The position numbers and the translations under genes were made by a program. A stretch of 50,389 bases of DNA from an uncultured Clostridium sp. GTDB lineage: Bacteria > Bacillota > Clostridia > TANB77 > CAG-508. Positions within the stretch are counted from its first letter, which is position 1. The number at the start of each line of letters is the position of its first letter. Under the pieces are notes generated by a model that was not told the origin of the DNA, made no database searches, and saw nothing but the letters and a program-made list of their open reading frames with translations. This document shows positions 1 to 50,389 of this stretch, in pieces. The stretch spans positions 1-50,389 of the forward strand of contig CAZWIF010000001.1 in assembly GCA_964634355.1 (NCBI GenBank), given 5' to 3'.

Positions 1-173
1 GTTTGCGGAGGTCGTCCTTAAGAATATTAAGGAACATTTAAAAGAAAGTGACCTAGTGAAAGCTGAAAGCCGCCAGTCAACTTGAGCCGCCAAGCGGAAC
101 AACCAGACCTTTTTATTTTTTTTTGTAAAGATAAAGAAAAGGATAGCCCCAACCAAAAAAAAAGCCAAAATAA

Positions 174-205
174 AAACGTGAACTTAAATAGCACGTTTTC
201 TTTGT
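174..205. terminator. Candidate bidirectional rho-independent terminator
   Basis: 7-bp stem AAACGTG (174-180) / CACGTTT (192-198). The + strand continues TTTTCTTTGTT. The - strand continues TTATTTTGGCTTTTTTTTT. Confidence 0.45.
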
Positions 206-312
206 TAGTGTCTACTAAATGATTGAGATAACCATATTGCTCTTTTTGTACCAGGCTTCTTATAATTTTTTTTAGTATTATTTGCATAAAGCCAGAAATA
301 AAATAAACACAT
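205..312 (-). CDS. Small 35-aa ORF (MCLFYFWLYANNTKKNYKKPGTKRAIWLSQSFSRH), hypothetical
   Basis: ATG at 312, preceded on the - strand by GAAAGGAGA about 9 nt upstream. Stop TAA at 205-207, directly followed by the 174-198 hairpin plus T-run. A - strand promoter lies at 372-400. Below the ORF-track size cutoff. No homology recognised. Confidence 0.3.
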   Translation of the reverse strand: MCLFYFWLYANNTKKNYKKPGTKRAIWLSQSFSRH

Positions 313-371
313 AACTATTCGTCTCCTTTCTGGAATGAATCTATCTGATTCGTCCTCCCTTTGTTTTCTAT

Positions 372-400
372 AGTATAGCACATAAATTTTAAAAAGTCAA
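372..400 (-). promoter_or_regulatory. SigmaA-like promoter on the - strand (-35 TTGACT, 17-nt spacer, TGc-TATACT)
   Basis: Reverse complement of 395-400 is TTGACT and of 372-377 is TATACT, with a 17-nt spacer and a TG at -15/-14. Divergent from the + promoter at 410-438. Confidence 0.45.
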
Positions 401-409
401 ATCTTTATC

Positions 410-438
410 TTGACAAAATCAATCAATTATGATAGTAT
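410..438 (+). promoter_or_regulatory. SigmaA-like early promoter (-35 TTGACA, 17-nt spacer, extended TGa-TAGTAT)
   Basis: TTGACA at 410-415, TG at 430-431, TAGTAT at 433-438. Sits about 55 nt upstream of the first + strand gene. Confidence 0.55.
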
Positions 439-492
439 ATATTTAAGATAGCACAGCAGAGTAAAATGCAACCTTATAAAAAGGAGGAGGAT

Positions 493-798
493 ATGATAGA
501 AACATTACCTGAGTTTGATAATCCAAATATGTATCAGATGTTAGACATTGGCAAATATATATATGCTATAGAAACTTATGAGAAGGGAAAGAAACTTCCT
601 CAGTATATATTATGTAACAAAGAGAATCCATTTATACGTCTGGGTATAATTAAATGGTATGGTGCATGGAGAAAATTCTGTTGGTTTACAGATGGAATTT
701 TTGATGATATAGTGTTCGATAGCAAGTGTCTAAATGATATAGAGAGTTTTTTGGATAAATTAAACAAGATGCACAGAAAAGGAGAATTTAACAAATGA
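493..798 (+). CDS. Hypothetical early protein (101 aa)
   Basis: ORF 466-798. The internal ATG at 493 is preceded by AAGGAGGAGG, so it is the preferred start. Confidence 0.6.
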   Translation: MIETLPEFDNPNMYQMLDIGKYIYAIETYEKGKKLPQYILCNKENPFIRLGIIKWYGAWRKFCWFTDGIFDDIVFDSKCLNDIESFLDKLNKMHRKGEFNK

Positions 799-1031
799 CA
801 AGAGAAGAGCTAAAGAATGCTTTTAGTGAAGCTAAAGAAAACAAATGTGGGATATGTGTAGAGATACAGATGCCGGGTCAGAAAACAAACGAATTGATTA
901 TAAATGATTGGAGTGCTTTAGATAATAAATTGGAATATTATTTAAAAGCGTATGATGAAAATCTGGTACACTCTATGAATAACCAAATTAAAATAGTTAA
1001 AGCATATCCTTGTGATTATTATCAAGGTTAA
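795..1031 (+). CDS. Hypothetical early protein (78 aa)
   Basis: ATGA start/stop overlap with the upstream gene. Same strand and tight packing. Confidence 0.55.
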   Translation: MTREELKNAFSEAKENKCGICVEIQMPGQKTNELIINDWSALDNKLEYYLKAYDENLVHSMNNQIKIVKAYPCDYYQG

Positions 1032-1055
1032 GGATAAGAAAGGAAACAAATAATT

Positions 1056-1268
1056 ATGAAAGAATATTTAGTAGAAGTTGTTAAAGTTATGCGTCATTGG
1101 GTCAAGGCTGAAAATGAGGAAGAAGCAGAAGAACTTGCTGAGAATATGGAAGAGGATGAAAATGTCGATATTGAAGACATTAGAGTTATAGATGAAAGAG
1201 AAATAGAGGATGAAAATGACTATTTACAATATTTAGATGATGATGAAGAAATAGAAGAGGAGAGATAA
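1056..1268 (+). CDS. Highly acidic 70-aa early protein (about 45% Asp+Glu)
   Basis: Translation MKEYLVEVVKVMRHWVKAENEEEAEELAENMEEDENVDIEDIRVIDEREIEDENDYLQYLDDDEEIEEER. Located in the early operon. Confidence 0.6.
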   Translation: MKEYLVEVVKVMRHWVKAENEEEAEELAENMEEDENVDIEDIRVIDEREIEDENDYLQYLDDDEEIEEER

Positions 1269-1269
1269 T

Positions 1270-1659
1270 ATGAGACAAATTAGATATGAAGCAATGATTG
1301 TTGGCGGTTCCAGTCAATGTAGCACATTAAGATTATCTGATTATGAGAGCCGTCAAGAAAAAATTCAAACAGCAGAATCTCTTGCTAGAGAGATGTTATC
1401 GAGGTCTATGAATTGGATAATAGATGGAAAAGAGATTTTTACTCAAATTAATGCTCTCTTAGAGCTTGTTAGATGTCTCAAGAAAGAAAATGAGGATGTT
1501 TTTATCCATTTAAAAACACATAATTATAATTATAACTTTCTAAGAGGGGCATCTTTAACAGACGAAATATTAGATTGCTGCGATATATTAACTGACAAGG
1601 ATGGGGTTAATATAGACCTGAGAGCTAATAATATTATTTATTTGGAGGTATCAGAATGA
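1270..1659 (+). CDS. Hypothetical early protein (129 aa)
   Basis: Long ORF starting 2 nt after the previous stop. No motif recognised. Confidence 0.55.
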   Translation: MRQIRYEAMIVGGSSQCSTLRLSDYESRQEKIQTAESLAREMLSRSMNWIIDGKEIFTQINALLELVRCLKKENEDVFIHLKTHNYNYNFLRGASLTDEILDCCDILTDKDGVNIDLRANNIIYLEVSE

Positions 1660-2207
1660 ACCATATTGAAAATTTAAAAGAATATATTGATGAAGATGAA
1701 ATTTATCAAAAATATAAGAAAGAAGGAATCACAGATGATATGAGTGACTTTGACAAGTTTTGCATAGAACATTGTGAGGATATAGAATCTGTTATAGAGG
1801 ATTTTTATAAAGAAGCTAGTGATAAAGAAAATCTAAAATTTTATTATAAAAGTAAAGATTTTGATAAAAATGATGGAGTAAAATTAAGTGACGAAAACAT
1901 TCAAGAAATGATAAATAGTGTAACTAAAGGAATAAAGAAGCAAGGGGACTATTATTACTCTGCTACTGGTGATACTATTGTAATTGGATTTAGGCATAAA
2001 GATGAAATTGATATATATGTATGTAAAAACTATGAATTAGCGAAAGCTATATTAGATGAGGACGGCAATTGGGAGAAAATTGATTGGTCTAGGGATTATG
2101 AAGAAGAGGAAATTCGTGAAAAATACGAGGAATTTTCAAGAGATGAGCTTATAAAAATGCTTATAGAAGACCGAAGACCGCAATATAATCCACGAAAAGA
2201 AGTCTAA
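1656..2207 (+). CDS. Hypothetical early protein (183 aa, acidic)
   Basis: ATGA overlap with the upstream gene. No motif recognised. Confidence 0.55.
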   Translation: MNHIENLKEYIDEDEIYQKYKKEGITDDMSDFDKFCIEHCEDIESVIEDFYKEASDKENLKFYYKSKDFDKNDGVKLSDENIQEMINSVTKGIKKQGDYYYSATGDTIVIGFRHKDEIDIYVCKNYELAKAILDEDGNWEKIDWSRDYEEEEIREKYEEFSRDELIKMLIEDRRPQYNPRKEV

Positions 2208-2294
2208 AAAAGACCAAAAAAAAGTATAAAATAGACAAAAACGGTCTTAAAAACCCTTAAAAATAGCATTTTTTTACTAGAAAGAGGTGATTTT

Positions 2295-2672
2295 ATGATA
2301 GAAATTAAGAATATTTGGGCTGGATGGCTAACATTTCAGCTTAATTATGGTAATTTAGCTTCTAAATTTACTGTTAGCTATTTAGATGACTTTAGAGCAG
2401 AAATGAATTATTTATTAGGCATAAATAAAAAGTATGATTATAAATATGGGATAGAAAGCAGGGCTATTACGTTAGACGGGGAAGGCACTCTATTAAAACT
2501 TAGTATCTTAAAAACCGAATATGAAGATGATTTAACTCTTGTGTGGTGGCTAGATGATGAAATTCCTGTTTGTATGGTATTTGATTATGATAGTTTTGTT
2601 AAAAGTTATCTAAAAGAAATGTGTAGGGTTGAAGAAACATATAAAAAAGAATTTTTGATGAATTACGATTAA
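2295..2672 (+). CDS. Hypothetical protein (125 aa)
   Basis: RBS AGAGGTGA lies 5 nt upstream of the ATG. Confidence 0.55.
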   Translation: MIEIKNIWAGWLTFQLNYGNLASKFTVSYLDDFRAEMNYLLGINKKYDYKYGIESRAITLDGEGTLLKLSILKTEYEDDLTLVWWLDDEIPVCMVFDYDSFVKSYLKEMCRVEETYKKEFLMNYD

Positions 2673-2684
2673 GAGGTGAGTTTT

Positions 2685-2888
2685 ATGAAATTGATAGGAA
2701 AGGTATTTTTGTTATCAATTATATTTGCTTTTGCCGTATCAACTGTGATATTTCCGGCTGTAATGCTGTTTTTATTATATTATTTTCCTGAAGAACAGGT
2801 AGATTGGATATATTTAATTTTTACGGCGGGGTTATGGCTATTAATTTTTTTAATAATATATATTGTGGTAAAGAGGGAGAAAGATTAA
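2685..2888 (+). CDS. Small membrane protein (67 aa, two predicted TM helices)
   Basis: RBS AGAGGTGA lies before the ATG at 2685. Hydrophobic stretches LIGKVFLLSIIFAFAVSTVIFPAVMLFLLYYF and IYLIFTAGLWLLIFLIIYIVV. Confidence 0.55.
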   Translation: MKLIGKVFLLSIIFAFAVSTVIFPAVMLFLLYYFPEEQVDWIYLIFTAGLWLLIFLIIYIVVKREKD

Positions 2889-2889
2889 A

Positions 2890-4137
2890 ATGACTAAAAA
2901 TTATGAGATAACAATAAGTCCTAATTATGTTAATAATTGGGGTATAAATGAGGCTATAAGAGAAATACTTCAAAATGCTATCGACGGGGATAGAAATGGA
3001 TATGAAAAAAATATATATTATAGTGGCAATACTTTATATATAAGCAATAAAGATATTTCATTGTCGGCTAAAGATTTGATATTAGGATGCTCTAGTAAGA
3101 CCGAGCAAGACGGAATGATAGGAAAATATGGTGAAGGATTTAAACTTGCTTTGGCTGTTCTTCTTAGAAAGGGCATGAGTGTGGTTATTAATAATGGTAA
3201 TAAAGCATGGATTCCATCTTTTAAAATTAGCGAACAATTTGAAACACAGGTTTTAAATATAGAGGAAAGTGATGGTGGAAATGGGGGAGAACTAACATTC
3301 ATTATTAGCCCAGTTGATGAACAACTATATAAATCATTATTAAATTATTTTCCTTGTATAAATAATAGCTTTGGAAACGTTGTTAATTGTGATAATGGGC
3401 AGATATTGTTAGATAAAAAATTTAAAGGAAAAATGTATGTAGAGGGATTATATATCCAAACAGATTATAATTTCCAATATGGATATAACTTTAATTCAGA
3501 TGTTGTCGAATTAGATAGAGATAGAAAGGCAATTAATTATTATGAATTAAGAGCCCTAACTGCACAATCAATTGTTACAGCAGAAGAATGTAATAAAGAA
3601 ATCTTTGATGCTATTACTGATAGCTGCATCGATGTGAGAGATATAAAAGAGGTAATAGATGAAGCTAGTGAATCTTTCCTAGAAGAGTATAGGGAGCAAT
3701 TTTATGAAGAAAAAGAATTAGAAGAAAATACTCTTGTTGCAACAGAATCTGTTATGAAACAACTTAAACAGATGGATATAGATGTCCCCATTGTAGAAGG
3801 AACAGAGATTCAAAGCTATTTAATTGCTAAAGCTAATGATAAATTGGGCATAATAGAAGAAGCTAAAGAGGCTATTAAGAACAAGAGTGAGACGGAAGAG
3901 GCTTTAGACGATTTCAAAAATTCTAAATATGCAAGGTTAATGAACTGGTTTTATACAAACAAGCGTTATTTACCAAAAAAAGCACAAATTCCATTTCTTG
4001 ATATAACGAAATCTATGACGCCGTATGGATTTTATAAAATATCAGATTCCATTCCTGAAGATTTTGATTATACTGATAATAGTATCGAAGAGTTAAAAGA
4101 AGCAATTTTAGAATTAGAAAAAGAAAAACGAGTTTAA
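2890..4137 (+). CDS. GHKL-superfamily (HATPase_c-like) ATPase domain protein, 415 aa
   Basis: N-box-like AIREILQNAIDG and G-box-like GKYGEGFKLA in the N-terminal 90 aa. The C-terminal half is acidic and coiled-coil-like. Confidence 0.55.
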   Translation: MTKNYEITISPNYVNNWGINEAIREILQNAIDGDRNGYEKNIYYSGNTLYISNKDISLSAKDLILGCSSKTEQDGMIGKYGEGFKLALAVLLRKGMSVVINNGNKAWIPSFKISEQFETQVLNIEESDGGNGGELTFIISPVDEQLYKSLLNYFPCINNSFGNVVNCDNGQILLDKKFKGKMYVEGLYIQTDYNFQYGYNFNSDVVELDRDRKAINYYELRALTAQSIVTAEECNKEIFDAITDSCIDVRDIKEVIDEASESFLEEYREQFYEEKELEENTLVATESVMKQLKQMDIDVPIVEGTEIQSYLIAKANDKLGIIEEAKEAIKNKSETEEALDDFKNSKYARLMNWFYTNKRYLPKKAQIPFLDITKSMTPYGFYKISDSIPEDFDYTDNSIEELKEAILELEKEKRV

Positions 4138-4152
4138 TTACTCGTCTTTTTT
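4124..4152. terminator. Bidirectional rho-independent terminator between convergent genes
   Basis: Stem ACGAGT (4128-4133) / ACTCGT (4140-4145), loop TTAATT. An A-run lies upstream and CTTTTTT downstream. It spans both stop codons (4135-4137 on + and 4138-4140 on -). Confidence 0.6.
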
Positions 4153-5340
4153 ATTTATCCAATCTAATAAAAGCTCTCTCATTCTTTTTGATGGAATATA
4201 TACTATTATAGGTTTGCCATCTCTTATTGCACTTCTATATATAAATTGTATTAATTCTGATAGAGCATAAGAATCTTCATCAACCTTGATTCCTTCGTTC
4301 TCAAAGAAATGTTTTAATGTTGGTTTCATATAGCGATTTGCTATATATGCAACTGCCGTTGTATTTTTATAATCATTGGTTGCTCTTATATTTATTGGAA
4401 CAAATGCTTTTACATATCCTTTGCCTTTTACATCATCTTTATATTCTTTAAAGGTAGTCCATATTTTTTCATCTATTAAGGTGCCCTTTACTATGTGTTT
4501 AAAGAAATTACTTATATTATTTTGTAGTTTTTTCATTATGATATTATTTTTATTTCTTTTAAACCAAGACATTGAAAGAGAGCCTCTATTATTACCTATT
4601 GAATTAAGCTTTTCATCTGATATAACAGTTATAAGTTTTTTTTGCTCCTCATAATTATATTCTTGAGGCTCATCTGTTAAATTAAAATCTTTAACATATA
4701 AATTTTGTATATCGACATTATTATATTCATAATATGCTTTTTGTCCATTAAACATATAAGTTAAGATATAAACATCTTTGAAGGCTTGAAAAATTTCTAT
4801 AGGAAAAGTATTAACTAAAGCCATTACTTCTCCGGAGCTAGAAAGATGAGCTTTTACTCCTCCTAATTCTATTAGATTTTTATAATCAATAAAACGTCCT
4901 TCATAATCGCTTTTTTCTTCTTTCCATTTAACTGCCATATTTTCATCTATAATGATATATTCTTTAGCTAAAGTTGCAAGGTCATTTTTTGTTATTTCCA
5001 TTTCATCTATGACATCTGCTGTTTCATCAATTACTAAAATATAATCATTAAACTTAGTAAGGTCTAGCAATTTATTACTCAATTTTTGGAATAGTGCGTG
5101 TGTAGAGATAACATTATAACCTTTTTCAATAAGTCTGATTAAATCTTCTGATTTAGTAGGAGCTTCTTTTGGTTCCTGAAAATTTCTTTCTGAACAGGAA
5201 TCTATGATTCTAGTTACCTCTGTTAAAAATGGTGTTATATAAAGAAATTTTTCATTATCATTTTTGCTACTATTTATAAAGTTTATCATTGCCGTTGTTT
5301 TGCCAACACCGCATCCAGCATCAACTACTTTTATTTTCAT
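4138..5340 (-). CDS. SF2-helicase-like P-loop NTPase (400 aa)
   Basis: Walker A DAGCGVGKTT, DExx-like ILVIDETADVI, and motif VI-like QFIYRSAIRDG near the C-terminus. The ATG at 5340 is preceded by GGAGGTG and overlaps the upstream stop by 1 nt (TAATG). Confidence 0.6.
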   Translation of the reverse strand: MKIKVVDAGCGVGKTTAMINFINSSKNDNEKFLYITPFLTEVTRIIDSCSERNFQEPKEAPTKSEDLIRLIEKGYNVISTHALFQKLSNKLLDLTKFNDYILVIDETADVIDEMEITKNDLATLAKEYIIIDENMAVKWKEEKSDYEGRFIDYKNLIELGGVKAHLSSSGEVMALVNTFPIEIFQAFKDVYILTYMFNGQKAYYEYNNVDIQNLYVKDFNLTDEPQEYNYEEQKKLITVISDEKLNSIGNNRGSLSMSWFKRNKNNIIMKKLQNNISNFFKHIVKGTLIDEKIWTTFKEYKDDVKGKGYVKAFVPINIRATNDYKNTTAVAYIANRYMKPTLKHFFENEGIKVDEDSYALSELIQFIYRSAIRDGKPIIVYIPSKRMRELLLDWINKKDE

Positions 5341-6050
5341 TATACACCTCCGCTTGATAACCATTTTTTAAATTCTTCTAATATTCTGTTATCATTTCCA
5401 AGATAATATTGATAAAGCAAATCTAATCCATCGTGGTTATAAATATATTGAATATTTTTATTTTTGCAAACGAAATCATTTCCTGTACATTGTCTGCAAT
5501 CATTGGCAAGATAATTGTTTCTTGTGATGAAGTAATCTTTGTTATAAGGATAATAAAAACCGCAATTCCTGCATCTTTTCCATAAAGTATCTTTTTTTAT
5601 ATTAAAGTCCCTTGTTAAACATATTATACTCCACACATCATATTCTGATAAATCGGGCTGATAACCAATAAATTCTTGACTATTAACAGAAGTTATACCA
5701 AAAAAGTTTTGAGCGGCAGCAAGATATTTTTGTTTTACCATCAATTTCTTGGGGGTATCTTTAGCTATTGTTAAATTTCTAAGTATTAAACACATACCTT
5801 CTGTGCTTATAAACCAAGCTTTGACTGCCTTATCTTTGGCATTACTTTTAGGATTTATATATTCTATTACTCTCATGTGCTTATTATACTCTGGTTTATC
5901 TCTATAAACAGATGGGGAAGTTCTCCTAAACAGAACATTGCTAAAAAATGAGCTTAAAGGATACCAATATTCATTAGTATCTTTTTCTAAAAGTCTATAA
6001 GTTGTAACACTTAATATTTTATATTCTTCTAATTCATATTTTTCAGACAT
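5340..6050 (-). CDS. Bro-N-like DNA-binding domain plus Cys-rich (CxxC...CxxC) C-terminal domain protein (236 aa)
   Basis: AWFISTEGMCLILRN resembles the Bro-N/antirepressor core. CRNCGFYYP...CRQCTG is a zinc-ribbon-like pair. Start placed at ATG 6050 because the region 6051-6137 holds both divergent promoters. Confidence 0.45.
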   Translation of the reverse strand: MSEKYELEEYKILSVTTYRLLEKDTNEYWYPLSSFFSNVLFRRTSPSVYRDKPEYNKHMRVIEYINPKSNAKDKAVKAWFISTEGMCLILRNLTIAKDTPKKLMVKQKYLAAAQNFFGITSVNSQEFIGYQPDLSEYDVWSIICLTRDFNIKKDTLWKRCRNCGFYYPYNKDYFITRNNYLANDCRQCTGNDFVCKNKNIQYIYNHDGLDLLYQYYLGNDNRILEEFKKWLSSGGV

Positions 6051-6066
6051 AACATCACCAATTGTT

Positions 6067-6095
6067 ATTTTATCATATTTATTGGATATTGTCAA
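6067..6095 (-). promoter_or_regulatory. SigmaA-like promoter for the - strand cassette (-35 TTGACA, 17 nt, TGa-TAAAAT)
   Basis: Reverse complement of 6090-6095 is TTGACA and of 6067-6072 is TAAAAT, with a 17-nt spacer and TG at -15/-14. Confidence 0.55.
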
Positions 6096-6103
6096 TAATC
6101 TAA

Positions 6104-6132
6104 TTGACAAAAATGGCTTTTTATGGTATAAT
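6104..6132 (+). promoter_or_regulatory. Consensus sigmaA-like promoter (-35 TTGACA, 17 nt, TGg-TATAAT)
   Basis: TTGACA at 6104-6109, TG at 6124-6125, TATAAT at 6127-6132. It lies 36 nt upstream of the TTG start at 6168. Confidence 0.7.
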
Positions 6133-6167
6133 ATCATTGATTAGAATAGAGGAAAGGAGGAAGCACT

Positions 6168-6752
6168 TTGAAGACGATTTACTTAGATTTTGATAATACT
6201 ATAGTCGAAAGTAATAAAAGAATTATAGAGATGTTAAATGAGAAATATGGTACATCTAAAACGGAAGAAGATTTATGTGATTATAATTATAATTCTATCT
6301 ATCCTATAAGTGAATCTGAAAAGACAAAAATGTTTGAGAACGATGATTTTTATAATGGATTAGAGTTCAAATATGGTGTTTTAGATGTTTTAAATAAATA
6401 TAATAAATTTTATAACATAATTATATTGAGTATCGGGACAGAAGAAAATTTAAGAAAAAAGCAAGAGTGGCTTAAAAAGTTTCTGCCGGATTATCAGTTT
6501 ATTGGCATTGATGGACAAACAAGAAAGAAAAATAATATAAATATGGAAAATGCTATACAAATTGATGATAATTTTAGTTGCCTAAAGACAAATGCTGATT
6601 TAAAGATTCTATATAAGAGTTTTCATAACTTCCCGTGGCAAGAACCAACTTCTGATGAAGAGCTTATGATGGTCAACACTTGGGAAGAAATAGATTCAAT
6701 TTTGGATTTTTATAAAAAGTATAATTGCAAGACATTAGAAAAAATAAAGTAA
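6168..6752 (+). CDS. HAD-superfamily hydrolase, 5'(3')-deoxyribonucleotidase-like (194 aa)
   Basis: N-terminal IYLDFDNTIV is the DxDxT HAD motif I. Size and layout fit phage NT5C-like nucleotidases. TTG start with AGGAGG 7 nt upstream. Confidence 0.6.
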   Translation: MKTIYLDFDNTIVESNKRIIEMLNEKYGTSKTEEDLCDYNYNSIYPISESEKTKMFENDDFYNGLEFKYGVLDVLNKYNKFYNIIILSIGTEENLRKKQEWLKKFLPDYQFIGIDGQTRKKNNINMENAIQIDDNFSCLKTNADLKILYKSFHNFPWQEPTSDEELMMVNTWEEIDSILDFYKKYNCKTLEKIK

Positions 6753-6766
6753 GGAGGAGATTATTC

Positions 6767-9523
6767 TTGAAGGTTCTTCAGAATTTATATTATGTTTATA
6801 AAATACCATCGAATAAAATAAATAGTTTACAAACATACAGTTTCAAAGATGCTAAAAGAGATGGTTGCGTAGTATCTATAGGGGATAATTTAGTCTTTGC
6901 TAAAATAAGAGAATATTATGGAGAAACAGGAGACCATATATCTTTATATAACAAAGTACAAGATATAAGAAAAGAAATGAAAAGTATAAAGAAACAACCT
7001 ACTTGTCAAGAAAATATAGATAAATTAAAAGATTTACAGCATCAGTTAGATAAAATGCTTTTTATAGATGATATAGTTAATATAAAGGTTATTACTAAAA
7101 AAGAATATAAACAAATTGCTAGAAATGGATTTGATTTAAACGGTAAACATTATGTAAGATTTATGGTTGGCTCTGGTCAAATGAGAAGAAATACCGTAAG
7201 TTTTATTAATGAAAAATTATATGATTATATGCAAGAGCATTTGATGTGTGGGTTGGATAAAAAAATTAAAAATATAAATTTAGCAAAATTGAGTGCTTAT
7301 TTTGCATTATCATTTTCATCAGTTTTGTGGGTGAGGGAGCCAAAAGTATGTGTTATAAAAGATTTTGATACAGTGATACCGAATCAAAGGCTTGATTTTA
7401 TTTATAAAGATGAAGAAGAAAAAAATCAAGTTAAGGAAATATATAAAGATTTAAAACTTAATAGCTGTGATGGGCAAGGGATTATAAGCCCAGAAATGGC
7501 TCAAAATTGGTCTGAAGATATGCACTTGAATTATGTTCCTTGCTCATTTGTGGTTAGAACCGCATTTATAAAAGGAAATTTGGTCACGTTTGATTTTAAA
7601 GAATATGCAAAAGAAAACGGTATAACTAAAATTAAAGATAGATATGGAACGGAATATAATATTGAGGATATAGATGTATTATTATCAGAGTCACAGTTCA
7701 AAATGGCAAAATATTATTCTGCTTGGGAAGGGTATTTAAGTTATCACCACTCTTACCATTTAAAATGGGGAGTAGCAAGATATAACAAGGAATTTGATGA
7801 TGAATATGTTTTAACTAATTATCAATATATACAAGTTCTTGATTTAAATAGAGAAGATATAAAGGGATTAGTATCTTATACAACAGATTGGTTTAAAAAT
7901 ATTTGTAGCGGTGATAAATTATATTCTTTAGCTTATAATATAGGTATTAAAAATCCAGAGGATAACTTATCAGAGATTGTTAATTCTTGTGGTAGTACCT
8001 TTACTAAAGCTATAGTAAAGAACTCTAATATGTTAGAAGATGGATACATTCAAAGAAAAATATACAATTCTATAAAAGAATCTATTCGTCAAGCTAAATT
8101 AGGAAGGATATGGGTGAAAGGAAATTATCAATTTATGATAAGTGACCCTATTGCTCAAGTAAGAAATGCTTTAGGCTTATCACCAGATGGAGAGCTGCAA
8201 GCCAATGAGGTTTATTCAAACTTCTGGAATGAGAGAAATGTTTCTGGTGAAGTTTGTTTAATGAGGAGCCCATTAACTCACTATTCAGAAATAAATGTAG
8301 AGAGATTAGCAAAAACAAAAGAAATGGATAAATGGTATAAATATATTTATAGCGGTGTTATATATAGCATATATGATATTGCCACTGTCAAGCACGCAGA
8401 TTCAGATTTTGATGGAGATATAGTTTGCTCAACTAATAATAAATATTTTTTAAAGGGAGCTATGAGGAATGAAATTCCTATAACTTATGAAAAAGAAATG
8501 GTTCCTACTCAAAGAGTGACATTGCCTAATTTTATTAGATGTGATGTTAAAGGTTTGGATACTAAAGTTGGACAGATTACCAATTATTCTACGAGCATGA
8601 TAGCTATGCTTCCATTATTCAAAGGTGAAAGACAGCAAGAGCAATTACAAGAAATGCAAAAAAGAATTAAACTTCTTAGAGAAATACAGGGTGCCGAAAT
8701 AGATAAAATAAAAGGAACTACTCCACCTCAATTTCCAAAAGAATGGAGATATTGGGTAAAAATAGATAAAGATGATGATGATATAACTAAAGCAGAAAAG
8801 TATAAGTACAATTCAATGGTTGTTAAAAAGAAACCTTACTTTTTTATTTATCTATATTCTACTTTGATGAAAGAATATAGGGCGTATGAAAAAAATTTTA
8901 ATAGCATAAGCTATAAACACTTCGGAATGTCCATTAAAGATTTATTAAAAAAAGAAAATAGGTCTGAAGGAGAAAATAAGTTAATTAGAAAGTATAGAAA
9001 ATATTCTCCTGTATTAGAGACGGATTGTGTTATGAATAATTTATGTAAAGAAATAGAAAGTTCTGATTCTGACATTAAATTCCATCCAAGTAAGGTGAGT
9101 TTATTAAATGATTTTGCTGATTATTCAAATATTGATAATGAGAAATTAATTGATTTAATGGATATATGCAAGACATATAAATCTGAAAAGCAATTTAAAG
9201 GATTTTCAGCCATGATAGAAAATGAAGGAATTGCTGATAGTGACATTGTAGAAATTATGAATCAAGTTTTATATGGGCATAAAGATGAATATAGAGAAAA
9301 AGTTAAAAATCTATTTAGTAATACAAGAGAGTTATTTAATCACTTGATGATGATGTGTCAGATAAAGAAAATGAATCATGATATAGTTTGGGATATAATG
9401 GGGGATGACATAGTAGATATTATACCTGTTTGTAATCCTACTGTTTTGGTAGAAGATGATAATGGTGTTGAATATTTAGGACATAAATATCAATTACAGG
9501 AGGTTAATAATGTTAATATTTGA
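6767..9523 (+). CDS. YonO-like single-subunit two-barrel RNA polymerase (beta-prime / RdRP-like), 918 aa
   Basis: HADSDFDGD (nt 8399-8419) matches the NADFDGD / DxDGD metal-binding loop. About 45 aa upstream, LMRSPLTHYSEI (from nt 8261) matches the NRAPTLHRLGI-type DPBB strand. TTG start at 6767 with AGGAGG at 6752-6757; the track's ATG at 6725 lies inside the upstream gene. Confidence 0.7.
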   Translation: MKVLQNLYYVYKIPSNKINSLQTYSFKDAKRDGCVVSIGDNLVFAKIREYYGETGDHISLYNKVQDIRKEMKSIKKQPTCQENIDKLKDLQHQLDKMLFIDDIVNIKVITKKEYKQIARNGFDLNGKHYVRFMVGSGQMRRNTVSFINEKLYDYMQEHLMCGLDKKIKNINLAKLSAYFALSFSSVLWVREPKVCVIKDFDTVIPNQRLDFIYKDEEEKNQVKEIYKDLKLNSCDGQGIISPEMAQNWSEDMHLNYVPCSFVVRTAFIKGNLVTFDFKEYAKENGITKIKDRYGTEYNIEDIDVLLSESQFKMAKYYSAWEGYLSYHHSYHLKWGVARYNKEFDDEYVLTNYQYIQVLDLNREDIKGLVSYTTDWFKNICSGDKLYSLAYNIGIKNPEDNLSEIVNSCGSTFTKAIVKNSNMLEDGYIQRKIYNSIKESIRQAKLGRIWVKGNYQFMISDPIAQVRNALGLSPDGELQANEVYSNFWNERNVSGEVCLMRSPLTHYSEINVERLAKTKEMDKWYKYIYSGVIYSIYDIATVKHADSDFDGDIVCSTNNKYFLKGAMRNEIPITYEKEMVPTQRVTLPNFIRCDVKGLDTKVGQITNYSTSMIAMLPLFKGERQQEQLQEMQKRIKLLREIQGAEIDKIKGTTPPQFPKEWRYWVKIDKDDDDITKAEKYKYNSMVVKKKPYFFIYLYSTLMKEYRAYEKNFNSISYKHFGMSIKDLLKKENRSEGENKLIRKYRKYSPVLETDCVMNNLCKEIESSDSDIKFHPSKVSLLNDFADYSNIDNEKLIDLMDICKTYKSEKQFKGFSAMIENEGIADSDIVEIMNQVLYGHKDEYREKVKNLFSNTRELFNHLMMMCQIKKMNHDIVWDIMGDDIVDIIPVCNPTVLVEDDNGVEYLGHKYQLQEVNNVNI

Positions 9524-10295
9524 TGAAAGAAAATATGCAAAGAATCTTTTAAAAGAAAAAAAATTTAAAACATACAGACAAAAAGATATTGAAAGATATA
9601 TTTTAATTAGATATTTAGCTGATGAAGGAAAGAATTTTGAGGAGATAAGAAAAGAATTGGAGAAATTTCCTCTTATGGGCTGTGAATATTTAGATAAGAA
9701 GGATATTGATTTAATTTATAGTAAAATAGTTGATAGGGCTCTTAGTTGCCCTCTTGTAACGGGTATTGAAGTAAATATTTATAAATCTGAAATAGACATA
9801 ATTAATAATTTAGAAGATGAAAATTTAAAAAAATTATTATTTATATTATTGGTTTATTATAAGTGGGCTATAAATCAACCATATTTATATTTTTTTAGTA
9901 AACATAATAATGTTAAGATGGTTATTACTAATGATATAGATGTTTGGAAATATGCTGGTATTATGAAATTGAGAGTTGCAGAGAGATATAGATTATGTAA
10001 TAGATTAATAATAGATGGATTATATGTAGAGGACAATTTTAAGTCAAATAATTATTTTTATTTACCTTTTTCTGTTGATGAAGGGGAGATTGCTTTTACA
10101 ATAAAAAGTTATGACAATATAATAGGCGAATTGCAATTTTATAATGACAAAGAACATTATAAAAGATGTGCTGTTTGTGGAACAGTTATAAAAAAAACTC
10201 GTTCCCCTAAAAAATATTGTGCTAATTGTGCATACGATGAAAATATAAGAAAAACAAAGAAAAATAAAAAAAGTTTGAAAACCCAATCCTCATAA
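9510..10295 (+). CDS. Hypothetical protein with C-terminal zinc ribbon (CAVCG...CANC), 261 aa
   Basis: Overlaps the RNAP gene end by 14 nt. The C-terminus is basic. Confidence 0.5.
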   Translation: MLIFDERKYAKNLLKEKKFKTYRQKDIERYILIRYLADEGKNFEEIRKELEKFPLMGCEYLDKKDIDLIYSKIVDRALSCPLVTGIEVNIYKSEIDIINNLEDENLKKLLFILLVYYKWAINQPYLYFFSKHNNVKMVITNDIDVWKYAGIMKLRVAERYRLCNRLIIDGLYVEDNFKSNNYFYLPFSVDEGEIAFTIKSYDNIIGELQFYNDKEHYKRCAVCGTVIKKTRSPKKYCANCAYDENIRKTKKNKKSLKTQSS

Positions 10296-10389
10296 ACCGT
10301 TGAAAATAAAGGGAAAACAAACGTTCGTAAAAAATATTATATATAATGAGAAAGAAAAACAAGTTTTATATAATAAAAGGAGTTTGAAT

Positions 10390-11592
10390 ATGGAATTAGA
10401 AAGAAAAGAAGGAGAAACAGAGATACAATATTTATGGCGTATTGGTAAAATGGTTGATGCTGGGCAAGTAGGAAGTTGGAAAGATATAACTCCCATTTTA
10501 AATAAGCAACTTAGAGAAGATGACGAATATTATGATGAATCAGCATACCGAAAAAAATATCAAGCAGCTAAAAAATTCTATGATGAAATCTTTTCTCAAC
10601 AGGGAGATGAAGATTTTAAAAAGGAACAAGAAGAAATATTGAGAGAAATTAAAAAAGAAAAAATAAAGTTAAGAGATGAAAGAACAGAATCTAATAGAGG
10701 AATTAGGATAGAAGCTAGAGTCGAAGATAAACTTGATTATCTTGAAAAAATAATTGCAAATCAAGGCAAGATAGACTATAAGCCTCTTAAACCAGCTGAA
10801 CGAGAATTAATAAAAACAAAATCTGATAATGATTTAATTATTATGTTAAGTGATTTGCATATAGGACAAACTTTTGCTTCAGCTTGGGGAAGATATAATT
10901 TGGAAGTTGCAAAAGATAGGATGAATCAATATCTAAATAAAATAATTGAAATAAAAGATAGACATAACTCTGAAAATTGTTTTGTGACATTGCAGGGAGA
11001 TATGATTAGTAATTCTATCCATAAAACTATTGCAATAACCAATAGAGAAAATGTAATTGAACAAGTAATCTCTGCTAGTGAAATGATAACATCTTTTTTA
11101 GCAGAACTTAGTAAGATATTTAACAATGTTACGGTTGCAAGCGTTGTAGGAAATCATTCAAGAATAGACAAAAAAGAAGATGCTCTCAAAGATGAGAGAT
11201 TAGACACTTTAATTGAATGGCACGCACAAAGTAAATTAGAAAATTTTGAAAATATAAAATTTGTTGATGCTTTTGATAATACGTTTACATCCTTTGTTGT
11301 TAGAGATAAACATTATTTTGTTGTTCATGGAGATTATGATAAATTTGACACAACAGGAGTTGCTAAATTAAGTATGATGGCTGGATACTTTCCTTATTGT
11401 ATTTTATTTGGGCACAGACATTTTCCTGCGGCAACAGAAATTAATGGCATTAAATTAATTCAATCTGGAAGTTTCCCTGGTGCGGGAGATGACCACACTA
11501 TAGAATTAAGATTAAGTGGGAGACCATCTCAAACAGTATTAGTTTGTAATAAAGATGGAATAGAATGTAACTACACAGTGGAACTCGATTAG
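10390..11592 (+). CDS. Calcineurin-like metallophosphoesterase with N-terminal helical extension (400 aa)
   Basis: Ordered motifs LSDLHIG, GDMIS, GNHSR, VVHGD and GHRH. The ATG at 10390 is preceded by AAGGAG, so it is preferred over the track's alternative start at 10300. Confidence 0.7.
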   Translation: MELERKEGETEIQYLWRIGKMVDAGQVGSWKDITPILNKQLREDDEYYDESAYRKKYQAAKKFYDEIFSQQGDEDFKKEQEEILREIKKEKIKLRDERTESNRGIRIEARVEDKLDYLEKIIANQGKIDYKPLKPAERELIKTKSDNDLIIMLSDLHIGQTFASAWGRYNLEVAKDRMNQYLNKIIEIKDRHNSENCFVTLQGDMISNSIHKTIAITNRENVIEQVISASEMITSFLAELSKIFNNVTVASVVGNHSRIDKKEDALKDERLDTLIEWHAQSKLENFENIKFVDAFDNTFTSFVVRDKHYFVVHGDYDKFDTTGVAKLSMMAGYFPYCILFGHRHFPAATEINGIKLIQSGSFPGAGDDHTIELRLSGRPSQTVLVCNKDGIECNYTVELD

Positions 11593-11627
11593 GGTTCTTT
11601 TTTATTTTGAAAGAAAGGTGAAATTAG

Positions 11628-12455
11628 GTGGCTACAAAAAGTAAAAGAGTTACTACGAGTCAGCCAAAAGAGCCTAAAAAAATTTGTCAAAATCAATCTT
11701 GCGATGCTATGGGTAGATACCAAAATAAGAGTAATTTTTATAAGTCAAGAAATATATCAATAGGGTATCATCCTTATTGTAAAGAATGTGTTAATAAAAT
11801 AATAGATATTGACAATATGCAAACGGTTTATGATGTTTTGCAGACTTTAGACACGCCATTTATACAGGATGTCTGGAAAGAGGCTCTGGCGGATGTAGAT
11901 GGTAATTTTATAGATAGGTATTTAAATTTAATAAATAACACATATAAGACAAGATATGAAAATGCAAGATTTAAAGATAGCATTTATGATAGTGAAATGG
12001 TATTAGAAAAAGATGAAGATGGAAAAGAAATTAAAAACTGGGATGATACTTGGCAAGGGTATTATTCAAAAAGAGAATTAAATTATTTAAATAAATACTA
12101 TCAAGATTTAAATAATGACTTTAAAATAATAACGACTAATCATAAGGATTATGCTCGAAGAATTGCACAGGCTTCGTTAACAATGAATGATACTTACAAT
12201 ATAATGAGAGATAATCCAGATGATAAAGATGCAGTTAGTGCTTATAACACTGCTGTATCGAATTTTGATAGATTATCAAAATCAGCACAATTCGCTGAAA
12301 GCCAAAGAGGAGCAAACGATGTTTCCTTGGGCTGTTTCGGTAGGGTATTTGATGCTGTAGAAAAACATAATTTTGTTCCTCAACATATACCAGAAGATAA
12401 AGATATGTTTGATAAAATTATAGACCAATTTTCAAATATTGAGAAGAGTTTATAA
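11628..12455 (+). CDS. Putative terminase small subunit (Cys-rich N-terminus), 275 aa
   Basis: Lies immediately upstream of terL with a TAATG overlap. GTG start after GAAAGGTGA. The assignment is positional only. Confidence 0.4.
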   Translation: MATKSKRVTTSQPKEPKKICQNQSCDAMGRYQNKSNFYKSRNISIGYHPYCKECVNKIIDIDNMQTVYDVLQTLDTPFIQDVWKEALADVDGNFIDRYLNLINNTYKTRYENARFKDSIYDSEMVLEKDEDGKEIKNWDDTWQGYYSKRELNYLNKYYQDLNNDFKIITTNHKDYARRIAQASLTMNDTYNIMRDNPDDKDAVSAYNTAVSNFDRLSKSAQFAESQRGANDVSLGCFGRVFDAVEKHNFVPQHIPEDKDMFDKIIDQFSNIEKSL

Positions 12456-14574
12456 TGGCAGTTAACATAAAAAAAGTCAGAAGAGGTGTTGAAGCTCAAA
12501 AAACTTGGGGATATGATAATACGGATTCCCCATTGAGTTATGACCCTATTAATGAAGAAAAAATTGATTATGAAGAATGGACTAAATTTTTATCGTACTA
12601 TAGATATTATGTTGATGAATTTGCAGTCGATATTTTAGGAATGGATAATTTATTTCCATTTCAAAGATTATTATTAAGAGCAATGGGAAGATTCCCAAAC
12701 ATAATGTTTATTATGTGTAGAGGTAGACGTACTGTTATGCCCCTGATTTATGGTGACATAAATCTAAGCATCGGGCAAAATCGGTGAAGGCTAAAATTAT
12801 AATCGAGGAGATAAAATGAAATATATGACAAAGTAATATAGTAATAAAAGGTTATAATAATGTTAATACCGAGATAATTATCTAAATTAAAAAGTAGATA
12901 ATATTGTAACGCATAGAGATTGAAACTTTATAAAAAGAATATAATATCTCCACGAGTGTCCGACATCTTATACAAAGATGAAAATATATGCTAATCTGAA
13001 ATGGAATTGACCATTTAATGAAAATGAGGGAAACCTCCAGAGTGATAGATAAAAAGCTATCAGTTAAGAACATAATGTTAACCAAGTCTTATATTGCTGC
13101 AATATTCATTTGCTGTATGGCTATTTTATATCCAGGTATGGCGATAGGTATAGTATCTGGAAACGGTAATCAAGCAAGAATGGTTATTAAACAGAAAATA
13201 GAAGGAGAATTATGTAAGAACGAAAATATTAAAAGAGAAATTAAAAGTATAAAAACAGGTATGGACGATTGTGTCGTTACTTTTAAAAATGGAAGTTCTA
13301 TAAGAGCCTTTACATTAGGTAATAATCAAAAAGGTGATACCAGTAGAGGATTAAGATTTCAATTGATATTAGTTGATGAGGCGAGATTGGTTAAGACAGA
13401 AGTTTTAAAACAAGTTTTAGTACCAATGACAAAAACTCCAAGAACTAATGCGATAGATTTAAAAAAGAGATTCCCAGATGCACCTTATGAAGAAGGTCGT
13501 ATGGTTTATATTTCTTCTGCTTGGTTAAAAACTTGTGATTTATATCAAAGATTTTTAAATTTCTATAGTCAAATGATTGCGGGAGATAAAAATTATTTTG
13601 TTGCTAGTCTTGATTATAGAGTGGGTATAGATGCAGGATTATTTACAGAAGAAAATATGATGATAGAAAAAAATGACCCGGAAATGACTCTCGACAAGTG
13701 GGCTTACGAGTACGAAGGTCGATTTGTTGGTAGTGCAAATGATAGTTATTATCCTTATGATATAACTTCAAAATGTAGGTCATTAGATAGATGTGAATTA
13801 GAACAGCCTAAAAAATGTCAATATAGATATATAGTAACGCACGATGTAGCCGTATCTGGCAAATCAGGTTCGGATAATGCCTGTACTCATGTTATAAAAT
13901 TAATTCCTAGAAAAAATGGTACATTTACTAAACAAGTTGTTTTTACAAAGACAATGAATGGAGCAACATTAAAAGAGCAAAGAGATTTTTTAAGGGAACT
14001 TATTCATATTAGATTTCCTAATACAGATAAATTAGTAATAGATGCTCAATCTGCTGGGCAAGGTTTGTTATCTTTATTAGAAGAGCCTTGGACTGCGAGA
14101 AATAATAGGGGAGAAATAGAAGAATTTCCTCCGTTGATTTGTGACGATGATGAAGAAGCACAAATATTATTACCAGATGCAGAGCCCTTAATAAGAGGGA
14201 TAACTGCTACTCAAGAATTTAATAGCACTTTTTATCCATATATGAAAAGTGGATTTGAAGACAGGAGCTTACAATTATTAGTAGACAGCAGTGAAAAAGA
14301 TGAAGAATATAAGAGTGGAAAATATAGACCTGAAGAACAGTTAATTCATATTGAACACGATAGTTTAGTTCAAGAATTAAGTAACATAAAACAATCATAT
14401 TCTGAATATGGGAAGATAATTTATACTAGAATTGTTAAAAGTAAAAAGAGAGACCGTGTTACAAGTTTAATGTATGGTTTATCTGTTGTTTGGGAATATG
14501 AGAAACAAGGAAAAGCAGATATGTATAAAAAAGAGGTAGACCCTCTTTCATATTTAAAAAAATATATATATTAA
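12455..14574 (+). CDS. terL: Terminase large subunit, split gene: exon 1 12455-12724, exon 2 13078-14574 (588 aa after splicing)
   Basis: Exon 1 ends ...FIMCRG and exon 2 starts LTKSYIAAIF.... Joined, CRG|LTKSYIAAIF has the spacing of the T4 gp17 Walker A region SRQLGKTTVVAIF. Exon 2 carries Walker B LILVDEA and a nuclease-domain-like IVTHDVAVSG. Confidence 0.8.
12725..13077 (+). mobile_element. ORF-less intervening sequence in terL, probable group I intron (353 nt)
   Basis: The 5' exon ends in U (GGT at 12722-12724) and the insert ends in G (13077). Candidate P1 is AGAGGU / GCCCCU (12739-12744) with a terminal U.G pair. Candidate P7 is GGAGAT (about 12806) / ATCTCC (about 12945), the latter preceded by the J8/7-like AAGAATATAAT. 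Stops occur in all frames. Confidence 0.65.
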
Positions 14575-14594
14575 AGGAAGGTAGGTGAATAAGA

Positions 14595-16274
14595 TTGAGT
14601 AATAAAAAAGTTAAATCTGATGCAGAAATTAATTTAACAGAAAAGCAAGTTATAGAGGTTTTACAAGCGTATGATAAAGCTTTAGATATTAGAGACCGTC
14701 AAATTGCTAATGGAACTTTTGATGTAGAGGCATTTTCAAGGGGCATGAATGAGGTTGGTGCATTTACACCATATACGCAAAATGAAATAATGAAAAGAAT
14801 CAATATTGCTACAAATAATACACCAGATGGAAAAAAAATAGATAGTGCATTATCTAACCCGATTGAAAATGAAAATAATCTAGTTAATTATGGTCAATCT
14901 TATTATTTTAGTAGTTTAATGTATAAACGAAATCAAGAATATCTAGCAAACCTACCTGCGTTTGATTTAGAAATGTCTTGTGTAAACGCAAAACCAGAGG
15001 ACTACAAAACAAATAAATATAAAAATGATTATGAAGAAATTAAAAAATTTCTTAATTCATTTAATTATAGAGAACAATTTAAAAATGTTACTTGGAGCAT
15101 AGTAATGAATGAAACTTATTATGCAATGTTTAGAGAGTTGGGAGATAAATCTGTTATCCAAGAATTTCCAGCTTCATATTCTATGATTACTGGAAAATGG
15201 GAATATGGTTTATTATATGATATAGATATGAATTGGTTTCTTCAAGGTGAAGTAGACATTAATTGTTATCCTGATTGGATAATTAAAAAATATAAAGAAA
15301 TGTTTGATGGCAAAAAAGAAAAGCCATATATACCAAGTAATAAGATAAATAAAAGAACTGGCACTTTTGGACTATGGACTCAAACAGACCCAGCCAATGG
15401 ATGTTGGGTTTTTAAATTTAATCCAAATCATAGTTTACAAGTTCCATTTTTTTCTGGGTTATTACCAGAAATGGCTATACTTCCAACATTAAGAAATTTG
15501 CAAGTTAATCAAAGTATGGCAGCCGCAAGAAAACTATTGGTTTCATCAATTCCATATTTAAATGAAAAGAAAGCAGCTAGTGTTGCAAATCAGTTAGCAA
15601 TAGATGCAGATACCTTAGGTAAATTTATTGGACTTGCAACCAAAGGATTAGAAGCTGCAATTAAAGTTTTGGCTTTACCAACCGAAGATATTAAAGGTAT
15701 TGAATTTACAAATACCGATAGTGATACTTATGAAACATTTATGACTTTAACAAGCTCTTTATTGAGTGGTGGTAAAGTAATATTTTCAACAAGTGAGAAT
15801 CAAAATGCAATAGAGACTCAATTTTCTATTGATATAGATAGAATGTTAATTAAATCTATTTATCCTCAATTTGAAAATTTCTTAGAATATTATGCTAATA
15901 AGCACACTAAGAAGTTTAAATGGAAATTTAAATTTGTTGGAACTAATGATAAGTTTGATAGAGAAGCTAGACAAGAAGAGGCATTTAAGTATGCCGATAA
16001 AGGTGTTGTTCTTCCAAACAAAATTGCTTCATCTTTAGGAATGAACAAAATAGAGCTAGAAAGAGAATTGGAAGAAATGAACGCTAGTGATTTTATTGAA
16101 AAATTAAGACCTATGATTAATATTTATACTCAAGGTAATGTTACTGAAGGTGCAAAAACAAATTCAGATAATAACAACACTGGTAGACCAAAGTCTAAAG
16201 ACGAGGACTTAACAAATAGTGGTAGCGAAACTAGAGACAAAGGGTCAAATATAGAAAAAGGTGGAAATTTATAA
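14595..16274 (+). CDS. Portal protein (559 aa)
   Basis: Size and position directly after terL. TTG start after GGAAGGTAGGTGA. Confidence 0.6.
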   Translation: MSNKKVKSDAEINLTEKQVIEVLQAYDKALDIRDRQIANGTFDVEAFSRGMNEVGAFTPYTQNEIMKRINIATNNTPDGKKIDSALSNPIENENNLVNYGQSYYFSSLMYKRNQEYLANLPAFDLEMSCVNAKPEDYKTNKYKNDYEEIKKFLNSFNYREQFKNVTWSIVMNETYYAMFRELGDKSVIQEFPASYSMITGKWEYGLLYDIDMNWFLQGEVDINCYPDWIIKKYKEMFDGKKEKPYIPSNKINKRTGTFGLWTQTDPANGCWVFKFNPNHSLQVPFFSGLLPEMAILPTLRNLQVNQSMAAARKLLVSSIPYLNEKKAASVANQLAIDADTLGKFIGLATKGLEAAIKVLALPTEDIKGIEFTNTDSDTYETFMTLTSSLLSGGKVIFSTSENQNAIETQFSIDIDRMLIKSIYPQFENFLEYYANKHTKKFKWKFKFVGTNDKFDREARQEEAFKYADKGVVLPNKIASSLGMNKIELERELEEMNASDFIEKLRPMINIYTQGNVTEGAKTNSDNNNTGRPKSKDEDLTNSGSETRDKGSNIEKGGNL

Positions 16275-16287
16275 AGGAGGATTGTGT

Positions 16288-16500
16288 ATGTTCGTAGTAA
16301 ATTCAAAAAATATTAATTTTTCAAACATATATATATGTGGAGAACAAATAGGCAATTTCCTAGTAGAAGAAGGGTTTCCACTATTAGGAAGAGAAGGCAA
16401 AAAGATGAAATTTGCCAAAACAGAAAGATTAGAAAAGGTTTTACTTCATTTACCTGCCAAACTTAAATTATTAAGAAAGGTGGGATTAATAGATGGATAA
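16288..16500 (+). CDS. Small hypothetical protein (70 aa)
   Basis: The ATG at 16288 lies 7 nt after AAGGAGG. Confidence 0.45.
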   Translation: MFVVNSKNINFSNIYICGEQIGNFLVEEGFPLLGREGKKMKFAKTERLEKVLLHLPAKLKLLRKVGLIDG

Positions 16501-17800
16501 ATTTTTATTGGATATTGAAAATTTTGAAATATTACCTGAAGAATATTCAGATGAACAATTAGCAACGGTAGAGATTTATGTCTGCCACGATGGTAATAAT
16601 AGACATGGTATTCCTATATCAAGAGAGGCACTAGTTAATGCTAAAGATACTTTAAAAAACAAGTTCTTGGTTGCGGGATTTGATGGGAATGATTTTGAAG
16701 GTCATGAACCAGATGAGATGATAGTGGGTTTCTTTCCAGAAAGTTCAAAAATGAAATTTGAAAAGAGAAAAGGAAGAACTTATTTAGTTGCTCAAGCCAT
16801 AATGTCTAAAGTTTATGCTAAGTGGGCGTATGATATTTTTAAAGAAAAAGGAAACCAAAGAGATGTTTCGATGGAAATAACTGTTCTAAGAGGACAAGTT
16901 GATGAAAACGATAACTTATTAACCATAGATGAATTTGTATTTAATGGTGTTACCATTTTAGGACTAAACCACGTACCTGCCTGTGAAGGCAGCAGTGCAT
17001 CTATAATCAAATTTGACTGTGAAAATGCACTAAAAGTTTATAATGAACACTGTGATAATACTACTATGGTGGAATTTTCAGGAAAGGAGGAGACAGGTAC
17101 AATGGAAAAAACTAAAAAAATAGTCGATGAAGTTGAAGTTGAAGCTGAAACTAAAGAGGACGAAAAAGTTGAAGATGAAACTAAAACTAAAGAAGACGAT
17201 GAAACTATGTATTCTGAAGATGATAAATCAGAGGATAAAGATGATGATTCAGAAGATTCAGAAGAAGAAGATGAATCTAAGGAAGATGTAGAAGAAAAAG
17301 TAGATAACGAAGCTAAATCTGATGAAGTTGAGAACGTTGAAAAAGAATGTAAGAATGAATCAGATGTAGAAGATGTTGAAAAAGAATGCAAAAATGAAAG
17401 TGACGAAAATCTTCCTACTGAAAATTGTGAAACTGATGAACCTGAGGAAGAAGAAAATTCTGAGACTGTCAAGGCAGAAAGAGATTCTTTAAAGAAAGAA
17501 TGTGAGGTTCTAAGAGACAAAGTTGCAAAATATGAAGCTAAAGAAAAATCATTAAAAGTAGAAAGTATCATTTCTAGTGTAGTTGATTTATTTAGTGCAG
17601 ATGAAATTTCAGAGTTAAGAGAAGAGTCTAAGAAATATTCATTAGATGAATTACATATCTTCGATAATGAAGTAAAAGCTAGAGCTTTTGATAAAGTTAA
17701 ATCAAAAGATAAAAAAATCGAAGATAAGAATTTTACAAAAATGGCTGTTAACGATGTTTTAGATAAACAAGAAAGTACATCTAAATATACGTGGAAATAA
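16493..17800 (+). CDS. XkdF-like prohead protease/scaffold fusion with an acidic repeat region and a C-terminal coiled coil (435 aa)
   Basis: Lies between portal and capsid. The N-terminal CHDGNNRHGIPISREAL resembles the XkdF-type domain. The acidic linker is followed by a K/E-rich helical tail. Confidence 0.45.
   Translation: MDKFLLDIENFEILPEEYSDEQLATVEIYVCHDGNNRHGIPISREALVNAKDTLKNKFLVAGFDGNDFEGHEPDEMIVGFFPESSKMKFEKRKGRTYLVAQAIMSKVYAKWAYDIFKEKGNQRDVSMEITVLRGQVDENDNLLTIDEFVFNGVTILGLNHVPACEGSSASIIKFDCENALKVYNEHCDNTTMVEFSGKEETGTMEKTKKIVDEVEVEAETKEDEKVEDETKTKEDDETMYSEDDKSEDKDDDSEDSEEEDESKEDVEEKVDNEAKSDEVENVEKECKNESDVEDVEKECKNESDENLPTENCETDEPEEEENSETVKAERDSLKKECEVLRDKVAKYEAKEKSLKVESIISSVVDLFSADEISELREESKKYSLDELHIFDNEVKARAFDKVKSKDKKIEDKNFTKMAVNDVLDKQESTSKYTWK
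17327..17404 (+). repeat. Two tandem 39-nt units encoding VE(N/D)VEKECKNESD
   Basis: Direct reading gives GTTGAGAACGTTGAAAAAGAATGTAAGAATGAATCAGAT, then GTAGAAGATGTTGAAAAAGAATGCAAAAATGAAAGTGAC. Confidence 0.8.
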
Positions 17801-17827
17801 TTAAAATATTAGAAGGAGGAAATTCAA

Positions 17828-18355
17828 ATGAACGAAAAAATAGTATTAATACCAAGTTTAGTAGCTGCTAAAAATGTTGATTCATACAATGCAAGTTTTA
17901 TTGCTGAAACAGACATTGATAATGGTATGGTTTTCGCTGCTGGAGATTATAGCGACGAACAAGTTTATAGTGTAGCTGCTATTGGTGAAGACTTACACAA
18001 TATCTATATGGCATTTAGTCCAGAAGATACAATTATCACAGATGCTATGGGAAATGAATATAAAATTGGTATCAATGACCCAAGAACATTTACAAACGTA
18101 GCTGGAAAGGTTTTCAGTGCTTACAGACCACAAGTTGGAGATAAAATTTTAATTTCAGCTGCTGGTATCGATGGAGATGCTGCTGATTATGCAGTTGTTG
18201 CTGCTGGAACAAACAAATTGCAATATGCTAGTGCTGCTGTTGAAGGATTATCTTACAAGGTATTAAATGACAGTGATTACATTTCAATCGGTGGAGCAAC
18301 TAACATTGGTTCACAAAGAGTTGAAGCAGTATTATTAGAATGCGTTGCTATCTAA
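17828..18355 (+). CDS. Putative head decoration or auxiliary capsid protein (175 aa)
   Basis: Strong RBS GGAGGA. Codon usage looks highly expressed. Gly/Ala-rich and not helical. Lies directly upstream of the capsid gene. Confidence 0.35.
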   Translation: MNEKIVLIPSLVAAKNVDSYNASFIAETDIDNGMVFAAGDYSDEQVYSVAAIGEDLHNIYMAFSPEDTIITDAMGNEYKIGINDPRTFTNVAGKVFSAYRPQVGDKILISAAGIDGDAADYAVVAAGTNKLQYASAAVEGLSYKVLNDSDYISIGGATNIGSQRVEAVLLECVAI

Positions 18356-18411
18356 TAAAGAAAATAAAAAAACAATTTATAAAATAAGAATATTAGAAGG
18401 AGGAATATAAA

Positions 18412-19503
18412 ATGAGATTACCAAATAGTGTTTTAGCATTCACAGCAAATGATGAAGATAGAAAGAACGCTTATTCAAAATTTGTTGAATATTATGAATC
18501 ATATATAAATGGTAAAAAGAGTAGTGCTGCTGGTACTACATTTGAAGAAATGAATAGTAAAATGTTAGAATTCTATACAGATGAAATCGAAAGAATGTCA
18601 GGAAGAAAAGTCAGTGATTATAATGATTTAGCTCAATTCTGCAACTTCTCTGATGTTAAAGAATCTGCATTTGCTATTATTGGTATGATTACTGATTTAA
18701 TTATACCTGATGCTTTAATCAAAGACTTAGGAGTTATTGCAGAAGTTAAAAATGGTTCTTGGGGAGACACTTTAAAAGTTGAAATTGAACCAAGAGATTT
18801 ATTTATTGTTGCTAAAGGTGGAAGAGCAAGAAGAGATTTTGATATAACTAGACAATTTAAGGGAGAAAAAACTGTAGTTCCTGAAGTACACGCAATTTCT
18901 GTAGGTATTTCTTTATATGATGTTTTAAGAGGAGCTTATACATTAGCTGAATTTGTAAGAAAAGCTGTTATGTCTATTGAAACTCAAATGAGATATGATA
19001 TTTATGACGCTTTTGCTGCTATGATGGACAATCTACCAACTGCTGGTTCAGCTGCATTAAAATTAACTGGATGGAATCAAGATTCTGCTATAGCATTAGC
19101 TCAAAAAGTTAGTGCTTGGAACGGTGGAAGACAAGCTATCTTCTTAGGAACTAAATTGGCATTATCAAAAATCTTACCTGCATCTACAAATACTAGAATC
19201 TTATTAGGAGATGAATACGTTAAAGTTGGTTACTTAAGAGATTTCTTCGGAATTTCTTGTGTAGAATTAGAACAAGTTGCTGATTACAAAACTGAATTTG
19301 CAGTTAAATTAGACGACACTAAAATCTATGTTTTATGCCCAGGTACTGATAAATTAGTTAAAGTATTCGTTGAAGGTTCTACATTAGCAAATAATGAAAC
19401 TAACTTCTATAATGCAAACTTACAACAAGTTGCTACATTATATAAATCTTATGGTGTTGGTGCATTTACTTCAGCTTTAGCTGGTGAAATTGCTCTATCT
19501 TAA
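18412..19503 (+). CDS. Major capsid protein (363 aa)
   Basis: Position, size and strong RBS GAAGGAGG, followed by the strongest terminator in the window. Confidence 0.6.
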   Translation: MRLPNSVLAFTANDEDRKNAYSKFVEYYESYINGKKSSAAGTTFEEMNSKMLEFYTDEIERMSGRKVSDYNDLAQFCNFSDVKESAFAIIGMITDLIIPDALIKDLGVIAEVKNGSWGDTLKVEIEPRDLFIVAKGGRARRDFDITRQFKGEKTVVPEVHAISVGISLYDVLRGAYTLAEFVRKAVMSIETQMRYDIYDAFAAMMDNLPTAGSAALKLTGWNQDSAIALAQKVSAWNGGRQAIFLGTKLALSKILPASTNTRILLGDEYVKVGYLRDFFGISCVELEQVADYKTEFAVKLDDTKIYVLCPGTDKLVKVFVEGSTLANNETNFYNANLQQVATLYKSYGVGAFTSALAGEIALS

Positions 19504-19530
19504 TTTGATTTATATTAACAGATATATATT

Positions 19531-19568
19531 GAGGGGTAATGAAATTAATTTCATCCCCTCTTATTTTT
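19531..19568 (+). terminator. Rho-independent terminator after the capsid gene
   Basis: GAGGGGTAATGAAAT-TA-ATTTCATCCCCTC, about 13 bp with one bulge, followed by TTATTTTT. Confidence 0.75.
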
Positions 19569-19591
19569 AGTAAAAAAGGAGAGATAATATT

Positions 19592-20260
19592 ATGACTACT
19601 ACTACAAAAAAGAATAGTACAGTTAAAAAAGAGGAAACAAGTAAAGATGAATACACAATGAATTTAGAAAATCGTATTTCTGAATTAGAGGAATTAATTA
19701 AAGGTATGGCTACTGATACTAAAACAGCTAGCGAGCCAACAGTAAATAACATCACTCAATATATCGGAGATAATAATAAAGATGTGGTTTTGACGTCGTT
19801 AACAGTTGGTCAATTAAATTTATCAACCGAAGGGTATGGGCAAGGTGTTGTTTACACATTTGAAGAAATAGGAGAACAACAGTCTATCCCTTATGATGAC
19901 GTAAAAAAAATCATAAAGAATAATAAAGCTTTTATTGAGGGAGGAAATGTATTCATTAATGACGATGAAGTAATTAAAAGTCAAAGATTAGAAAACATTT
20001 ATAAGAAACTATTAAGTTATGATGGAATGTTTGATTTATTAAATAAAGATAGAAAAGCATTCAAAAAAGTTTTTAGTGGTATGACTAAAAATCAAAAAGA
20101 AAATTTAAAAGGAATTATATTTGATAAATTAACAAAAGATTCATCTAGTGTCGATATGAATATCGTTCAAGTTATGAATGAGGATATGAATATAGACATT
20201 ATGAATGAAGTTAAAAATGCAAAAGATTTAATGGATTATATGAAAAGTGACAAGAACTAG
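19592..20260 (+). CDS. Hypothetical head-associated protein (222 aa)
   Basis: RBS AAGGAGAG. Located in the late operon. Confidence 0.5.
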   Translation: MTTTTKKNSTVKKEETSKDEYTMNLENRISELEELIKGMATDTKTASEPTVNNITQYIGDNNKDVVLTSLTVGQLNLSTEGYGQGVVYTFEEIGEQQSIPYDDVKKIIKNNKAFIEGGNVFINDDEVIKSQRLENIYKKLLSYDGMFDLLNKDRKAFKKVFSGMTKNQKENLKGIIFDKLTKDSSSVDMNIVQVMNEDMNIDIMNEVKNAKDLMDYMKSDKN

Positions 20261-20271
20261 GAGGGGTATAT

Positions 20272-20793
20272 ATGGAAGATGAAGTATTAACTCCAACAGA
20301 AGAAACTGATGAAGAAAATACTGCAGAAAATGAAGAAATAATAGAAACTACTTCATACGATGATATAATTGACCTCGCTTTAGTATCCATTGAGGATTAT
20401 CACTTGAATAGATTGGCGGTGGCTTCACCAAAAGATTTCAATATAGTTTTAGAAGGTTTTATGATTAGAGGATTGGCGAATTTTGAAAATTGTAGACAGG
20501 ATTTATCTGATAGAGACAATTCAGCTAGAGTATTTAATTGTGTTTTAACTGACATAGAAAAAAGTATTATAGCTGATTATACTGTTATAGCTTGGCTTGA
20601 TAAAGAAATAAATGATGTTAGACAAATTACTGGTATGATGCAAAATAATAAAGAAGCACATAGATATTCAGAAGCCAATAACCTTAACGCAAAAATAAAT
20701 AGAAGAAACCAATTAATTGAAGAGGTTGCTACTAAAAAAACTACTTATAGTTTTAGCAAATCTAATTGGTTAAATAAGTGGGCATTAGATTAA
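20272..20793 (+). CDS. Putative head-tail connector/adaptor (173 aa)
   Basis: Positional assignment only. RBS GGAGGGG. Confidence 0.4.
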   Translation: MEDEVLTPTEETDEENTAENEEIIETTSYDDIIDLALVSIEDYHLNRLAVASPKDFNIVLEGFMIRGLANFENCRQDLSDRDNSARVFNCVLTDIEKSIIADYTVIAWLDKEINDVRQITGMMQNNKEAHRYSEANNLNAKINRRNQLIEEVATKKTTYSFSKSNWLNKWALD

Positions 20794-20794
20794 A

Positions 20795-21160
20795 ATGAAA
20801 TATGATTTTAATTTAGATGATAAAACTACACTAGATTCTTTAACTATATTAATAAATCAATGTTGGAAAACATTACCTATTTTTGAAGGAAAAAATAAAA
20901 ATAGTGAAATCGCATATTCCCGTGATGAGGCTTATAAAAATTATCAAAAACATCTTACTTTTTTAAGCACCAAATTAATAGGTGCAAGTGAATTATGGAA
21001 AGATAATCAATATTATGTGGAATTACTTTATATGATAGAAGGAATGAAAAGTTTTAGTCCTGAGGAGCATGATAGAGTTAAATATATAGTAAACCATTGT
21101 ACCAATCTTATCAATAATATGAAAGATGAGGTTATGAAAGATGGCACTCAAGTATTATAA
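20795..21160 (+). CDS. Hypothetical head-tail joining protein (121 aa)
   Basis: Positional assignment only. Confidence 0.4.
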   Translation: MKYDFNLDDKTTLDSLTILINQCWKTLPIFEGKNKNSEIAYSRDEAYKNYQKHLTFLSTKLIGASELWKDNQYYVELLYMIEGMKSFSPEEHDRVKYIVNHCTNLINNMKDEVMKDGTQVL

Positions 21161-22430
21161 TGCAACTCAATCTACTAGGATAACAAACCCTACACAAGCT
21201 TATTATAATGATTTTGTTGCAATAAGTGACCAAACGTTTGATAATGCTCCAAATGTTAAATATAATGAGATTCAATATGAAGTTCATTATGGGAAAAGGG
21301 ATTTTAAACCAATTCCAATGGTTAGGGTTGAGCCTATTGTTAATTATAATACAGGCATTCAAGTAGGAGATGATTATCAAACATTTATTTTTACCCCAGA
21401 TTTCCCAGAACCATATTATGGTATGAAATTTAAATGGGGAAGAAATTATTATTTAGTTGTAAATGTTGATAGCGGTTCTGGATTGTCTACTAGTGCAGAA
21501 GTAAGAAGATGTAATAATACATTAAGGTTTTTTGATGATAATGGGAATAGGATATATGAACCTTGCATTTTAGACCAAACGTTAAGATTCACAAATAATA
21601 ATGATACTATGACGATTGTTACTGGTAAAGGTGAACAATATGTATGGTGCCAACGCAATAGCAGGACTGTTAAAATAAAACCTAATGATAGATTTTTATT
21701 TGGTGTTCCAGAACAAAGAATTGGATTTAGATTATATGTTGGTGGTTTAGGAAACTCTCTTAATACGATAACGGGAGATGACCATTCTCCAACTCTAACT
21801 CAATTTTATATGGAAGAATATGAAATAAATTATCAAGAAGATGACATAGAAAATGGTTTTGCTAGCGTGGAGAGATATGAATATAGTATTGATATAAGTG
21901 AAAATAACACTTATTATGATATTGGTGCTACAGCTACTTTAAATGCTGTTATTTATAGAGGAAAAGAAGTGGTAGATAAAAATGTTATTTGGGCTTCTTC
22001 CGATGAAGATATTATTTCTATTAATGATGGGGTCTTGACTGCTTTATCTGCAGGTGAGGTTACATTATATGCTACTATGGAAGATAATAAAAATATTTAT
22101 GGTTCTATAAATATTACGGTTTTAGATTCAGAATCAGAGGAAGATATATATAATATATTAATTACTCCAGATATAAATTATGTTTTAGAAGGAGAGACTA
22201 TTTCTATAACTGCTAACTTATATAAAAATGGTATTAAGCAAGACGATATATTGACTATTGTAGATGTTAGTGAGAATGTCCCTAGACAAAATTATAGGTT
22301 GACTATTGATAATAATACATTTACAATTGAAAATAAGCAAAAATTCTTAAAAAATAAAGTGAAAGTACAATGCTCATATAATAATGAACTATATGAAACA
22401 TTTGAATTCACATTGAGGGGGTTATATTAA
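21141..22430 (+). CDS. Structural protein with two C-terminal Big_2-like Ig domains (429 aa)
   Basis: ATLNAVIYRGKEVVDKNVIWASSDEDIISINDGVLTALSAGEVTLYATMEDNKNIYGSINITV is a typical Big_2 pattern. A second, similar module follows. Confidence 0.55.
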   Translation: MALKYYNATQSTRITNPTQAYYNDFVAISDQTFDNAPNVKYNEIQYEVHYGKRDFKPIPMVRVEPIVNYNTGIQVGDDYQTFIFTPDFPEPYYGMKFKWGRNYYLVVNVDSGSGLSTSAEVRRCNNTLRFFDDNGNRIYEPCILDQTLRFTNNNDTMTIVTGKGEQYVWCQRNSRTVKIKPNDRFLFGVPEQRIGFRLYVGGLGNSLNTITGDDHSPTLTQFYMEEYEINYQEDDIENGFASVERYEYSIDISENNTYYDIGATATLNAVIYRGKEVVDKNVIWASSDEDIISINDGVLTALSAGEVTLYATMEDNKNIYGSINITVLDSESEEDIYNILITPDINYVLEGETISITANLYKNGIKQDDILTIVDVSENVPRQNYRLTIDNNTFTIENKQKFLKNKVKVQCSYNNELYETFEFTLRGLY

Positions 22431-22987
22431 TGGTTGATATGAAAGCTGTTAAAAATGCTTATGCAACATATAATGTAATGCCAGAAATAAGTTATAAAAT
22501 TATAGAACATTTGATGACAAATCCAAAAGCTGAAATTATATGGAAATTATTGAAATATAATGATGCTGATGCTTGGAATAAAGATAATCTTACAAAAGCC
22601 GAAAAGGCATCTATGATATATGATGGAGTTGGAGCACAAGATGACTTCAATGTATTTCTTGATTATTTTATGGATGAATCTACTAATAAAGAAAAAAGCT
22701 TTTTAAGAATTTATCCTGCTCAAGTATTTCCTACTACTAGAACATATGGAATTGTTTGTGTTAATATAGAAGTATTTATACATTCTCAAATAAATCATTT
22801 ATCAAATTATACCACTAGATTAGATACTATAATTCAAAAATTATTAGAAGTATTAAATGGCTGTGACGTAAATGGAGTTGGAGTCTTATACTTTGATGCT
22901 AGCGTTACTACATATAATCGTATTATAACTACTGGTGAAAAACCATATAAAGGTAAAGTAATTACTATGGGGGTTAATTTGTCATAA
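22430..22987 (+). CDS. Hypothetical neck/tail-completion protein (185 aa)
   Basis: Positional assignment. ATG overlaps the upstream stop. Confidence 0.4.
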   Translation: MVDMKAVKNAYATYNVMPEISYKIIEHLMTNPKAEIIWKLLKYNDADAWNKDNLTKAEKASMIYDGVGAQDDFNVFLDYFMDESTNKEKSFLRIYPAQVFPTTRTYGIVCVNIEVFIHSQINHLSNYTTRLDTIIQKLLEVLNGCDVNGVGVLYFDASVTTYNRIITTGEKPYKGKVITMGVNLS

Positions 22988-23754
22988 TGAATAATATAAA
23001 AGAATATGACTTTTATTTATTTTATGATAAACCTATACCTTATAAAGATTTATTAATTTATCCTGTTACTATGGATAAATATTTGGATTTTCATTTTTAT
23101 ATTAATTGTTTATTATTAGATAAAAATAGCATTCCAAATCCAGAAGTTATATCAATGACATATTTACAATTTTTGTATTATATGGCTAGTACGACTGAGT
23201 TACCATATTTGTATATGTTTAAGGAACTGTTAAAAATGGTTTTGCATATAGATGATGATAGCTCTTTTTGGTTTGGAACAGATTCAAATGGTAAAGCTAT
23301 CTTTAAAATAAATGAAATCATTTACAATTCTGATGATTGTGATAAAATAACTGATATTATTTTTATGCAAAATAGTATAGAACATATAGATGAAACTATT
23401 CAAAAAGAAGTAAGAGACGCAATGGATAAAGCAAAGGTCTATAAAATGAAACAAAACGCATATAAGATGTGTTCTTTAGAAGACCAAATGATATGCGTCT
23501 TAATATCAACACCTTTAAAAATGCAAGATATTTATGACTTAACTATTAGAAAGTTTAGTAAAATATTGGAACGTGTTGACCATAAATTGCATTATGAAAT
23601 TTATTTAAGTGCAGAAATGTCTGGTATGGTTAAGTTTAAAAACGAAAATCAAATCCAACATTGGATGGCAGATTTAACAAAATCAGATAATTATGAAGAT
23701 GTTAAAGTTGATGCCGATGAAATGCACCATAAAATAGATGATATAAATAAATAA
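22987..23754 (+). CDS. Hypothetical structural protein (255 aa)
   Basis: Positional assignment. TAATG overlap with the upstream gene. Confidence 0.4.
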   Translation: MNNIKEYDFYLFYDKPIPYKDLLIYPVTMDKYLDFHFYINCLLLDKNSIPNPEVISMTYLQFLYYMASTTELPYLYMFKELLKMVLHIDDDSSFWFGTDSNGKAIFKINEIIYNSDDCDKITDIIFMQNSIEHIDETIQKEVRDAMDKAKVYKMKQNAYKMCSLEDQMICVLISTPLKMQDIYDLTIRKFSKILERVDHKLHYEIYLSAEMSGMVKFKNENQIQHWMADLTKSDNYEDVKVDADEMHHKIDDINK

Positions 23755-23777
23755 AATAAATGAAGGAGGATAAAAAT

Positions 23778-24818
23778 ATGAAAAAGTTTTTAGTATCAAC
23801 TGCGAATGTCTATGGTTACGATTCTGACGATAACTTACTATTCGTTGGTACTACATTAATGGACACATCTATTGAAACAACTTTATCAAATACAGATGTT
23901 CGTGCTGGACAAGGTAACCAATTACAATATATTTATTATCATACTGCTGAAATGAACATTACTATTAATGAAGCTCAGTTTTCTTTACCATATTTAGCAT
24001 TAAATGTAGGTTCTTCTATTACAACTGGTGCTAATATATGGACTACTGAAACTATATCAGTTGAAAATGGAGCTGGAACTGTTACTGGAACTCCATTAGC
24101 AATTTCTGGAACAACTTTATATGGTTGGGTTACCGATAAAGATGAAAATACTGAAAGAGTTACCTTTACAGGAAGTTCATTTGCTATGAGCGATAGTACA
24201 TATACTGGTGACGTTTGTGTAAGATATTATACAACTGATGCTGCTGCTCAACAAATAACTGTTTATGCAGATATGTTACCAAATACAATTAGATTAGTTA
24301 TGGAGGCTCAATTATGTAGCTCTGATTCTACAACAAATAGAATTGGTACATTACAAGTTGAAGTTCCAAGAGCATCAATGACCGGAGCATTTACATTATC
24401 AATGACTCCAGATGCAGTCGCTCAAACTCCATTAACAGTTAGAGCGTTATCATATACTCCAACAAATAATGGTGGATGTGATGCAAATAGACCAATATAT
24501 GCTCAAATAACTGAGATTCTATTTGATAGAAACTGGTATGACAATGTTATAGCATTAGCTATTGAAGGAGGAGATGCTTCATTAGTTGCAGGAGCAACAA
24601 AGACTTTAAAAGTATTTGCTATACCTAATGATGGAACTGCTGCATTCTTAGCACAAACATCTGCTATTACATTTAGTTCAGATGATGATACAAAAGCATC
24701 TGTAGATAATTCAGGAGTTGTAACTGCTGTAGCTGAAGGTTCAGCAACTATTAAAGCTACTATTACTGATAAACCAGAAATAGATGCTAACATAGTTGTT
24801 ACTGTAACAGCTGAATAA
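23778..24818 (+). CDS. Major tail (tube) protein with C-terminal Big_2-like Ig domain (346 aa)
   Basis: The ATG at 23778 follows GAAGGAGG. Codon usage looks highly expressed. The C-terminus ATKTLKVFAIPNDG...SVDNSGVVTAVAEGSATIKATI fits Big_2. Confidence 0.6.
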   Translation: MKKFLVSTANVYGYDSDDNLLFVGTTLMDTSIETTLSNTDVRAGQGNQLQYIYYHTAEMNITINEAQFSLPYLALNVGSSITTGANIWTTETISVENGAGTVTGTPLAISGTTLYGWVTDKDENTERVTFTGSSFAMSDSTYTGDVCVRYYTTDAAAQQITVYADMLPNTIRLVMEAQLCSSDSTTNRIGTLQVEVPRASMTGAFTLSMTPDAVAQTPLTVRALSYTPTNNGGCDANRPIYAQITEILFDRNWYDNVIALAIEGGDASLVAGATKTLKVFAIPNDGTAAFLAQTSAITFSSDDDTKASVDNSGVVTAVAEGSATIKATITDKPEIDANIVVTVTAE

Positions 24819-25004
24819 TTTTAGTTTATGGCTAAAACAAATTGTCAATATAGTCAATATAAAAAAACAGGTCTTGAGCAGAGTTTAACCTGCTCTTTGA
24901 CCGGTAAATATTGCACTAAGCAAAGGTATTGTCCTACTCAACGTAGGCTAGTTAATACTGGAGATTGGCAGACTTGTACTCAGTTAAAAAAGGAGGAACT
25001 ACAA

Positions 25005-25283
25005 ATGGCTAATAAAAAGAATACCAAAAAGGCTAATGTTAATGTTGAAAAAACAGTTCCCGTTGAAGAAACTGTTGAGACAAAAATAGTAGAAGAATCT
25101 ATAATTGATACAGAGGAAGAAGTTTCTGCTATCGAGGTAGAAGCCGTTGAGGTTAAAGAGGATTCTACTAAATATGAAATAATATTAGCAACTCCATCAT
25201 ATTATATAATTAATAAAGATGGTAAAAATATAACAATAAAAGAAATAAATAATTATAAGAAGGGGGACATTGTTACTTTATAA
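25005..25283 (+). CDS. Hypothetical acidic protein (92 aa). An alternative upstream start at 24828 would add a Cys-rich 59-aa extension.
   Basis: AGGAGG at 24991-24996 lies 8 nt before the ATG at 25005. The region 24868-24905 folds as GGTCTTGAGCAG/CTGCTCTTTGACC, so it may be non-coding. Confidence 0.45.
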   Translation: MANKKNTKKANVNVEKTVPVEETVETKIVEESIIDTEEEVSAIEVEAVEVKEDSTKYEIILATPSYYIINKDGKNITIKEINNYKKGDIVTL

Positions 25284-25312
25284 AGGAACGTACCCTTTCT
25301 TTTTTTTATTTT
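25282..25312 (+). terminator. Weak hairpin plus a long T-run
   Basis: AAAGG (25282-25286) / CCTTT (25294-25298), followed by CTTTTTTTTATTTTT. Confidence 0.4.
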
Positions 25313-25348
25313 TATAAATTTTAAAAAATGAAGAGGGAGCTAATATAT

Positions 25349-25783
25349 ATGGAACAAATTACAATTGGACAAATATTTAGCATCTTTGCAATACTGGCTG
25401 GTGCGATTGGTTCTATAGGTATCGTTGCTGGAGTCATTGTTAAATTTTGGAAATGGGCTAGCAAAAAAGAAATAAATCCCGTTCTTGATGAAATGGCTGC
25501 AATGGAAAAAAGAATGCTAAATGAAATTAATGCTGGGGGAGATTTAATCAACCAAAAGATAGATGGCTTGAAAAATGATATTAAATTGTTAGACATTAAT
25601 CAATGCAAAGATGTTATCATCAATTATATATCTGCTTTAGAACAAAATAGAAGCATAGATTCTTCTTTTGAGGAACGTGCTTATGAGGCTATGGACAGAT
25701 ATACAAACGTCCTACATCAAAACTCTTACATTCATAAAAGATGGGAAGAAGTTGTTGATAATATAAAGGACATTAAGGAGTAG
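25349..25783 (+). CDS. N-terminal single-TM protein with coiled-coil ectodomain (144 aa)
   Basis: TM segment IFSIFAILAGAIGSIGIVAGVIV. RBS AGAGGGAG lies before the ATG at 25349. Confidence 0.5.
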   Translation: MEQITIGQIFSIFAILAGAIGSIGIVAGVIVKFWKWASKKEINPVLDEMAAMEKRMLNEINAGGDLINQKIDGLKNDIKLLDINQCKDVIINYISALEQNRSIDSSFEERAYEAMDRYTNVLHQNSYIHKRWEEVVDNIKDIKE

Positions 25784-25790
25784 ATGAATA

Positions 25791-25931
25791 TTGGAAATCA
25801 TCGGTATATTTATAGCGTTAATAATTATAGGATTTGTAATAATCCCTGTATGTTTAAATTTATGTAAACAACAAATATGGGAATTTGTTAAAGAGAATAT
25901 AGAGAAAGATGCGAGATATAAAAAGATGGTG
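25791..25931 (+). CDS. Small single-TM protein (46 aa), below the ORF-track cutoff
   Basis: TTG at 25791 lies 10 nt after AAGGAG. Translation LEIIGIFIALIIIGFVIIPVCLNLCKQQIWEFVKENIEKDARYKRW. Confidence 0.3.
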
Positions 25932-25959
25932 AAAGATATGCTGAAAGGAAAAAAATGAG

Positions 25960-26499
25960 ATGGAGATTTTAGGAATTGATGCCGCAACTAAAAAGACCGG
26001 CTATAGTATTTTAAATTTTGAAACTGGTAATTTAGTTGATTATGGATTAATAGAAACTAGCTCTGTTGATGTTAGAGAAAGAATGAAGGAAATCTATTCT
26101 AATTTAAAAGAAATAATAATGAATAATAATAACATCAAGGTAGTTGTTGTTGAGGATATACCTGTTAATAATCATTCAAACTTAAAAACGGGTAAGGACT
26201 TATCAATACTACACGGAGTAATATTAGGGGTATGTTTTGAACAACACCTACCTTGTGTAGTTTATGCACCATCGAGTTGGCGTTCAGTTGTAGGGACTTA
26301 TGACGGAACTAGGCAAGGAATGAAAAGAAAAGTGCAAAAACAAGCCGCCGTAAAAAAGGTTAATGAAATATATAATTTAGATTTTAATTATTATGAGCGA
26401 GATACCAAGAAGAAGCAGAGTGATGATGACATAGCTGAGGCTATTATGATTGCTCGTGCTTTTTTTTTGGATGAAAAAGAAAACAAGGAGGAAGAATAA
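25960..26499 (+). CDS. RuvC-like Holliday-junction resolvase (179 aa)
   Basis: ILGIDAATKKTGYS (first catalytic Asp), VVVEDIP (Glu), and DDDIAEAIMIA (C-terminal acidic pair). Confidence 0.7.
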   Translation: MEILGIDAATKKTGYSILNFETGNLVDYGLIETSSVDVRERMKEIYSNLKEIIMNNNNIKVVVVEDIPVNNHSNLKTGKDLSILHGVILGVCFEQHLPCVVYAPSSWRSVVGTYDGTRQGMKRKVQKQAAVKKVNEIYNLDFNYYERDTKKKQSDDDIAEAIMIARAFFLDEKENKEEE

Positions 26500-26500
26500 T

Positions 26501-27004
26501 ATGGAAAAAATTGAAAGAAATGGAGTTTCAGTTGAATTAAAAAAAGATTATCTTACTGGTGGACAAATAACCAATTTAATTTCCGAAGTAATGAAAATAT
26601 ATACCAACGGGGAATTTATTGAAGGATATTCTTTTAATCCTGTTGATATGGAAATGAATTTTTATGCTGGATTGTTTTATTACACAATTGAAGGTTACAG
26701 CACAGAAGATAATGAAAAATTTGAAGAGTTTTTTAGTGCCGGGATACATAAAGAATTATTAGAAAGGGTTGAAAATGCTCAACTTGCATACGATTTAATG
26801 TGGAAAAGTGCTAAAGAAGTTAGTAATTCAATCGGTATGATTTTGAATAAAATTAAAAGTTTTCTTGATAAATTACCAGAGCAAGAAGATTTAAATAAAT
26901 TAATGGATAAATTACCAGAAGAATGGAAAGCCATTAAAGATGAATATGACGAAATTATTGGAAAAAATTTAGAAGATAATGAAGTTGAGGGGGACAAGGA
27001 ATAA
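26501..27004 (+). CDS. Hypothetical protein (167 aa), possible tail assembly chaperone
   Basis: The ATG at 26501 follows AAGGAGGAAG. The function is a positional guess. Confidence 0.4.
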   Translation: MEKIERNGVSVELKKDYLTGGQITNLISEVMKIYTNGEFIEGYSFNPVDMEMNFYAGLFYYTIEGYSTEDNEKFEEFFSAGIHKELLERVENAQLAYDLMWKSAKEVSNSIGMILNKIKSFLDKLPEQEDLNKLMDKLPEEWKAIKDEYDEIIGKNLEDNEVEGDKE

Positions 27005-27026
27005 TATTCCACGCCCTCTTTTTTTT
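26987..27026 (+). terminator. Two-tier hairpin plus T8
   Basis: GAGGG (26987-26991) / CCCTC (27014-27018), with an inner GGAA/TTCC pairing, followed by TTTTTTTT. Confidence 0.45.
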
Positions 27027-27058
27027 AGGAAATAACAAAATTGAAAGGGGATGGCTTT

Positions 27059-27589
27059 ATGGCTAAAACTTTTACAACTGAAAATGAATTGAAACAGTAT
27101 CTATATAAAATAGAATCTAAAGCTATAGATGCCGTTTCTAAGAAATTATTAGAAGATTTTCAGGAACATTTGGATGAAACTATTTATAACCCAAAACATC
27201 AAGGGATTTATCACAGATACAGAGAAAAGCAGGGTTTTTACTCTGGTTGGGAAATAGTAGCTGGAGCAAAATCTGCAATGAATGATTATGTAAAAACATT
27301 AGTGTTTAATAGCAATAATTTATTACTTCCTCAAGATGATTTCATAAATGAAAATAAAGCTCACGGAGGTAGTAATAGAAGCGATATTAGAGCTATGATG
27401 GCTAAAGTTTTAAATGATTATGGAATGAATAAAACGTACTCTGAGGTGAGTGGTGCCCACTATCTTGATAATGCAGATTGTGCACCAGGGAGGATAGGTT
27501 ATTGGGATTCTTATCTTCAAAATTTAGATGCCAAAATATTAAAATGGTTTGATGATGAACTAGGAAGCTATGGAATAAAAAGGGGGTGA
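27059..27589 (+). CDS. Hypothetical tail-associated protein (176 aa)
   Basis: The ATG at 27059 follows AAAGGGGA. Lies immediately upstream of the tape-measure gene. Confidence 0.45.
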   Translation: MAKTFTTENELKQYLYKIESKAIDAVSKKLLEDFQEHLDETIYNPKHQGIYHRYREKQGFYSGWEIVAGAKSAMNDYVKTLVFNSNNLLLPQDDFINENKAHGGSNRSDIRAMMAKVLNDYGMNKTYSEVSGAHYLDNADCAPGRIGYWDSYLQNLDAKILKWFDDELGSYGIKRG

Positions 27590-27598
27590 CATTAAAAT

Positions 27599-30500
27599 AT
27601 GGATTATAACATAAAATTAGGGATTCAATTAGATGAAAGTTCCATCACTAAAATAAAAACTGATTTAGATACTAAATTAAAAGATGAAAATTTTGAAGTT
27701 AGTTTTAGTTCAACAGGATTAGACGATGTTTCCAAAAAGCTAGATGAAATTAGCACTAAATTAGGAAATGTTTCTAAAGAAGACAGTTTTAATAAAACCT
27801 CTTCCGGTGCAAAAACAGCCTCTAAAGCAGTTGATACTTTAAATAGCAAATTAGAAAAGACTACCAAGCACATTAAGAATCAATCTTTTGCGACAGATAA
27901 TTGGACTTATAACTGGTCTAAAGCAATGCAATCATTCTTGACTTATAATACAGTAACTCAATTCTTTAATACAATAAGCAATGGTATTCAAGATATGATT
28001 ATGGAAGTTAAAGACCTCGATGATTCTTTAACTGAATTAAAGAAAGTAACTGACCTAGAAGGAGAATCCTTAGAAAATTTTGTTAGTGAGGCATACTCGG
28101 CGGGGCAAAATGTAGCTAAAACCGGAAAAGAAATGGTTGATTCGGCTACCTCATTTGCTAAAGCTGGATATGACGATAGTGAAATTTTAAAACTAGGTGA
28201 AGTTGCGGCTATGTATACAAACATCGCCGATGAAGAAATATCAACTGCTGATGCAGCTGATTTTATTATAGCTCAATTAAAAGCATTTAACTTAGAGGCT
28301 AGTGATACCAATGAAACATTAGAAAATTCATATCATATTATAGATGCTGTTAATGAGGTTTCAAATAACTTTGCTGTCAGTTCTTCTGATATAGCAACAA
28401 ATATGGGTAAGGCATCATCGGTAATGGCAAATGCAGGAAACTCAATGGAGCAAATGATTGGCTTAAATAATAGGTCAAGTAAAATAACCTTAATTGACGG
28501 GGAGTTCCTTAGAGATATTATAAACCAACCTATAACAGTAATGTATATAGGGGCTCTGACGTAATGGTCGAGGTATGGTAAAATATATAATATATTGGAT
28601 GACCCGCAGCTAAGCATCCTAAGAGTAAGGATGAAAGTTCAACGATTAGTAAGTCCATATAATTATGGCATAGGCTCAAATGAGCTGAAATGGGTTACAT
28701 TTATGAAACGAATCATAAATGAAGATATAATCTAATCTTATATGAAAATGTAAGGAGTTGTTTTATAATGTATAAAAATCAAAAAAAAACAAAAGAATTT
28801 ATTGAAAATTTTTTTAAAAATAGAGGATATTGTGTAGAGGAAGAATATATTAATTCATCTACTCCTATAAAAATAAAAGATAAAAATGGCTATATTTCCA
28901 AAATAACTTATAGTAATTTAAGAATGGGGGAAAAACCAACTTTTTTTGGAATTAATAATGAATTTTTAGAGGATAATGTCAAAACTCTTATAAAAAAAAC
29001 AAACAAAAATATTGTTTTTGAAAAATATGAAATTATTACTAAAAGTAAAAAAAAAAGAGTTTTAGTTTATATGCAGTGTGAATGTGGCAATCATTTTAAA
29101 AGAGTATTGGATGATATAAATAGAAAAGATAGAGGGTTATATTGTAATGAATGTGCCAAGAGAAAAAGAGGATTAAATCATAGAAAAGACAAAAACGAAA
29201 TGTTTAATAAAATAGAGTCCCTTGGATATAAGATATTAGATAAAAGTAAGCACTATTTGAGAAATGAATACATTGAAGTAATAAATCAAAGAGGATATAG
29301 AGGTTTTGTTAAATATAATTATTTGATGTCAGGGAAACATATGACTATATTTAATGAACATATTAATTTATCTAATTTTGTTTATAATGCTAATATATAT
29401 GCAAAAGAGAATAATATAAATTGTGAAGTATTAGAATTAAGTAAATTAAAAAAATGGAATAGACAGGGATTAAAAATAAAATGTGAATGTGGGAAATTAT
29501 TTGAAACATCTGTTGCTTCTTTTCAAAATGGAAAAATAAGATGTGACAAATGTTCAAACTCTATGTCAAAATTTGAATTTGCAGTCAAATCGTATTTAGA
29601 AGAGAGTAATATTAAATATATTAAAGAATTTTACTTTAATGACTGTAGAGATGTATTACCTTTACCTTTTGATTTTTATTTAGTAGACTTTGATAAAATT
29701 ATTGAGGTTGATGGACAAGGACATTATTATCCTGTTTCTTTTGGGGGAGATAAAGAACAAAATTTCATTATAACTAAAACCCATGATAAAATAAAAAATG
29801 ATTATTGTAGGGAAAAAAATATTCCATTACTTAGATTATCTTATAAAGATATTGAAAATGGAGAGTATATAAAAATTATAAAACAATTCATTGAAGATTA
29901 ATGACCTTCAATTAATATTATGTATTAACTGCTGGTACAGAAATTACAAGAAATGCAAGCAAGGTGGCAAATGGGCTTAAAACAATCACACTTCGCCTCC
30001 AAGAGAATTTTATAAACCCTTGGAATGTACAGAAATGTGCATTAAGAACAAGTTTAATTGCAGGTAATGCGTAAAGCTTCACACCGAAACAAAAAGATGA
30101 AATATGCTTAAGTGGAATGGTACGAAAGTAGAAAAAACGTGAAGATGATATATGGATGAAAATCCTAAGTATTGTAAACAATCGCTGTTCTTGCAGCCAA
30201 GTCTCGAATAGAGAAAGGCTCAACGACTATCCTTTAGACAGGCGAAAAATAAATATGTCAATAGGAGTAGGGCTCAAATCGTAAATGGAGTGGGTGAAAA
30301 TCCCTTAAATCGAAAAGGCTTGCCCTTAACAGGTAATGCTGAAGGTGATGAAATAGTCTGGACTTATGTGAAAGCATAAGAATATATAAAGTTATTAGGA
30401 AATAAGGGGAGAAAAAATGATTAGTCAAATAAAAAGAAATAATTAATAACTTTATATATTAGTGAATGTTGCGTATTCACTATAACAAAATCGGTATGAA

Positions 30501-33500
30501 TGACGAAGGAGAAGAAGACCTTGAGTTACAAGCCCAAATGGAAGAATTATTTAATAAATTAGGAGTATCTGTATATAATGCCAATGGAGAATTAAAAAAT
30601 ACTTATGATATATTAGATACTTTGGCACCTGTTTATGAAAATTTAACAGCTGCCGAGAAAAGTTATGTAACAGAAACAATTGCAGGTTGACTTATACTAG
30701 CCTGACCTTATGGAAACATAAGGGTTAAGAACGAATTTAACTGCTGGGAACTCGTGAAGATAAGTAAGCTACAACATAATTGGAAACGATAAGTGTGAAT
30801 GCGAAAAAATTACTTATTATATGATAATCAGCAACCAAGCTCCGTTATAGGAGAAGGCTCAACGACTATCCCAAATGGGAGTACACTCAAGTGAGTGGAA
30901 AAGGTTCGCATCTATAGATAGATGAAAATATAGTCTAGGCTTATGTGAAAATATAAGAAAGGATATTTAAGATGAAATTAAAATTAATAGAAGAAAAAGA
31001 TATAAATGGGGTAAAACAAAAAGCAAAATATATTGACGAAGAAGGATACTTATATAATTTAGATAATTTAAATAAATCAAAAGGAAGATTTTCAAGATTC
31101 AATCCTTATACTATAGAGAACATACATAATTATATAAAAATTAATAATATTTCTACAAAATTAATAAGCGATACTTTTAATTATGCGGCGAAAAATTGTC
31201 ATTTAACTTTTCAATGTGGTATGTGTCATAAAAATTTTGAGAGAACATGGAATAATTTTTATAAAGGCAAATATAAATATTGTCAAGATTGTATAATTAA
31301 AATACAAGCTAAAGAAAAATATTTTACAATAGACGAAGTAAAGGAAAAATGTTTAAAAAAAGGCTTTAAAGTTATACAAGAGGAATATTATGGAAATCGA
31401 GAGCCATTAGATGTTGAAGATAAAGATGGATATAGAGGAAGAACAACTTGGAATGAAATAAAAAATGGGAAACATTTTATTAAATTTAGGATTCAAAACC
31501 CTTATTTTTATTATAATGTAAGAAATTATTTCAAAATTAATAATTATAATTGTGATATAGTAGAAAATAGTGGAGAAGAACGAAAAAGCAAGTTTAAATT
31601 TATATGTGAGTGTGGAAAAGAGTATATTTCAACATTAGATGAAGTTCTCAATAATACCAAGCCTAGAATTAGATGTAAAGCCTGTTCAAATTCTATTTCT
31701 AATGGTGAAAAGGCTATTATGGATTGGCTTGATAAGAATAAAATAGAATATATATATCAATATAAATTTAATGATTGTAGAAATATAAAACCTTTGCCAT
31801 TCGACTTTTTTTTGCCTAAATTTAATATATGTATAGAATTTGACGGACAGTATCATTTTGAGAGGCAGGCTCATACAACTGAAAAGCAATTTGAATATCA
31901 AAAAATGAGAGACAATATTAAAACTGAATATTGCAAAAATAATGAAATAAAATTAATTAGAATTCCTTATTGGAATTTATATAATAAAAAATATAAGAAT
32001 ATATTGAAACAAAATATCCTTATGTAAAATTAACGACTTTACATTTACTTTACGAAATACCAAGCCCAGAACGCTGCTGCCATACTTTCCAATTGGTCAA
32101 CAGCTGTTGAAGCAACAACAACTGCACTAAACAGTAATGGCAGTGCTGCAGAAGAAAATGCCAAAGTTATGGATTCTGTTCAAGGTCATTTGCAGAAATT
32201 GCAAAGTTCCTGGTCTGAATTTGCAAATAGTATATTTAATTCAGGTATTTTAAAATTATTTATTGATATAGGAAACGCAATGTTAAGTTTTGCTAATATC
32301 AAATTGCCAGGATTAGATACATCTATTGCTAAAATTACAATTCTAGCCGGAGCGATAAAATTATTAACGCCAGCATTAATTGAACTTAAAAATAAAATTA
32401 TGGCTACTACAGATAGCTTAAGTAAAAATTCTATTCAAATGTTAATGAATACGGAAGCTATTGAAGCTTGTGATAAAGCTACTAAGAAACAAATATTAAG
32501 TTTGTTAAGTGCTAAAGGTGCTTACAATAAAAACAACGATTCTTTAAGTAAAAACACAAAAGCTGCTATAAAGAATACTTTAATAAAATCCGGTATGTCT
32601 AAAGCGGATGCTAAAGTTGCTGTTGCGACAATTGCTGAGACTAGTGCCACCAAAGGATTAACCGCTGCTACTTGGGGACAAGTTGCCGCACAGAAAGCTT
32701 TACAAGCTGCAAAATCAATGAGTTTATCTTTATTGGCATCTGCAGCGATTGAAGGGGCAATTAAACTTGTTTCTAAATTAATAGAGGTCTATAAAGAAGG
32801 TCATAAGACTGCCGAGGAAGTATATAATGATGCAAAAGAAGAGTATGATGAAATTCAAACCGAATTAGACGATATAAATAGTCAATTAGAAGAAACAGCT
32901 AATAGAATAGATGAGTTGAATAGTGAAGATAGCTTGTCTTTTATAGAGAAAAGTGAACTTGATAAGCTAAAGGATACAACTAAAGAGCTGATTAAACAAC
33001 AAAAACTTCTTAAAGAGAAAGAGGAAAAAGCACAAAAAGAGAAAGAAAAAGCAGCAGATGCGGCAGCTGAATCTGATTTAAATAGCAACGTCAAATATAA
33101 AACTACAAAAAAATATGTTAAAGATACTTCCTTCTTAACTAATTTTAATAAAAATAATTTGATACCATCCAGTGATAATACATTAAATTTTAATTATCAA
33201 ACAAAAGAATTAGAAACTTATCTTAGTGCATTAGAGGAATTAAAAAATAAGTATAAGGATAATAAAGATTTAGTAAGTCAAATAGATGCTGAAATTAATA
33301 GGGTAAAAACCGATTCAAATGCTACAAACGATGTAGAGGTAAATGTATCAACATCTTTAAAAAAAGCTGCTGAAACTAATGTTAAATCTTATCAAGACTA
33401 TACAAAACAGATAGAAGAAAATAAAAATAAAATAAAAGAATATCAAAAACAAGTTGAAGAGTATGAAGAAAAAAATCCTCTCGTTAAGCAATCAGAAACA

Positions 33501-36500
33501 TTGGGTATGACGCCTCAATTTGAGGTTGGTAGCCAAGAGTCGCAAGACTATTTTGGTTATAAAGCGGCACAAGAACAAATAAAAAAACTACAAGAGGAAC
33601 AAGATAATTTAAATAAAAAAAGAACAACTGCAAAAGATAATTTAAAAGATGAACAAACAGCTTATGAAAATATTTTAACTAATGAAGAATATCGAAATGA
33701 TTTGTCTGATGAAGAATTACAGAAATTATATGAACAATATGAATTGATTTTAAAAATATCCGACCCAAATAAATATAAAGATATGAAATTTACAGATTTT
33801 ATGAGTGACGATGACAATAAAGATGCTGCAAATCAGTTATTAAGTTTAAAAGATGCCGGAAAAGTTACTGCTAAACAAATTAAGGAATTAGCTAAAGAAT
33901 TTCCTGAATTTAATAATTATTTAACCAATACAGATACATCGGCACAGGAGGCGGCTGACCAATTAAATAGTATGACTGGTGAAACTGAGGCATTATTAAA
34001 AGCTCAAATAGAGTCTGTTGATTCTTGGTCTGATACTATGTCAAATCTCCAATCGCAATATGACACTTTAACATCGGCTGTAGATGAATATAATAATAGT
34101 GGTTATATTAGTGGCTCAACGATGAAAAGTCTGGTAGATAGTGGTGTATTACAATATTTAGAATGGGAAAATGGACAATTAGTCGCCAACACAGGTGCTC
34201 TTTATGATAATGCAGATGCTGCAAAAATACTTGCATTAACTGAATTACAAACTGCGTATGCTAAAGATGTTCTTGCTATTACAACCGGTGATTTAACAGA
34301 CGCATCAGAAACAGCAAAAAACATTATTAAAGGCGAGAAGGATGAAATGGATGGCTTAGGAGATATTGCCAAGGCACAAGCTAAAGGATTATTCACTCTT
34401 GCGACAGCCGAAGCTGCTGCTGGTGACCCTGAGGCTGTTGCAGCTAAAGCCGAACAAATTAATAAATTAAATGATGCTTATAATAATATGGCTAAAACCA
34501 TGACCGAATTTGATTATAGCAGTGCAAGAGTAACTAGATATTCAGGTTCTAGTGACTCATCTGGTTCCAGCTCATCATCATCATCTTCAAAAGAATGGTG
34601 GGAAGAAGAACTAGACAACCTCAAAGACCAATTTGATTATAGTGAAATAACTATAAATGAATATATAAATGGACTTCAAGCTTTATTAAATAAGACTGAA
34701 GAGGGTTCAGAAGCTTGGAAGAAAATCAATAAAGAGCTTCAAAAGCAACGTCTCGATAAAGTTAAAGATGACTATGATGCCGGAAGAATCTCATTGACAC
34801 AATATATTAACGAACTTAAAAATTTACAAAAGGCATATAAAGCAGGAACAGACGCTTGGAATGATTTAGCAGATGCAATAAAAGATGCACAGCTGGATTT
34901 ATTAAAAGAACAACAATCTGATTTAGAGGCAGCATTATCTGCTGTTAACAATTTATTAGATGACCAAATAGATAAATATGAGGAAGCTAAAGATGCTGCT
35001 GATGAAAAATATGATGACGAAATAGAAAAACTTGAGGATTTACAAGAAGAGCTTGAAGAACAAGATGACAATTATCAAAGAGCACAACAGGCTGTTCTTG
35101 ATTATTTAAATGAACAACTAGACGCATTAAATGAACAAAAAGATTCAGTAGAAGAATATTATGATACTGTTATAGATGCTATAGAGAAGATGAATGAAGA
35201 ACAGTCTGAATCTATAGAATTAGCAGAGGCTTATGAATCATTGATGAACGCAATGACACAAAAGTCGAAGAAGGTAAAATATATGCTTTCTATAAAGATA
35301 GCTCAAAACGGGGAAACTCCTGAGAAGGACAATCCCGTGGGTAAGATTTATTTTAAATATATTATAATGAAAGGAGTAGAATTATGGCTAGTGGTAAAAG
35401 ATACACTATCGAAGAATTTAAAAATAAATTATTTAAAATAAAATCCCGTAACGACCACAGAGATATAGGTAACTATACTCGTATGCTATCCTTTCACTAA
35501 ATGTGATTGAAGGTATGGTCTGAACTGCAAATATAATCTAAAAAATGAAATTGCAGAGTTAGGTTTAACGACCTAACCGCCACATTGTGTGGTCAGTAAT
35601 CTATAAGATGAAAGTAACAGAGTTTGATATAAAGAAGGACTCGGTAAAAAGTTAGCCGAGTATAAAGATAACTATATCGGTCAAATGCTAGAAGTAGTAC
35701 AGACCGAGGTAAGATTGAATTTAAGGAGGTGCGTTTATGGGTAAAACAAAAAAAAAGACGCATCAAGAATTTTTAAAAGAAATGAAAATAAAACATCCAA
35801 ATTTAGAAATTACAGGTATTTACTATAATTCGTCAAGTAGAATTTCTTATATTTGTAAAAAATGTGGTTTGCATTGGAGTGCTAAAGCTGCAAAATTAAG
35901 CTTAGGCAGAGGATGTCCCAAGTGTGCAGGAAATAAGAGAAAAACTACCGAAGAATTTATTAAAGAAGTAAATAAGATAAATCCCAATATTAAAGTTTTA
36001 AGTGAATATAAAAGCACTTCTAATAAAGTGCTTTTTAAATGCAAGAAATGTGGGTATGAGTGGGAAACTTTTCCTGGTGGTGTATTAAGGGGAAAAGGAT
36101 GTATGATTTGCGGAAAAAAAAGTATGGGAGATAAATTAAGAAAATCTCATAAAGATTTTGCGAATGAAATTTCCTTAATTAATAATAATATAGAATTGAC
36201 AAGTGAATATCGAGGACAGAAAGAAAAAATATGGTGTCAATGCAAGAAATGTCGATATGAGTGGGAAACTTTTCCTACTACATTGTTAGCAGGACATGGA
36301 TGTCCTAACTGTTCCTTATCTAAAGGAGAAGAACAAATTTCAATAATTCTAAATAAATATAATTTACTATATGAAACTCAAAAAAAATTCTCAGGTTTAA
36401 TTGGAGTTGGAGGAAATCAATTATCTTATGATTTTTATATTCCAGAATTAAATCTTTTAATTGAATATCAAGGGAAACAACATAAAAGACCTATAGAATA

Positions 36501-37723
36501 TTTTGGTGGAGTAAAAACTTTTGAAAGACAAAAAATACACGATAAATTAAAAAGGAATTATGCAATTTCAAATAATTTTAATTTTTTAGAAATTTGGTAT
36601 TATGATAATTTACAAGAAAAATTAGAAAAGACCTTAGATTCAATAACCGTAACGACTGCAGGATATTAGTGGTAACATTAATATTGAAGTTATCACCTTA
36701 TTTACCCTATAAGGCAATATACAGTCTGGACTATGAATATAACAAAATGAAATCATAGAATTAGGCTTAACGACCTAATCGCCACAAATAAAAGTGGTCA
36801 GTAACCTATAAGGTGAAAGTAACAGTTCGTGGATTTGGACTACCGATGCCGAAGCTATAGCTGATGCTAAAAAGACTTATGAGGATTTGCTTACAAGTGC
36901 TACAACAAAAGAAATAGAAGAACAAAAAGATGCTACTATAAATTCATTAGAAGACCAAATAGAGGCATTACAAGAGTATATAGATTCTTGGGACGATGTA
37001 CTTAATAAATTTGATAATGAAAAAAATAGAAATTTAGCCGATTTATTACTTGGTGAAAATTGGACTGAAATGGTCTCCCAATTAGACCCACAAGTAGTAG
37101 AGGACTTTTCTGACGCTTATTATGAGCTTCAAAAGAATCTCGATGAAACAGAGAAACAAATAGAAGAATTAAATAAGCAAAAAGAAGAGGAAGATGAATA
37201 TTGGGATAAACTAATTGAAGATTTAGAAACTTATCAAGAAAAGTGGGATGAAGTATCAGATGCTTATGAAGAAGCTCAAGATGCTTTAAAAGCTGCTCAA
37301 ATAATAGGTGCAAATTGGGAAAAAGATATTCTTGACCAAAGACTTGATGTATTAGAAAACTTTAAAAATAAGTATAATGCAATACTTGCCGAAATTGATA
37401 AAGTTGATAATATGTCTACGGATGAAGCATCTAGTTATACAGCATTAAGATTACCTGGTTATGCTAATGGTGGTGAAATTGATTATACTGGTCTTGCAGT
37501 ATTACATGGAACACCAAATAAACCAGAATATGTTCTTAATAACACTCAAATGAGAAATTTACTAAGTAATCTTATCAAGCCAAAATTTACTTCTAATACA
37601 GCAACAGGTTCTTCAGTTACAAATAATTATAATTTTGGTAATATTGAATTACCAAATGTTACAAATGCAAGACAATTTGCTAACGAATTAAAATCTTTAT
37701 TAAATATAACTAAAAATCAATAA
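27599..37723 (+). CDS. Tail tape-measure protein (TP901/TIGR01760-like core), split gene. Exons: 27599-28463, 29923-29998 (or to 30003), 30495 (or 30494)-30687, 32055-35275, 36826-37723. Conceptual product is about 1750 aa.
   Basis: The joined exons read ...NAGNSMEQMIG|LLTAGTEITRNASKVANGLKTITLRL(Q)|(G)MNDEGEEDLELQ...YVTETIAG|KYQAQNAAAILSNWSTAVEATT...MTQKSKKV|SWIWTTDAEAIADAKK...GYANGGEIDYTG. This is a continuous canonical tape-measure core. Exon lengths sum to a multiple of 3 (5253 or 5259 nt). Confidence 0.85.
28464..29922 (+). mobile_element. Group I intron 1 (1459 nt, lineage A) carrying a homing endonuclease ORF
   Basis: P1 is UUGGCU (28458-28463) / GGUCAA (28473-28478) with U.G at the splice site. 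R element GTTCAACGATTAGT at 28637-28650. S element AAGATATAATCT at 28722-28733. P7 is GATT/AATC. A terminal 7-bp hairpin ATTGAAG/CTTCAAT is followed by 10 nt ending in G29922. Confidence 0.8.
28768..29901 (+). CDS. Intron-encoded homing endonuclease: Zn-ribbon (CxC...CxxC) repeats plus C-terminal DUF559/Vsr-like PD-(D/E)XK nuclease domain (377 aa)
   Basis: Own RBS AAGGAG. CECGNHF...CNEC and CECGKLF...CDKC modules. C-terminal FEFAVKSYLEESNIKYIKEF...LPFDFYLVDFDKIIEVDGQGH matches the DUF559 pattern E..l..L...F..Q....DF.......iE.DG..H. Confidence 0.7.
   Translation: MYKNQKKTKEFIENFFKNRGYCVEEEYINSSTPIKIKDKNGYISKITYSNLRMGEKPTFFGINNEFLEDNVKTLIKKTNKNIVFEKYEIITKSKKKRVLVYMQCECGNHFKRVLDDINRKDRGLYCNECAKRKRGLNHRKDKNEMFNKIESLGYKILDKSKHYLRNEYIEVINQRGYRGFVKYNYLMSGKHMTIFNEHINLSNFVYNANIYAKENNINCEVLELSKLKKWNRQGLKIKCECGKLFETSVASFQNGKIRCDKCSNSMSKFEFAVKSYLEESNIKYIKEFYFNDCRDVLPLPFDFYLVDFDKIIEVDGQGHYYPVSFGGDKEQNFIITKTHDKIKNDYCREKNIPLLRLSYKDIENGEYIKIIKQFIED
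29999..30494 (+). mobile_element. Group I intron 2 (about 490-496 nt, lineage A), ORF-deleted derivative. Ends are uncertain by about 5 nt.
   Basis: R element GGCTCAACGACTATCC (30217-30232) is identical to intron 3. S element GATGAAATAGTCTGG at 30347-30361. P2 hairpin AATGTACA-GAAA-TGTGCATT at 30024-30043. Relic RBS AAGGGGAG plus ATG at 30417 encodes only MISQIKRNN. Terminal hairpin AGTGAAT/ATTCACT. Confidence 0.65.
30688..32054 (+). mobile_element. Group I intron 3 (1367 nt, lineage A) carrying a homing endonuclease ORF
   Basis: P1 is CAGGU (30683-30687) / GCCUG (30700-30704) with a terminal U.G. P2 is CCTTATG-GAAA-CATAAGG (30706-30723). R at 30856-30871. S AAAATATAGTCT at 30925-30936. P7 is GACT/AGTC. 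The terminal hairpin ATGTAAA/TTTACAT is followed by 10 nt ending in G32054. Confidence 0.8.
30972..32027 (+). CDS. Intron-encoded homing endonuclease, paralogue of 28768-29901 (351 aa)
   Basis: Same architecture: CGMCHKNF...CQDC and CECGKEY...CKAC, with C-terminal GEKAIMDWLDKNKIEYIYQYKF...LPFDFFLPKFNICIEFDGQYH. Confidence 0.7.
   Translation: MKLKLIEEKDINGVKQKAKYIDEEGYLYNLDNLNKSKGRFSRFNPYTIENIHNYIKINNISTKLISDTFNYAAKNCHLTFQCGMCHKNFERTWNNFYKGKYKYCQDCIIKIQAKEKYFTIDEVKEKCLKKGFKVIQEEYYGNREPLDVEDKDGYRGRTTWNEIKNGKHFIKFRIQNPYFYYNVRNYFKINNYNCDIVENSGEERKSKFKFICECGKEYISTLDEVLNNTKPRIRCKACSNSISNGEKAIMDWLDKNKIEYIYQYKFNDCRNIKPLPFDFFLPKFNICIEFDGQYHFERQAHTTEKQFEYQKMRDNIKTEYCKNNEIKLIRIPYWNLYNKKYKNILKQNILM
35276..35620 (+). 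mobile_element. Group I intron 4a (345 nt, lineage B), ORF-deleted
   Basis: P1 is GAAGGU (35270-35275) / GCUUUC (35285-35290) with a 9-nt loop. P7 is GACC (35453-35456) / GGTC (35517-35520). The 3' 100 nt are roughly 80% identical by eye to intron 4b and end ...GAAAGTAACAG. A relic ORF at 35384-35500 starts MASGKRYTIEEFKNKLFKIKS, compared with MGKTKKKTHQEFLKEMKIKHP in 4b. Confidence 0.7.
35646..36825 (+). mobile_element. Group I intron 4b (1180 nt, lineage B) carrying a homing endonuclease ORF
   Basis: P1 is CUCGGU (35640-35645) / GCCGAG (35655-35660): five Watson-Crick pairs plus a terminal U.G, with a 9-nt loop. P7 is GACT (36654-36657) / AGTC (36723-36726). P8 is GTGGTAAC/GTTATCAC. P9-type hairpins are CTATGA/TCATAG, TTAGG/CCTAA and CCAC/GTGG. 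It ends at G36825. Confidence 0.8.
35737..36669 (+). CDS. Intron-encoded homing endonuclease, three CxxC...CxxC Zn-ribbon repeats plus DUF559/Vsr-like nuclease (310 aa)
   Basis: Strong RBS AAGGAGG. Repeats CKKCGLHW...CPKC, CKKCGYEW...CMIC and CKKCRYEW...CPNC. C-terminal GEEQISIILNKYNLLYETQKKF...SYDFYIPELNLLIEYQGKQH. The last codons overlap the P7 5' strand. Confidence 0.75.
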   Translation: MGKTKKKTHQEFLKEMKIKHPNLEITGIYYNSSSRISYICKKCGLHWSAKAAKLSLGRGCPKCAGNKRKTTEEFIKEVNKINPNIKVLSEYKSTSNKVLFKCKKCGYEWETFPGGVLRGKGCMICGKKSMGDKLRKSHKDFANEISLINNNIELTSEYRGQKEKIWCQCKKCRYEWETFPTTLLAGHGCPNCSLSKGEEQISIILNKYNLLYETQKKFSGLIGVGGNQLSYDFYIPELNLLIEYQGKQHKRPIEYFGGVKTFERQKIHDKLKRNYAISNNFNFLEIWYYDNLQEKLEKTLDSITVTTAGY

Positions 37724-37730
37724 TATTGGT

Positions 37731-37781
37731 AAGGACATTTGTGTCCTTATCAATATGGGTGCCGACATTTGTGTCGGTACC
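37731..37781 (+). promoter_or_regulatory. Two tandem hairpins/palindromes sharing the core GACATTTGTGTC
   Basis: AAGGACATTTGTGTCCTT (37731-37748) and GGTGCCGACATTTGTGTCGGTACC (37758-37781). The cores are 30 bp apart and have no U-tract. They lie between the tape-measure stop and the next RBS. Confidence 0.5.
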
Positions 37782-37810
37782 TTATAAATTTAAAGAAAGG
37801 AGGAGAAAAA

Positions 37811-40195
37811 ATGGTTTACCAACCTAGGTCAATTCAGCCTACATATAAATCTATAGATGCAAATAGTGTAGAGGAAATATCTTTAGTTGTAAATACCTCG
37901 GATAAAGTAACGGCTTATCAATTAACAGTATATGACTGGGAAAATAACATTATATATCAGGGCGATAAAGAAGATTTTGCTGTTGAATTATATAATGGGG
38001 ACACCGGCTTTATAGAGTTGGGAGAAGAAATAGGACTTCAAAATGGTAATGATTATAAATGGACTGCTAAATTATACCAACCTAAGCAGGATATGTTAAT
38101 TACATACGGGAATGTCCTTGAGCCAACAACATATAATTATACGGTTTCTTCTGATGGATTAGCAGAAGATGACTATGTTTTAAAAGTTGGGGATTATGGA
38201 TTTTCATTTATAGTACCTAATGACGCATCTGAAGGTAATGTTTTATCTTATAACTCGTATGATGATACTGTTACTTTGAGATATAACAGTGGAACAAGTG
38301 AAAGTTTATTAGCAGTCACAAAAATTACGTTAGGGAATTTTGCTACTTTAAATATGGCAGACCAAGGAGATAATATTTATAAATATATAGTAACTGCTGA
38401 TGGATTAAATGCAGGAGATTATTATATAGAAGTGGAAGGAAGAGACGTTTGGTTCACGACATTGTCAGACTTAAAAGAGAATGACTATATTACGTATGAT
38501 TCTTCTACTAAAAAAATAACTCAAACTTATAATGATATTACAATAAGTTTAACTACTATAAATTCTGTTCCTTTAGAATTTAAACAAGCTGAAAATACTA
38601 CGACTGAAATTTATTTAAAACAAAACATAAATATAAAACCAGATATGTTATTAAAAATAGGGGATGAAAGTAATACTGTTTCAAGCTATGATGTAAATAC
38701 TGGCTTATGTATTGTTAGTGAATCTTTTTCTAATATACCTAGTAGTCAAGATAAATATTATATTTATTCTGATTTTATAGAGACTACACCGGAAAATGTT
38801 TTATATGTTAGGGAGACCCCTACCGTATCAATAACCAATTATGAAGAAACTTTAACCACTAAAGAATATACTTTTTTAGGAACGTATGAACAATCAGATG
38901 ATGTTCCCCTTGTTTATTTTTTATGGAATTTATATTCTGTAACAGATAGTGGAGCGACATTAATAAAAACATCAGGTAAAGTTTATAGTGCAAATATTCA
39001 ATTTTATTATGACGGATTTAAGACCGGAGAAACATATAGAATTGAATTAACTTGCGAAACCGAGTTTGGTGTTCAAACTACAACGAGAGCTTTAAACTTT
39101 AATGTTAATTATACAGCGTTATCCTATGATGACCAACCAGTAACTATAAGTACAACAGACCAAGGTATACGAGTTTCTTGGGCAACATTAACAAGCGATT
39201 CTCCTTATTCTTTATATACTCAGGGGGCAAGTGGATATATTCAAACTAATAATAATAGTTCTACTATTATTTGGCTAGAACGAGGACAGTCAATATATCC
39301 TGGACAGACAATTAAAGTTGGTGAAAATGAAATTACTGGAGTTATAGATTCTTATAATAGAAATGATGGTAAGGCAATATTAAGAATACCATTAAGCTAT
39401 GTTCCTGTAAATGGTGACCCTTATTATATATTAGCAGAACCAGATTATGATTTAACTGGAATTGAATTTTTAGAAGATACTCCATATAATGGAGTTAATT
39501 CCGCAAAATTAGGAGATAATTATTTAATTTATGAAAAAGATGGCGGTTTAGCTGTTTGGGATAATGAATTTACAGTCTCAATGCAATTTAGACCAGACGA
39601 AGATTTCTTTTATAGCGATAATGGTATTTATAATGATATGATACAAATTGCAAGATATACGTCTGACACAGATGATGTTCACGATTTAATTATATATGCA
39701 CGAAATTATAATTTTGGATTCATGATGCCTGCAACCGATGAGGATGGCGATTTAGTTGGAGGACAAATATCTCAATCTAGTGATAATAGAAATATAGTTT
39801 ATGTAAGCGGAAATATAGATTTGTCTTCTGGTTTAAAATATATTTGTTTTGTTAATTCTGGGTATGTAGAAAAAATAGAAAGTTATGATTCTGAAACTGG
39901 GGCAGTGACATTGAGTAAACCTTTAACCGATGCTATGAATCCAGCCGTTAATGACTATTATTTTTTATATTCTGCTGTTGAAAGTCCTTTTTATGATAAC
40001 CCTAACAATGTATTTGTATTACAAGCAAGCACAGTAAAAAATATATATTCTGATTATATATGGACTGATGATGATGTATGGAGAGATAGCTATTATTGGG
40101 TTGAAGGCGGAACTCAAATAGAAAGAGCTTCAGAAAATTGGTGGAAATTAAAATTAACAAATGACACAATTGAAGTTAGAGAGGGAGGTGTATAA
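37811..40195 (+). CDS. Large tail/baseplate structural protein (794 aa)
   Basis: The ATG at 37811 follows AAGGAGGAG. First gene after the tape-measure gene. No catalytic motif recognised. Confidence 0.55.
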   Translation: MVYQPRSIQPTYKSIDANSVEEISLVVNTSDKVTAYQLTVYDWENNIIYQGDKEDFAVELYNGDTGFIELGEEIGLQNGNDYKWTAKLYQPKQDMLITYGNVLEPTTYNYTVSSDGLAEDDYVLKVGDYGFSFIVPNDASEGNVLSYNSYDDTVTLRYNSGTSESLLAVTKITLGNFATLNMADQGDNIYKYIVTADGLNAGDYYIEVEGRDVWFTTLSDLKENDYITYDSSTKKITQTYNDITISLTTINSVPLEFKQAENTTTEIYLKQNINIKPDMLLKIGDESNTVSSYDVNTGLCIVSESFSNIPSSQDKYYIYSDFIETTPENVLYVRETPTVSITNYEETLTTKEYTFLGTYEQSDDVPLVYFLWNLYSVTDSGATLIKTSGKVYSANIQFYYDGFKTGETYRIELTCETEFGVQTTTRALNFNVNYTALSYDDQPVTISTTDQGIRVSWATLTSDSPYSLYTQGASGYIQTNNNSSTIIWLERGQSIYPGQTIKVGENEITGVIDSYNRNDGKAILRIPLSYVPVNGDPYYILAEPDYDLTGIEFLEDTPYNGVNSAKLGDNYLIYEKDGGLAVWDNEFTVSMQFRPDEDFFYSDNGIYNDMIQIARYTSDTDDVHDLIIYARNYNFGFMMPATDEDGDLVGGQISQSSDNRNIVYVSGNIDLSSGLKYICFVNSGYVEKIESYDSETGAVTLSKPLTDAMNPAVNDYYFLYSAVESPFYDNPNNVFVLQASTVKNIYSDYIWTDDDVWRDSYYWVEGGTQIERASENWWKLKLTNDTIEVREGGV

Positions 40196-40197
40196 TT

Positions 40198-41043
40198 ATG
40201 AGTGCAACTATAGATAAAATACAGTTTAATAGTCATATAACACTTGATTTTGCTCATTTTGAAAAATTATATCAAGATAAGAATCAAGATATTTTTGTTG
40301 AAAAATATAAACCTGTTGCTAGTAATTATACCCGCTCTTTAGTTTGTTTTGAGCCAACAGGGGATTATGATAGCAAAGGAATGACTCAAGAGGCTCTTGG
40401 TTATCAATTTGATATATATAGAAATGAAATAGGAGATTCAACATTGGTACCTGTTTATAAAACAAGTGTTGGACAATTATCAATTGTGGATTATAATGTA
40501 AGAAATCAAAAAGAATATCAATATTATGTATTTAAAGAGAATGACGAAACTTCTTCTAAGGCTTCTTTATCTAATACTTTGCAAACTTGTTGGTGGGATT
40601 ATGCCGTTATCGGAATGACTCTTGAAGATGAGGATACTAATACTTACAGAGTGGAGCCATCAGATGTATGGTTGTTTCAATCAAATATCACGAGTGATAG
40701 CACGACTCAAAATTTTTCTAAAACTACCTATCAAACGCTAATGTCTTATCCAACTGTATCAATGGGTAAATCTAACTATGCTACTGGTTCATTTTCTGGA
40801 TTAATAGGAAGAGTTAGGAAGAAAGGTTATGATGAAGATGCTACTTTATTAGAACAATGGAATGATTTTTGTGCTAATTCTCAACTAAAATTATATAAAG
40901 ATAGAAAGGGACATAAATATATAGTAGATATAACTTCTAGTATGTCTGATATTGCAGATGAAACTAAAGAACAAGCGACAACTGTTAGTGTCGGTTGGAC
41001 TCAAATTGGAAATGCTGATGATTATGTTATTATAGGTGATTAA
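40198..41043 (+). CDS. Baseplate/distal tail protein candidate (281 aa)
   Basis: Positional assignment only. Confidence 0.45.
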   Translation: MSATIDKIQFNSHITLDFAHFEKLYQDKNQDIFVEKYKPVASNYTRSLVCFEPTGDYDSKGMTQEALGYQFDIYRNEIGDSTLVPVYKTSVGQLSIVDYNVRNQKEYQYYVFKENDETSSKASLSNTLQTCWWDYAVIGMTLEDEDTNTYRVEPSDVWLFQSNITSDSTTQNFSKTTYQTLMSYPTVSMGKSNYATGSFSGLIGRVRKKGYDEDATLLEQWNDFCANSQLKLYKDRKGHKYIVDITSSMSDIADETKEQATTVSVGWTQIGNADDYVIIGD

Positions 41044-41045
41044 TT

Positions 41046-42389
41046 ATGGCAAAATCTATTTATCAAGTACAGGCATTATCAGATATTGCGAGAGAGTATT
41101 TAAAGACAACCTATGGAGAATATTTGATTCTTACAAGTACATCTAACTATGATTTGGATTCTTTAGAAAAAGCACTTGAGAATGGAAAATATGAAGCATC
41201 TTTTAGGTTATTTCTTTTACATCCAGATGAAACAATTAATTATGAAATACCACAAAATGATATTATATTAGAGTCTGGTAGCTATAATGAAAATTATCAG
41301 GACGGACAAAGACGTAATTTAAATATCAGTTTAGTGAATAAAGACGGAAAATATACTCCAAGTATCAATACTTTATGGGTTCAACACAAATTTAGATTTG
41401 ACATAGGAATTTCTTTTGGAGGAGAAACATTTTGGTTCCCAAGAGGTATTTTTATTATGGGAAATCCATCATCTGTTCATCAAGATTCTGATAAGCAGGT
41501 AACTTTGACCCTAGAGGATAAATTTGCTTTATTAGAAGGCAAAATGGGGACTTTAGAAACAACGTATGAAATACCAGCAGGAACAGAAATTAAAGATGCA
41601 ATAGAAGGTATTTTAACTATAGACACTGGTTCTGGTTATCCGTTAGATTTAAAGCCTATTGTATATGACCATAATTTTGATGGAATAGTAACTCCATATA
41701 CATTGACAAAAGACCCTGGTTCTAATTTTGGAGAGATGATATTGGAATTAGCAGATATGCTTGGTGCAGAATGTTTTTATAATGATTTAGGCAACTTATG
41801 TTTTATAGATATTAATGAAACAATACAGGACACAAACAAGCCTATAATCTGGCACTATAGTGACCAAAAGAAAGAGTTTTTGGATTCTTCAACAAGCTAT
41901 GATTTTGACAATATAGTAAATGAAGTCCACGTTGTCGGGGATAATGTTAACGGAAAAATATATAGTGCTATGGCAAGAAATGATGACCCTGCATCACCTA
42001 TCTGTGTTAAAAGAATAGGAAGGCACATTGATTATATAAGTGATGCTTCTATATATAGTGATAAATTGGCACAAGATAGGGCAGATTATGAATTAAGGTG
42101 CAAAAGTATTGTTAATACAAGTGTTTCAATTTCTGTAACATTCAATCCTTTGATATTTGTTGATAATATAATTACAATAGAAGATGAATTTTATAATTTT
42201 AAAAGAGAAAAGTTTGTTATTCAATCAATTAGTTATAATATAGGTGTTGATAATAAAATGACAATTACTATATCTAACTTGACAAACGCAAATGCTGTTG
42301 ATGATGATGAAAACAGATACCTATCTGACAATGCTCATAACTTTATTACGACCGCATACGGTGAATTTATGTTAATTAACAGCCGATAG
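41046..42389 (+). CDS. Baseplate/tail-associated protein candidate (447 aa)
   Basis: Positional assignment only. Confidence 0.45.
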   Translation: MAKSIYQVQALSDIAREYLKTTYGEYLILTSTSNYDLDSLEKALENGKYEASFRLFLLHPDETINYEIPQNDIILESGSYNENYQDGQRRNLNISLVNKDGKYTPSINTLWVQHKFRFDIGISFGGETFWFPRGIFIMGNPSSVHQDSDKQVTLTLEDKFALLEGKMGTLETTYEIPAGTEIKDAIEGILTIDTGSGYPLDLKPIVYDHNFDGIVTPYTLTKDPGSNFGEMILELADMLGAECFYNDLGNLCFIDINETIQDTNKPIIWHYSDQKKEFLDSSTSYDFDNIVNEVHVVGDNVNGKIYSAMARNDDPASPICVKRIGRHIDYISDASIYSDKLAQDRADYELRCKSIVNTSVSISVTFNPLIFVDNIITIEDEFYNFKREKFVIQSISYNIGVDNKMTITISNLTNANAVDDDENRYLSDNAHNFITTAYGEFMLINSR

Positions 42390-42500
42390 CTACACAGCTA
42401 TTTTGCATTTAAATGTAAGTAAATTTCTAGTGATTTGGAATTACACAATGTGTTATTCTGGATTGCATATAATTTTAAAAATGAGAAAGGAGGCATATTA

Positions 42501-43160
42501 ATGGCTAAGCAAACAATAAATAATCTTGAATCTGCAGCAACTGTTAGAACCAAGATTAATAGTAACTTTACAGAGTTATATGACCAAAAAGCTGATAACA
42601 ATCACGCATATACAGATTCAAGTTATGGTGCTGCATCAAATGAACTTTTTGGTCACGTTAAAATTAATGTAGCCAATGGCTTAAATGTTAGTGATGGCAT
42701 AGTAAGTTTAGCTCTTGCAACGACTACAAGTGCTGGTGCGGTGCAATTAGCTGATTCTCTTACTTCTGAAGATTCAGGAAAAGCGTTGAGTGCTGCTCAA
42801 GGCAAAATATTAAGTGATTCTTTAACATCATTAGACAATAATACTCCTCCAAAAAATCACGCAGTTGATAATGGTGATTATGGACTTGCAACAAGTTCTT
42901 TGTATGGGCATTTGAGAGTCACATCCGGAAATGGATTAACTTTATCGAATGGTACTTTATCATTAAATGCTGCAACTACAAGTGCTGTCGGTGCAGTACA
43001 ATTGGAGGATTCATTAGAATCTCAATCTACTACGAAAGCATTAACGGCAAATATGGGTTATTATTTAGATACACATAAAGCTGAAGCTTTTAGTGGAACA
43101 ACGGTGCCAAGTAATAGTCTTGGTAGTGATGGAGATATATACTTTTTACTAGAAAATTAA
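42501..43160 (+). CDS. Tail fibre protein with an internal duplication (219 aa)
   Basis: The ATG at 42501 follows AAAGGAGG. Two copies of the module YG.A...L(F/Y)GH(V/L)...GNGL......L...TT(S)A(G/V)GAVQL.DSL.S.....AL(S/T)A. Confidence 0.55.
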   Translation: MAKQTINNLESAATVRTKINSNFTELYDQKADNNHAYTDSSYGAASNELFGHVKINVANGLNVSDGIVSLALATTTSAGAVQLADSLTSEDSGKALSAAQGKILSDSLTSLDNNTPPKNHAVDNGDYGLATSSLYGHLRVTSGNGLTLSNGTLSLNAATTSAVGAVQLEDSLESQSTTKALTANMGYYLDTHKAEAFSGTTVPSNSLGSDGDIYFLLEN

Positions 43161-43175
43161 GGGGAGGTGTAAAAT

Positions 43176-44096
43176 ATGGCAGTAATATCAGAATATCCAT
43201 TACATAACACAGGTCAAGAAGTTCAGACAGCGATTGACGATGCGTTAGATTCATTACCTTATCAAATAGGTTTAAAAGCTAATACGGCGGATGTTTTAAC
43301 AAAAACAAATACTGACGCTTACACTCCTACGTCTGACTATCATCCAGCAACAAAACTTTATTGTGACACAGTAAGACCTACTGTAACAATAGGACAAACA
43401 ATAACTGGAGCGGAAGGTACTGAAGCTCTTGTTACAAATACAGGAACAGAAAGAGATGCTATACTTAATTTTACAATTCCAAAAGGTGATACTGGTGATG
43501 CCGCAGGATTTGCAACGCCAACTGCTACAGCAGATACATTAGAGCCGGGCTCTGATGCTACTGCTTCTATAACGGCAAGTGGCTTAGCAACCAATAAATT
43601 ATTTGAATTTAAATTTGGTATTCCTCAAGGTATTCAAGGTATCCAGGGTATTCAAGGATTTTATGTAGATGATATAACAAGAACATCTGGAACTGGTGCT
43701 GCTGGAACAACAGACACTTATACGATGTATTTAAACGATGAAAATAAAACAATCGCTGGAACATTTAATATCTATAATGGTGCAGATGGTGAAGGTGCTG
43801 GTACGGTTACAAGTGTTGGGTTGGTTAATTCAGATAACTCATTAGAAGTTACAAATTCACCAATCACTTCAAATGGTGATATAGCTATTAATCACATTAA
43901 TTCTATAACGGCACAAAATAATCTAGCTGTTCGTGCATTATCTTTTGATGCAAATGGACATATAACTGGATATAGTACAGTTGAAGAAACTGGTTTGATG
44001 TTTAAAAATATATATGATACTGATGATAATGGAATAGTTGATGGAGCAGAATCTTTATATGATAAAGATAGCCAAATATGGTTTGAATTATCTTAA
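43176..44096 (+). CDS. Tail fibre protein with a short collagen-like GIQ repeat (306 aa)
   Basis: GIPQGIQGIQGIQG, followed by the shared GTVTSVG...ANGHITG module. Confidence 0.55.
   Translation: MAVISEYPLHNTGQEVQTAIDDALDSLPYQIGLKANTADVLTKTNTDAYTPTSDYHPATKLYCDTVRPTVTIGQTITGAEGTEALVTNTGTERDAILNFTIPKGDTGDAAGFATPTATADTLEPGSDATASITASGLATNKLFEFKFGIPQGIQGIQGIQGFYVDDITRTSGTGAAGTTDTYTMYLNDENKTIAGTFNIYNGADGEGAGTVTSVGLVNSDNSLEVTNSPITSNGDIAINHINSITAQNNLAVRALSFDANGHITGYSTVEETGLMFKNIYDTDDNGIVDGAESLYDKDSQIWFELS
43617..43658 (+). repeat. Collagen-like G-X-Y triplet repeat (GIPQGIQGIQGIQG)
   Basis: GGTATTCCTCAAGGTATTCAAGGTATCCAGGGTATTCAAGGA. Confidence 0.8.
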
Positions 44097-44111
44097 TAGA
44101 AGGTGGAATAA

Positions 44112-45224
44112 ATGGCAAGTACATCTGGAACTTTATGGAATGAAACGGTCATAGTATCTAATAAATGGTCTGGTGGAGTATTAGTTACACCAGAAGTTAA
44201 AGCTACTGCAACTTATCAATGTGAAAGAAATGGTAGCCAATTAAAAATAAAAATAGACACATCAAATCATTGTACCAGTAGAGGTGCATATTGGGATTGG
44301 AGATGGGCTTTTTCAGTTTCAGTAAACGGGACTGATATAGCTTCAAATATTCAATTAAAACCTAGGACTTATTTAAATACAATTGGTACGACAGTATACA
44401 GTGGTTCTACAGGATGGGCTACCGTAAATATAGGTTCAGCAAATTCTGTTGTAGTATCTGTTAGATATTTTGATACTCAAGCTTATAATAGCTCTTTAGA
44501 AAGACATTCTATGGGTGGAGGTTCTCTAACTTTAGGGAATATACCTCAATTACCAAGTGTATCAATAAGTCAAAATAGTAAAACGCACAATTCAATCAAA
44601 GTAAACTATTCAACAAGTGGTTCTTACGATTATGTAAGAATCTTTTTAAATAATAATAAATATGGGGATTTTACAACAAGTCCCGTTACAATTTCAAATT
44701 TAAGTCCTAATACAACATATACAATATTTGCAAAGGCACACGGCAATGGGGGTTTTGGTAGTCAAAGTAATACGCTCACTATTAAAACATATTTAACGCC
44801 TTCAACTGTAAGCTCTAGTAGTATAGATAATTTAGAGCCCTTTAGTTGTTCTGCTTATATAACTTCAAGCAATGCAAGTAATACGAGCAAATATGAGTTT
44901 GCTTTATGTGATATAAATAAAAATGTTGTACAAGGGGCATATCAAACAAATAATTCCTATTATAATTTTACTGGAATGCAGGAAGAAACTTCATACTACA
45001 TAAGATATAGAGTTCAATCAAAAGATTCTGGTTCTTGGTCTGATTATGTTTATAGCCCATTGTTTAAAACACCTGCTGACCAAGTTAGAGCTTGGGGTAA
45101 AATAGATGGCTCTTGGAATAAAGGAAAAGTATTTTTAAAAAAAGATGAACAATGGGTTAAGGCAAAGAAAGCTTATGTAAAAATAAATGGAGAATGGATT
45201 TTATCAATTAATAAATATGATTAG
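44112..45224 (+). CDS. Tail fibre-associated protein with FN3-like domains (370 aa)
   Basis: PSVSISQNSKTHNSIKVNYSTSG...ISNLSPNTTYTIFAKAHGNGG is a typical fibronectin-III pattern. A second FN3-like module follows. Confidence 0.5.
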   Translation: MASTSGTLWNETVIVSNKWSGGVLVTPEVKATATYQCERNGSQLKIKIDTSNHCTSRGAYWDWRWAFSVSVNGTDIASNIQLKPRTYLNTIGTTVYSGSTGWATVNIGSANSVVVSVRYFDTQAYNSSLERHSMGGGSLTLGNIPQLPSVSISQNSKTHNSIKVNYSTSGSYDYVRIFLNNNKYGDFTTSPVTISNLSPNTTYTIFAKAHGNGGFGSQSNTLTIKTYLTPSTVSSSSIDNLEPFSCSAYITSSNASNTSKYEFALCDINKNVVQGAYQTNNSYYNFTGMQEETSYYIRYRVQSKDSGSWSDYVYSPLFKTPADQVRAWGKIDGSWNKGKVFLKKDEQWVKAKKAYVKINGEWILSINKYD

Positions 45225-45239
45225 AAAGGGGGAAAATAA

Positions 45240-45569
45240 ATGAATGATGATTTATTTAGAAAAGATTTTTCTATATTTAAAGGAACAAATAAAAATATTG
45301 AAATTTTATTTGCATTTGGAAAAGATTGTCCTTATGAATTATCAGAAGGGGATAAATTAGTTTTAACAGTTCTTAATTATAGAAGTGATGATGAAATAGT
45401 AATACAAAAAGAAATTACTGGAGATAATATTTTTTCATTTATTCCCTCTGATACTGAAGAACTAGACACGGGATTTTATAGATATAATGTTAAATTTATG
45501 CCTGAAGATACCGAGGAAATCTATGAAATTATTGCACCTAGTATATTTCATATAGAGGCAGGTGAATAA
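45240..45569 (+). CDS. Hypothetical protein (109 aa)
   Basis: RBS AAAGGGGGA. Located in the tail-fibre locus. Confidence 0.45.
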   Translation: MNDDLFRKDFSIFKGTNKNIEILFAFGKDCPYELSEGDKLVLTVLNYRSDDEIVIQKEITGDNIFSFIPSDTEELDTGFYRYNVKFMPEDTEEIYEIIAPSIFHIEAGE

Positions 45570-45571
45570 TA

Positions 45572-45979
45572 ATGGATGAAAAAACAATATGGGAAGATTT
45601 GGGCAAAACAAATCCAAGTATAGAATCTGAAGTTATTGAAGTGGGAAATGTTAAAGATGTAGAAATAAGATGTCCAAGACCTAATATTTCAGATAATTAT
45701 AATAAATTAACAAATAAGCCTAAAATAAATGGAGTTACTTTAGAAGGAGATAAAACTGCTGCGGATTTAGGAATAGATATAGCTGACTTAAATTATGTCC
45801 ATAATCAAACCGAAGCTTCTGATGAATGGGTAATAGTTCATAATTTGAATAAATATCCGTCAGTATCTATTATTGATAGTGCAGGAGAAGAAGTGGAAGG
45901 AAATGTTCATTATGATTCCTTAAATCAAGTTACTATAACTTTTATTGGCTCTTTTAAAGGAAAGGCAACATTAAATTAA
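45572..45979 (+). CDS. Hypothetical protein (135 aa)
   Basis: Tightly packed in the tail-fibre locus. Confidence 0.45.
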   Translation: MDEKTIWEDLGKTNPSIESEVIEVGNVKDVEIRCPRPNISDNYNKLTNKPKINGVTLEGDKTAADLGIDIADLNYVHNQTEASDEWVIVHNLNKYPSVSIIDSAGEEVEGNVHYDSLNQVTITFIGSFKGKATLN

Positions 45980-45999
45980 AAAGAAAGGGGTAAAATAAT

Positions 46000-47493
46000 A
46001 TGGCAAAAAGTTTTTTAGTCGATATTAACTTAAATAAGAATGAATTACAAAATGCTATAGTACAAAACTTAGCGTCAAACCCTAGTAATCCAAAAGCTGG
46101 TCAGGTATATTTTAACACAACAACAAATAGATTTAGAGTATATACTGGAACTGAATGGGATGAAATGGGCACCGGTGGTGGAACAGTAACAAGTATAGAT
46201 GCTGCAAATACAGATGGCTCATTATCTATCTCTGGAAATCCAATAACATCATCAGGAACAATTACTGTTGACCACACAAATTCAATAACAGCTGTTACAA
46301 CTGCTGGAATTTATCCATTTAAAGTTGATGCGAATGGACATATAACAGAAACTGGAACTGCTTTGGGAAATGTCTCAGCTACTGATGCAGGTTTATTACC
46401 AGCGTCTAGTTCTGCTAATCAATCATCTACTGATGTAGAAGAAAATGATTATGTGTGGGATGCAACAACAAATAAATATTCAAAATTACCAGCGACTGCA
46501 TTTAGTGATACAACTTATACTGATGGAACAGCTGGTTATGTATTAAAAGCAAATCAAGATGGAGAAGGAAATCAAATTGATACAACTTATGCACCATTAG
46601 CAAGTCCAGCACTTACTGGCACACCAACAGCACCAAAAGCAACTGCCGGTGATAATAGTGACCAAATTGCTACTACATCATTTGTTAGTGAAGCATTAGG
46701 GGCTGTATCTGGTGCAATGCACTTTAAAGGTACAATTGGTACTGGTGGAACTGCTGGAACAACTTTACCAACTAGTAATGTAACTGTTGGTGATACATAT
46801 AAGGTAGTAACCGCTGGAACTTATGACAGCCAAGATGCTGACATTGGTGATTTATTTATAGCAATAGACACTACACCAACTTGGGCTTATGTACCATCAG
46901 GTGATGATACTGCTGTAACAAGTATTACTGCCGGCACTGGTTTAACTGGTGGAACAATAACAACCACTGGAACTATTGCTTTGGCAACGAGTGGTGTTTC
47001 AGCTGGAACTTATCAAGGTCTTACAGTAGACACTTATGGTAGAGTAACATCTGCTCAAGATATGGGATACACCACAAATAAAGGTACTGTAACAAGTGTT
47101 GGAATCATTGCTGGTGATGGCATTTCTGTATCTGGTAGTCCTATTACTGAAAGTGGAAATATAACTGTTGGGTTATCTAATTCAACAACAGCAAAAACTA
47201 CACAAGCTGTTTATCCTATTACTTTCGATAGTAATGGTTTAATTACAGGTTCTGGTAGTGCTGTAACTATTTTAAGTAAATATACTGAAACCTTAACTGG
47301 GGATTCAAGTAAAACTAGCTTTACTGTTACACACAATCTAGGAAGTAGAGATGTAACTGTTCAAGTTTATGATGGCTCTAGTTATGAGGATGTTATAGTA
47401 GATGTAACAAGAACAAGCACATCAGTTGTAACTATTGGATTTGCTAGTGCACCTGCTACAGGAGCTACTTATAAGGTTGTAATAATAGGCTAA
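46000..47493 (+). CDS. Tail fibre protein (497 aa) with two copies of the shared 60-aa module
   Basis: GTVTSIDAANTDGSLSISGNPITSSGTITVDHTNSITAV...ANGHITETG (nt about 46180-46360) and GTVTSVGIIAGDGISVSGSPITESGNITVGLSNSTTAK...SNGLITGSG (nt about 47083-47260). Confidence 0.6.
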   Translation: MAKSFLVDINLNKNELQNAIVQNLASNPSNPKAGQVYFNTTTNRFRVYTGTEWDEMGTGGGTVTSIDAANTDGSLSISGNPITSSGTITVDHTNSITAVTTAGIYPFKVDANGHITETGTALGNVSATDAGLLPASSSANQSSTDVEENDYVWDATTNKYSKLPATAFSDTTYTDGTAGYVLKANQDGEGNQIDTTYAPLASPALTGTPTAPKATAGDNSDQIATTSFVSEALGAVSGAMHFKGTIGTGGTAGTTLPTSNVTVGDTYKVVTAGTYDSQDADIGDLFIAIDTTPTWAYVPSGDDTAVTSITAGTGLTGGTITTTGTIALATSGVSAGTYQGLTVDTYGRVTSAQDMGYTTNKGTVTSVGIIAGDGISVSGSPITESGNITVGLSNSTTAKTTQAVYPITFDSNGLITGSGSAVTILSKYTETLTGDSSKTSFTVTHNLGSRDVTVQVYDGSSYEDVIVDVTRTSTSVVTIGFASAPATGATYKVVIIG

Positions 47494-47510
47494 TTTAAGG
47501 AGGTGGCTAA

Positions 47511-48074
47511 ATGCAACTATTAAGCAAATTAAATAGTCTTGATAATGTTGCTGATGGTTCTACTAGAAAGCTTCTCAAAACCGCCACTTCTAGCGGTGCT
47601 GGGAATGCAGTAACCGCAGTTAGCATTTCGGGAGACACTTTAACCTATACATTAGGTTCGGCATTTTCGTTAAGTAGCCATACTCACGATAATGTAAGCA
47701 CGTCAGCAGCGGGTTTTATGTCTGCTGCTGATAAAATTAAATTAAATGGCATTCAAACTGGTGCTACGGCTACAAGTTTTAAGCAAATTTTAAGTGATGG
47801 AGTTCAAATTGGCTCTATTACAATAAATGGCACAGAAACAAAATTATACGCACCAAGTACAGGGGATGTTACAACATCTTTATCCAGTCCTAATGAGACG
47901 TATTATTTAACTGGCGTTAAAACTACAACGGCTGGAAGTACAAATTTAATTAACTCATATTTATCTTCTAATTACTCTGGAGTTAAATATGTTACTTCTA
48001 CATCTGAAGAAGGTGGAAGTTTATATGTTGATGACCGAGAAGTCGTCACGGGATTATATTATGAAATTTCATAG
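47511..48074 (+). CDS. Tail fibre protein (187 aa)
   Basis: HTHDNVSTSAAGFMSAADKIKLNGI is the common phage-fibre AG.MSA.DK.KLdgI motif. Confidence 0.5.
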   Translation: MQLLSKLNSLDNVADGSTRKLLKTATSSGAGNAVTAVSISGDTLTYTLGSAFSLSSHTHDNVSTSAAGFMSAADKIKLNGIQTGATATSFKQILSDGVQIGSITINGTETKLYAPSTGDVTTSLSSPNETYYLTGVKTTTAGSTNLINSYLSSNYSGVKYVTSTSEEGGSLYVDDREVVTGLYYEIS

Positions 48075-48156
48075 GACGCAAATAAGTTTGCATCCATAAA
48101 AATAGGGCACGAGTAAACTCATACCTATTAAAATAAAAAGAAAGGAGAGATAATTA

Positions 48157-50115
48157 ATGGCTACAGTTAAGTTTTTTAATGACAAAGAAAAAACAACGCA
48201 GGTATATCCTGATATCGACCCAGATGGAAATTATCCTGGGGTTACAGTTGGCTTAGCGAATAACCTTGTATCACCAGATGGCGTTGCCGATTCAGACACC
48301 TGGAACTATCGTACAACCGGTGGAGACCAAGACATTGCCGATGGATATGCCGATTTGCAACGCCTTGTTGGAACAACATTATCTTCAACAATTGAAGAAG
48401 ATTTGGTCTACAACTTGCTTACAACAGGAGTAAGTGCCGTAACCGTAGATAGAGCCACATTCAAAACACAAATCGCTACAACCGGAACATACAACTTTAT
48501 CTATACGCCAACAATCACATATACATCTGCTTTAGTATATTCATTAAATAAAAGCACCTTTGCTAAATATGTGTCACAAGCAACTGGAACATATACATTT
48601 GAATATAAGGCTGTTGTATCACCAGTAGACACATCAAGCGTTATAAGCACATTTACACAGGATACATTTGTTAGCAAAATTAATGAAGAGCCAAGCACTT
48701 ATACATTTACTTATGATGGCACAGATTGGTTATTAGATGAAGTCATAGTAACAATGAGTGAATATGGTATTGTAACGAATGGAAACGAAACAGAAGGTAC
48801 AACAATCACCGTATACTATACAAGCAACTCTTGGTATGTGGGAACTTCAACGGTTTCAGTAAGCAATTATGGTATAGCGACAACAGGTTCAGAATCCGTT
48901 GGAGATACAATCACAATTTCATATACATCAAATGATTGGATGTTAAATGATGAAGCCGTAACACTTGCTGATTATGGCATCACAATCACTACTGGTTCAC
49001 CAATAGTTGATGATAATATCCAAATTGTATTCATTGCTGAACAAATTGGTGTTATTCAAGTTGCAAATCCAACCGGATTATATAGTGTTGGTTTGAATCA
49101 ATTTGATAAAGATGGCTCACAAATATTCAAAAATTATACAATAAGTTCAGCTGGAGCAATAAGTGCTGCAAGTGGATATTATGTAATTTATTTTAAATGT
49201 TTAGGAGGAAAGACATATACAATTTATAATAGTGTTGCATCATCAACAGTGAGAGTTGGATATATTTCAAGTGTTCCAAATACATCATCTAGTGTAACAT
49301 TATTAAGCACATCAAGTACCGCATCAAGTGGGCAAAGCTTAACAAACACAAATTATATATCTTATTATACACCTACATCTAATGGTTATTTATGTGTAGC
49401 GACAAGTGACATTGACAATTTATGTTGTCATCTAATTTGGTCTGGATATAATGATGACGTATATGAAACATATTTTGATTATACATTACCAATACCTTAT
49501 AATGATGAAAGTGGTAATCAAATAACAGATTATGGACTTTGTTATTTAAGTGCGGTTTATTATGATGAAATTGATTTAGAGGAATTAAAATGGTATAAGA
49601 GAACTGATAGAATGGCTTATAGTGTCGAAAACTTGGCAACTGTACAAGCAATGAATGTACCATATTTATATGACTCAACTTGGATTTATTATGGTATTGA
49701 CACTATCACTTATAATTTATCTGATATCTCGTATGCTTATAGAGTAAGTGACTTTGGTACGGAGCAATTTATTGGAACGACATTAGAATTAAATGCTAAT
49801 ATATTCTATGAGCAAAACTTAAAGGACAAATTAAGACGTAGTGTTGAAGTAATTGAGAATAAAGTTGAAAGCGTAAGCAGCAGTTCAACACATACTGAAT
49901 ATCCAAGTGCTAAATGTGTTTATAATCTTGATAACGCATTAAGACATATACTTGGACTTGATGTGGATACGTTCTCTACAACAAGTACATATGCAGTTGG
50001 GGACTATGTTGTGTATAGTGGCAAACTATGGAAATGCACAACAGCAATTACAAGTGCTGGTAAATGGACTGGTACGACCAACTGGACTGAAAGTTATCTG
50101 TTCAAAGCTTCTTAA
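48157..50115 (+). CDS. Receptor-binding/tail fibre protein with three tandem ~35-aa repeats and a C-terminal CBM5/12-like carbohydrate-binding motif (652 aa)
   Basis: Repeats ...(S/A)(E/N/D)YGI.T.G.E..G.TIT..YTSN.W at nt about 48700-49035. C-terminus YAVGDYVVYSGKLWKCTTAITSAGKWTGTTNW. Confidence 0.6.
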   Translation: MATVKFFNDKEKTTQVYPDIDPDGNYPGVTVGLANNLVSPDGVADSDTWNYRTTGGDQDIADGYADLQRLVGTTLSSTIEEDLVYNLLTTGVSAVTVDRATFKTQIATTGTYNFIYTPTITYTSALVYSLNKSTFAKYVSQATGTYTFEYKAVVSPVDTSSVISTFTQDTFVSKINEEPSTYTFTYDGTDWLLDEVIVTMSEYGIVTNGNETEGTTITVYYTSNSWYVGTSTVSVSNYGIATTGSESVGDTITISYTSNDWMLNDEAVTLADYGITITTGSPIVDDNIQIVFIAEQIGVIQVANPTGLYSVGLNQFDKDGSQIFKNYTISSAGAISAASGYYVIYFKCLGGKTYTIYNSVASSTVRVGYISSVPNTSSSVTLLSTSSTASSGQSLTNTNYISYYTPTSNGYLCVATSDIDNLCCHLIWSGYNDDVYETYFDYTLPIPYNDESGNQITDYGLCYLSAVYYDEIDLEELKWYKRTDRMAYSVENLATVQAMNVPYLYDSTWIYYGIDTITYNLSDISYAYRVSDFGTEQFIGTTLELNANIFYEQNLKDKLRRSVEVIENKVESVSSSSTHTEYPSAKCVYNLDNALRHILGLDVDTFSTTSTYAVGDYVVYSGKLWKCTTAITSAGKWTGTTNWTESYLFKAS

Positions 50116-50258
50116 GATTTGAATGGACAATCTTGAAAGTCTGAGATACAAGCATCAGCTTGCGTCTTGGGAAGAATCATATTTATTTAAAGCATCGTAA
50201 GATGCTTCTTGGGATGAGCTACGCTCGTTCTTAAAACTAATTAAAAAAATAAAAGTAA

Positions 50259-50286
50259 GATGACCTTAGGGTTGTCTTTCTTTTGG
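50259..50286 (+). terminator. Rho-independent terminator
   Basis: GATGACC (50259-50265) / GGTTGTC (50270-50276) with two G.U pairs and loop TTAG, followed by TTTCTTTTGG. Confidence 0.45.
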
Positions 50287-50304
50287 TATGAAAGGAGAAA
50301 ATTT

Positions 50305-50389
50305 ATGATTAAATTATTATCCCGTATTTTAGGCGGGGGGGGCGAACAAGCTTCGCTTCACAAAAGAAAAATCAATACAGAAAGGAAGA
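50305..50389 (+). CDS. 5' end of an ORF running off the window (MIKLLSRILGGGGEQASLHKRKINTERK...)
   Basis: The ATG at 50305 lies 8 nt after AAAGGAGA. Contains a G8 tract at 50335-50342. Truncated by the window edge. Confidence 0.3.
   Translation, partial: MIKLLSRILGGGGEQASLHKRKINTERK

Follow-up and report, generated by a model that had tools for sequence, protein, structure and literature searches.

The window analysed here, a stretch of 50,389 nt from an uncultured gut phage (29% G+C), encodes a two-barrel RNA polymerase (RNAP) of the YonO family, which is probably expressed by the host sigmaA RNAP, would transcribe the late block of the phage, and is likely to have a zinc-ribbon protein as its second subunit. 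That the gene is a further member of the YonO family is by itself a routine family assignment. YonO-type transcription would not be peculiar to Bacillus SPbeta, but would also occur in abundant phages of ~130 kb from human and ruminant gut samples. Most members of the family keep the zinc-ribbon module apart from the catalytic chain, and this split offers a testable handle on promoter finding by such minimal relatives of the cellular enzyme. The features under discussion are listed in Table 1.

Table 1. Features of the polymerase operon and its surroundings (positions within the window).
Feature	Position	Strand	Evidence or remark
Divergent partner promoter	6095-6067	-	beside the promoter at 6104-6132
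Consensus sigmaA-type promoter, TTGACA-17-TATAAT with TG extension	6104..6132	+	only 12/12 match in the window
NT5C-like 5'-deoxynucleotidase, first gene of the operon	6168..6752	+	Pfam NT5C E=5e-7, phrog_2643
Long-form YonO-family two-barrel RNA polymerase, 918 aa	6767..9523	+	TTG start at 6767, frame ends at 9523 (ORF list); Pfam, phrog, BLASTP, AF2, Foldseek
Beta-like barrel active-site segment, D235...R264...K269-G270 (DGQG...VVRTAFIKG)	7469..7576	+	translation
Beta-prime-like barrel active-site segment	8258..8419	+	translation LMRSPLTHYSEINVERLAKTKEMDKWYKYIYSGVIYSIYDIATVKHADSDFDGD: LMRSPL (R500, P502), HADSDFDGD
Partner protein, 261 aa; N-terminal helical region, C-terminal zinc ribbon and Lys-rich tail	9510..10295	+	
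Zinc ribbon and Lys-rich tail of the partner	10167-10295	+	translation
Short intergenic leader, candidate promoter site of the phage RNAP	10296..10390	+	upstream of the first late-module gene
Co-directional late block, presumed template	10391..50115	+	PHROG matches; Pfam matches of a relative

The TTG start of the RNAP gene lies 14 nt past the stop of the upstream gene and has a strong Shine-Dalgarno sequence, AAGGAGG, 8 nt ahead. The original prediction of a YonO-like two-barrel polymerase that is not T7-like was borne out on both counts. BLASTP aligned the protein with SPbeta YonO over 517 aa (E=7e-36, 28% identity), the Pfam family RdRP (PF05183) covered residues 103-655 with 76.8 bits (E=2e-21; cut-off 23.8 bits), and phrog_8308 matched with E=5e-97. 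Eight invariant residues and a confident structural model, both described below, point in the same direction. A T7-type RNA_pol domain was found neither by Pfam, NCBIfam and PDB sequence searches nor by structure, and the Pfam domains RNA_pol_Rpb1 and RNA_pol_Rpb2 are absent from the protein. The YonO-like/RdRP-like family comprises more than 1,600 clusters at 50% identity, and tblastn matched 43 phage records, among them yonO itself. The exact protein was not found in any database record, and megablast of positions 1-25000 against phage genomes gave no match. The RNAP belongs to the YonO/eukaryotic-RdRP-like branch of two-barrel polymerases, a known family that has already been characterised via YonO.

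It had been claimed that the 918-aa protein carries HADSDFDGD together with another element about 45 residues upstream, and translation confirmed this: LMRSPLTHYSEI is followed 45 residues on by HADSDFDGD (L498 to H543). In the BLASTP alignment the segment LMRSPL...HADSDFDGD is paired with ILRSPHL...QFDNDGD of YonO, and a profile search aligned the beta-like barrel segment with 'IRYGGYKG' of RDR2. An alignment of 36 sequences from three clades (23-95% identity) revealed that D235, R264, K269, R500, P502, D547, D549, and D551 occupy invariant columns. The two-barrel invariants of QDE-1 are D709, R738, K743, R962, P964, D1007, D1009, and D1011; the spacings of 29, 5, and 2 are the same in both proteins, and the R-to-D spacing is 47 in the window RNAP compared to 45 in QDE-1 (PMC2919709). 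By analogy with these homologues, the aspartates D547/D549/D551 of the beta-prime-like barrel and D235 may hold two catalytic Mg ions, and R264/K269 of the beta-like barrel together with R500/P502 may place the NTP and the 3' end of the RNA. Replacement of the Asp triad of YonO by Asn abolished RNA extension (PMC5467207). With YonO the window enzyme shares the motifs RSP...DxDGD as well as R...KG in the first barrel. Multisubunit RNAPs share with it the RxP...DxDGD motif as well as basic residues in the second barrel, but the window RNAP has both barrels in one chain.

A PDB sequence search with the RNAP yielded nothing and a PDB profile search only marginal matches to RDR2 (E=0.009), and therefore a structural comparison was needed. 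The AF2 model has a pLDDT of 88.3 and a pTM of 0.85, and the single chain is predicted to contain both double-psi beta-barrels. In a Foldseek search RDR2 was the best match (E=8.8e-19), followed by QDE-1 (about 1e-15); the matches to these two proteins (E=1e-15 to 1e-19, TM about 0.45-0.49, probability 1.00) extended across about 880-940 columns, and thus the AlphaFold/Foldseek comparison came out in favor of the original prediction. Next were the RNAPs of Thermus phages (P23-45 gp64/P74-26 gp62, E about 1e-7) and gp66 of the crAss-like phage phi14:2 (2e-4), while matches to beta-prime had E values of 0.03 or worse and TM scores below 0.1. The Thermus and crAss-like phage enzymes have the two-barrel core in common with the window RNAP by structure, but sequence similarity to it is not detectable, and they differ in size, context, and timing, e.g., the crAss-like enzyme is packaged into the virion.

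Eukaryotic RdRPs are thus the top matches both by structure and in Pfam, relatives have been labelled 'RNA dependent RNA polymerase' by several sources, and the neighborhood contains genes of nucleotide and DNA metabolism, i.e., the NT5C-like gene and a YonJ-like exonuclease gene. This would also fit a nucleotide polymerase with another job, either RNA-templated synthesis or, like QDE-1, synthesis on single-stranded DNA for replication priming or non-coding RNA. Such a role is quite improbable, because YonO, the only member from bacteria or phages that has been characterised, has a strong preference for DNA as its template and is needed for late mRNAs in particular (PMC5467207), and because the window gene heads a structural module exactly like yonO does. 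The RdRP name was inherited from the Pfam family and not from experiment, and as a database name for this protein it is probably misleading. QDE-1 and RDR2 (PF05183) have the same eight invariant residues as the window RNAP, but only 10-14% identity and different N- and C-terminal domains, and they are eukaryotic silencing enzymes acting on RNA or single-stranded DNA.

Few sigmaA promoters had been recognised by eye in the late region. This was not sustained: the number of sites resembling the sigmaA consensus equals or exceeds the chance expectation, with 123 found versus 122 expected, 156 versus 123, and 64 versus 56, and in this AT-rich DNA such counts are uninformative. The informative element is a single promoter ahead of the RNAP operon, conserved and with a perfect sigmaA consensus. 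It is situated about 35 nt upstream of the genes for the nucleotidase, the RNAP, and the zinc-ribbon protein, and in four relatives (L003, L005, L007, and L009) both hexamers are kept while the spacer has diverged. The conservation of this consensus promoter suggests that the host RNAP probably makes the phage polymerase. Host sigmaA RNAP would start at 6104-6132, and the nucleotidase and zinc-ribbon genes would be on the same transcript. The NT5C-like gene has the same position in the relatives L003 and L083.

YonO of SPbeta is a strict, processive DNA-dependent RNAP, and 37 late genes depend on it; they are transcribed as a single operon, the start site of which lies ahead of yonK (PMC5467207). 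In the window the RNAP gene likewise stands at the head of the packaging and structural module, in synteny with SPbeta. The late block encodes a YonJ-like exonuclease, a YonG-like protein, the terminase large subunit, portal, head, and tail proteins, the tape measure protein, and tail fibres; every gene is on the + strand, and a terminator-like site on this strand was not found at 20-40 kb. A relative with 95% identity has Pfam matches to YonJ_N, YonG_N, Terminase_6N, and YonD_N in this block, and the order in relatives of this kind is YonV_C, NT5C, RdRP, partner, YonJ_N, YonG_N, terminase, portal, YonD_N. This order matches yonV..yonO..yonJ, yonG, yonF, yonE of SPbeta. The phage enzyme would, once made, take over the transcription of the co-directional block of ~40 kb for packaging, head, and tail that follows directly after its own gene, independently of the host, if the function of SPbeta YonO (PMC5467207) and the synteny are taken together. 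We infer its enzymatic activity, its DNA template, its late-gene target, and the location of the phage promoter. An Rfam scan of the window yielded no RNA family, and no tRNAs were found.

The candidate site for the phage promoter is the leader at 10296-10390, which corresponds in position to the P_YonO region of SPbeta upstream of yonK/yonJ, a ~190-nt interval that was placed via published primers. The two regions have no sequence similarity, and the repeated TCATTTATGARGGT of the P_YonO regions of SPbeta and Bacillus phage BUCT082 is absent from the window. The leader contains the block AAAAATATTATATAT-ATGAGAAAGAAAAACAAGTTTT, which is conserved across relatives with RNAPs that are 73-95% identical; a second copy of this motif in the window was not found above chance. 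The HU gene, yonK, and the 1.7-kb leader with a ncRNA, which are present in SPbeta, are missing between the window polymerase and the late genes. The window RNAP (918 aa) is larger than YonO (839 aa), and it does not belong to the SPbeta-type short form, which combines a fused ribbon with the HU gene. The phages are of similar size, 134 kb for SPbeta versus about 130 kb for the contigs of the relatives, but the latter come from bins assigned to Bacilli and Clostridia of the gut that are uncultured, and not to Bacillus.

A further difference from YonO concerns the zinc ribbon and the basic tail. YonO carries both at its own C-terminus, whereas a CxxC pair is absent from the C-terminus of the window RNAP and the ribbon resides on the separate, overlapping partner protein. 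This protein ends with CAVCGTVIKKTRSPKKYCANC, a CxxC-13-CxxC zinc ribbon, followed by the Lys-rich tail, and it has about 210 additional N-terminal residues compared to the fused ribbon of YonO. Its gene begins ahead of the RNAP stop, with an overlap of 14 nt, has its own GGAGG, and is probably translationally coupled to the RNAP gene. The dN/dS values of the partner are 0.10-0.27. Its tblastn search against phages yielded no match because the protein evolves too fast, and homologues were instead recovered with profiles built from neighboring genes.

To survey the arrangement more widely, 77 RNAP loci were classed by profile. An RNAP without zinc ribbon next to an adjacent partner gene was found at 57 loci, a YonO-like fusion of ribbon and RNAP without partner at 10, and both together at none (0/77); the remaining 10 loci fell into neither class by profile. 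In most loci the RNAP stop and the partner start overlap by 1-14 nt, which suggests coupled translation. The adjacency extends over Bacillaceae, Clostridia, and gut phages and is kept even where the RNAPs share only about 30% identity. Among isolated phages the ribbon is separate in c-st, PMBT24, and BUCT082 and fused in Perkons. Comparative genomics thus supports the proposal that the zinc-ribbon gene at 9510-10295 encodes an accessory factor, and the 261-aa protein apparently is a conserved partner of the RNAP, with a proposed physical association and role. The two-barrel, YonO-like part of the original prediction stands, but such a partner makes the label 'single-subunit' probably inexact for the long form.

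The ribbon profile matches the C-terminus of YonO (residues 797-835, E=4e-8), and hhalign of the partner against YonO resulted in 96.5% probability (E=9.5e-10). The shared stretch comprises only about 40 residues, i.e., the ribbon and the tail, and zinc ribbons are common modules. An apparent extension of the hhalign homology to ~200 residues was rejected, because a profile of the partner without its ribbon has no match to YonO and because that part of YonO aligns with the C-terminus of the long-form RNAP itself. Apart from generic zinc ribbons, searches with the partner against Pfam, NCBIfam, and PDB profiles yielded no significant match, and for the N-terminal 210 aa no fold was recognisable, with Pfam and PDB profile searches insignificant. 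The AF2 model of the partner from its single sequence was unusable (pLDDT 42.6).

The zinc-ribbon protein is most likely a detachable second subunit of the polymerase; in YonO the counterpart of its ribbon and basic tail is the fused C-terminal tail. Contacts of the protein with nucleic acid are probable, either in promoter or template handling or at the RNA exit. A tentative further step would be that long-form YonO-like polymerases are obligate two-subunit enzymes, with the zinc-ribbon protein as a dissociable factor for initiation or promoter specificity in a sigma- or TFB-like role. If true, no factor of this sort would have been known before from the RdRP-like branch of two-barrel polymerases; YonO would have the same module fused to its catalytic chain, and the question raised in 2017, whether YonO finds promoters unaided or needs a factor, would be answered. 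It is rather unlikely that the polymerase works alone and that its zinc-ribbon neighbor binds DNA as an independent regulator or has a packaging-related function. The strictly complementary architectures, the start/stop overlaps, and the persistent adjacency argue against it, although YonO by itself was processive in vitro and its elongation complexes were stable (PMC5467207), nothing in YonO corresponds to the partner outside ribbon and tail, weak hints of a MerR-type HTH were found in 2 of 34 partners, and a partner-like ORF is located ~2 kb off on the opposite strand in three loci.

The two-gene layout of the window has precedents in BUCT082 and in c-st (CST179/178 plus CST177). Their RNAPs align with the window RNAP over the full length with 27-30% identity, and a homologous zinc-ribbon partner is encoded immediately 3'; in BUCT082 the protein encoded right after the long-form RNAP is a homologue of the window partner (E=4e-10), which also has homologues in c-st (CST177) and others. 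In the two phages the proteins go by the annotation hypothetical or 'YonO-homolog (N-ter only / C-ter only)', and the c-st record itself labels CST177 'YonO-homolog (C-ter only)'. In BUCT082 the long form and its partner are situated upstream of a P_YonO region that is about 97% identical to that of SPbeta, which suggests that the separate and the fused architectures are interchangeable.

The RNAP gene is interrupted in many relatives, and in c-st an insertion of 368 nt divides it at the catalytic motif. It is nevertheless extremely improbable that the phage carries a non-functional remnant or a gene in decay: in the window the gene is intact, every catalytic residue is conserved, and the dN/dS values versus relatives are 0.04-0.07. 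The interruptions of the relatives lie precisely inside the DxDGD codons and often contain homing-endonuclease ORFs, a signature of self-splicing introns rather than of decay. With the Rfam group I intron model none was detected in the split RNAP genes of the relatives, nor in a 353-nt insertion in the terminase large subunit gene of the window. The tape measure gene of the window is broken by three HNH endonuclease ORFs.

By every sequence and structure criterion testable here, the window polymerase is a member of the YonO/RdRP-like family. The 918-aa reading frame, both of its motifs, and the overlapping zinc-ribbon gene were all found where the original prediction had placed them (Table), and its proposal of a YonO-like two-barrel RNA polymerase is borne out by a Pfam domain, the alignment with YonO, eight invariant residues, and a structural model. 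Pfam RdRP (PF05183) covers residues 103-655 (E=2e-21, 76.8 bits, cut-off 23.8), and the PHROGs match (E=5e-97) is phrog_8308, whose function is unknown. A tblastn search of 50,697 phage genomes retrieved 43 records, yonO of SPbeta among them. Pairwise BLASTP with YonO yielded 28% identity across 517 residues (E=7e-36) and pairs ILRSPHL and QFDNDGD of YonO with LMRSPL and DSDFDGD of the window protein, respectively; translated positions 8258-8419 read LMRSPLTHYSEI...HADSDFDGD. Eight residues have been defined that never vary among two-barrel polymerases; those of QDE-1 are D709, R738, K743, R962, P964, D1007, D1009, and D1011 (Ruprich-Robert and Thuriaux, PMC2919709). They are present as D235, R264, K269, R500, P502, D547, D549, and D551, with the same internal spacings as in QDE-1 (29, 5, and 2), and none of the eight varies across a 36-sequence alignment comprising three clades. 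The dN/dS of 0.04-0.07 indicates strong purifying selection on the gene.

The AlphaFold2 model built on the 36-sequence alignment is confident (pLDDT 88.3, pTM 0.85). In the structural comparison with the PDB, which had been proposed together with the original prediction, maize and Arabidopsis RDR2 (E=9e-19) and QDE-1 (E ~1e-15) were the best matches, followed by the RNAPs of the Thermus phages P74-26 and P23-45 (E ~1e-7) and gp66 of the crAss-like phage phi14:2 (E=2e-4). Matches to cellular beta-prime were no better than E=0.03, and beyond the barrel motifs the enzyme is no useful beta-prime homologue. Neither a T7-type domain nor a T7-type structural match was found, in agreement with the earlier view that it is not T7-like. 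The family is large, with 1,661 clusters (50% identity) at E <=1e-3 and 413 at E <=1e-30.

Features of the polymerase module and the late region in the window
Feature	Position	Strand	Remarks
YonV_C-like protein gene	4138-5364	-
Near-consensus sigmaA promoter	6067-6095	-	TTGACA-17-TAAAAT with TG
SigmaA-type promoter	6104-6132	+	TTGACA-17-TATAAT with TG; just upstream of nucleotidase-RNAP operon
Polymerase ORF	6767-9523	+	ends at 9523; 918 aa from TTG at 6767
Zinc-ribbon partner gene	9510-10295	+	14-nt overlap with polymerase stop; own GGAGG
Leader	10296-10390		short; AT-rich conserved block
Late-block products	within 6168-50115	+	exonuclease, terminase, portal, head, tail, tape-measure, fibre proteins
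Terminase large-subunit gene	12455-14574
Insertion in terminase gene	12725-13077		353 nt
RuvC-like Holliday-junction resolvase gene	25960-26499		phrog_159, E=6.5e-17
HNH homing-endonuclease ORFs	28768-29901, 30972-32027, 35737-36669		phrog_559, E=1e-52 to 3e-73

The TTG is the most plausible start codon, because AAGGAGG lies 8 nt upstream and the upstream gene stops just before it. Megablast with window positions 1-25000 revealed no close relative among deposited phage genomes. Proteins with 73-95% identity to the polymerase are encoded on many gut-metagenome contigs of ~130 kb, which binning has assigned to a variety of uncultured Bacilli and Clostridia. The gene order in the 95% relatives is YonV_C, a small ORF, NT5C, RdRP, partner, YonJ_N, YonG_N, terminase, portal, and YonD_N, the same order as around yonO in SPbeta. 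From 6168 to 50115 all genes of the window lie on the plus strand; the RuvC-like gene lies amid the tail genes of this block.

Lacking the fused zinc ribbon, the window polymerase does not count as a short-form YonO sensu stricto. The protein encoded downstream ends with CAVCGTVIKKTRSPKKYCANC and a Lys-rich tail, and shows full-length homology to a protein of Bacillus phage BUCT082 that is encoded just downstream of the long-form polymerase (E=4e-10). For its first 210 residues, no fold could be recognised from Pfam and PDB profile searches or an AF2 single-sequence model. A scan with the polymerase alignment, using one genome per species, led to 78 distinct loci, and a profile of 43 downstream proteins detected the partner in 57 of them. 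This profile also matches short-form YonO proteins at their very C-terminus (E=3e-7 for SPbeta YonO). When it was split, zinc ribbon and basic tail alone carried the signal (YonO residues 797-835, E=4e-8), and the ribbon-less profile did not match YonO. Comparison of both families with hhalign gave 96.5% probability (E=9.5e-10), with an alignment that is trustworthy in the ribbon part only.

Among the 77 loci whose 3' end is complete, 57 encode a polymerase without ribbon and an adjacent partner, 10 a fused ribbon and no partner, and none both. By profile, 10 loci have neither. In four of these the polymerase carries a divergent C-terminal CxxC..CxxC (L071, L078, L079, L081), in three a partner-like ORF lies ~2 kb away (L023, L025, L026), two have truncations or Ns (L014, L016), and one (L069) is without explanation. 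The isolated phages fit this pattern, with the partner separate in c-st, PMBT24, MT835481, and BUCT082 and the ribbon fused in Perkons; Thomasclavelia phage TR-TP1 was left unclassed because its 209-aa downstream ORF is missed by the partner profile. The c-st record of 2005 names CST177 "YonO-homolog (C-ter only)", and therefore the relationship had already been noticed in annotation; a literature search found no paper discussing it. Knowledge of the family and its role dates from 2003-2017, and annotation of the c-st homologues from 2005; the only new point is the consistent fission/fusion of the zinc-ribbon module, which bears on how YonO-type enzymes initiate transcription. The partner is probably a detachable subunit equivalent to the tail of YonO.

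YonO is an RNAP that depends strictly on DNA templates and is highly processive; its Asp triad is essential, and 37 late genes, transcribed as a single operon, need the enzyme (PMC5467207). By analogy, the window polymerase, expressed from a sigmaA promoter, would transcribe the downstream late block. The promoter of its operon is the sole perfect sigmaA-type promoter in the window, and both hexamers are retained in relatives with a divergent spacer; the phage enzyme is very probably made by host RNAP. Few sigmaA promoters had been recognised by eye in the late region, an impression that was not confirmed: the numbers of sigmaA-like sites equal or exceed chance expectation and are uninformative either way. 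Back to back with the operon promoter lies the near-consensus promoter, its TTGACA box conserved in relatives, which serves divergent minus-strand genes, e.g. that of the YonV_C-like protein; region 5340-6050 was also noted.

The leader downstream of the partner gene has no similarity to P_YonO, the SPbeta promoter region for YonO, and no second copy within the window; if the late genes form a single operon, as in SPbeta, a repeated motif would not be expected. The P_YonO region, placed via published primers, is ~97% identical between BUCT082 and SPbeta, while their polymerases are just 25% identical and differ in architecture, which suggests that long-form and short-form enzymes are functionally interchangeable. 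The similarity begins abruptly at L002 ~11856. In the SPbeta P_YonO/leader region, TCATTTATGARGGT occurs twice, with 157 nt between the copies (L001 7456-7800, L002 11856-12200; BUCT082 and SPbeta), and the shared region is a possible lead to the YonO promoter.

The terminase insertion splits the gene into two ORFs and is lacking in the 95%-identical relative L003, which has an intact gene of 588 aa. Its length is no multiple of 3, the upstream exon ends with T and the insert with G, as at group-I-like boundaries, and the RNA fold has a z of -3.4. No Rfam family matches it, even at E <=10, and the insertion probably represents a small self-splicing intron that lacks an ORF and belongs to an unmodelled type. 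The tape-measure region (27599-37723) is broken up by the three HNH ORFs, with tape-measure-like pieces on both sides, suggesting that a single late gene has received several insertions of introns or endonucleases. The window polymerase gene is uninterrupted. In many relatives it is interrupted exactly within the DxDGD catalytic codons, e.g. "...DSD / ...DGDIV" (L023, L026, L049, L053, L056, L064, L080, L084, which is phage c-st, and L088). These insertions comprise 190-1,010 nt, several encode GIY-YIG-like or HNH-like endonucleases, and Rfam detected no group I intron at them; this is also the point where many of the 50%-cluster representatives end, as does the top BFVD match. Near the polymerase module, a HEARO RNA was found in L049 (12388-12588, 119.6 bits), and a twister-sister ribozyme and a group I intron in L023 (19004-19085 and 2762-3109).

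Follow-up and report, generated by a model that had tools for sequence, protein, structure and literature searches.

What interrupts the terminase gene of this phage, and does the gene still specify one protein? In the window (the whole 50,389-nucleotide stretch of DNA analysed), terL is carried on the + strand, as are all features described here, in two open pieces: codons 1-90 at 12455..12724, starting at ATG 12455, and codons 91-588 plus the stop at 13078..14574. The first piece ends in ATG TGT AGA GGT (C-R-G), T12724 being its final base, and the second opens with TTA ACC AAG TCT (L-T-K-S), which completes the Walker A motif; the Walker B motif LILVDE lies further downstream. The intervening 353 nt (12725..13077, 29% G+C) hold no ORF. 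An earlier examination of the letters alone, the sequence-only reading, had taken this segment for a group I intron in the Walker A codons, with the terL frame broken and stops in every frame. Indeed, 16, 14 and 9 stops were counted in the three forward frames, and cutting out 12725-13077 fuses ...CRG to LTKSY... in frame within the Walker A loop, giving the predicted exon-exon seam ATGTGTAGAGGTTTAACCAAGTCT, split as TGTAGAGGT and TTAACCAAG.

The predicted spliced TerL is 588 aa long, matches Pfam Terminase_6N and the PHROG terminase families, and aligned without a gap across the junction to c-st CST168 (CRGLGKSW) and to SPbeta YonF. The proposed colinearity with T4 gp17 (SRQLGKTTVVAIF) held at the junction, which is gapless, but the alignment as a whole is weak (E 0.32). 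Comparison with intron-less homologues was colinear, with no extra residues at the junction, and both exons were open, free of frameshifts and stops, and ~95% identical to intron-less TerL. Because the intron-less alleles share LTKS, its presence instead of LGKS is native to the clade. The terL DNA gave no match to phages by megablast.

The limits of the insert were fixed by comparison with intron-less alleles, a set of 16 IMG/VR loci and 5 MAG loci with TerL 90-95% identical. The segment 12725-13077 was precisely missing from at least 16 near-identical terL genes (TerL 90-95% identical in amino acids), and in alignments to the alleles L004, L006, L008, L015 and L020 the gap comprised exactly these bases. 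The boundaries could not be slid; no bases were duplicated at the ends and no target-site duplication was present. The alignment set U12724 at position -1 and G13077 as the final base of the insert (omega-G), in agreement with the sequence-only reading, and the conserved 3′ tail likewise ended in G in those relatives with an exon 2 readable in frame.

Interruption of a conserved gene, and nothing beyond it, would also be expected of a group II intron, of a miniature transposon or insertion sequence, or of a bypass gap as in T4 gene 60. Group II introns begin with GUGYG, end with AY and contain six domains, including catalytic domain V, in at least about 400-600 nt. The insert, however, starts with AGACG, ends with AUAAUG rather than following GUGYG...AY, and at 353 nt is too short for domains I-VI; RF00029 (group II) had no match in the whole window or in 12600-13200. 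A transposon is opposed by the missing target-site duplication and by the lack of a terminal inverted repeat (5′ AGACGTACTG versus the reverse-complemented 3′ end CATTATGTTC), and the insert, at 353 nt and with 9-16 stops in each frame, far exceeds known bypass gaps. As a group I fold accounts for the conservation pattern, an element of any of these kinds is considered extremely improbable.

The group I structure model comprised P1-P10, with a P3/P7 pseudoknot, a P7.1 insertion and P9.1/P9.2. It was tested on A4, a MAFFT alignment of the window and 28 compact relatives (29 sequences) that begins at P3 and was not fitted to the model; A4 was used instead of a full-length MAFFT alignment (A3) because an insert in P5 caused the 5′ half of the window to be misplaced in the latter. 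In A4, 96.9% of 1658 cells paired, versus 33-43% with the partners slid, compensatory changes were present at 42 of the 60 model pairs, and the observed values were matched by none of 500 shuffles. No non-standard pair occurs in the window among the 60 of the model, and de novo folding by RNAalifold found P3, P4, P5, P6, P7.1, P8, P9, P9.1 and P9.2. The core helices follow the order P3-P4-P5-P4′-P6-P7-P3′-P8-P7′, and the pseudoknot is supported because P3 and P7 both co-vary, as do P6 and P8. P4 and most of P9.1 do not vary and are thus uninformative on structure, the invariance of P9.1 being partly imposed by the search pattern used to collect the relatives. An nhmmer family profile of the 28 relatives, with the window left out, matched only 12768-13073 (E 3.5e-48, 158 bits), consistent with the earlier remark that this intron is distinct in sequence from the tape-measure introns. 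On this comparative model the structure of the insert is that of a group I intron, with strong covariation for the complete core including the P3/P7 pseudoknot. Exact presence/absence and core covariation together bear out the central claim of an ORF-less group I intron in the terL Walker A codons whose removal restores the P-loop, and it is very likely that 12725-13077 is such an intron (subgroup IA-like) in the terL of an SPbeta/c-st-like phage of gut Firmicutes.

The 5′ strand of P1 is AGAGGU (12719-12724), the final six bases of exon 1, and the 3′ strand is the internal guide sequence U-GCCCCU (12738..12744), in which G12739 forms a wobble with U12724 at the 5′ splice site. This helix had been put forward tentatively, with one mismatch, and is supported by the relatives inserted at the same Walker A site of terL (site A). 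In all of these the guide adjoins P2, as in the window, and it co-varies with the exon, the exon/guide pairs being GAGGU/GCCUC or GCUUC, GCGGU/GCCGC and GGGGU/GCUCU. The mismatch places C12742 opposite A12721, an A.C at exon position -4 that was absent in seven site-A relatives. A putative P10 could be formed by GUUA (12734-12737) and exon-2 UAAC (13079-13082). P2 (12745..12764) is the hairpin GAUUUAUG-GUGA-CAUAAAUC, whose loop is of the GNRA type; all 33 relatives had a hairpin at this position, and in 17 of them the loop was GNRA.

The 5′ strand of P3, UCGGGC (12771..12776), pairs with GUCCGA (12958..12963), which closes the P3/P7 pseudoknot, and is followed by J3/4 AAAA; five of its six pairs showed compensatory changes in A4, with 99.4% of cells paired. 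P4, formed by UCGGU (12781-12785) and ACCGA (12868-12872), was invariant in 29 of 29 sequences and encloses P5 (12781..12872). P5 consists of GGC (12789-12791) and GUU (12862-12864), its proximal pairs co-vary, and its extension AUUAUAAU (12796-12803)/GUUAUAAU (12851-12858) occurs only in the window. The loop insert above it (12806..12836) is window-specific and absent from the 28 compact relatives. It reads AGGAGAU, five bases, and ATG AAA TAT ATG ACA AAG TAA, resembling a ribosome-binding site followed by a 6-codon stub. In the relatives from 6ec and vB_CpeS-1181 an endonuclease ORF occupies the corresponding P5 position, and the stub may be the remnant of a lost homing-endonuclease gene. 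A tetraloop receptor in P5 (GCUAAG...UAUGC, with the P9.1 GAAA loop) was not relied on, the motif being present in only 11 of 29 relatives and degenerate in the window. P6 (12873..12905; GAU-AA-UUAUCU ... AGAUAA-U-AUU) had compensatory changes at eight of nine pairs.

P7 is formed by A[C]GCAUA (12909..12915), with C12910 bulged, and UAUGCU (12987..12992), directly preceded by J8/7 AAAAUA. In A4 it paired in 100% of cells, with compensatory changes at four of six pairs. The G:C pair (columns 181:346) adjoining the bulge (column 180) was invariant in 29 of 29 sequences, and G12911:C12991 is the presumed candidate for the guanosine-binding pair. A different P7, GGAGAT/ATCTCC, had been suggested tentatively and was not upheld: GGAGAT (12807-12812) sits in the P5 insert that the relatives do not have, and although a single-sequence MFE fold draws this pairing, covariation favours a local P7.1 (12916..12950) formed by GAGAU (12916-12920) and AUCUC (12946-12950). 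P7.1 co-varies and contains a nested hairpin, CUUU/AAAG (12926-12937), in ~13 of the 29 members, the window included; a separate P7.2 was not seen in the 29. Subgroup IA introns typically have such an extra domain separating P7 from P3′. All six pairs of P8 (12964..12980; CAUCUU-AUACA-AAGAUG) had compensatory changes. In the P9 domain (12996..13062), an invariant CUG/CAG encloses the hairpins AAAUGG/CCAUUU (12999-13016) and GAGG-GAAA-CCUC (13026-13037), and P9.2, UGAUAG/CUAUCA (13043-13062), comes next. The 3′ tail GUUAAGAACAUAAUG (13063..13077) ends in G13077, and GUUAAUAAC..G is kept across the intron family.

Within the P9 domain, ATG 13018 opens a 518-aa ORF (MKMRETS...) that continues into exon 2, as might be expected if two terL pieces were translated separately and then assembled, with the insert as a mere spacer. 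This ATG, however, lies inside AUGAAAAUGAGGGAAACC, a part of the RNA structure that is conserved in the family, and the exon-1 frame runs 20 codons into the insert before reaching a stop. The break falls inside the P-loop, between CRG and LTKS, so that Walker A would be incomplete in both pieces, and a conserved, co-varying RNA fold would have no role. A split terminase is therefore given hardly any credence.

The standard Rfam model was silent on this intron. A search with RF00028, which had been recommended as a check, gave no match in the whole window at the gathering score, in 12600-13200 (601 bases) at E<=10, or on nine compact relatives; likewise, Rfam returned no group I match on the HEG-containing relatives or on the tape-measure region. 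The positive control was found, the SPbeta introns scoring 92 and 42 bits. The silence of RF00028 thus reflects a limit of the model for this intron family and is not evidence against the intron.

A group I intron in this position could nevertheless be decayed, its splicing lost or too poor, so that terL would be a pseudogene and the genome a dead end or a defective prophage. Such decay would fit the A.C within P1, at a place that is Watson-Crick or wobble paired in relatives, the lack of an endonuclease gene together with the 6-codon stub after the ribosome-binding-site-like AGGAGAU in P5, and the degenerate receptor-like motif in P5. The window copy was also seen only once: exact-pattern scans of viral and metagenome contigs with the junction/P1 loop, the P5 insert and P2 returned nothing, and thus neither a second copy of the window intron nor an endonuclease-bearing parent was found. 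However, all 60 core pairs are intact, the window matches all A4-invariant columns (by construction) and reaches 158 bits with the family profile, and the exons, ~95% identical to intron-less TerL, carry no frameshift or stop. Group I ribozymes usually tolerate one mismatch in a 7-position P1, and a decayed intron is judged unlikely.

Catalysis and splicing of a functional intron in the phage of the window would follow the standard group I pathway. The pre-mRNA would fold into the standard core, made up of the P3-P8 and P4-P6 domains with P7.1 and P9-P9.2 at the periphery, and the U12724.G12739 wobble in P1 would mark the 5′ splice site. The guanosine pocket would lie in P7, at G12911:C12991 beside the bulged C12910. 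Free guanosine would attack after U12724; G13077 would then occupy the pocket, and the 3′-OH of exon 1 would attack after G13077. GGT would be joined to TTA, restoring the Walker A sequence C-R-G-L-T-K-S, and a single 588-aa TerL would be made.

Homologous RNA cores were identified in the same host gene, in the terL inserts of 6ec (KJ804259) and vB_CpeS-1181 (MW478292). P4′, P6, P7, P7.1, P3′, P8, P7′ and P9-P9.2 were alignable, with 71-85% identity over about 130-210 nt; against these inserts and those in gyrA of phiR1-37 and AR9 taken together, the 3′ half of the window intron was 70-85% identical. Unlike the window intron, both have an endonuclease ORF inserted in P5, measure about 0.9-1.2 kb and occupy other terL positions, that of 6ec lying directly upstream of Walker B, with an exon 2 that opens RKANVFVADE. 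The GenBank records show neither as an intron, only a pair of terL CDSs separated by an ORF. The gyrA introns of the Bacillus jumbo phages AR9/PBS1 and of the Yersinia phage phiR1-37 were 74-84% identical to the window in the 3′ half (P7-P9.2 and tail) but differ from it in host gene and, around P3-P6, in the 5′ half. The annotation of AR9 gyrA joins three pieces, and introns are mentioned in the AR9 transcriptome paper, which gives no splicing data for gyrA.

The SPbeta bnrdE intron, as aligned in RF00028, has in common with the window the P7 geometry A[C]G..UA/UA..CU, the J8/7 sequence AAxAUAUA and an extra domain between P7 and P3′, whereas its middle P7 pairs are AC/GU and those of the window family CA/UG. 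The overall architecture is that of the classical phage subgroup IA introns, SPbeta bnrdE/bnrdF and presumably also T4 td, nrdB and sunY and Twort orf142, with no detectable sequence match, RF00028 scoring the SPbeta introns but nothing in the window family. The classical introns have P7.1 plus P7.2, in contrast to the one P7.1 with an optional nested hairpin in the window family. A group I intron is reportedly present in terL of Lactobacillus phage LL-H. Among the Bastillevirinae, 5 of 52 terL genes have introns, mostly IA2/IA3-like and often with endonuclease loops (PMC11878797), which by their description correspond to the window intron in type of element and in host gene.

The intron family was found on at least 120 IMG/VR viral contigs. 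At least 20 members lie at the terL Walker A site, being followed by a terL exon that starts at residues 87-93. GenBank members include the terL or gyrA introns of 6ec, vB_CpeS-1181, AR9/PBS1 and phiR1-37, and among the GenBank phages concerned are those of staphylococci and clostridia, Bacillus and Yersinia jumbo phages, crAss-like phages and a cyanophage. Within terL the family uses two Walker A registers 6 nt apart, a site just before Walker B and one near residue 233. The terL of L026 (72% identical) has an intron of a second, gyrA-intron type 6 nt downstream of the window site. The Walker A insertion site is thus not unusual, being used by many relatives, and the window intron is a further member of a common, poorly annotated phage group I intron family.

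An AGG GGT exon would suit the guide of the window better than the AGA GGT that is present, suggesting an origin of the intron in another terL lineage. Having no endonuclease gene, it probably derived from endonuclease-carrying relatives. In a co-conversion test against 11 intron-less alleles, divergence near the junction was not raised, the flanking 15 nt showing 0-1 differences upstream and 3 downstream versus 10-16% overall. The exon-2 differences at 13083, 13086 and 13089 are synonymous, private to the window and within the first 12 nt; these three changes could be a co-conversion scar, although they are suggestive only. Tentatively, and with considerable doubt, the window intron may be placed in an uncurated and large clade of Rfam-invisible group I introns, compact at about 250-350 nt and found recurrently at terL ATPase-motif codons, as a recently transferred, endonuclease-less copy with a guide that still fits its former exon (AGG GGT) and a possible co-conversion scar.

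Homing introns tend toward the most conserved and least mutable sites of essential genes, and the recurrent use of P-loop codons fits this known tendency without calling for a new principle. For this phage, terL is properly annotated as a single spliced gene of 588 aa, join(12455..12724,13078..14574), rather than as a pseudogene or a pair of fragments. The family is mostly unannotated in deposited genomes; as it escapes the standard Rfam model, "terminase" and "gyrase" CDSs are left split in many deposited phage genomes, and a dedicated covariance model would mend many of these annotations.

The terL frame, encoding the large terminase, opens with the ATG at 12455 and reads ...FIMCRG up to a GGT codon ending at 12724, beyond which it extends 20 codons into the insert before a stop; it picks up at 13078 with TTA ACC AAG TCT (LTKS) and ends at 14574. 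The 353 nt between (12725-13077, G+C 29%) have stop codons in every forward frame (16, 14 and 9), confirming the sequence-only reading that an ORF-less insert splits terL within Walker A (CRG^LTKS, the caret marking the junction). Splicing would join GGT to TTA and yield one TerL whose P-loop is intact. The spliced protein (588 aa) matched Pfam Terminase_6N above the curated cut-off (E 4.5e-6) as well as PHROG large-terminase families, and shares 54% identity with CST168 of Clostridium phage c-st and about 29% with YonF of SPbeta. In the alignment with intron-less homologues, which that reading had proposed, no gap fell across the junction (CRG^LTKSY versus CRGLGKSW). The asserted P-loop colinearity with T4 gp17 (PDB 3EZK) was upheld in part, as the alignment was weak (E 0.32) yet colinear through Walker A (SRQLGKTTVVAIF) and Walker B.

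The boundaries were fixed by uninterrupted alleles. An IMG/VR scan found 16 loci in which TerL, 90-95% identical, runs uninterrupted over 1764 nt, and 5 further intron-less loci were present in GTDB genomes (MAGs from the guts of goat, sheep and rabbit). In nucleotide alignment with these alleles the gap was exactly 12725-13077 (...TGTAGAGGT^TTAAC...) and could not be moved by even 1 base; removal of this stretch restores the P-loop, as had been claimed. U precedes the insert and G is its final base; its ends are not inverted repeats, and the alignment with intron-less alleles revealed no end duplication. Glycine is the usual P-loop residue where this terL clade has threonine. LTKS is found in the intron-less alleles too, which makes this threonine a native trait of the clade rather than an artefact of splicing.

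The 3′ 60% of the insert was matched by sensitive blastn in GenBank phages at 70-76% identity. In phages 6ec (Staphylococcus) and vB_CpeS-1181 (C. perfringens) the matched stretch separates two halves of terL; in phiR1-37 (Yersinia) and AR9/PBS1 (Bacillus) it separates halves of gyrA, a gene given in the AR9 annotation as a three-piece join. Three of these phages, 6ec, vB_CpeS-1181 and phiR1-37, have upstream of the match an ORF that is either endonuclease-like or unnamed (g328 in phiR1-37). A 23-nt degenerate family pattern, taken from the most conserved stretch, occurred in at least 120 IMG/VR contigs, and 31 distinct compact ORF-less members, with a P4-to-P9.1 motif spacing of about 165-360 nt, were among the matches listed. 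A profile HMM built from 28 relatives matched the window solely at 12768-13073 (E 3.5e-48). When a compact member served as the query, a second blastn search also reached several staphylococcal siphoviruses, crAss-like phages, a Caldibacillus phage and a cyanophage; most of these records carry no annotation at the intron site. Unannotated intron homologues are present in GenBank KJ804259, MW478292, AJ972879, NC_055894, MF595878 and others, and in many deposited phage genomes the labels over them are 'none', 'hypothetical protein' or a split 'terminase large subunit'.

A group I model was sketched manually, with the window plus four relatives in GenBank as the source, and evaluated on a MAFFT alignment, unfitted to structure, of the window core (12764-13087) and 28 compact members, none of which had been used for the drawing. 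Standard pairs occupied 96.9% of 1658 cells over 60 pairs, versus 33.5-43.1% when the 3′ partners were slid by 1-3 columns. Compensatory double changes were seen in 42 pairs versus 16-19 in the slid controls, and 0 of 500 shuffles reached any observed measure. The compensated pairs spanned the core: 5 of 6 in P3, 8 of 9 in P6, 4 of 6 in P7 (100% of cells paired), 4 of 5 in P7.1, all 6 in P8, and 5 of 6 in both P9 and P9.2. P4 (UCGGU/ACCGA) is invariant and therefore carries no information on structure, and the sequence of P9.1 is largely dictated by the search pattern. In the window itself, all 60 model pairs are standard. De novo folding of the alignment by RNAalifold recovered P3, P4, P5, P6, P7.1, P8, P9, P9.1 and P9.2 and also proposed an invariant helix, CUG/CAG, that closes the P9 domain; P7 cannot be drawn by this program because it is part of a pseudoknot. 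P3 and P7 interleave as the group I pseudoknot, and in P7 (A12909[C]GCAUA12915 with UAUGCU 12987-12992) a single bulged base precedes a G:C pair invariant in 29/29 sequences, the arrangement expected of the guanosine-binding site. The P7 suggested by the sequence-only reading (GGAGAT/ATCTCC) was displaced, since AUCUC 12946-12950 pairs with GAGAU 12916-12920 as the covariation-supported P7.1. Its candidate strand GGAGAU (12807-12812) lies within a 47-nt P5-loop insert missing from relatives.

The Rfam group I model RF00028, which that reading had named as a check, left the insert unmatched, though it scored the SPbeta bnrdE and bnrdF introns at 92.4 and 41.8 bits. No match was obtained in the whole window at the gathering score, in 12600-13200 at E<=10, in the four GenBank relatives, or in nine compact relatives and L026 (L-numbers denote loci from IMG/VR contigs or gut MAGs). 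As the positive controls were detected, the negative reflects the divergence of the family from the Rfam model and not an absent group I structure. The P7 geometry is common to both groups: bnrdE has A[C]GACUA with UAGUCU, J8/7 AAGAUAUA lying upstream in the control alignment, and the window family pairs A[C]GCAUA to UAUGCU, its J8/7 being AAAAUAUA, the sole change in P7 being a swap of the two middle pairs.

The tape-measure gene of the phage is in at least four pieces, split by three inserts (28540-30470, 30690-32170 and 35440-36890), each with one ORF of 310-377 aa (28768-29901, 30972-32027 and 35737-36669). The ORFs carry zinc-ribbon-like repeats and, near the C terminus, an endonuclease-like motif (...PLPFDF...DG..H...); classical group I elements (CUCAACGACUAUCC ... 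GAAAUAGUCUGGAC) are present in the RNA that flanks them. Neither the terL family profile (above noise) nor RF00028 matched these inserts, consistent with the earlier view that the terL intron is distinct in sequence from the tape-measure introns.

P2 forms a hairpin of 8 bp capped by GUGA; a hairpin occupies this position in 33/33 relatives, with a GNRA loop in 17/33. Directly 5′ of P2, in members inserted at the window's Walker A site (site A), lies a guide that varies in step with the end of exon 1: GAGGU with GCCUC (L089, L061) or GCUUC (L125, L045), GCGGU with GCCGC (L066) and GGGGU with GCUCU (L055). The P1 proposed from sequence, AGAGGU/GCCCCU with one mismatch, accordingly stood: exon AGAGGU^A and guide U-GCCCCU pair at 6 of 7 positions, including the splice-site U.G wobble, and the mismatch is A.C at -4 (A12721 opposite C12742), found in none of the relatives. 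The guide would fit AGG GGT perfectly; all intron-less alleles have AGA GGT. Impairment of splicing by this mismatch, or by lost peripheral contacts, is the main residual doubt. Standard group I self-splicing is very probably the best explanation of the insert. The data establish its boundaries, the restored protein, its place in the family and covariation across the full core; we infer both catalysis and its efficiency in this phage.

By tblastn with spliced TerL, at least 20 family members lie directly upstream of a terL exon starting at query residues 87-93, others immediately ahead of Walker B, near residue 182 (the 6ec site), and others at about residue 233. Junction reading resolved two Walker A registers, site A (RG^xGK(S/T); window, L042, L045, L052, L055, L061, L066, L071, L089, L117, L120, L125, L134) and site B (RGxG^K(S/T); L048, L050, L051, L067), and this occupancy makes the window's site a recurrent family target. 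Within its own terL clade the window alone has a site A intron. L025 and L026 (72% aa identity) have two introns (3238-3521 and 3792-4154 in L026), of which the one at site B (CRGLG^KSW) is related and the other, before Walker B, looks classical; L027 (1912-3000) and MAG L161 (1919-3000) have an intron before Walker B only, and the remaining members are intron-less. The CRGLG^KSW intron, 6 nt downstream of the window's site, resembles the window intron in its 3′ half and the AR9 gyrA intron in its 5′ half; some copies of the pre-Walker B intron (...ARG^...RFQLVLVDEA) contain an ORF-sized insert of roughly 1 kb and others do not. The IMG/VR contig of L125 carries a ROOL RNA (RF03087, 272.8 bits) and a tRNA at 172-761 and 1178-1248, about 2 kb upstream of its intron-containing terL. 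L161 (JAFRFB010000006.1) and L159 (JAEWPL010000222.1) are Firmicutes-type phage contigs binned to a Methanobrevibacter MAG and a 'Proteobacteria' MAG, probably binning artefacts and not host assignments.

Endonuclease ORFs occur in P5 (6ec, vB_CpeS-1181), in P6 (L061) and in the P1 loop (L052, L071, L117, L120, L134). In the last five, an ORF ending ...RKYEIYKSYYG(L/S)PA-stop enters the P1 loop upstream of the guide, placing the homing-endonuclease gene in L1 rather than in P5/P6 as in other members. In the window, P5-loop segment 12806-12836, missing from compact relatives, has a ribosome-binding-site-like AGGAGAU, 5 bases and then ATG AAA TAT ATG ACA AAG TAA; it could be the stub of a deleted homing-endonuclease gene. 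Exact-pattern scans of viral and metagenome contigs found no endonuclease-bearing parent. Divergence of the exons from intron-less alleles does not rise around the junction. Within the opening 12 nt of exon 2, three synonymous differences, at 13083, 13086 and 13089 (ACC AAG TCT versus ACA AAA TCA), set the window apart from all 11 intron-less alleles compared (10-16% different overall), and its AAG codon is that of exon 2 in several site A relatives. Together with the guide/exon mismatch, these changes are compatible with, but do not prove, acquisition from a different terL lineage with a short co-conversion tract.

A group I intron in a terminase gene is reportedly present in Lactobacillus phage LL-H, the precedent named in the sequence-only reading. 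Group I introns were found in 5 of 52 terL genes in a survey of Bastillevirinae (PMC11878797), and dense intron loads have been described in crAss-like phages (PMC7886860). As such introns in phage terL are already known, the window intron adds a member to a known type. The family to which it belongs, large, unseen by RF00028, mostly unannotated and repeatedly striking terminase ATPase motifs, is a by-product of moderate note.

Follow-up and report, generated by a model that had tools for sequence, protein, structure and literature searches.

We found that positions 27599-37723 of the window (the whole stretch of DNA analysed, 50,389 nt) very probably constitute, judging from sequence comparison, a single TP901-type tape-measure protein (TMP) gene split by five group I introns. 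There are six exons, on the plus strand as are the introns and the reading frames inside them, and the introns account for 4851 of the 10125 nt. Joining the exons yields an open frame of 5274 nt and 1757 aa that reads MIG/LLTAG, LRLQ G/MNDE, TIAG/KYQ and KKV/YKEGLG/WIW (slashes mark splice junctions), and at each of the five junctions this product lines up with intron-less homologues, to the nucleotide or to the residue. Against TIGR01760 (cutoff 28.8) the spliced core reaches 116.6 bits over profile positions 4-305 of 349, which places it in the TP901 tape-measure family (TIGR01760/PF10145); unspliced, the fragments reach only PF10145 positions 7-120 and 150-201. We predict a late gene encoding a 1757-aa TP901-family tail tape-measure protein, carried by what would be a large SPbeta-like or Enterocloster-phage-like siphovirus of gut-metagenome origin. 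A first-pass annotation of this DNA had proposed one tape-measure gene with five group I introns, and the proposal is supported by exon colinearity, by presence and absence of the introns among relatives, by matches to Rfam RF00028 (introns 1-3), by covariation (introns 4a and 4b) and by homing endonuclease genes (HEGs) or their remnants. It had seen TMP sequence in five frames with about 4.8 kb of inserts; the separate plus-strand frames and the insert length (about 4.85 kb) are as described, and a sixth exon, of 19 nt, had been missed.

Exon 1 (27599-28463, 865 nt) ends in NSMEQMIG plus the first base of a Leu codon, covers PF10145 positions 7-120 and matches phrog_4211; its junction, MIG/LLTAGTE, is colinear with P0004 and P0003 (protein) and with L001 (DNA). 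Exon 2 (29923-30003, 81 nt) encodes LLTAGTEITRNASKVANGLKTITLRLQ plus the first base of Gly and is colinear with LRLQGMNDEGE in P0001-P0005 and with 'caa gga atg' in L001 DNA, its 3' flank CCAAG recurring as the 5' flank of intron 2 in L002, L148 and L149. Exon 3 (30494-30687, 194 nt; GMNDEGEE...YVTETIAG) covers PF10145 positions 150-201 and is colinear with homologues. The longest exon, exon 4 (32055-35275, 3221 nt), runs from KYQAQNAAAILSNW to MTQKSKK plus the first two bases of Val, and is colinear with IAGKYQAQNAAAIL in homologues and with ...QKTKKV in P0126, P0134 and L008. Exon 5 (35627-35645) is a micro-exon of 19 nt, A UAU AAA GAA GGA CUC GGU, that supplies the third base of Val and the codons for YKEGLG; in the intron-less homologues P0126, P0134, L008 and L005 this region reads KKVYKEGLGWIW. 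Exon 6 (36830-37723, 894 nt including the stop codon) extends from WIWTTDAEA to NITKNQ and is colinear with P0126 (81% identity) and P0130; in L006 and L010 the 3' splice site sits immediately 5' of the UGG that starts this exon. Neither exon 2 nor exon 5 has a start codon, and both are untranslatable on their own.

A terminal G (omega-G) directly precedes the 3' exon in all five introns, with boundaries set by colinearity, and excision restores a frame colinear with intron-less alleles at every site. The 5' exon ends in a U paired with G at introns 1, 3, 4a and 4b, intron 2 being the exception; of the earlier statement that exons end in U and inserts in G, the G holds in five of five cases and the U in four. 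Every insert contains R-like and S-like elements, as had been noted, and the reported covariation of P7 was also borne out (GAUUA with UAAUC in intron 1; GACUA with UAGUC in introns 2 and 3; GACCA with UGGUC in intron 4a; GACUG with CAGUC in intron 4b). Intron 1 (28464-29922, 1459 nt; R 28637-49, S 28721-37, terminal G29922) has a P1 of UUGGCU (28458-63) with GGUCAA (28473-78) and U.G at the 5' splice site, and it matched the full RF00028 model at 28454-28754 with 47.1 bits (E 4e-11) in a small sub-window scan, below the gathering score of 50. A counterpart at the same site in L013 is 82% identical, and the intron also occupies this site in P0021 and P0064, which are truncated at MIG. Intron 3 (30688-32054, 1367 nt; R 30856-71, S 30924-39, terminal G32054) has a P1 of CAGGU (30683-87) with GCCUG (30700-04), again with U.G, and in its small sub-window scored 55.3 bits (E 4e-13), above the gathering score. 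Between this intron and its counterpart at that position in L001 the identity is 97.6%, whereas the exons are only 79.7% identical, a signature of recent homing; P0003 and P0012 end at IAG, the intron 3 site. The two first-pass junctions concerned, after MEQMIG and ETIAG, agree with the homologues (MIG/LLTAGTE, TIAG/KYQ).

All five introns contain HEGs or their remnants, with three genes and two remnants (introns 2 and 4a). HEG1 (28768-29901) encodes 377 aa, sits in the peripheral 3' part of intron 1 and matches phrog_559 (1e-52) and phrog_9084 ('homing endonuclease'). HEG2 (30972-32027, 351 aa), in intron 3, is 31% identical to HEG1 and matches phrog_559 (1e-52) and phrog_9084 (1e-30), with weak matches to DUF559 and a PvuRts1I-like nuclease. 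HEG3 (35737-36669, 310 aa) occupies the intron 4b P6 loop, overlaps at its 3' end with the 3' strand of P6 and some of the R element, and matches phrog_559 (3e-73), the PF14311 treble-clef zinc finger (2e-22) and CapR (9e-13). The matches of the three frames are to phrog_559, phrog_9084 and phrog_7140, and PDB sequence searches with the endonucleases gave no significant match. Each of the five introns is present or absent at the same site among relatives: introns 1 and 2 are absent and intron 3 is present in P0003/L001, and P0016, P0017, P0019, P0024 and P0030 end at the intron 2 site. This patchy distribution, with an intron conserved above its exons, marks the introns as mobile elements with predicted homing endonucleases. 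The paralogous HEGs of introns 1, 3 and 4b would cut the intron-less alleles of co-infecting relatives, repair then copying the intron in, and introns 2 and 4a would have lost their endonuclease genes.

The introns on either side of the micro-exon, 4a and 4b, are of one kind, which we call type-4. Intron 4a (35276-35626, 351 nt, ending ...GUAACAGAGUUUG, terminal G35626) has P3 GAUAGC (35297-302) with GCUAUC (35485-90), R at 35445-60 and S at 35509-25, and its P1 joins GAAGGU (35270-75) to GCUUUC (35285-90) with U.G. Its P6 loop holds a HEG-start remnant (MASGKRYTIEEFKNKLFKI, 35384-35440) that resembles the start of the intron ORF in L003, MASGVRLTMNTFKNRLL, and in which the direct repeat D2 matches HEG3. 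Intron 4b (35646-36829, 1184 nt, ending ...GUAACAGUUCG, terminal G36829) has P3 GAUAAC (35667-72) with GUUAUC (36689-94), R at 36646-61 and S at 36715-31; its P1, CUCGGU (35640-45) with GCCGAG (35655-60), also has U.G, and the exon strand of this helix is the final six bases of exon 5. In both introns the internal guide sequence (IGS) co-varies with the exon, as GAGGGU with GCUCUC in L003 (4a) and AUCGGU with GCCGAU in L010 (4b). Across 17 type-4 sequences, 94.6% of cells were paired versus 33-39% when partners were slid, compensatory changes were seen in 52 of 63 pairs spanning P1-P7, P7.1, P9 and P9.1, and the covariation score was 0.593 compared to at most 0.106 in controls, with none of 500 shuffles reaching the observed values. 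By this covariation P3 and P7 make the group I pseudoknot, and the topology and the strong covariation support the assignment of 4a and 4b to group I. The type-4 family has more than 120 IMG/VR viral-contig matches, and the 3' ends in the 17 sequences lie 3-8 nt past GUAACAG.

Intron 4a is the only one of the two in L003, L004, P0128, P0129 and P0131, intron 4b the only one in L006, L007, L010 and P0137, and neither is found in L005, L008 and P0126. We rejected a twintron-like reading, in which the 25 nt between an apparent 4a end (35620) and 4b would be a foreign 5'-exon remnant and the tandem would be removed as a unit, because intron-less homologues contain YKEGLG and the family's 3' ends lie downstream of GUAACAG at the distance given above. 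Skipping the micro-exon, from the 4a 5' site to the 4b 3' site, would shift the frame; accurate sequential splicing must be assumed. It is very unlikely that 4a, the 19-nt exon and 4b are an assembly chimera of 4a-only and 4b-only strains, leaving a real gene with four introns. The contig does come from a metagenome assembly, relatives carry 4a or 4b and never both, and no second contig with the tandem was found in the IMG/VR and JGI metagenomes searched, two metagenome matches being due to chance. However, the two strains would share just the 19-nt exon, which by our own estimate is below the usual assembly k-mers, and no long exact repeat is shared by 4a and 4b, which are 71-94% identical in short blocks. 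In addition, a TMP core in another contig, L253, independently holds a type-4 intron together with a 15-nt micro-exon and an intron 2-type intron, demonstrating that micro-exon tandems do occur.

Detection with RF00028 depended on how the model was run. On the whole window with default filters at the gathering score (50 bits), and on 27.5-38 kb at E<=10, there was no match, a null that is a filter artefact since small sub-windows (scanned for introns 1, 2, 3 and 4a), with the filters relaxed, do give matches. Introns 1-3 align to the full length of the model, including P3, P4-P6, P7 and P8; intron 4a gave no match at E<=1, nor did L013, an ORF-less relative of 4a, at E<=10. As controls, the Staphylococcus phage K lysK intron, which is known to splice, scored 33.4 bits, and an annotated c-st-type intron was not matched. 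The Rfam scan proposed in the first-pass annotation gives, on sub-windows, a score above the gathering cutoff for intron 3 and scores below it for introns 1 and 2, and is null for the whole window and 4a; taking a missing group I core in cmsearch as a refutation would mislead, because the default filters return nothing and 4a goes unmatched though the claim is supported. The window has a further insert of 353 nt in terL, which colinearity confirms as an intron and in which RF00028 found no match. Together with the five TMP introns it brings the intron total to 5204 nt, which is 10.3% of the window, in agreement with the earlier estimate of about 10%.

Phage genes are known to be split by free-standing endonuclease genes, and this, as well as the missing RF00028 match in intron 4a, would fit inserts that are never spliced: HEG cassettes that fragmented the TMP gene into a pseudogene of a defective phage or into separate polypeptides. 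We regard this as very unlikely too. Exons 2 and 5 lack start codons, the exons are perfectly colinear and open across 5.3 kb, and two of the inserts keep their RNA structure without an endonuclease gene. Furthermore, the covariation is at the RNA level and is not a protein-level constraint, and many related phage contigs with otherwise intact exons have the same inserts.

Intron 2 (30004-30493, 490 nt, no ORF; R 30217-32, S 30347-61, terminal G30493) scored 32.5 bits (E 3e-6) against RF00028 in a small sub-window, under the gathering score of 50. Its P1 joins UCCAAG (29998-30003) to CUUGGA (30019-24), and with the junctions set by homology the splice-site pair is G30003-C30019, not U.G. One relative has a compensatory P1 change (UCAGG with CCUGG), and elsewhere in the family, at sites verified by colinearity, the pair is C-G, U-A or G-C. 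A U.G pair at this position is present in 'virtually all' group I introns (PMC2504315), and the G-C pair of intron 2 is a point against the group I reading. Of the U.G-paired P1 that had been ascribed to every insert, the four helices quoted are present and intron 2 departs. Two other 5' sites were tried and rejected: cleavage after U30009 gives a stop codon in the relative L149, and cleavage after U29998 has no guide-sequence pairing and loses QG. The read-through after exon 2, QENFINPWNVQKCALRTSLIAG, was at one point taken for a foreign-exon remnant ending in IAG; relatives sharing intron 2 read through in the same way (LRLQENLINPWYVQKCA), which identifies it as intron sequence. Intron 2 holds a HEG remnant at 30404-46 (ribosome-binding site, ATG and 9 codons), at whose position L149 has a 359-aa HEG. 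The 5' half of intron 2 shares 74% identity with a Clostridium phage D-1873 intron annotated as 'Group I catalytic intron'. We tentatively suggest, at somewhat less than even confidence, that the intron 2 family, with more than 120 IMG/VR contig matches and a +1 base that is always A, may represent a large and so far undescribed set of phage group I introns whose 5' site is chosen by a Watson-Crick pair of any identity (G-C here, C-G or U-A elsewhere) and not by U.G, and that with the type-4 family it may have made conserved TMP motifs of gut phages intron hot spots, dense enough for two ribozymes to share a micro-exon of 15-19 nt.

Very unlikely as well is the exact first-pass model (five exons, LRL/MNDEGEE at 29998/30495, KKV/SWIW at 35275/36826, 4a and 4b removed together, 1750 aa), which is in frame without a stop, obeys the exon-U/intron-G rule and gives a TMP-like product, but which leaves out the QG and YKEGLG of homologues although the codons for these are there, precisely at 29999-30003 plus 30494 and at 35627-35645, ignores the guide-sequence pairing of exon UCCAAG and its compensation in a relative, ends the type-4 introns where none of the 17 sequences does, and conflicts with relatives that carry 4a alone or 4b alone, each bordered by YKEGLG codons. 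Its joins do give an open frame of 1750 codons, and the exon sum is a multiple of 3, but two wrong joins are in frame by coincidence. At LRL/MNDEGEE the conserved QG is lost (relatives read LRLQGMNDEGE, DNA caa gga atg), which puts intron 2 at 30004-30493; at QKSKKV/SWIWTTDAEA intron-less relatives read KKVYKEGLGWIWTTDAEA, with YKEGLG supplied by the 19-nt exon. The 4a and 4b ends, given as 35620 and 36825, are corrected to 35626 and 36829. Aligning the conceptual product to homologues, a check that had been suggested, gives colinearity at all five corrected junctions and fails at these two original joins.

For the six-exon gene with five group I introns, we infer self-splicing of the introns, the order of splicing and endonuclease activity from sequence features. 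Each intron would fold as a ribozyme, with P1 formed by the last 5-6 exon bases and the internal guide sequence; exogenous guanosine would attack 3' of the P1 helix, the terminal G would then position the 3' splice site, and the exons would be ligated. Five accurate splicing events would join the six exons, micro-exon included, into one frame. The predicted ligations are ...AUUGGCU/UAUUAACU, ...CUCCAAG/GUAUGAAU and ...GCAGGU/AAAUACCA, followed by ...GAAGGU/AUAUAAAGAAGGACUCGGU/UGGAUUUGG around the micro-exon. Given the corrected joins, cDNA would contain CAAGGUAUG at junction 2 and GGUAUAUAAAGAAGGACUCGGUUGGAUU at junction 4.

These results have consequences for phage annotation. Gene callers turn the TMP gene into five TMP fragments and three 'HNH endonucleases' and lose the 27-aa and 6-aa exons, and the same misannotation is expected in the many gut-phage genomes with these two families, each of which has more than 120 IMG/VR contig matches. 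RF00028 at default filters missed all five introns here and the type-4 family escapes the model, so group I introns are probably under-counted in phage metagenomes; the type-4 alignment A2 could seed a new model. The 19-nt exon must act as the 3' exon of 4a and also supply the P1 of 4b, and 4a, micro-exon and 4b form a compact natural system for splice-site choice and the splicing order of adjacent ribozymes. If confirmed, the U.G pair seemingly missing from the intron 2 family would challenge a textbook rule for 5' splice-site recognition. The best-conserved TMP motifs contain at least eight insertion sites, each of them filled in some relatives and empty in others, which suggests that introns and endonucleases move intensely between co-infecting gut phages, perhaps with interference competition as well.

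Twort orf142 reportedly has three introns and shows exon skipping in vitro. In Bastillevirinae, DNA polymerase and terL genes carry up to three group I introns, and RF00028 is described there as only partially detecting introns with an endonuclease loop (PMC11878797). Twort and Bastillevirinae genes resemble the present one in having several self-splicing introns per phage gene, with at most three there and five here, and as far as these sources go no micro-exon is reported for them. Very short, intron-flanked mini-exons that standard gene modelling misses are known from fungal and protist mitochondrial genes (PMC10352661); those are in mitochondrial genomes, whereas ours is in a phage, and we found no literature report of a phage mini-exon between introns. 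The lysK intron of Staphylococcus phage K (lysK-I1 with I-KsaI) and its Twort-like relatives come closest to intron 2, whose core (30215-30380) is 76% identical and has the same P7.1/P7.2 insertion, and whose 3' end, AAAAUCG/G, parallels AAUAAUCG/G in lysK. The lysK P1, however, is canonical (GGGU...GCCC, with U.G), whereas intron 2 has G-C and a different 5' module, and the host gene encodes a lysin there and a TMP here.

Among TMP genes, the precedent is the Bacillus cereus group, in whose prophages the group I introns TMP-IVS1, IVS2, IVS3a and IVS3b occupy three TMP sites (Tourasse & Kolsto 2008, PMC2504315). The likenesses are a conserved TMP host, IA-type phage group I introns, some degenerate endonuclease genes, homologous introns that adapt P1 to neighbouring sites, different introns sharing one site, and a terL intron in the same phage (PMC2504315). 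The TMP introns showed no DNA similarity to Bacillus phage records, barring nine Bacillus records among the weak intron 2 matches, and among phage records the type-4 search found none from Bacillus. The first-pass remark that no five-intron tape-measure gene was known agrees with the literature we found, although introns in TMP genes as such were already published in 2008. The B. cereus genes have at most two introns each (PMC2504315), compared to five here, two of them 19 nt apart, and five also exceeds the counts in the published phage genes that we found. What is new is the intron density, the micro-exon, an intron family undetected by Rfam and the G-C splice-site pair of intron 2.

The tape-measure protein (TMP) gene at 27599-37723 on the forward strand is spread over five TMP-similar reading frames, between which lie three ORFs of 310-377 aa. 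The PF10145 (PhageMin_Tail) profile matches the first frame at profile positions 7-120 and the third at 150-201, and these two frames and the last one are also matched by PHROG TMP families. Treble-clef zinc-finger repeats are present in the three ORFs, whose PHROG matches (phrog_559, phrog_9084 and phrog_7140) are to homing or intron-encoded endonucleases. Five inserts interrupt the coding sequence: I1 (28464-29922), I2 (30004-30493), I3 (30688-32054), I4a (35276-35626) and I4b (35646-36829). We searched the spliced N-terminal core and the C-terminal part against a protein collection and aligned the matches. The first-pass annotation had joined five exons into a 1750-codon frame, which is indeed open, and its junctions 1 (MIG|LLTAGTE) and 3 (TIAG|KYQAQN) line up exactly with the sequences of intron-less relatives, but its junctions 2 and 4 were misplaced. 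At junction 2, read as LRL|MNDEGEE, all intron-less relatives have LRLQGMNDEGE; the closest of them there (L001, 89% aa identity) has the DNA 'caa gga atg', and in the window the insert is flanked by 'caa g' and 'gt atg', which puts the end of exon 2 at G30003 and the start of exon 3 at G30494. At junction 4, read as KKV|SWIW, intron-less relatives (P0126 at 81% identity, P0134, L008, L005 and others) have KKVYKEGLGWIWTTDAEA, and YKEGLG is encoded in the window by a 19-nt stretch, 35627-35645, between two inserts. The gene therefore comprises six exons separated by five introns. Its corrected message, 5274 nt long, is open throughout and codes for 1757 aa; the in-frame outcome of the two wrong joins is a coincidence. 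Introns occupy 48% of the gene, and all five are predicted to be excised by RNA splicing.

The proposed group I identity of these inserts found no support in a standard search, as the Rfam group I model RF00028 matched neither the whole window (gathering score) nor 27.5-38 kb (E<=10). A positive control accounts for this failure: the lysK intron of Staphylococcus phage K reached only 33.4 bits, and a Clostridium phage D-1873 intron annotated 'Group I catalytic intron' gave no match. Splicing of the lysK intron has reportedly been demonstrated. In small sub-windows, where Rfam filters are laxer, RF00028 aligned full-length to I3 (55.3 bits, exceeding the gathering score of 50; E 4e-13), I1 (47.1 bits, E 4e-11) and I2 (32.5 bits, E 3e-6). 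With default filters, cmscan missed I3 on both the 50-kb window and a 10.5-kb region, and a 1-kb search gave it 55.3 bits. I2 resembles both control introns: its core shares 76% identity with the lysK intron, its 5' half 74% with the annotated D-1873 intron. It has been reported in a 2025 survey that phage introns split by endonuclease loops are partly missed by RF00028 (PMC11878797). A negative whole-contig Rfam scan of AT-rich phage DNA is no evidence against group I introns. The R-like motif has nine exact matches in the window against 3.7 expected. One of them, CAACGACUA at 42718-42726, lies inside an ORF (42435-43160) with a weak tail-collar-fibre match and is probably a chance match, since no split gene is evident there.

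RF00028 matched neither I4a nor an ORF-less relative of it. I4a is homologous to I4b, and both are homologous to inserts at the equivalent TMP motif in relatives; the conserved 5' core pattern of this type-4 family matched >120 IMG/VR contigs (loci L028-L147), with and without homing-endonuclease genes (HEGs); no ORF is present in 26 of the fetched copies, which represent 23 distinct sequences. Most inspected copies sit in TMP motifs and some in other genes; isolated phage genomes are nearly devoid of the family, with weak matches only in Thomasclavelia phages. We aligned 17 type-4 sequences, cutting out endonuclease loops where present, and scored a structure of P1, P2, P3, P4, P5, P6, P7 (crossing P3), P7.1, P9 and P9.1. 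Cells were paired in 94.6% of cases, compared with 33-39% when the 3' partners were slid, compensatory changes occurred in 52 of 63 pairs, and the covariation score was 0.593 (controls <=0.106); none of 500 shuffles reached the observed values. The helix order, the P3/P7 pseudoknot and the position of P7.1 between P7 and P3' are consistent with an IA-type group I intron, a subgroup assigned by topology only. The R-like (CCGUA(A/G)(C/A)GACU) and S-like (GAAUAUA(C/U)AGUC) elements, the 5' splice site GGU| paired with a guide-sequence GCC, and the terminal G also fit. The guides co-vary with the exons, in I4b as CUCGGU/GCCGAG in the window versus AUCGGU/GCCGAU in L010, and in I4a as GAAGGU/GCUUUC versus GAGGGU/GCUCUC in L003. 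Every pairing is intact in the window's I4a although its HEG has shrunk to 19 codons.

The 19-nt exon 5 is the 3' exon of I4a, and its last six bases provide P1 of I4b. Joining the I4a 5' site directly to the I4b 3' site would put the message out of frame; accurate splicing of both introns is thus required. The exact tandem of I4a, 19-nt exon and I4b was searched for in IMG/VR and JGI metagenome contigs and not found elsewhere; an assembly chimera is unlikely, because I4a and I4b have no long exact repeat in common. An analogous tandem is present in the TMP core of an IMG/VR contig (L253, around the match at 2601), where a 15-nt exon encoding TAFKT separates a type-4 intron, ending in ...GUAACAGUUAUG, from a downstream I2-type intron.

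According to a published study, 'virtually all' group I introns follow a U paired with G (PMC2504315). At the I2 5' splice site the preceding base is G30003, paired with C30019, the junctions being fixed by homology and a lysK-like 3' end (...AAUCG|G). We fetched >120 IMG/VR contig matches to the I2 5' module, recognised by a conserved AUGUACAGAAAUGUGCAU directly after P1, and tabulated 28 distinct P1 helices (29998-30024 in the window; relatives L002, L148, L149, L252-L255, L262 and L264). At the junctions verified by colinearity, the pair is G-C at the window's I2 site (with UCAGG/CCUGG as a compensatory variant), U-A at IAG| (L252, L264) and C-G at a further two sites (L253, L255); the +1 intron base is A in every case. 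Protein colinearity together with the terminal G verified six junction types. The family thus appears to place a Watson-Crick pair (G-C, C-G or U-A), not a U.G wobble, at its 5' splice site.

At each of the five intron sites, some relatives have an intron and others have none. The window and L001 share 97.6% identity in I3, compared with 79.7% for the exons overall; exon identity is 90% in the 192 nt adjoining I3, a rise as would be expected for co-conversion. The predicted HEGs of I1, I3 and I4b are paralogues (29-33% identical pairwise), and I2 retains only a HEG start (ribosome-binding site, ATG and nine codons) where L149 has a 359-aa gene. The first-pass view that insertions hit the most conserved codons was qualitatively right, and extra sites in relatives also fall in conserved TMP motifs: VSSAD^ in L022, ANG^LKT and SVG^T in P0041, L003, L048 and L060, and GW(V)^, 5 nt past the I4b site, in L013, L019, L032 and L108.

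The terminase large-subunit gene (terL, YonF-like; 12455-14574) is also split. In Clostridium phage c-st CST168 the colinear sequence reads ...ICCRG|LGKSW; here the halves are ...IMCRG (ending at 12724) and LTKSYIAAIF (starting at 13078). The 353-nt insert (12725-13077) has no ORF, is preceded by GGU, ends in G, and has R/S-like elements (P7 GCAUA/UAUGC) and AGAGGU/GCCCCU as a candidate P1; RF00028 did not match it. Counting it, introns amount to 10.3% of the window, in agreement with the initial estimate of about 10%.

The window is a complete contig of 50,389 nt, whose structural genes are SPbeta-like (YonB, YomW, YomV and YomU Pfam families in its relatives). Its nearest isolated phages are Enterocloster phages (47% identity in the TMP core), followed by SPbeta-like Bacillus phages (~31%); all closer relatives are gut metagenome assemblies, in bins of inconsistent taxa. 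In the isolated Enterocloster phage CB457P1 (OP172753.1), the TMP-core match (~25514-26299) ends at query residue 272, near the IAG| site, which suggests an intron there; a separate unannotated stretch (~8339-8518) matches the I2 5' half at 71%. Just upstream of the TMP gene, the tail-gene block holds a RuvC-like Holliday-junction resolvase ORF (25960-26499, MEILGIDAATKKTGYSIL...), and a PF02075 RuvC gene lies at the equivalent place in L002, L003 and L148.

Introns have been published for capsid, tail and terminase genes, and in Bacillus cereus-group prophages IA1/IA2 group I introns occupy three sites in TMP genes, the same phage also having an intron in terL (PMC2504315); TMP genes with group I introns are therefore already known as a kind. 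Mini-exons are known from mitochondrial genes (PMC10352661), and we found no phage example in the literature. What is new is the 19-nt micro-exon, the non-wobble splice site and two abundant unannotated intron families, one of which (type-4) is undetectable by Rfam in the two members scanned, I4a and its ORF-less relative. New, too, is the number of introns in one gene: B. cereus-group TMP genes have at most two each (PMC2504315) and the highest count per phage gene that we found reported is three (PMC11878797), whereas the TMP gene described here has five.

Follow-up and report, generated by a model that had tools for sequence, protein, structure and literature searches.

Five group I introns of two ribozyme lineages and one family of zinc-ribbon, Vsr-like nuclease genes in a phage tail tape-measure gene

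Within the window, by which we mean the whole 50,389-nucleotide stretch of DNA that was analyzed, positions 27599-37723 hold a single gene for a phage tail tape-measure protein, into which five mobile group I introns are inserted. Introns 1, 2, and 3 belong to one ribozyme lineage, A, and introns 4a and 4b to another, B. The gene is laid out as follows.

27599..28463, + strand: exon 1, with PHROG tape-measure matches; intron-less alleles align colinearly across its junction GGCT|TATTAACT
28464..29922, + strand: intron 1, lineage A, 1459 nt, 75% identical to the same-site intron of the related viral contig L021
29923..30003, + strand: exon 2, 81 nt, placed by the spliced frame, intron-less alleles, and the CB473P1 protein
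30004..30493, + strand: intron 2, lineage A, 490 nt, endonuclease gene absent
30494..30687, + strand: exon 3, 194 nt, placed by a PHROG match, the spliced frame, and intron-less alleles
30688..32054, + strand: intron 3, lineage A, 1367 nt
32055..35275, + strand: exon 4, placed by the spliced frame and intron-less alleles
35276..35626, + strand: intron 4a, lineage B, 351 nt, endonuclease gene deleted
35627..35645, + strand: exon 5, a 19-nt micro-exon (A TAT AAA GAA GGA CTC GGT)
35646..36829, + strand: intron 4b, lineage B, 1184 nt
36830..37723, + strand: exon 6, the 3' end of the tape-measure gene, placed by the spliced frame and intron-less alleles

Joining the six exons gives 5274 nt that translate into 1757 residues without an internal stop, and the spliced product aligns over its full length with the uninterrupted protein of Enterocloster phage CB473P1. 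Junctions in this alignment read IGL|LTAG, RLQG|MNDEGE, TIAG|KYQAQ, and VYKEGLG|WIW. All five junctions are free of gaps against this protein and against intron-less alleles from at least 10 IMG/VR relatives, and removal of the introns restores the frame at sites colinear with these alleles, as is characteristic of group I introns. The micro-exon is recognized from the relatives L003 and L008, which lack intron 4b and run continuously across ATATAAAGAAGGTCTTGGT|TGGATTTGG; it is also needed for the tape-measure reading frame.

The introns possess the core helices P3-P9, including the P3/P7 pseudoknot, with covariation, and each of the five ends in G. At the 5' splice site, a U·G pair is present in introns 1, 3, 4a, and 4b and a G-C pair in intron 2. 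The Rfam model RF00028 (Intron_gpI) gives no match to the window introns at its gathering score or at E ≤ 10; this result carries little weight because the same model also misses annotated Staphylococcus phage introns. An earlier note on this DNA had proposed two distinct intron scaffolds, and the comparison bears this out: blastn finds no cross-matches between the cores of lineages A and B, their helix sets differ, and both cores are supported by covariation. The lineage A elements map as follows.

Intron 1, + strand: P7 (GATTA/TAATC) at 28644-28648 / 28728-32; P9 at 28737-28754; terminal 7-bp hairpin at 29890-29912
Intron 2, + strand: P7 (GACTA/TAGTC); P9 at 30363-30380; terminal hairpin at 30460-30482; remnant of the endonuclease gene (ribosome-binding site plus 9 codons) at 30417-30446
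Intron 3, + strand: P1 (CAGGU/GCCUG); P2 with a GAAA loop; P7 (GACTA/TAGTC); P9 at 30940-30957; terminal hairpin at 32022-32044

Lineage A is an IA2-like ribozyme. Covariation is seen in P3, P6, P7.2, P8, P9, and the terminal hairpin, and P7 itself covaries (GAUUA/UAAUC versus GACUA/UAGUC), with covariation in P4 and P7 judged by hand from only 3-5 sequences. Over 171 nt, the P7-P9 core of intron 2 shares 76% identity with the endolysin intron of Staphylococcus Twortvirinae phages, rising to 84-86% over about 105 nt. Intron 1 has the usual U at position -1 and a 3'-terminal G. The 5' exon preceding intron 2, in contrast, ends in G rather than U, which makes the efficiency with which this intron would splice uncertain; the resulting G-C pair of P1 is conserved in L021, together with a compensatory change in P1. 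Alternative splice sites that retain U at -1 (after CGCCU, giving LRL-MNDEGE) were rejected: they remove the QG present in intron-less alleles, and the P1 pairing is lost as well. In introns 1 and 3 the endonuclease ORF begins just past P9, which ends at 28754 and 30957, with the ATG at 28768 and 30972, respectively. The stop codons, 29899-29901 and 32025-32027, fall inside the terminal hairpins, in the loop for HE1 and in the 5' strand for HE2. These positions agree with the earlier description of ORFs downstream of the catalytic core, in the P9 region, that end within a 7-bp hairpin.

Intron 4a, + strand: P3 at 35297-35302 / 35485-35490; P4-P5 at 35308-35338; P6 at 35339-35349 / 35441-35447; J6/7-P7 at 35448-35457; P7' at 35516-35520; remnant ORF at 35384-35500
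Intron 4b, + strand: P1 (ACUCGGU/GCCGAGU); P3 at 35667-72 / 36689-94; P4-P5 at 35678-35706; P6 at 35708-17 / 36641-48, with the ORF in the P6 loop; P7 (GACUG/CAGUC) at 36654-58 / 36722-26; then P9, P9.1, and P9.2

Lineage B is a compact ribozyme scaffold whose helices were set by RNAalifold and pair counting. Its 65 pairs, which include the P3-P7 pseudoknot, are 97.2% paired, compared with 33-41% in slid controls; both sides change in 30 of the 65 pairs, and none of 500 shuffles reaches the observed covariation score. P4 of this lineage is argued by hand only, and MAFFT misaligns P4-P5 between 4a-type and 4b/4c-type introns. The same RNAalifold and pair-counting procedure displaced three candidate elements: GGTTTAACGACCTAA, considered as the R element, is really the P9.1 hairpin; P7 as GACCAC/GTGGTC was replaced by GACCA/TGGTC; and P3 as ATATC/GATAT was replaced by GAUARC/GYUAUC. 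In intron 4b, codons of HE3 overlap P6' (36641-36648) and J6/7-P7 (36649-36658), and the stop codon lies at 36667-36669. The earlier note had the final codons overlapping the 5' strand of P7. P7 is indeed overlapped, and the extent is larger than described: from the P6 loop, the last 10 codons and the stop run across P6', J6/7, and P7 and into P7.1.

The three intact intron ORFs, termed HE1, HE2, and HE3, encode zinc-ribbon proteins that end in a Vsr-like domain.

28768..29901, + strand: HE1, 377 aa, two zinc ribbons plus a Vsr-like domain
29560..29898, + strand: Vsr/DUF559-like nuclease domain of HE1
30972..32027, + strand: HE2, 351 aa, two zinc ribbons plus a Vsr-like domain
31692..32024, + strand: nuclease domain of HE2, with sub-threshold matches to DUF559 and PvuRts1I_N
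35737..36669, + strand: HE3, 310 aa, three DUF4379/CapR-type ribbons plus a Vsr-like domain
36313..36666, + strand: nuclease domain of HE3, the part modeled with AF2 and searched with Foldseek

By BLASTP, HE1 and HE2 are 31% identical over 357 aa (E 2e-43), HE1 and HE3 33% over 132 aa (E 9e-11), and HE2 and HE3 29% over 156 aa (E 1e-11). The ribbons lie at C104xC106...C126xxC129 and C239xC241...C259xxC262 in HE1, at C82xxC85...C104xxC107 and C212xC214...C235xxC238 in HE2, and at residues 40-63, 102-125, and 167-192 in HE3. A profile of the family ribbon and nuclease finds repeated matches in HE1, HE2, and HE3 and nowhere else in the window. All three proteins match PHROG 559 over about 290 residues with E-values from 1e-52 to 3e-73, the last being that of HE3. 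The HE3 ribbons are also recognized above threshold by Pfam (DUF4379 three times at 1.8e-22 and CapR at 9.3e-13), the ribbons of HE1 and HE2 having diverged below Pfam thresholds; homologues carry DUF723, DUF4379, and CapR. The proteins thus have the CapR/DUF4379 plus Vsr-like architecture, with tandem ribbons of ~60 aa followed by a domain of ~100 aa. HE3 homologues occur in 790 phage records, one of which is labeled "group I intron-associated VSR homing endonuclease" in GenBank. The endonucleases cluster by intron lineage, the unit common to all of them is the last ribbon plus the nuclease, and the number of ribbons among paralogues ranges from 2 to 4. Coordinates, BLASTP, cysteine ribbons, and invariant columns therefore all agree with the earlier claim that the three ORFs share ribbons and a C-terminal block. 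The motif written for that block holds as a block, its spacing being approximate: E and L, for example, are separated by 6 residues rather than 4. Two unrelated ribozyme scaffolds host one nuclease family, after P9 in lineage A and in the P6 loop in lineage B.

The C-terminal domain comprises ~115 aa, and the residues invariant in HE1-HE3 include E6, L13, Y20, F26, L37, D40, F41, I50, E51, G54, H57, K74, D77, and K80. Across a 91-sequence family alignment, F41, E51, G54, H57, D77, and K80 never vary, and D40 and D53 reach 90% conservation or more; lineage B endonucleases carry Q or N at the latter position (IE-x-D-G), which is Q in HE3. D40, E51, H57, D77, and K80 would provide the acidic and histidine residues of a putative catalytic site, which follows the pattern of an Asp on strand 2, E/D-x-D-G-x-x-H, and a further Asp downstream. 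An AF2 model of the HE3 domain (pLDDT 94) predicts a Vsr-type α/β fold: its best Foldseek match in the PDB is Escherichia coli Vsr (1vsr, E 4.9e-3, probability 1.0), and the model superposes on 1cw0_A with a TM score of 0.61 and an rmsd of 2.8 Å over 105 columns. The next matches are to RAP-domain proteins and to the nuclease domains, likewise Vsr-like, of AbaSI and PvuRts1I, and the BFVD neighbors are named phage homing endonuclease, VSR endonuclease, and DUF559. The statistical support given by Foldseek in the PDB is modest, with E-values of about 5e-3.

Profile comparison places the domain in the same neighborhood. Hhalign aligns the family profile with E. coli YcjD (DUF559) at E 1.7e-4, setting IEfDGxQH over VELDGGQH; with E. 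coli Vsr alone the alignment is nonsignificant (E 0.44), in the expected register. No nuclease family reaches its Pfam gathering score, including DUF559 (PF04480) and Vsr; HE2 scores 17.1 bits against DUF559, short of the 20.6-bit cutoff, and 17.6 bits against PvuRts1I_N. Sub-threshold Pfam matches of family members are all to PD-(D/E)XK families (DUF5889, DUF2726, PvuRts1I_N, DUF559, and RAP), with weak DUF559 matches in 10 and weak RAP matches in 5 of the 91 relatives. Pfam and PHROG searches gave no signal for HNH, GIY-YIG, or LAGLIDADG, phmmer and profile searches of PDB sequences returned nothing relevant, and an NCBIfam search returned only noise. The domain is related to the DUF559/Vsr families, yet is not a member by Pfam's rule. 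The earlier recognition of a DUF559/Vsr-like PD-(D/E)XK domain, as opposed to LAGLIDADG, GIY-YIG, or HNH, is upheld by the AF2/Foldseek match to Vsr, the YcjD alignment, and the exclusively PD-(D/E)XK Pfam matches, although the DUF559 match itself stays below the Pfam cutoff.

Related viral contigs display presence/absence polymorphism of these introns. In L021, sites 1 and 2 are each occupied by an intron that encodes an endonuclease, introns 3 and 4a are missing, and a lineage B intron lies 5 nt away from the 4b position. Intron 4a of L008 and L006 encodes an endonuclease of 351 aa; a single 1003-nt deletion separates the L008 version from that of the window, with flank identities of 153/154 and 107/110. 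At the level of sequence, intron 4a is thus directly seen to be an endonuclease-deletion derivative. The same origin is supported for intron 2, whose L021 homologue is 80% identical and encodes a 356-aa endonuclease. The earlier view of the ORF-less introns as the deletion stage of the homing cycle accordingly fits both, directly for 4a and by comparison with L021 for 2. Together, the tape-measure gene and its relatives have endonuclease paralogues at six or more sites, and three of these sites fall within 24 nt. Elsewhere, the terminase intron of Staphylococcus phage Terranova has a PHROG 559-type ORF between P7 and P7', and ORF194 of NC_009760 (0305phi8-36) is a free-standing, one-ribbon member of the HE1-HE3 family; recA, sought for a direct comparison with I-Bth0305I, was not found at 100-150 kb of that genome.

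We consider the best overall explanation (probability about 0.85) to be a split tape-measure gene in which two ribozyme lineages were joined separately by one family of Vsr-like nucleases, with subsequent ORF decay. That the endonuclease genes are instead free-standing and separate the pieces of a fractured tape-measure gene, each piece being translated on its own without RNA splicing, is hardly credible: the lack of a group I match in Rfam and the free-standing members of the PHROG 559-type family would suit it, but the intervening sequences are covarying group I cores, two of them are gene-free, exons of 19 and 81 nt are too small to be independent genes, and exact removal yields a single frame colinear with uninterrupted homologues. 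We regard as very unlikely a C-terminal domain that is no endonuclease, being either an RNA-binding, maturase-like module that aids intron folding, as in eukaryotic RAP proteins, or an inactive relic. Mitoribosomal proteins with RAP domains rank high in the structural search, weak RAP matches occur in Pfam searches of the family, and the nearly invariant Asp is replaced in the lineage B proteins. Set against this, D40, E51, H57, D77, and K80 are conserved in HE1-HE3 and in the 91 homologues and fall where the DUF559 motifs align. Deletion of the ORF with retention of the ribozyme is expected of a selfish nuclease rather than of a needed maturase, and the ORF-less introns 2 and 4a persist in an otherwise intact gene.

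Because the scaffolds are unrelated and the ORF lies at different places in them, the nuclease gene probably joined the two ribozymes separately, as the earlier note had suggested. The number of invasions is inferred, and the case is strengthened by the clustering of the endonucleases, the HNH/NUMOD gene in the Twortvirinae intron, and the P7-P7' ORF of Terranova. A single ancient association, followed by relocation of the ORF or by recombination of an ORF-plus-flank cassette into the second ribozyme, is improbable in our view. It could account for the last ribbon and nuclease being shared as a unit; the presence of both lineages in one gene makes recombination physically possible, and endonuclease clades that track ribozyme lineages imply old associations. 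However, the ORF flanks and cores of lineages A and B have no nucleotide similarity, and their structural contexts differ. Repeated independent capture is the simpler reading because a third ORF position is found in the Staphylococcus terminase intron, copies of the family reside in group II introns (PMC12350094), and free-standing genes such as ORF194 exist.

On the favored explanation, the tandem zinc ribbons, treble-clef modules of the CapR/DUF4379 type, would presumably read intron-less target DNA, and the C-terminal Vsr/DUF559-like PD-(D/E)XK domain would cut it. In a mixed infection, the enzyme would cleave an intron-less tape-measure allele, and recombinational repair would copy the intron in. 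The ribozyme would then excise itself from the mRNA such that the 1757-aa protein is still produced. With their endonuclease genes lost by deletion, introns 2 and 4a would have entered the decay phase of this homing cycle.

The family, its Vsr relationship, its occurrence in different scaffolds, and multi-intron tape-measure genes have all been published or annotated, and a tape-measure gene with five introns leaves current understanding unchanged. The locus does illustrate the homing cycle cleanly and with internal controls: a single gene contains presumably active copies with intact ORFs, a freshly deleted copy, and an older decayed copy, drawn from two intron lineages that use one nuclease family. 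It also extends the host range of the recently recognized CapR/DUF4379 plus Vsr-like endonucleases to tape-measure genes. Paralogues with closely spaced, known target sites and natural intron-less alleles form a convenient set for studying how ribbons read DNA. We tentatively raise the possibility, itself rather doubtful, that zinc-ribbon plus Vsr-like enzymes are a class of homing endonuclease in which easily re-assorted ribbons set specificity in a modular manner. Paralogues at six or more sites, with their variable ribbon number, are consistent with this idea. If it were true, such loci would record fast retargeting of one nuclease chassis, and a host intron that splices after G-C in place of the near-universal U·G would be a second oddity.

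Homing endonucleases of phage introns that combine CapR/DUF4379/DUF723 repeats with an EDxHD/Vsr-like domain have been described, and one such family was already reported in different intron types, including group II (NAR 2025, PMC12350094). HE1-HE3 have the same architecture, with ~60-aa zinc-ribbon modules and then a ~100-aa Vsr-like domain; here they reside in a tape-measure gene, within two scaffolds that are both of group I. A literature search found no published cleavage data for any CapR/DUF4379 plus Vsr-like member. This group corresponds to PHROG 559, of which intron-encoded members with a VSR signature are known from terminase introns of Bastillevirinae (PMC11878797). The EDxHD prototype is I-Bth0305I, from the recA group I intron of Bacillus phage 0305phi8-36 (PDB 3R3P; PMC3239194). 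This phage homing endonuclease, too, is encoded in an intron and has its Vsr-like catalytic domain at the C terminus, and the spacing of its D196-H213 pair is similar to that of D40-H57 (17 residues) here. I-Bth0305I, however, has N-terminal NUMOD/HTH modules and an ORF that interrupts P5, whereas HE1-HE3, with their zinc-ribbon N termini, are not of the EDxHD (I-Bth0305I) type. The link to this enzyme that the earlier note had proposed to look for did not appear: the family profile leaves 3R3P unmatched at E ≤ 10 among PDB sequences, and the 50 best Foldseek matches, headed by Vsr, do not include it.

Tape-measure introns IVS1-3 of Bacillus cereus-group prophages (Tourasse and Kolsto 2008, PMC2504315) offer a parallel in gene organization, with several IA1/IA2 introns inserted at distinct positions in a single tape-measure gene, P1 of related introns adapted to those sites, and endonuclease genes often partly deleted. 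The type of endonuclease is not discussed there, and up to three introns are present, unlike the five found here, two of which surround a 19-nt exon. In the Twortvirinae endolysin intron (e.g., vB_SurM-PSU5), an HNH_3/NUMOD ORF lies upstream of P7, whereas in lineage A the ORF follows P9 and encodes a Vsr-like enzyme. ORFs whose ends overlap ribozyme helices have classical precedents in phage T4, where they encode GIY-YIG or HNH enzymes and lie in the P6 region (td and nrdB) or 3' of the core (sunY/nrdD). The endonuclease genes described here match these precedents in placement, in the P6 loop and after P9, and differ from them in the type of enzyme, which is Vsr-like.

The window DNA is phage DNA of low GC content (≈30%), and between positions 27599 and 37723 it contains tape-measure-like ORF fragments interspersed with three ORFs (377, 351, and 310 amino acids) unrelated to them. 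Splice sites were placed by P1 pairing, by the presence of a terminal G, and by reference to homologues, which divided this region into the following predicted exons and introns.

Predicted exons and introns of the tape-measure gene
27599-28463, + strand, tape-measure exon 1
28464-29922, + strand, intron 1 (1459 nt)
29923-30003, + strand, tape-measure exon 2
30004-30493, + strand, intron 2 (490 nt)
30494-30687, + strand, tape-measure exon 3
30688-32054, + strand, intron 3 (1367 nt)
32055-35275, + strand, tape-measure exon 4
35276-35626, + strand, intron 4a (351 nt)
35627-35645, + strand, tape-measure exon 5 (19-nt micro-exon)
35646-36829, + strand, intron 4b (1184 nt)
36830-37723, + strand, tape-measure exon 6

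Joined, the six exons give 5274 nt encoding a 1757-residue protein without internal stops. In Enterocloster phage CB473P1 the tape-measure protein is uninterrupted, and it aligns across all predicted junctions; intron-less alleles in at least 10 of the 19 related IMG/VR contigs that we compared are gap-free and colinear at each of the five junctions. Together, these sequence comparisons indicate that the tape-measure gene carries five introns.

By their predicted pairings, all five introns are group I ribozymes. They fall into two lineages, between which no nucleotide similarity was detectable. Lineage A (introns 1-3) features P1, P3, P4, P5 (extended), and P6 (short), and introns 2 and 3 also have a GAAA-capped P2. 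Its P7 is made by classical R/S elements and shows a compensatory change between intron 1 (GAUUA/UAAUC) and introns 2 and 3 (GACUA/UAGUC); beyond it lie P7.1, P7.2, P3′, P8, and P9 (CUUAUR...YRUAAG), followed by the ORF and a 7-8-bp hairpin ≈10 nt ahead of the terminal G. RNAalifold applied to introns 1 and 3 and the intron-1 homologue of the related contig L021 recovers P3, P6, P7.2, P8, P9, and the terminal hairpin, with 25 pairs in these three sequences staying paired despite two-sided changes. The endolysin intron of Twortvirinae phages of Staphylococcus matches the P7-P9 core of intron 2 with 76% identity over 171 nt and 84 to 86% over ≈105 nt. The Rfam group I intron model matched none of the window introns (28000-37500) even at E ≤ 10, a negative that is uninformative because the model, at the same cutoff, also missed endolysin and terminase introns annotated in Staphylococcus phages; automated scans will therefore miss such phage introns.

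Lineage B, comprising introns 4a and 4b and relatives in the related contigs L003/L008, L006, L021, and L014, is compact. P1 is followed in 4a and 4b, where P2 is absent, by P3 (GAUARC/GYUAUC), P4, a tetraloop-capped P5 (GAGA in 4a, GAAG in 4b), and a P6 that encloses the ORF; J6/7 (GUAAC) then leads into P7 (GACCA/UGGUC or GACUG/CAGUC), a single P7.1 hairpin, P3′, P8, P7′, P9, P9.1, and P9.2. Across six sequences, pairing is 97.2% for the 65 pairs of this model, P7 pseudoknot included, compared with 33 to 41% in slid controls; two-sided changes occur in 30 of the 65, and none of 500 shuffles matched the covariation score.

Three lineage-B insertion sites fall within 24 nt of the conserved VYKEGLGWIW motif, after AAGGT (4a), CTCGGT (4b), and, 5 nt further on in relatives, GGATGGGT, and at each the internal guide sequence fits its own site. 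Introns at the third site (L021 13778-14748, L014 13735-14161; compared with the window sites at 35276 and 35646) have a P2 hairpin, which 4a and 4b lack. Only exon 5 lies between 4a and 4b. Its initial bases can pair with intron 4a as P10, and the final seven are part of the intron 4b P1. In an intron-less allele, the recognition site of the 4a or 4b endonuclease would span the insertion point of the other intron.

Intron 2 sits between G|G of CAAGGTATG (window 30003/30004 and 30493/30494; L021 9052/9053), so that its last exon base is G, its P1 partner is C, and the canonical U·G pair is absent. This pair is near-universal at group I 5′ splice sites. In L021, the homologue that bears an endonuclease also follows a G, and the two P1 helices (CCAAG/CUUGG and UCAGG/CCUGG) differ by compensatory change. 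Alternative sites retaining the U were rejected because they would remove two residues (QG) found in intron-less alleles.

The earlier note had placed the lineage-A ORFs in the P9 region and the lineage-B ORF upstream of R. This anatomy is correct, with the lineage-B insertion point now refined to L6. The ATG in lineage A lies 13 to 14 nt past P9, and the stop codon falls in the terminal hairpin, in its loop for HE1 (the putative endonuclease of intron 1, 28768-29901) and in its 5′ strand for HE2 (intron 3, 30972-32027); both L021 lineage-A introns share these placements. In intron 4b, the ORF encoding HE3 (35737-36669) forms the P6 loop, its last ten codons and stop codon overlapping P6′, J6/7, and P7 and extending into P7.1. 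The L021 lineage-B intron retains this overlap with the ribozyme helices, and in the L003 version of intron 4a the ORF ends ahead of P6′. The HE1 Shine-Dalgarno sequence AAGGAG (28749-28757) overlaps the P9 3′ strand, so ribozyme folding would block HE1 translation; some T4 intron ORFs are known to be occluded in this way.

HE1, HE2, and HE3 are mutually homologous; HE1 and HE2 each have two Cys ribbons, and HE3 has three. All three match PHROG 559 over ≈290 residues (E 1e-52 to 3e-73). The database labels this family "HNH endonuclease"; a Pfam search found no HNH signature in any of the three, and a survey of Bastillevirinae introns reports that PHROG 559 intron proteins carry a VSR signature (PMC11878797). 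Three DUF4379 and CapR domains exceed Pfam thresholds in HE3 and none does in HE1 or HE2, and a ribbon-plus-nuclease profile of the family matches repeated segments in all three.

The C-terminal ≈115 residues, conserved as F-D-F...I-E-x-D-G-x-x-H...D-x-x-K, have 167 homologues at E ≤ 1e-3 in a word-indexed search, several of them named "very-short-patch-repair endonuclease" by JGI. An AlphaFold2 model of this domain from a 91-sequence alignment (pLDDT 94) best matches, in the PDB, Escherichia coli Vsr, RAP-domain proteins, and the Vsr-like nuclease domains of AbaSI and PvuRts1I. It has 166 viral structural matches at E ≤ 1e-3, the best including proteins named homing endonuclease, group I intron protein, VSR endonuclease, DUF559, and DUF2726. 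In hhalign, the family aligns with the DUF559 protein YcjD (E 1.7e-4), placing IEfDGxQH on VELDGGQH; the alignment with Vsr alone was not significant, and no Pfam nuclease model reached threshold for HE1-HE3 or their relatives. The DUF559/Vsr-like assignment proposed from sequence is thus upheld: the domain is Vsr/DUF559-like by fold and motif, though an outlier in sequence. The Asp of IE-x-D-G-x-x-H, present in at least 90% of the family and in both lineage-A enzymes, is Q or N in the lineage-B enzymes (HE3, L021, and L003), at residue 245 (window ≈36469-36471) in HE3.

Every intron site is polymorphic for presence among relatives, and introns 1-3 are absent from most. L021 and the related contig L020 have at site 1 an endonuclease-bearing intron (enzyme 50% identical to HE1) and at site 2 an intact 356-residue endonuclease within a ribozyme 80% identical to that of window intron 2. 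They lack introns 3 and 4a and carry, 5 nt downstream of the 4b site, a lineage-B intron whose 240-residue enzyme is 46% identical to HE3. Intron 4a of L008/L003 and L006 contains a 351-residue endonuclease, and these contigs lack 4b. The window copy of 4a is the L008 intron (14182-15536) minus a single 1003-nt deletion, with flanking identities of 153/154 and 107/110 and short AT-rich similarity at the deletion ends. It retains the ribosome-binding site and first 17 codons of the lost gene; the later codons of the 38-codon remnant frame (35384-35500) are downstream intron sequence. In the L014 lineage-B intron (13735-14161), an in-frame internal deletion joins ≈18 N-terminal to ≈40 C-terminal codons, a second, independent decay event. 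The deletion stage of the homing cycle, proposed for the ORF-less copies, is thus shown directly for intron 4a and supported for intron 2.

Endonuclease identity is 28 to 33% over the full length within lineage A and 39 to 46% within lineage B; between lineages, mostly the last ribbon and nuclease alone can be aligned (29-38%). In Staphylococcus phages, the intron-2 ribozyme lineage carries an HNH/NUMOD enzyme upstream of P7. Because the vB_SurM-PSU5 endolysin intron (L001 2502-3273) shares the intron-2-like P7-P9 core yet encodes, upstream of P7, an endonuclease of HNH_3/NUMOD type, a single ribozyme lineage has acquired two unrelated families of nuclease, each at its own position. The Terranova terminase intron (L026 2340-3500) holds an HE3 homologue (36% identity) between P7 (GCCGAACGACTA) and P7′ (GATATAGTCTA), a third insertion position for the HE1-HE3 family. 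Bacillus phage 0305phi8-36 ORF194 (L027 14861-15373), a 170-residue "homing nuclease" that contains a single Cys ribbon and the family's LDRYYP...FEMNGRQH motif, is annotated as a separate gene flanked by two hypothetical ORFs. Independent capture of the endonuclease family by two ribozymes, as the earlier note had suggested, is the simplest reading and is strengthened by the other insertion positions, the number of events being what we infer.

The C-terminal domain is not close to I-Bth0305I, which has NUMOD modules where HE1-HE3 have Cys ribbons and was neither matched by the family in PDB sequence searches nor present among the top fold matches; 0305phi8-36 encodes both I-Bth0305I and ORF194, a one-ribbon relative of HE1-HE3. 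In GenBank, 790 phage records contain homologues of HE3, among them Twort ORF097 and a gene of Terranova that is labelled "group I intron-associated VSR homing endonuclease." The finding is thus borne out and amply documented here, and its novelty is limited because the endonuclease family, the VSR signature of PHROG 559, and multi-intron tape-measure genes were already published. A 2008 paper reported tape-measure genes with multiple IA1/IA2 introns in which P1 helices had adapted and endonuclease genes had decayed (PMC2504315). A 2025 NAR paper described proteins with three to five CapR/DUF4379/DUF723-like domains and an EDxHD/Vsr-like domain as a large unrecognized outgroup of Vsr-type homing endonucleases (PMC12350094), and the architecture of HE1-HE3 is exactly that of this group.
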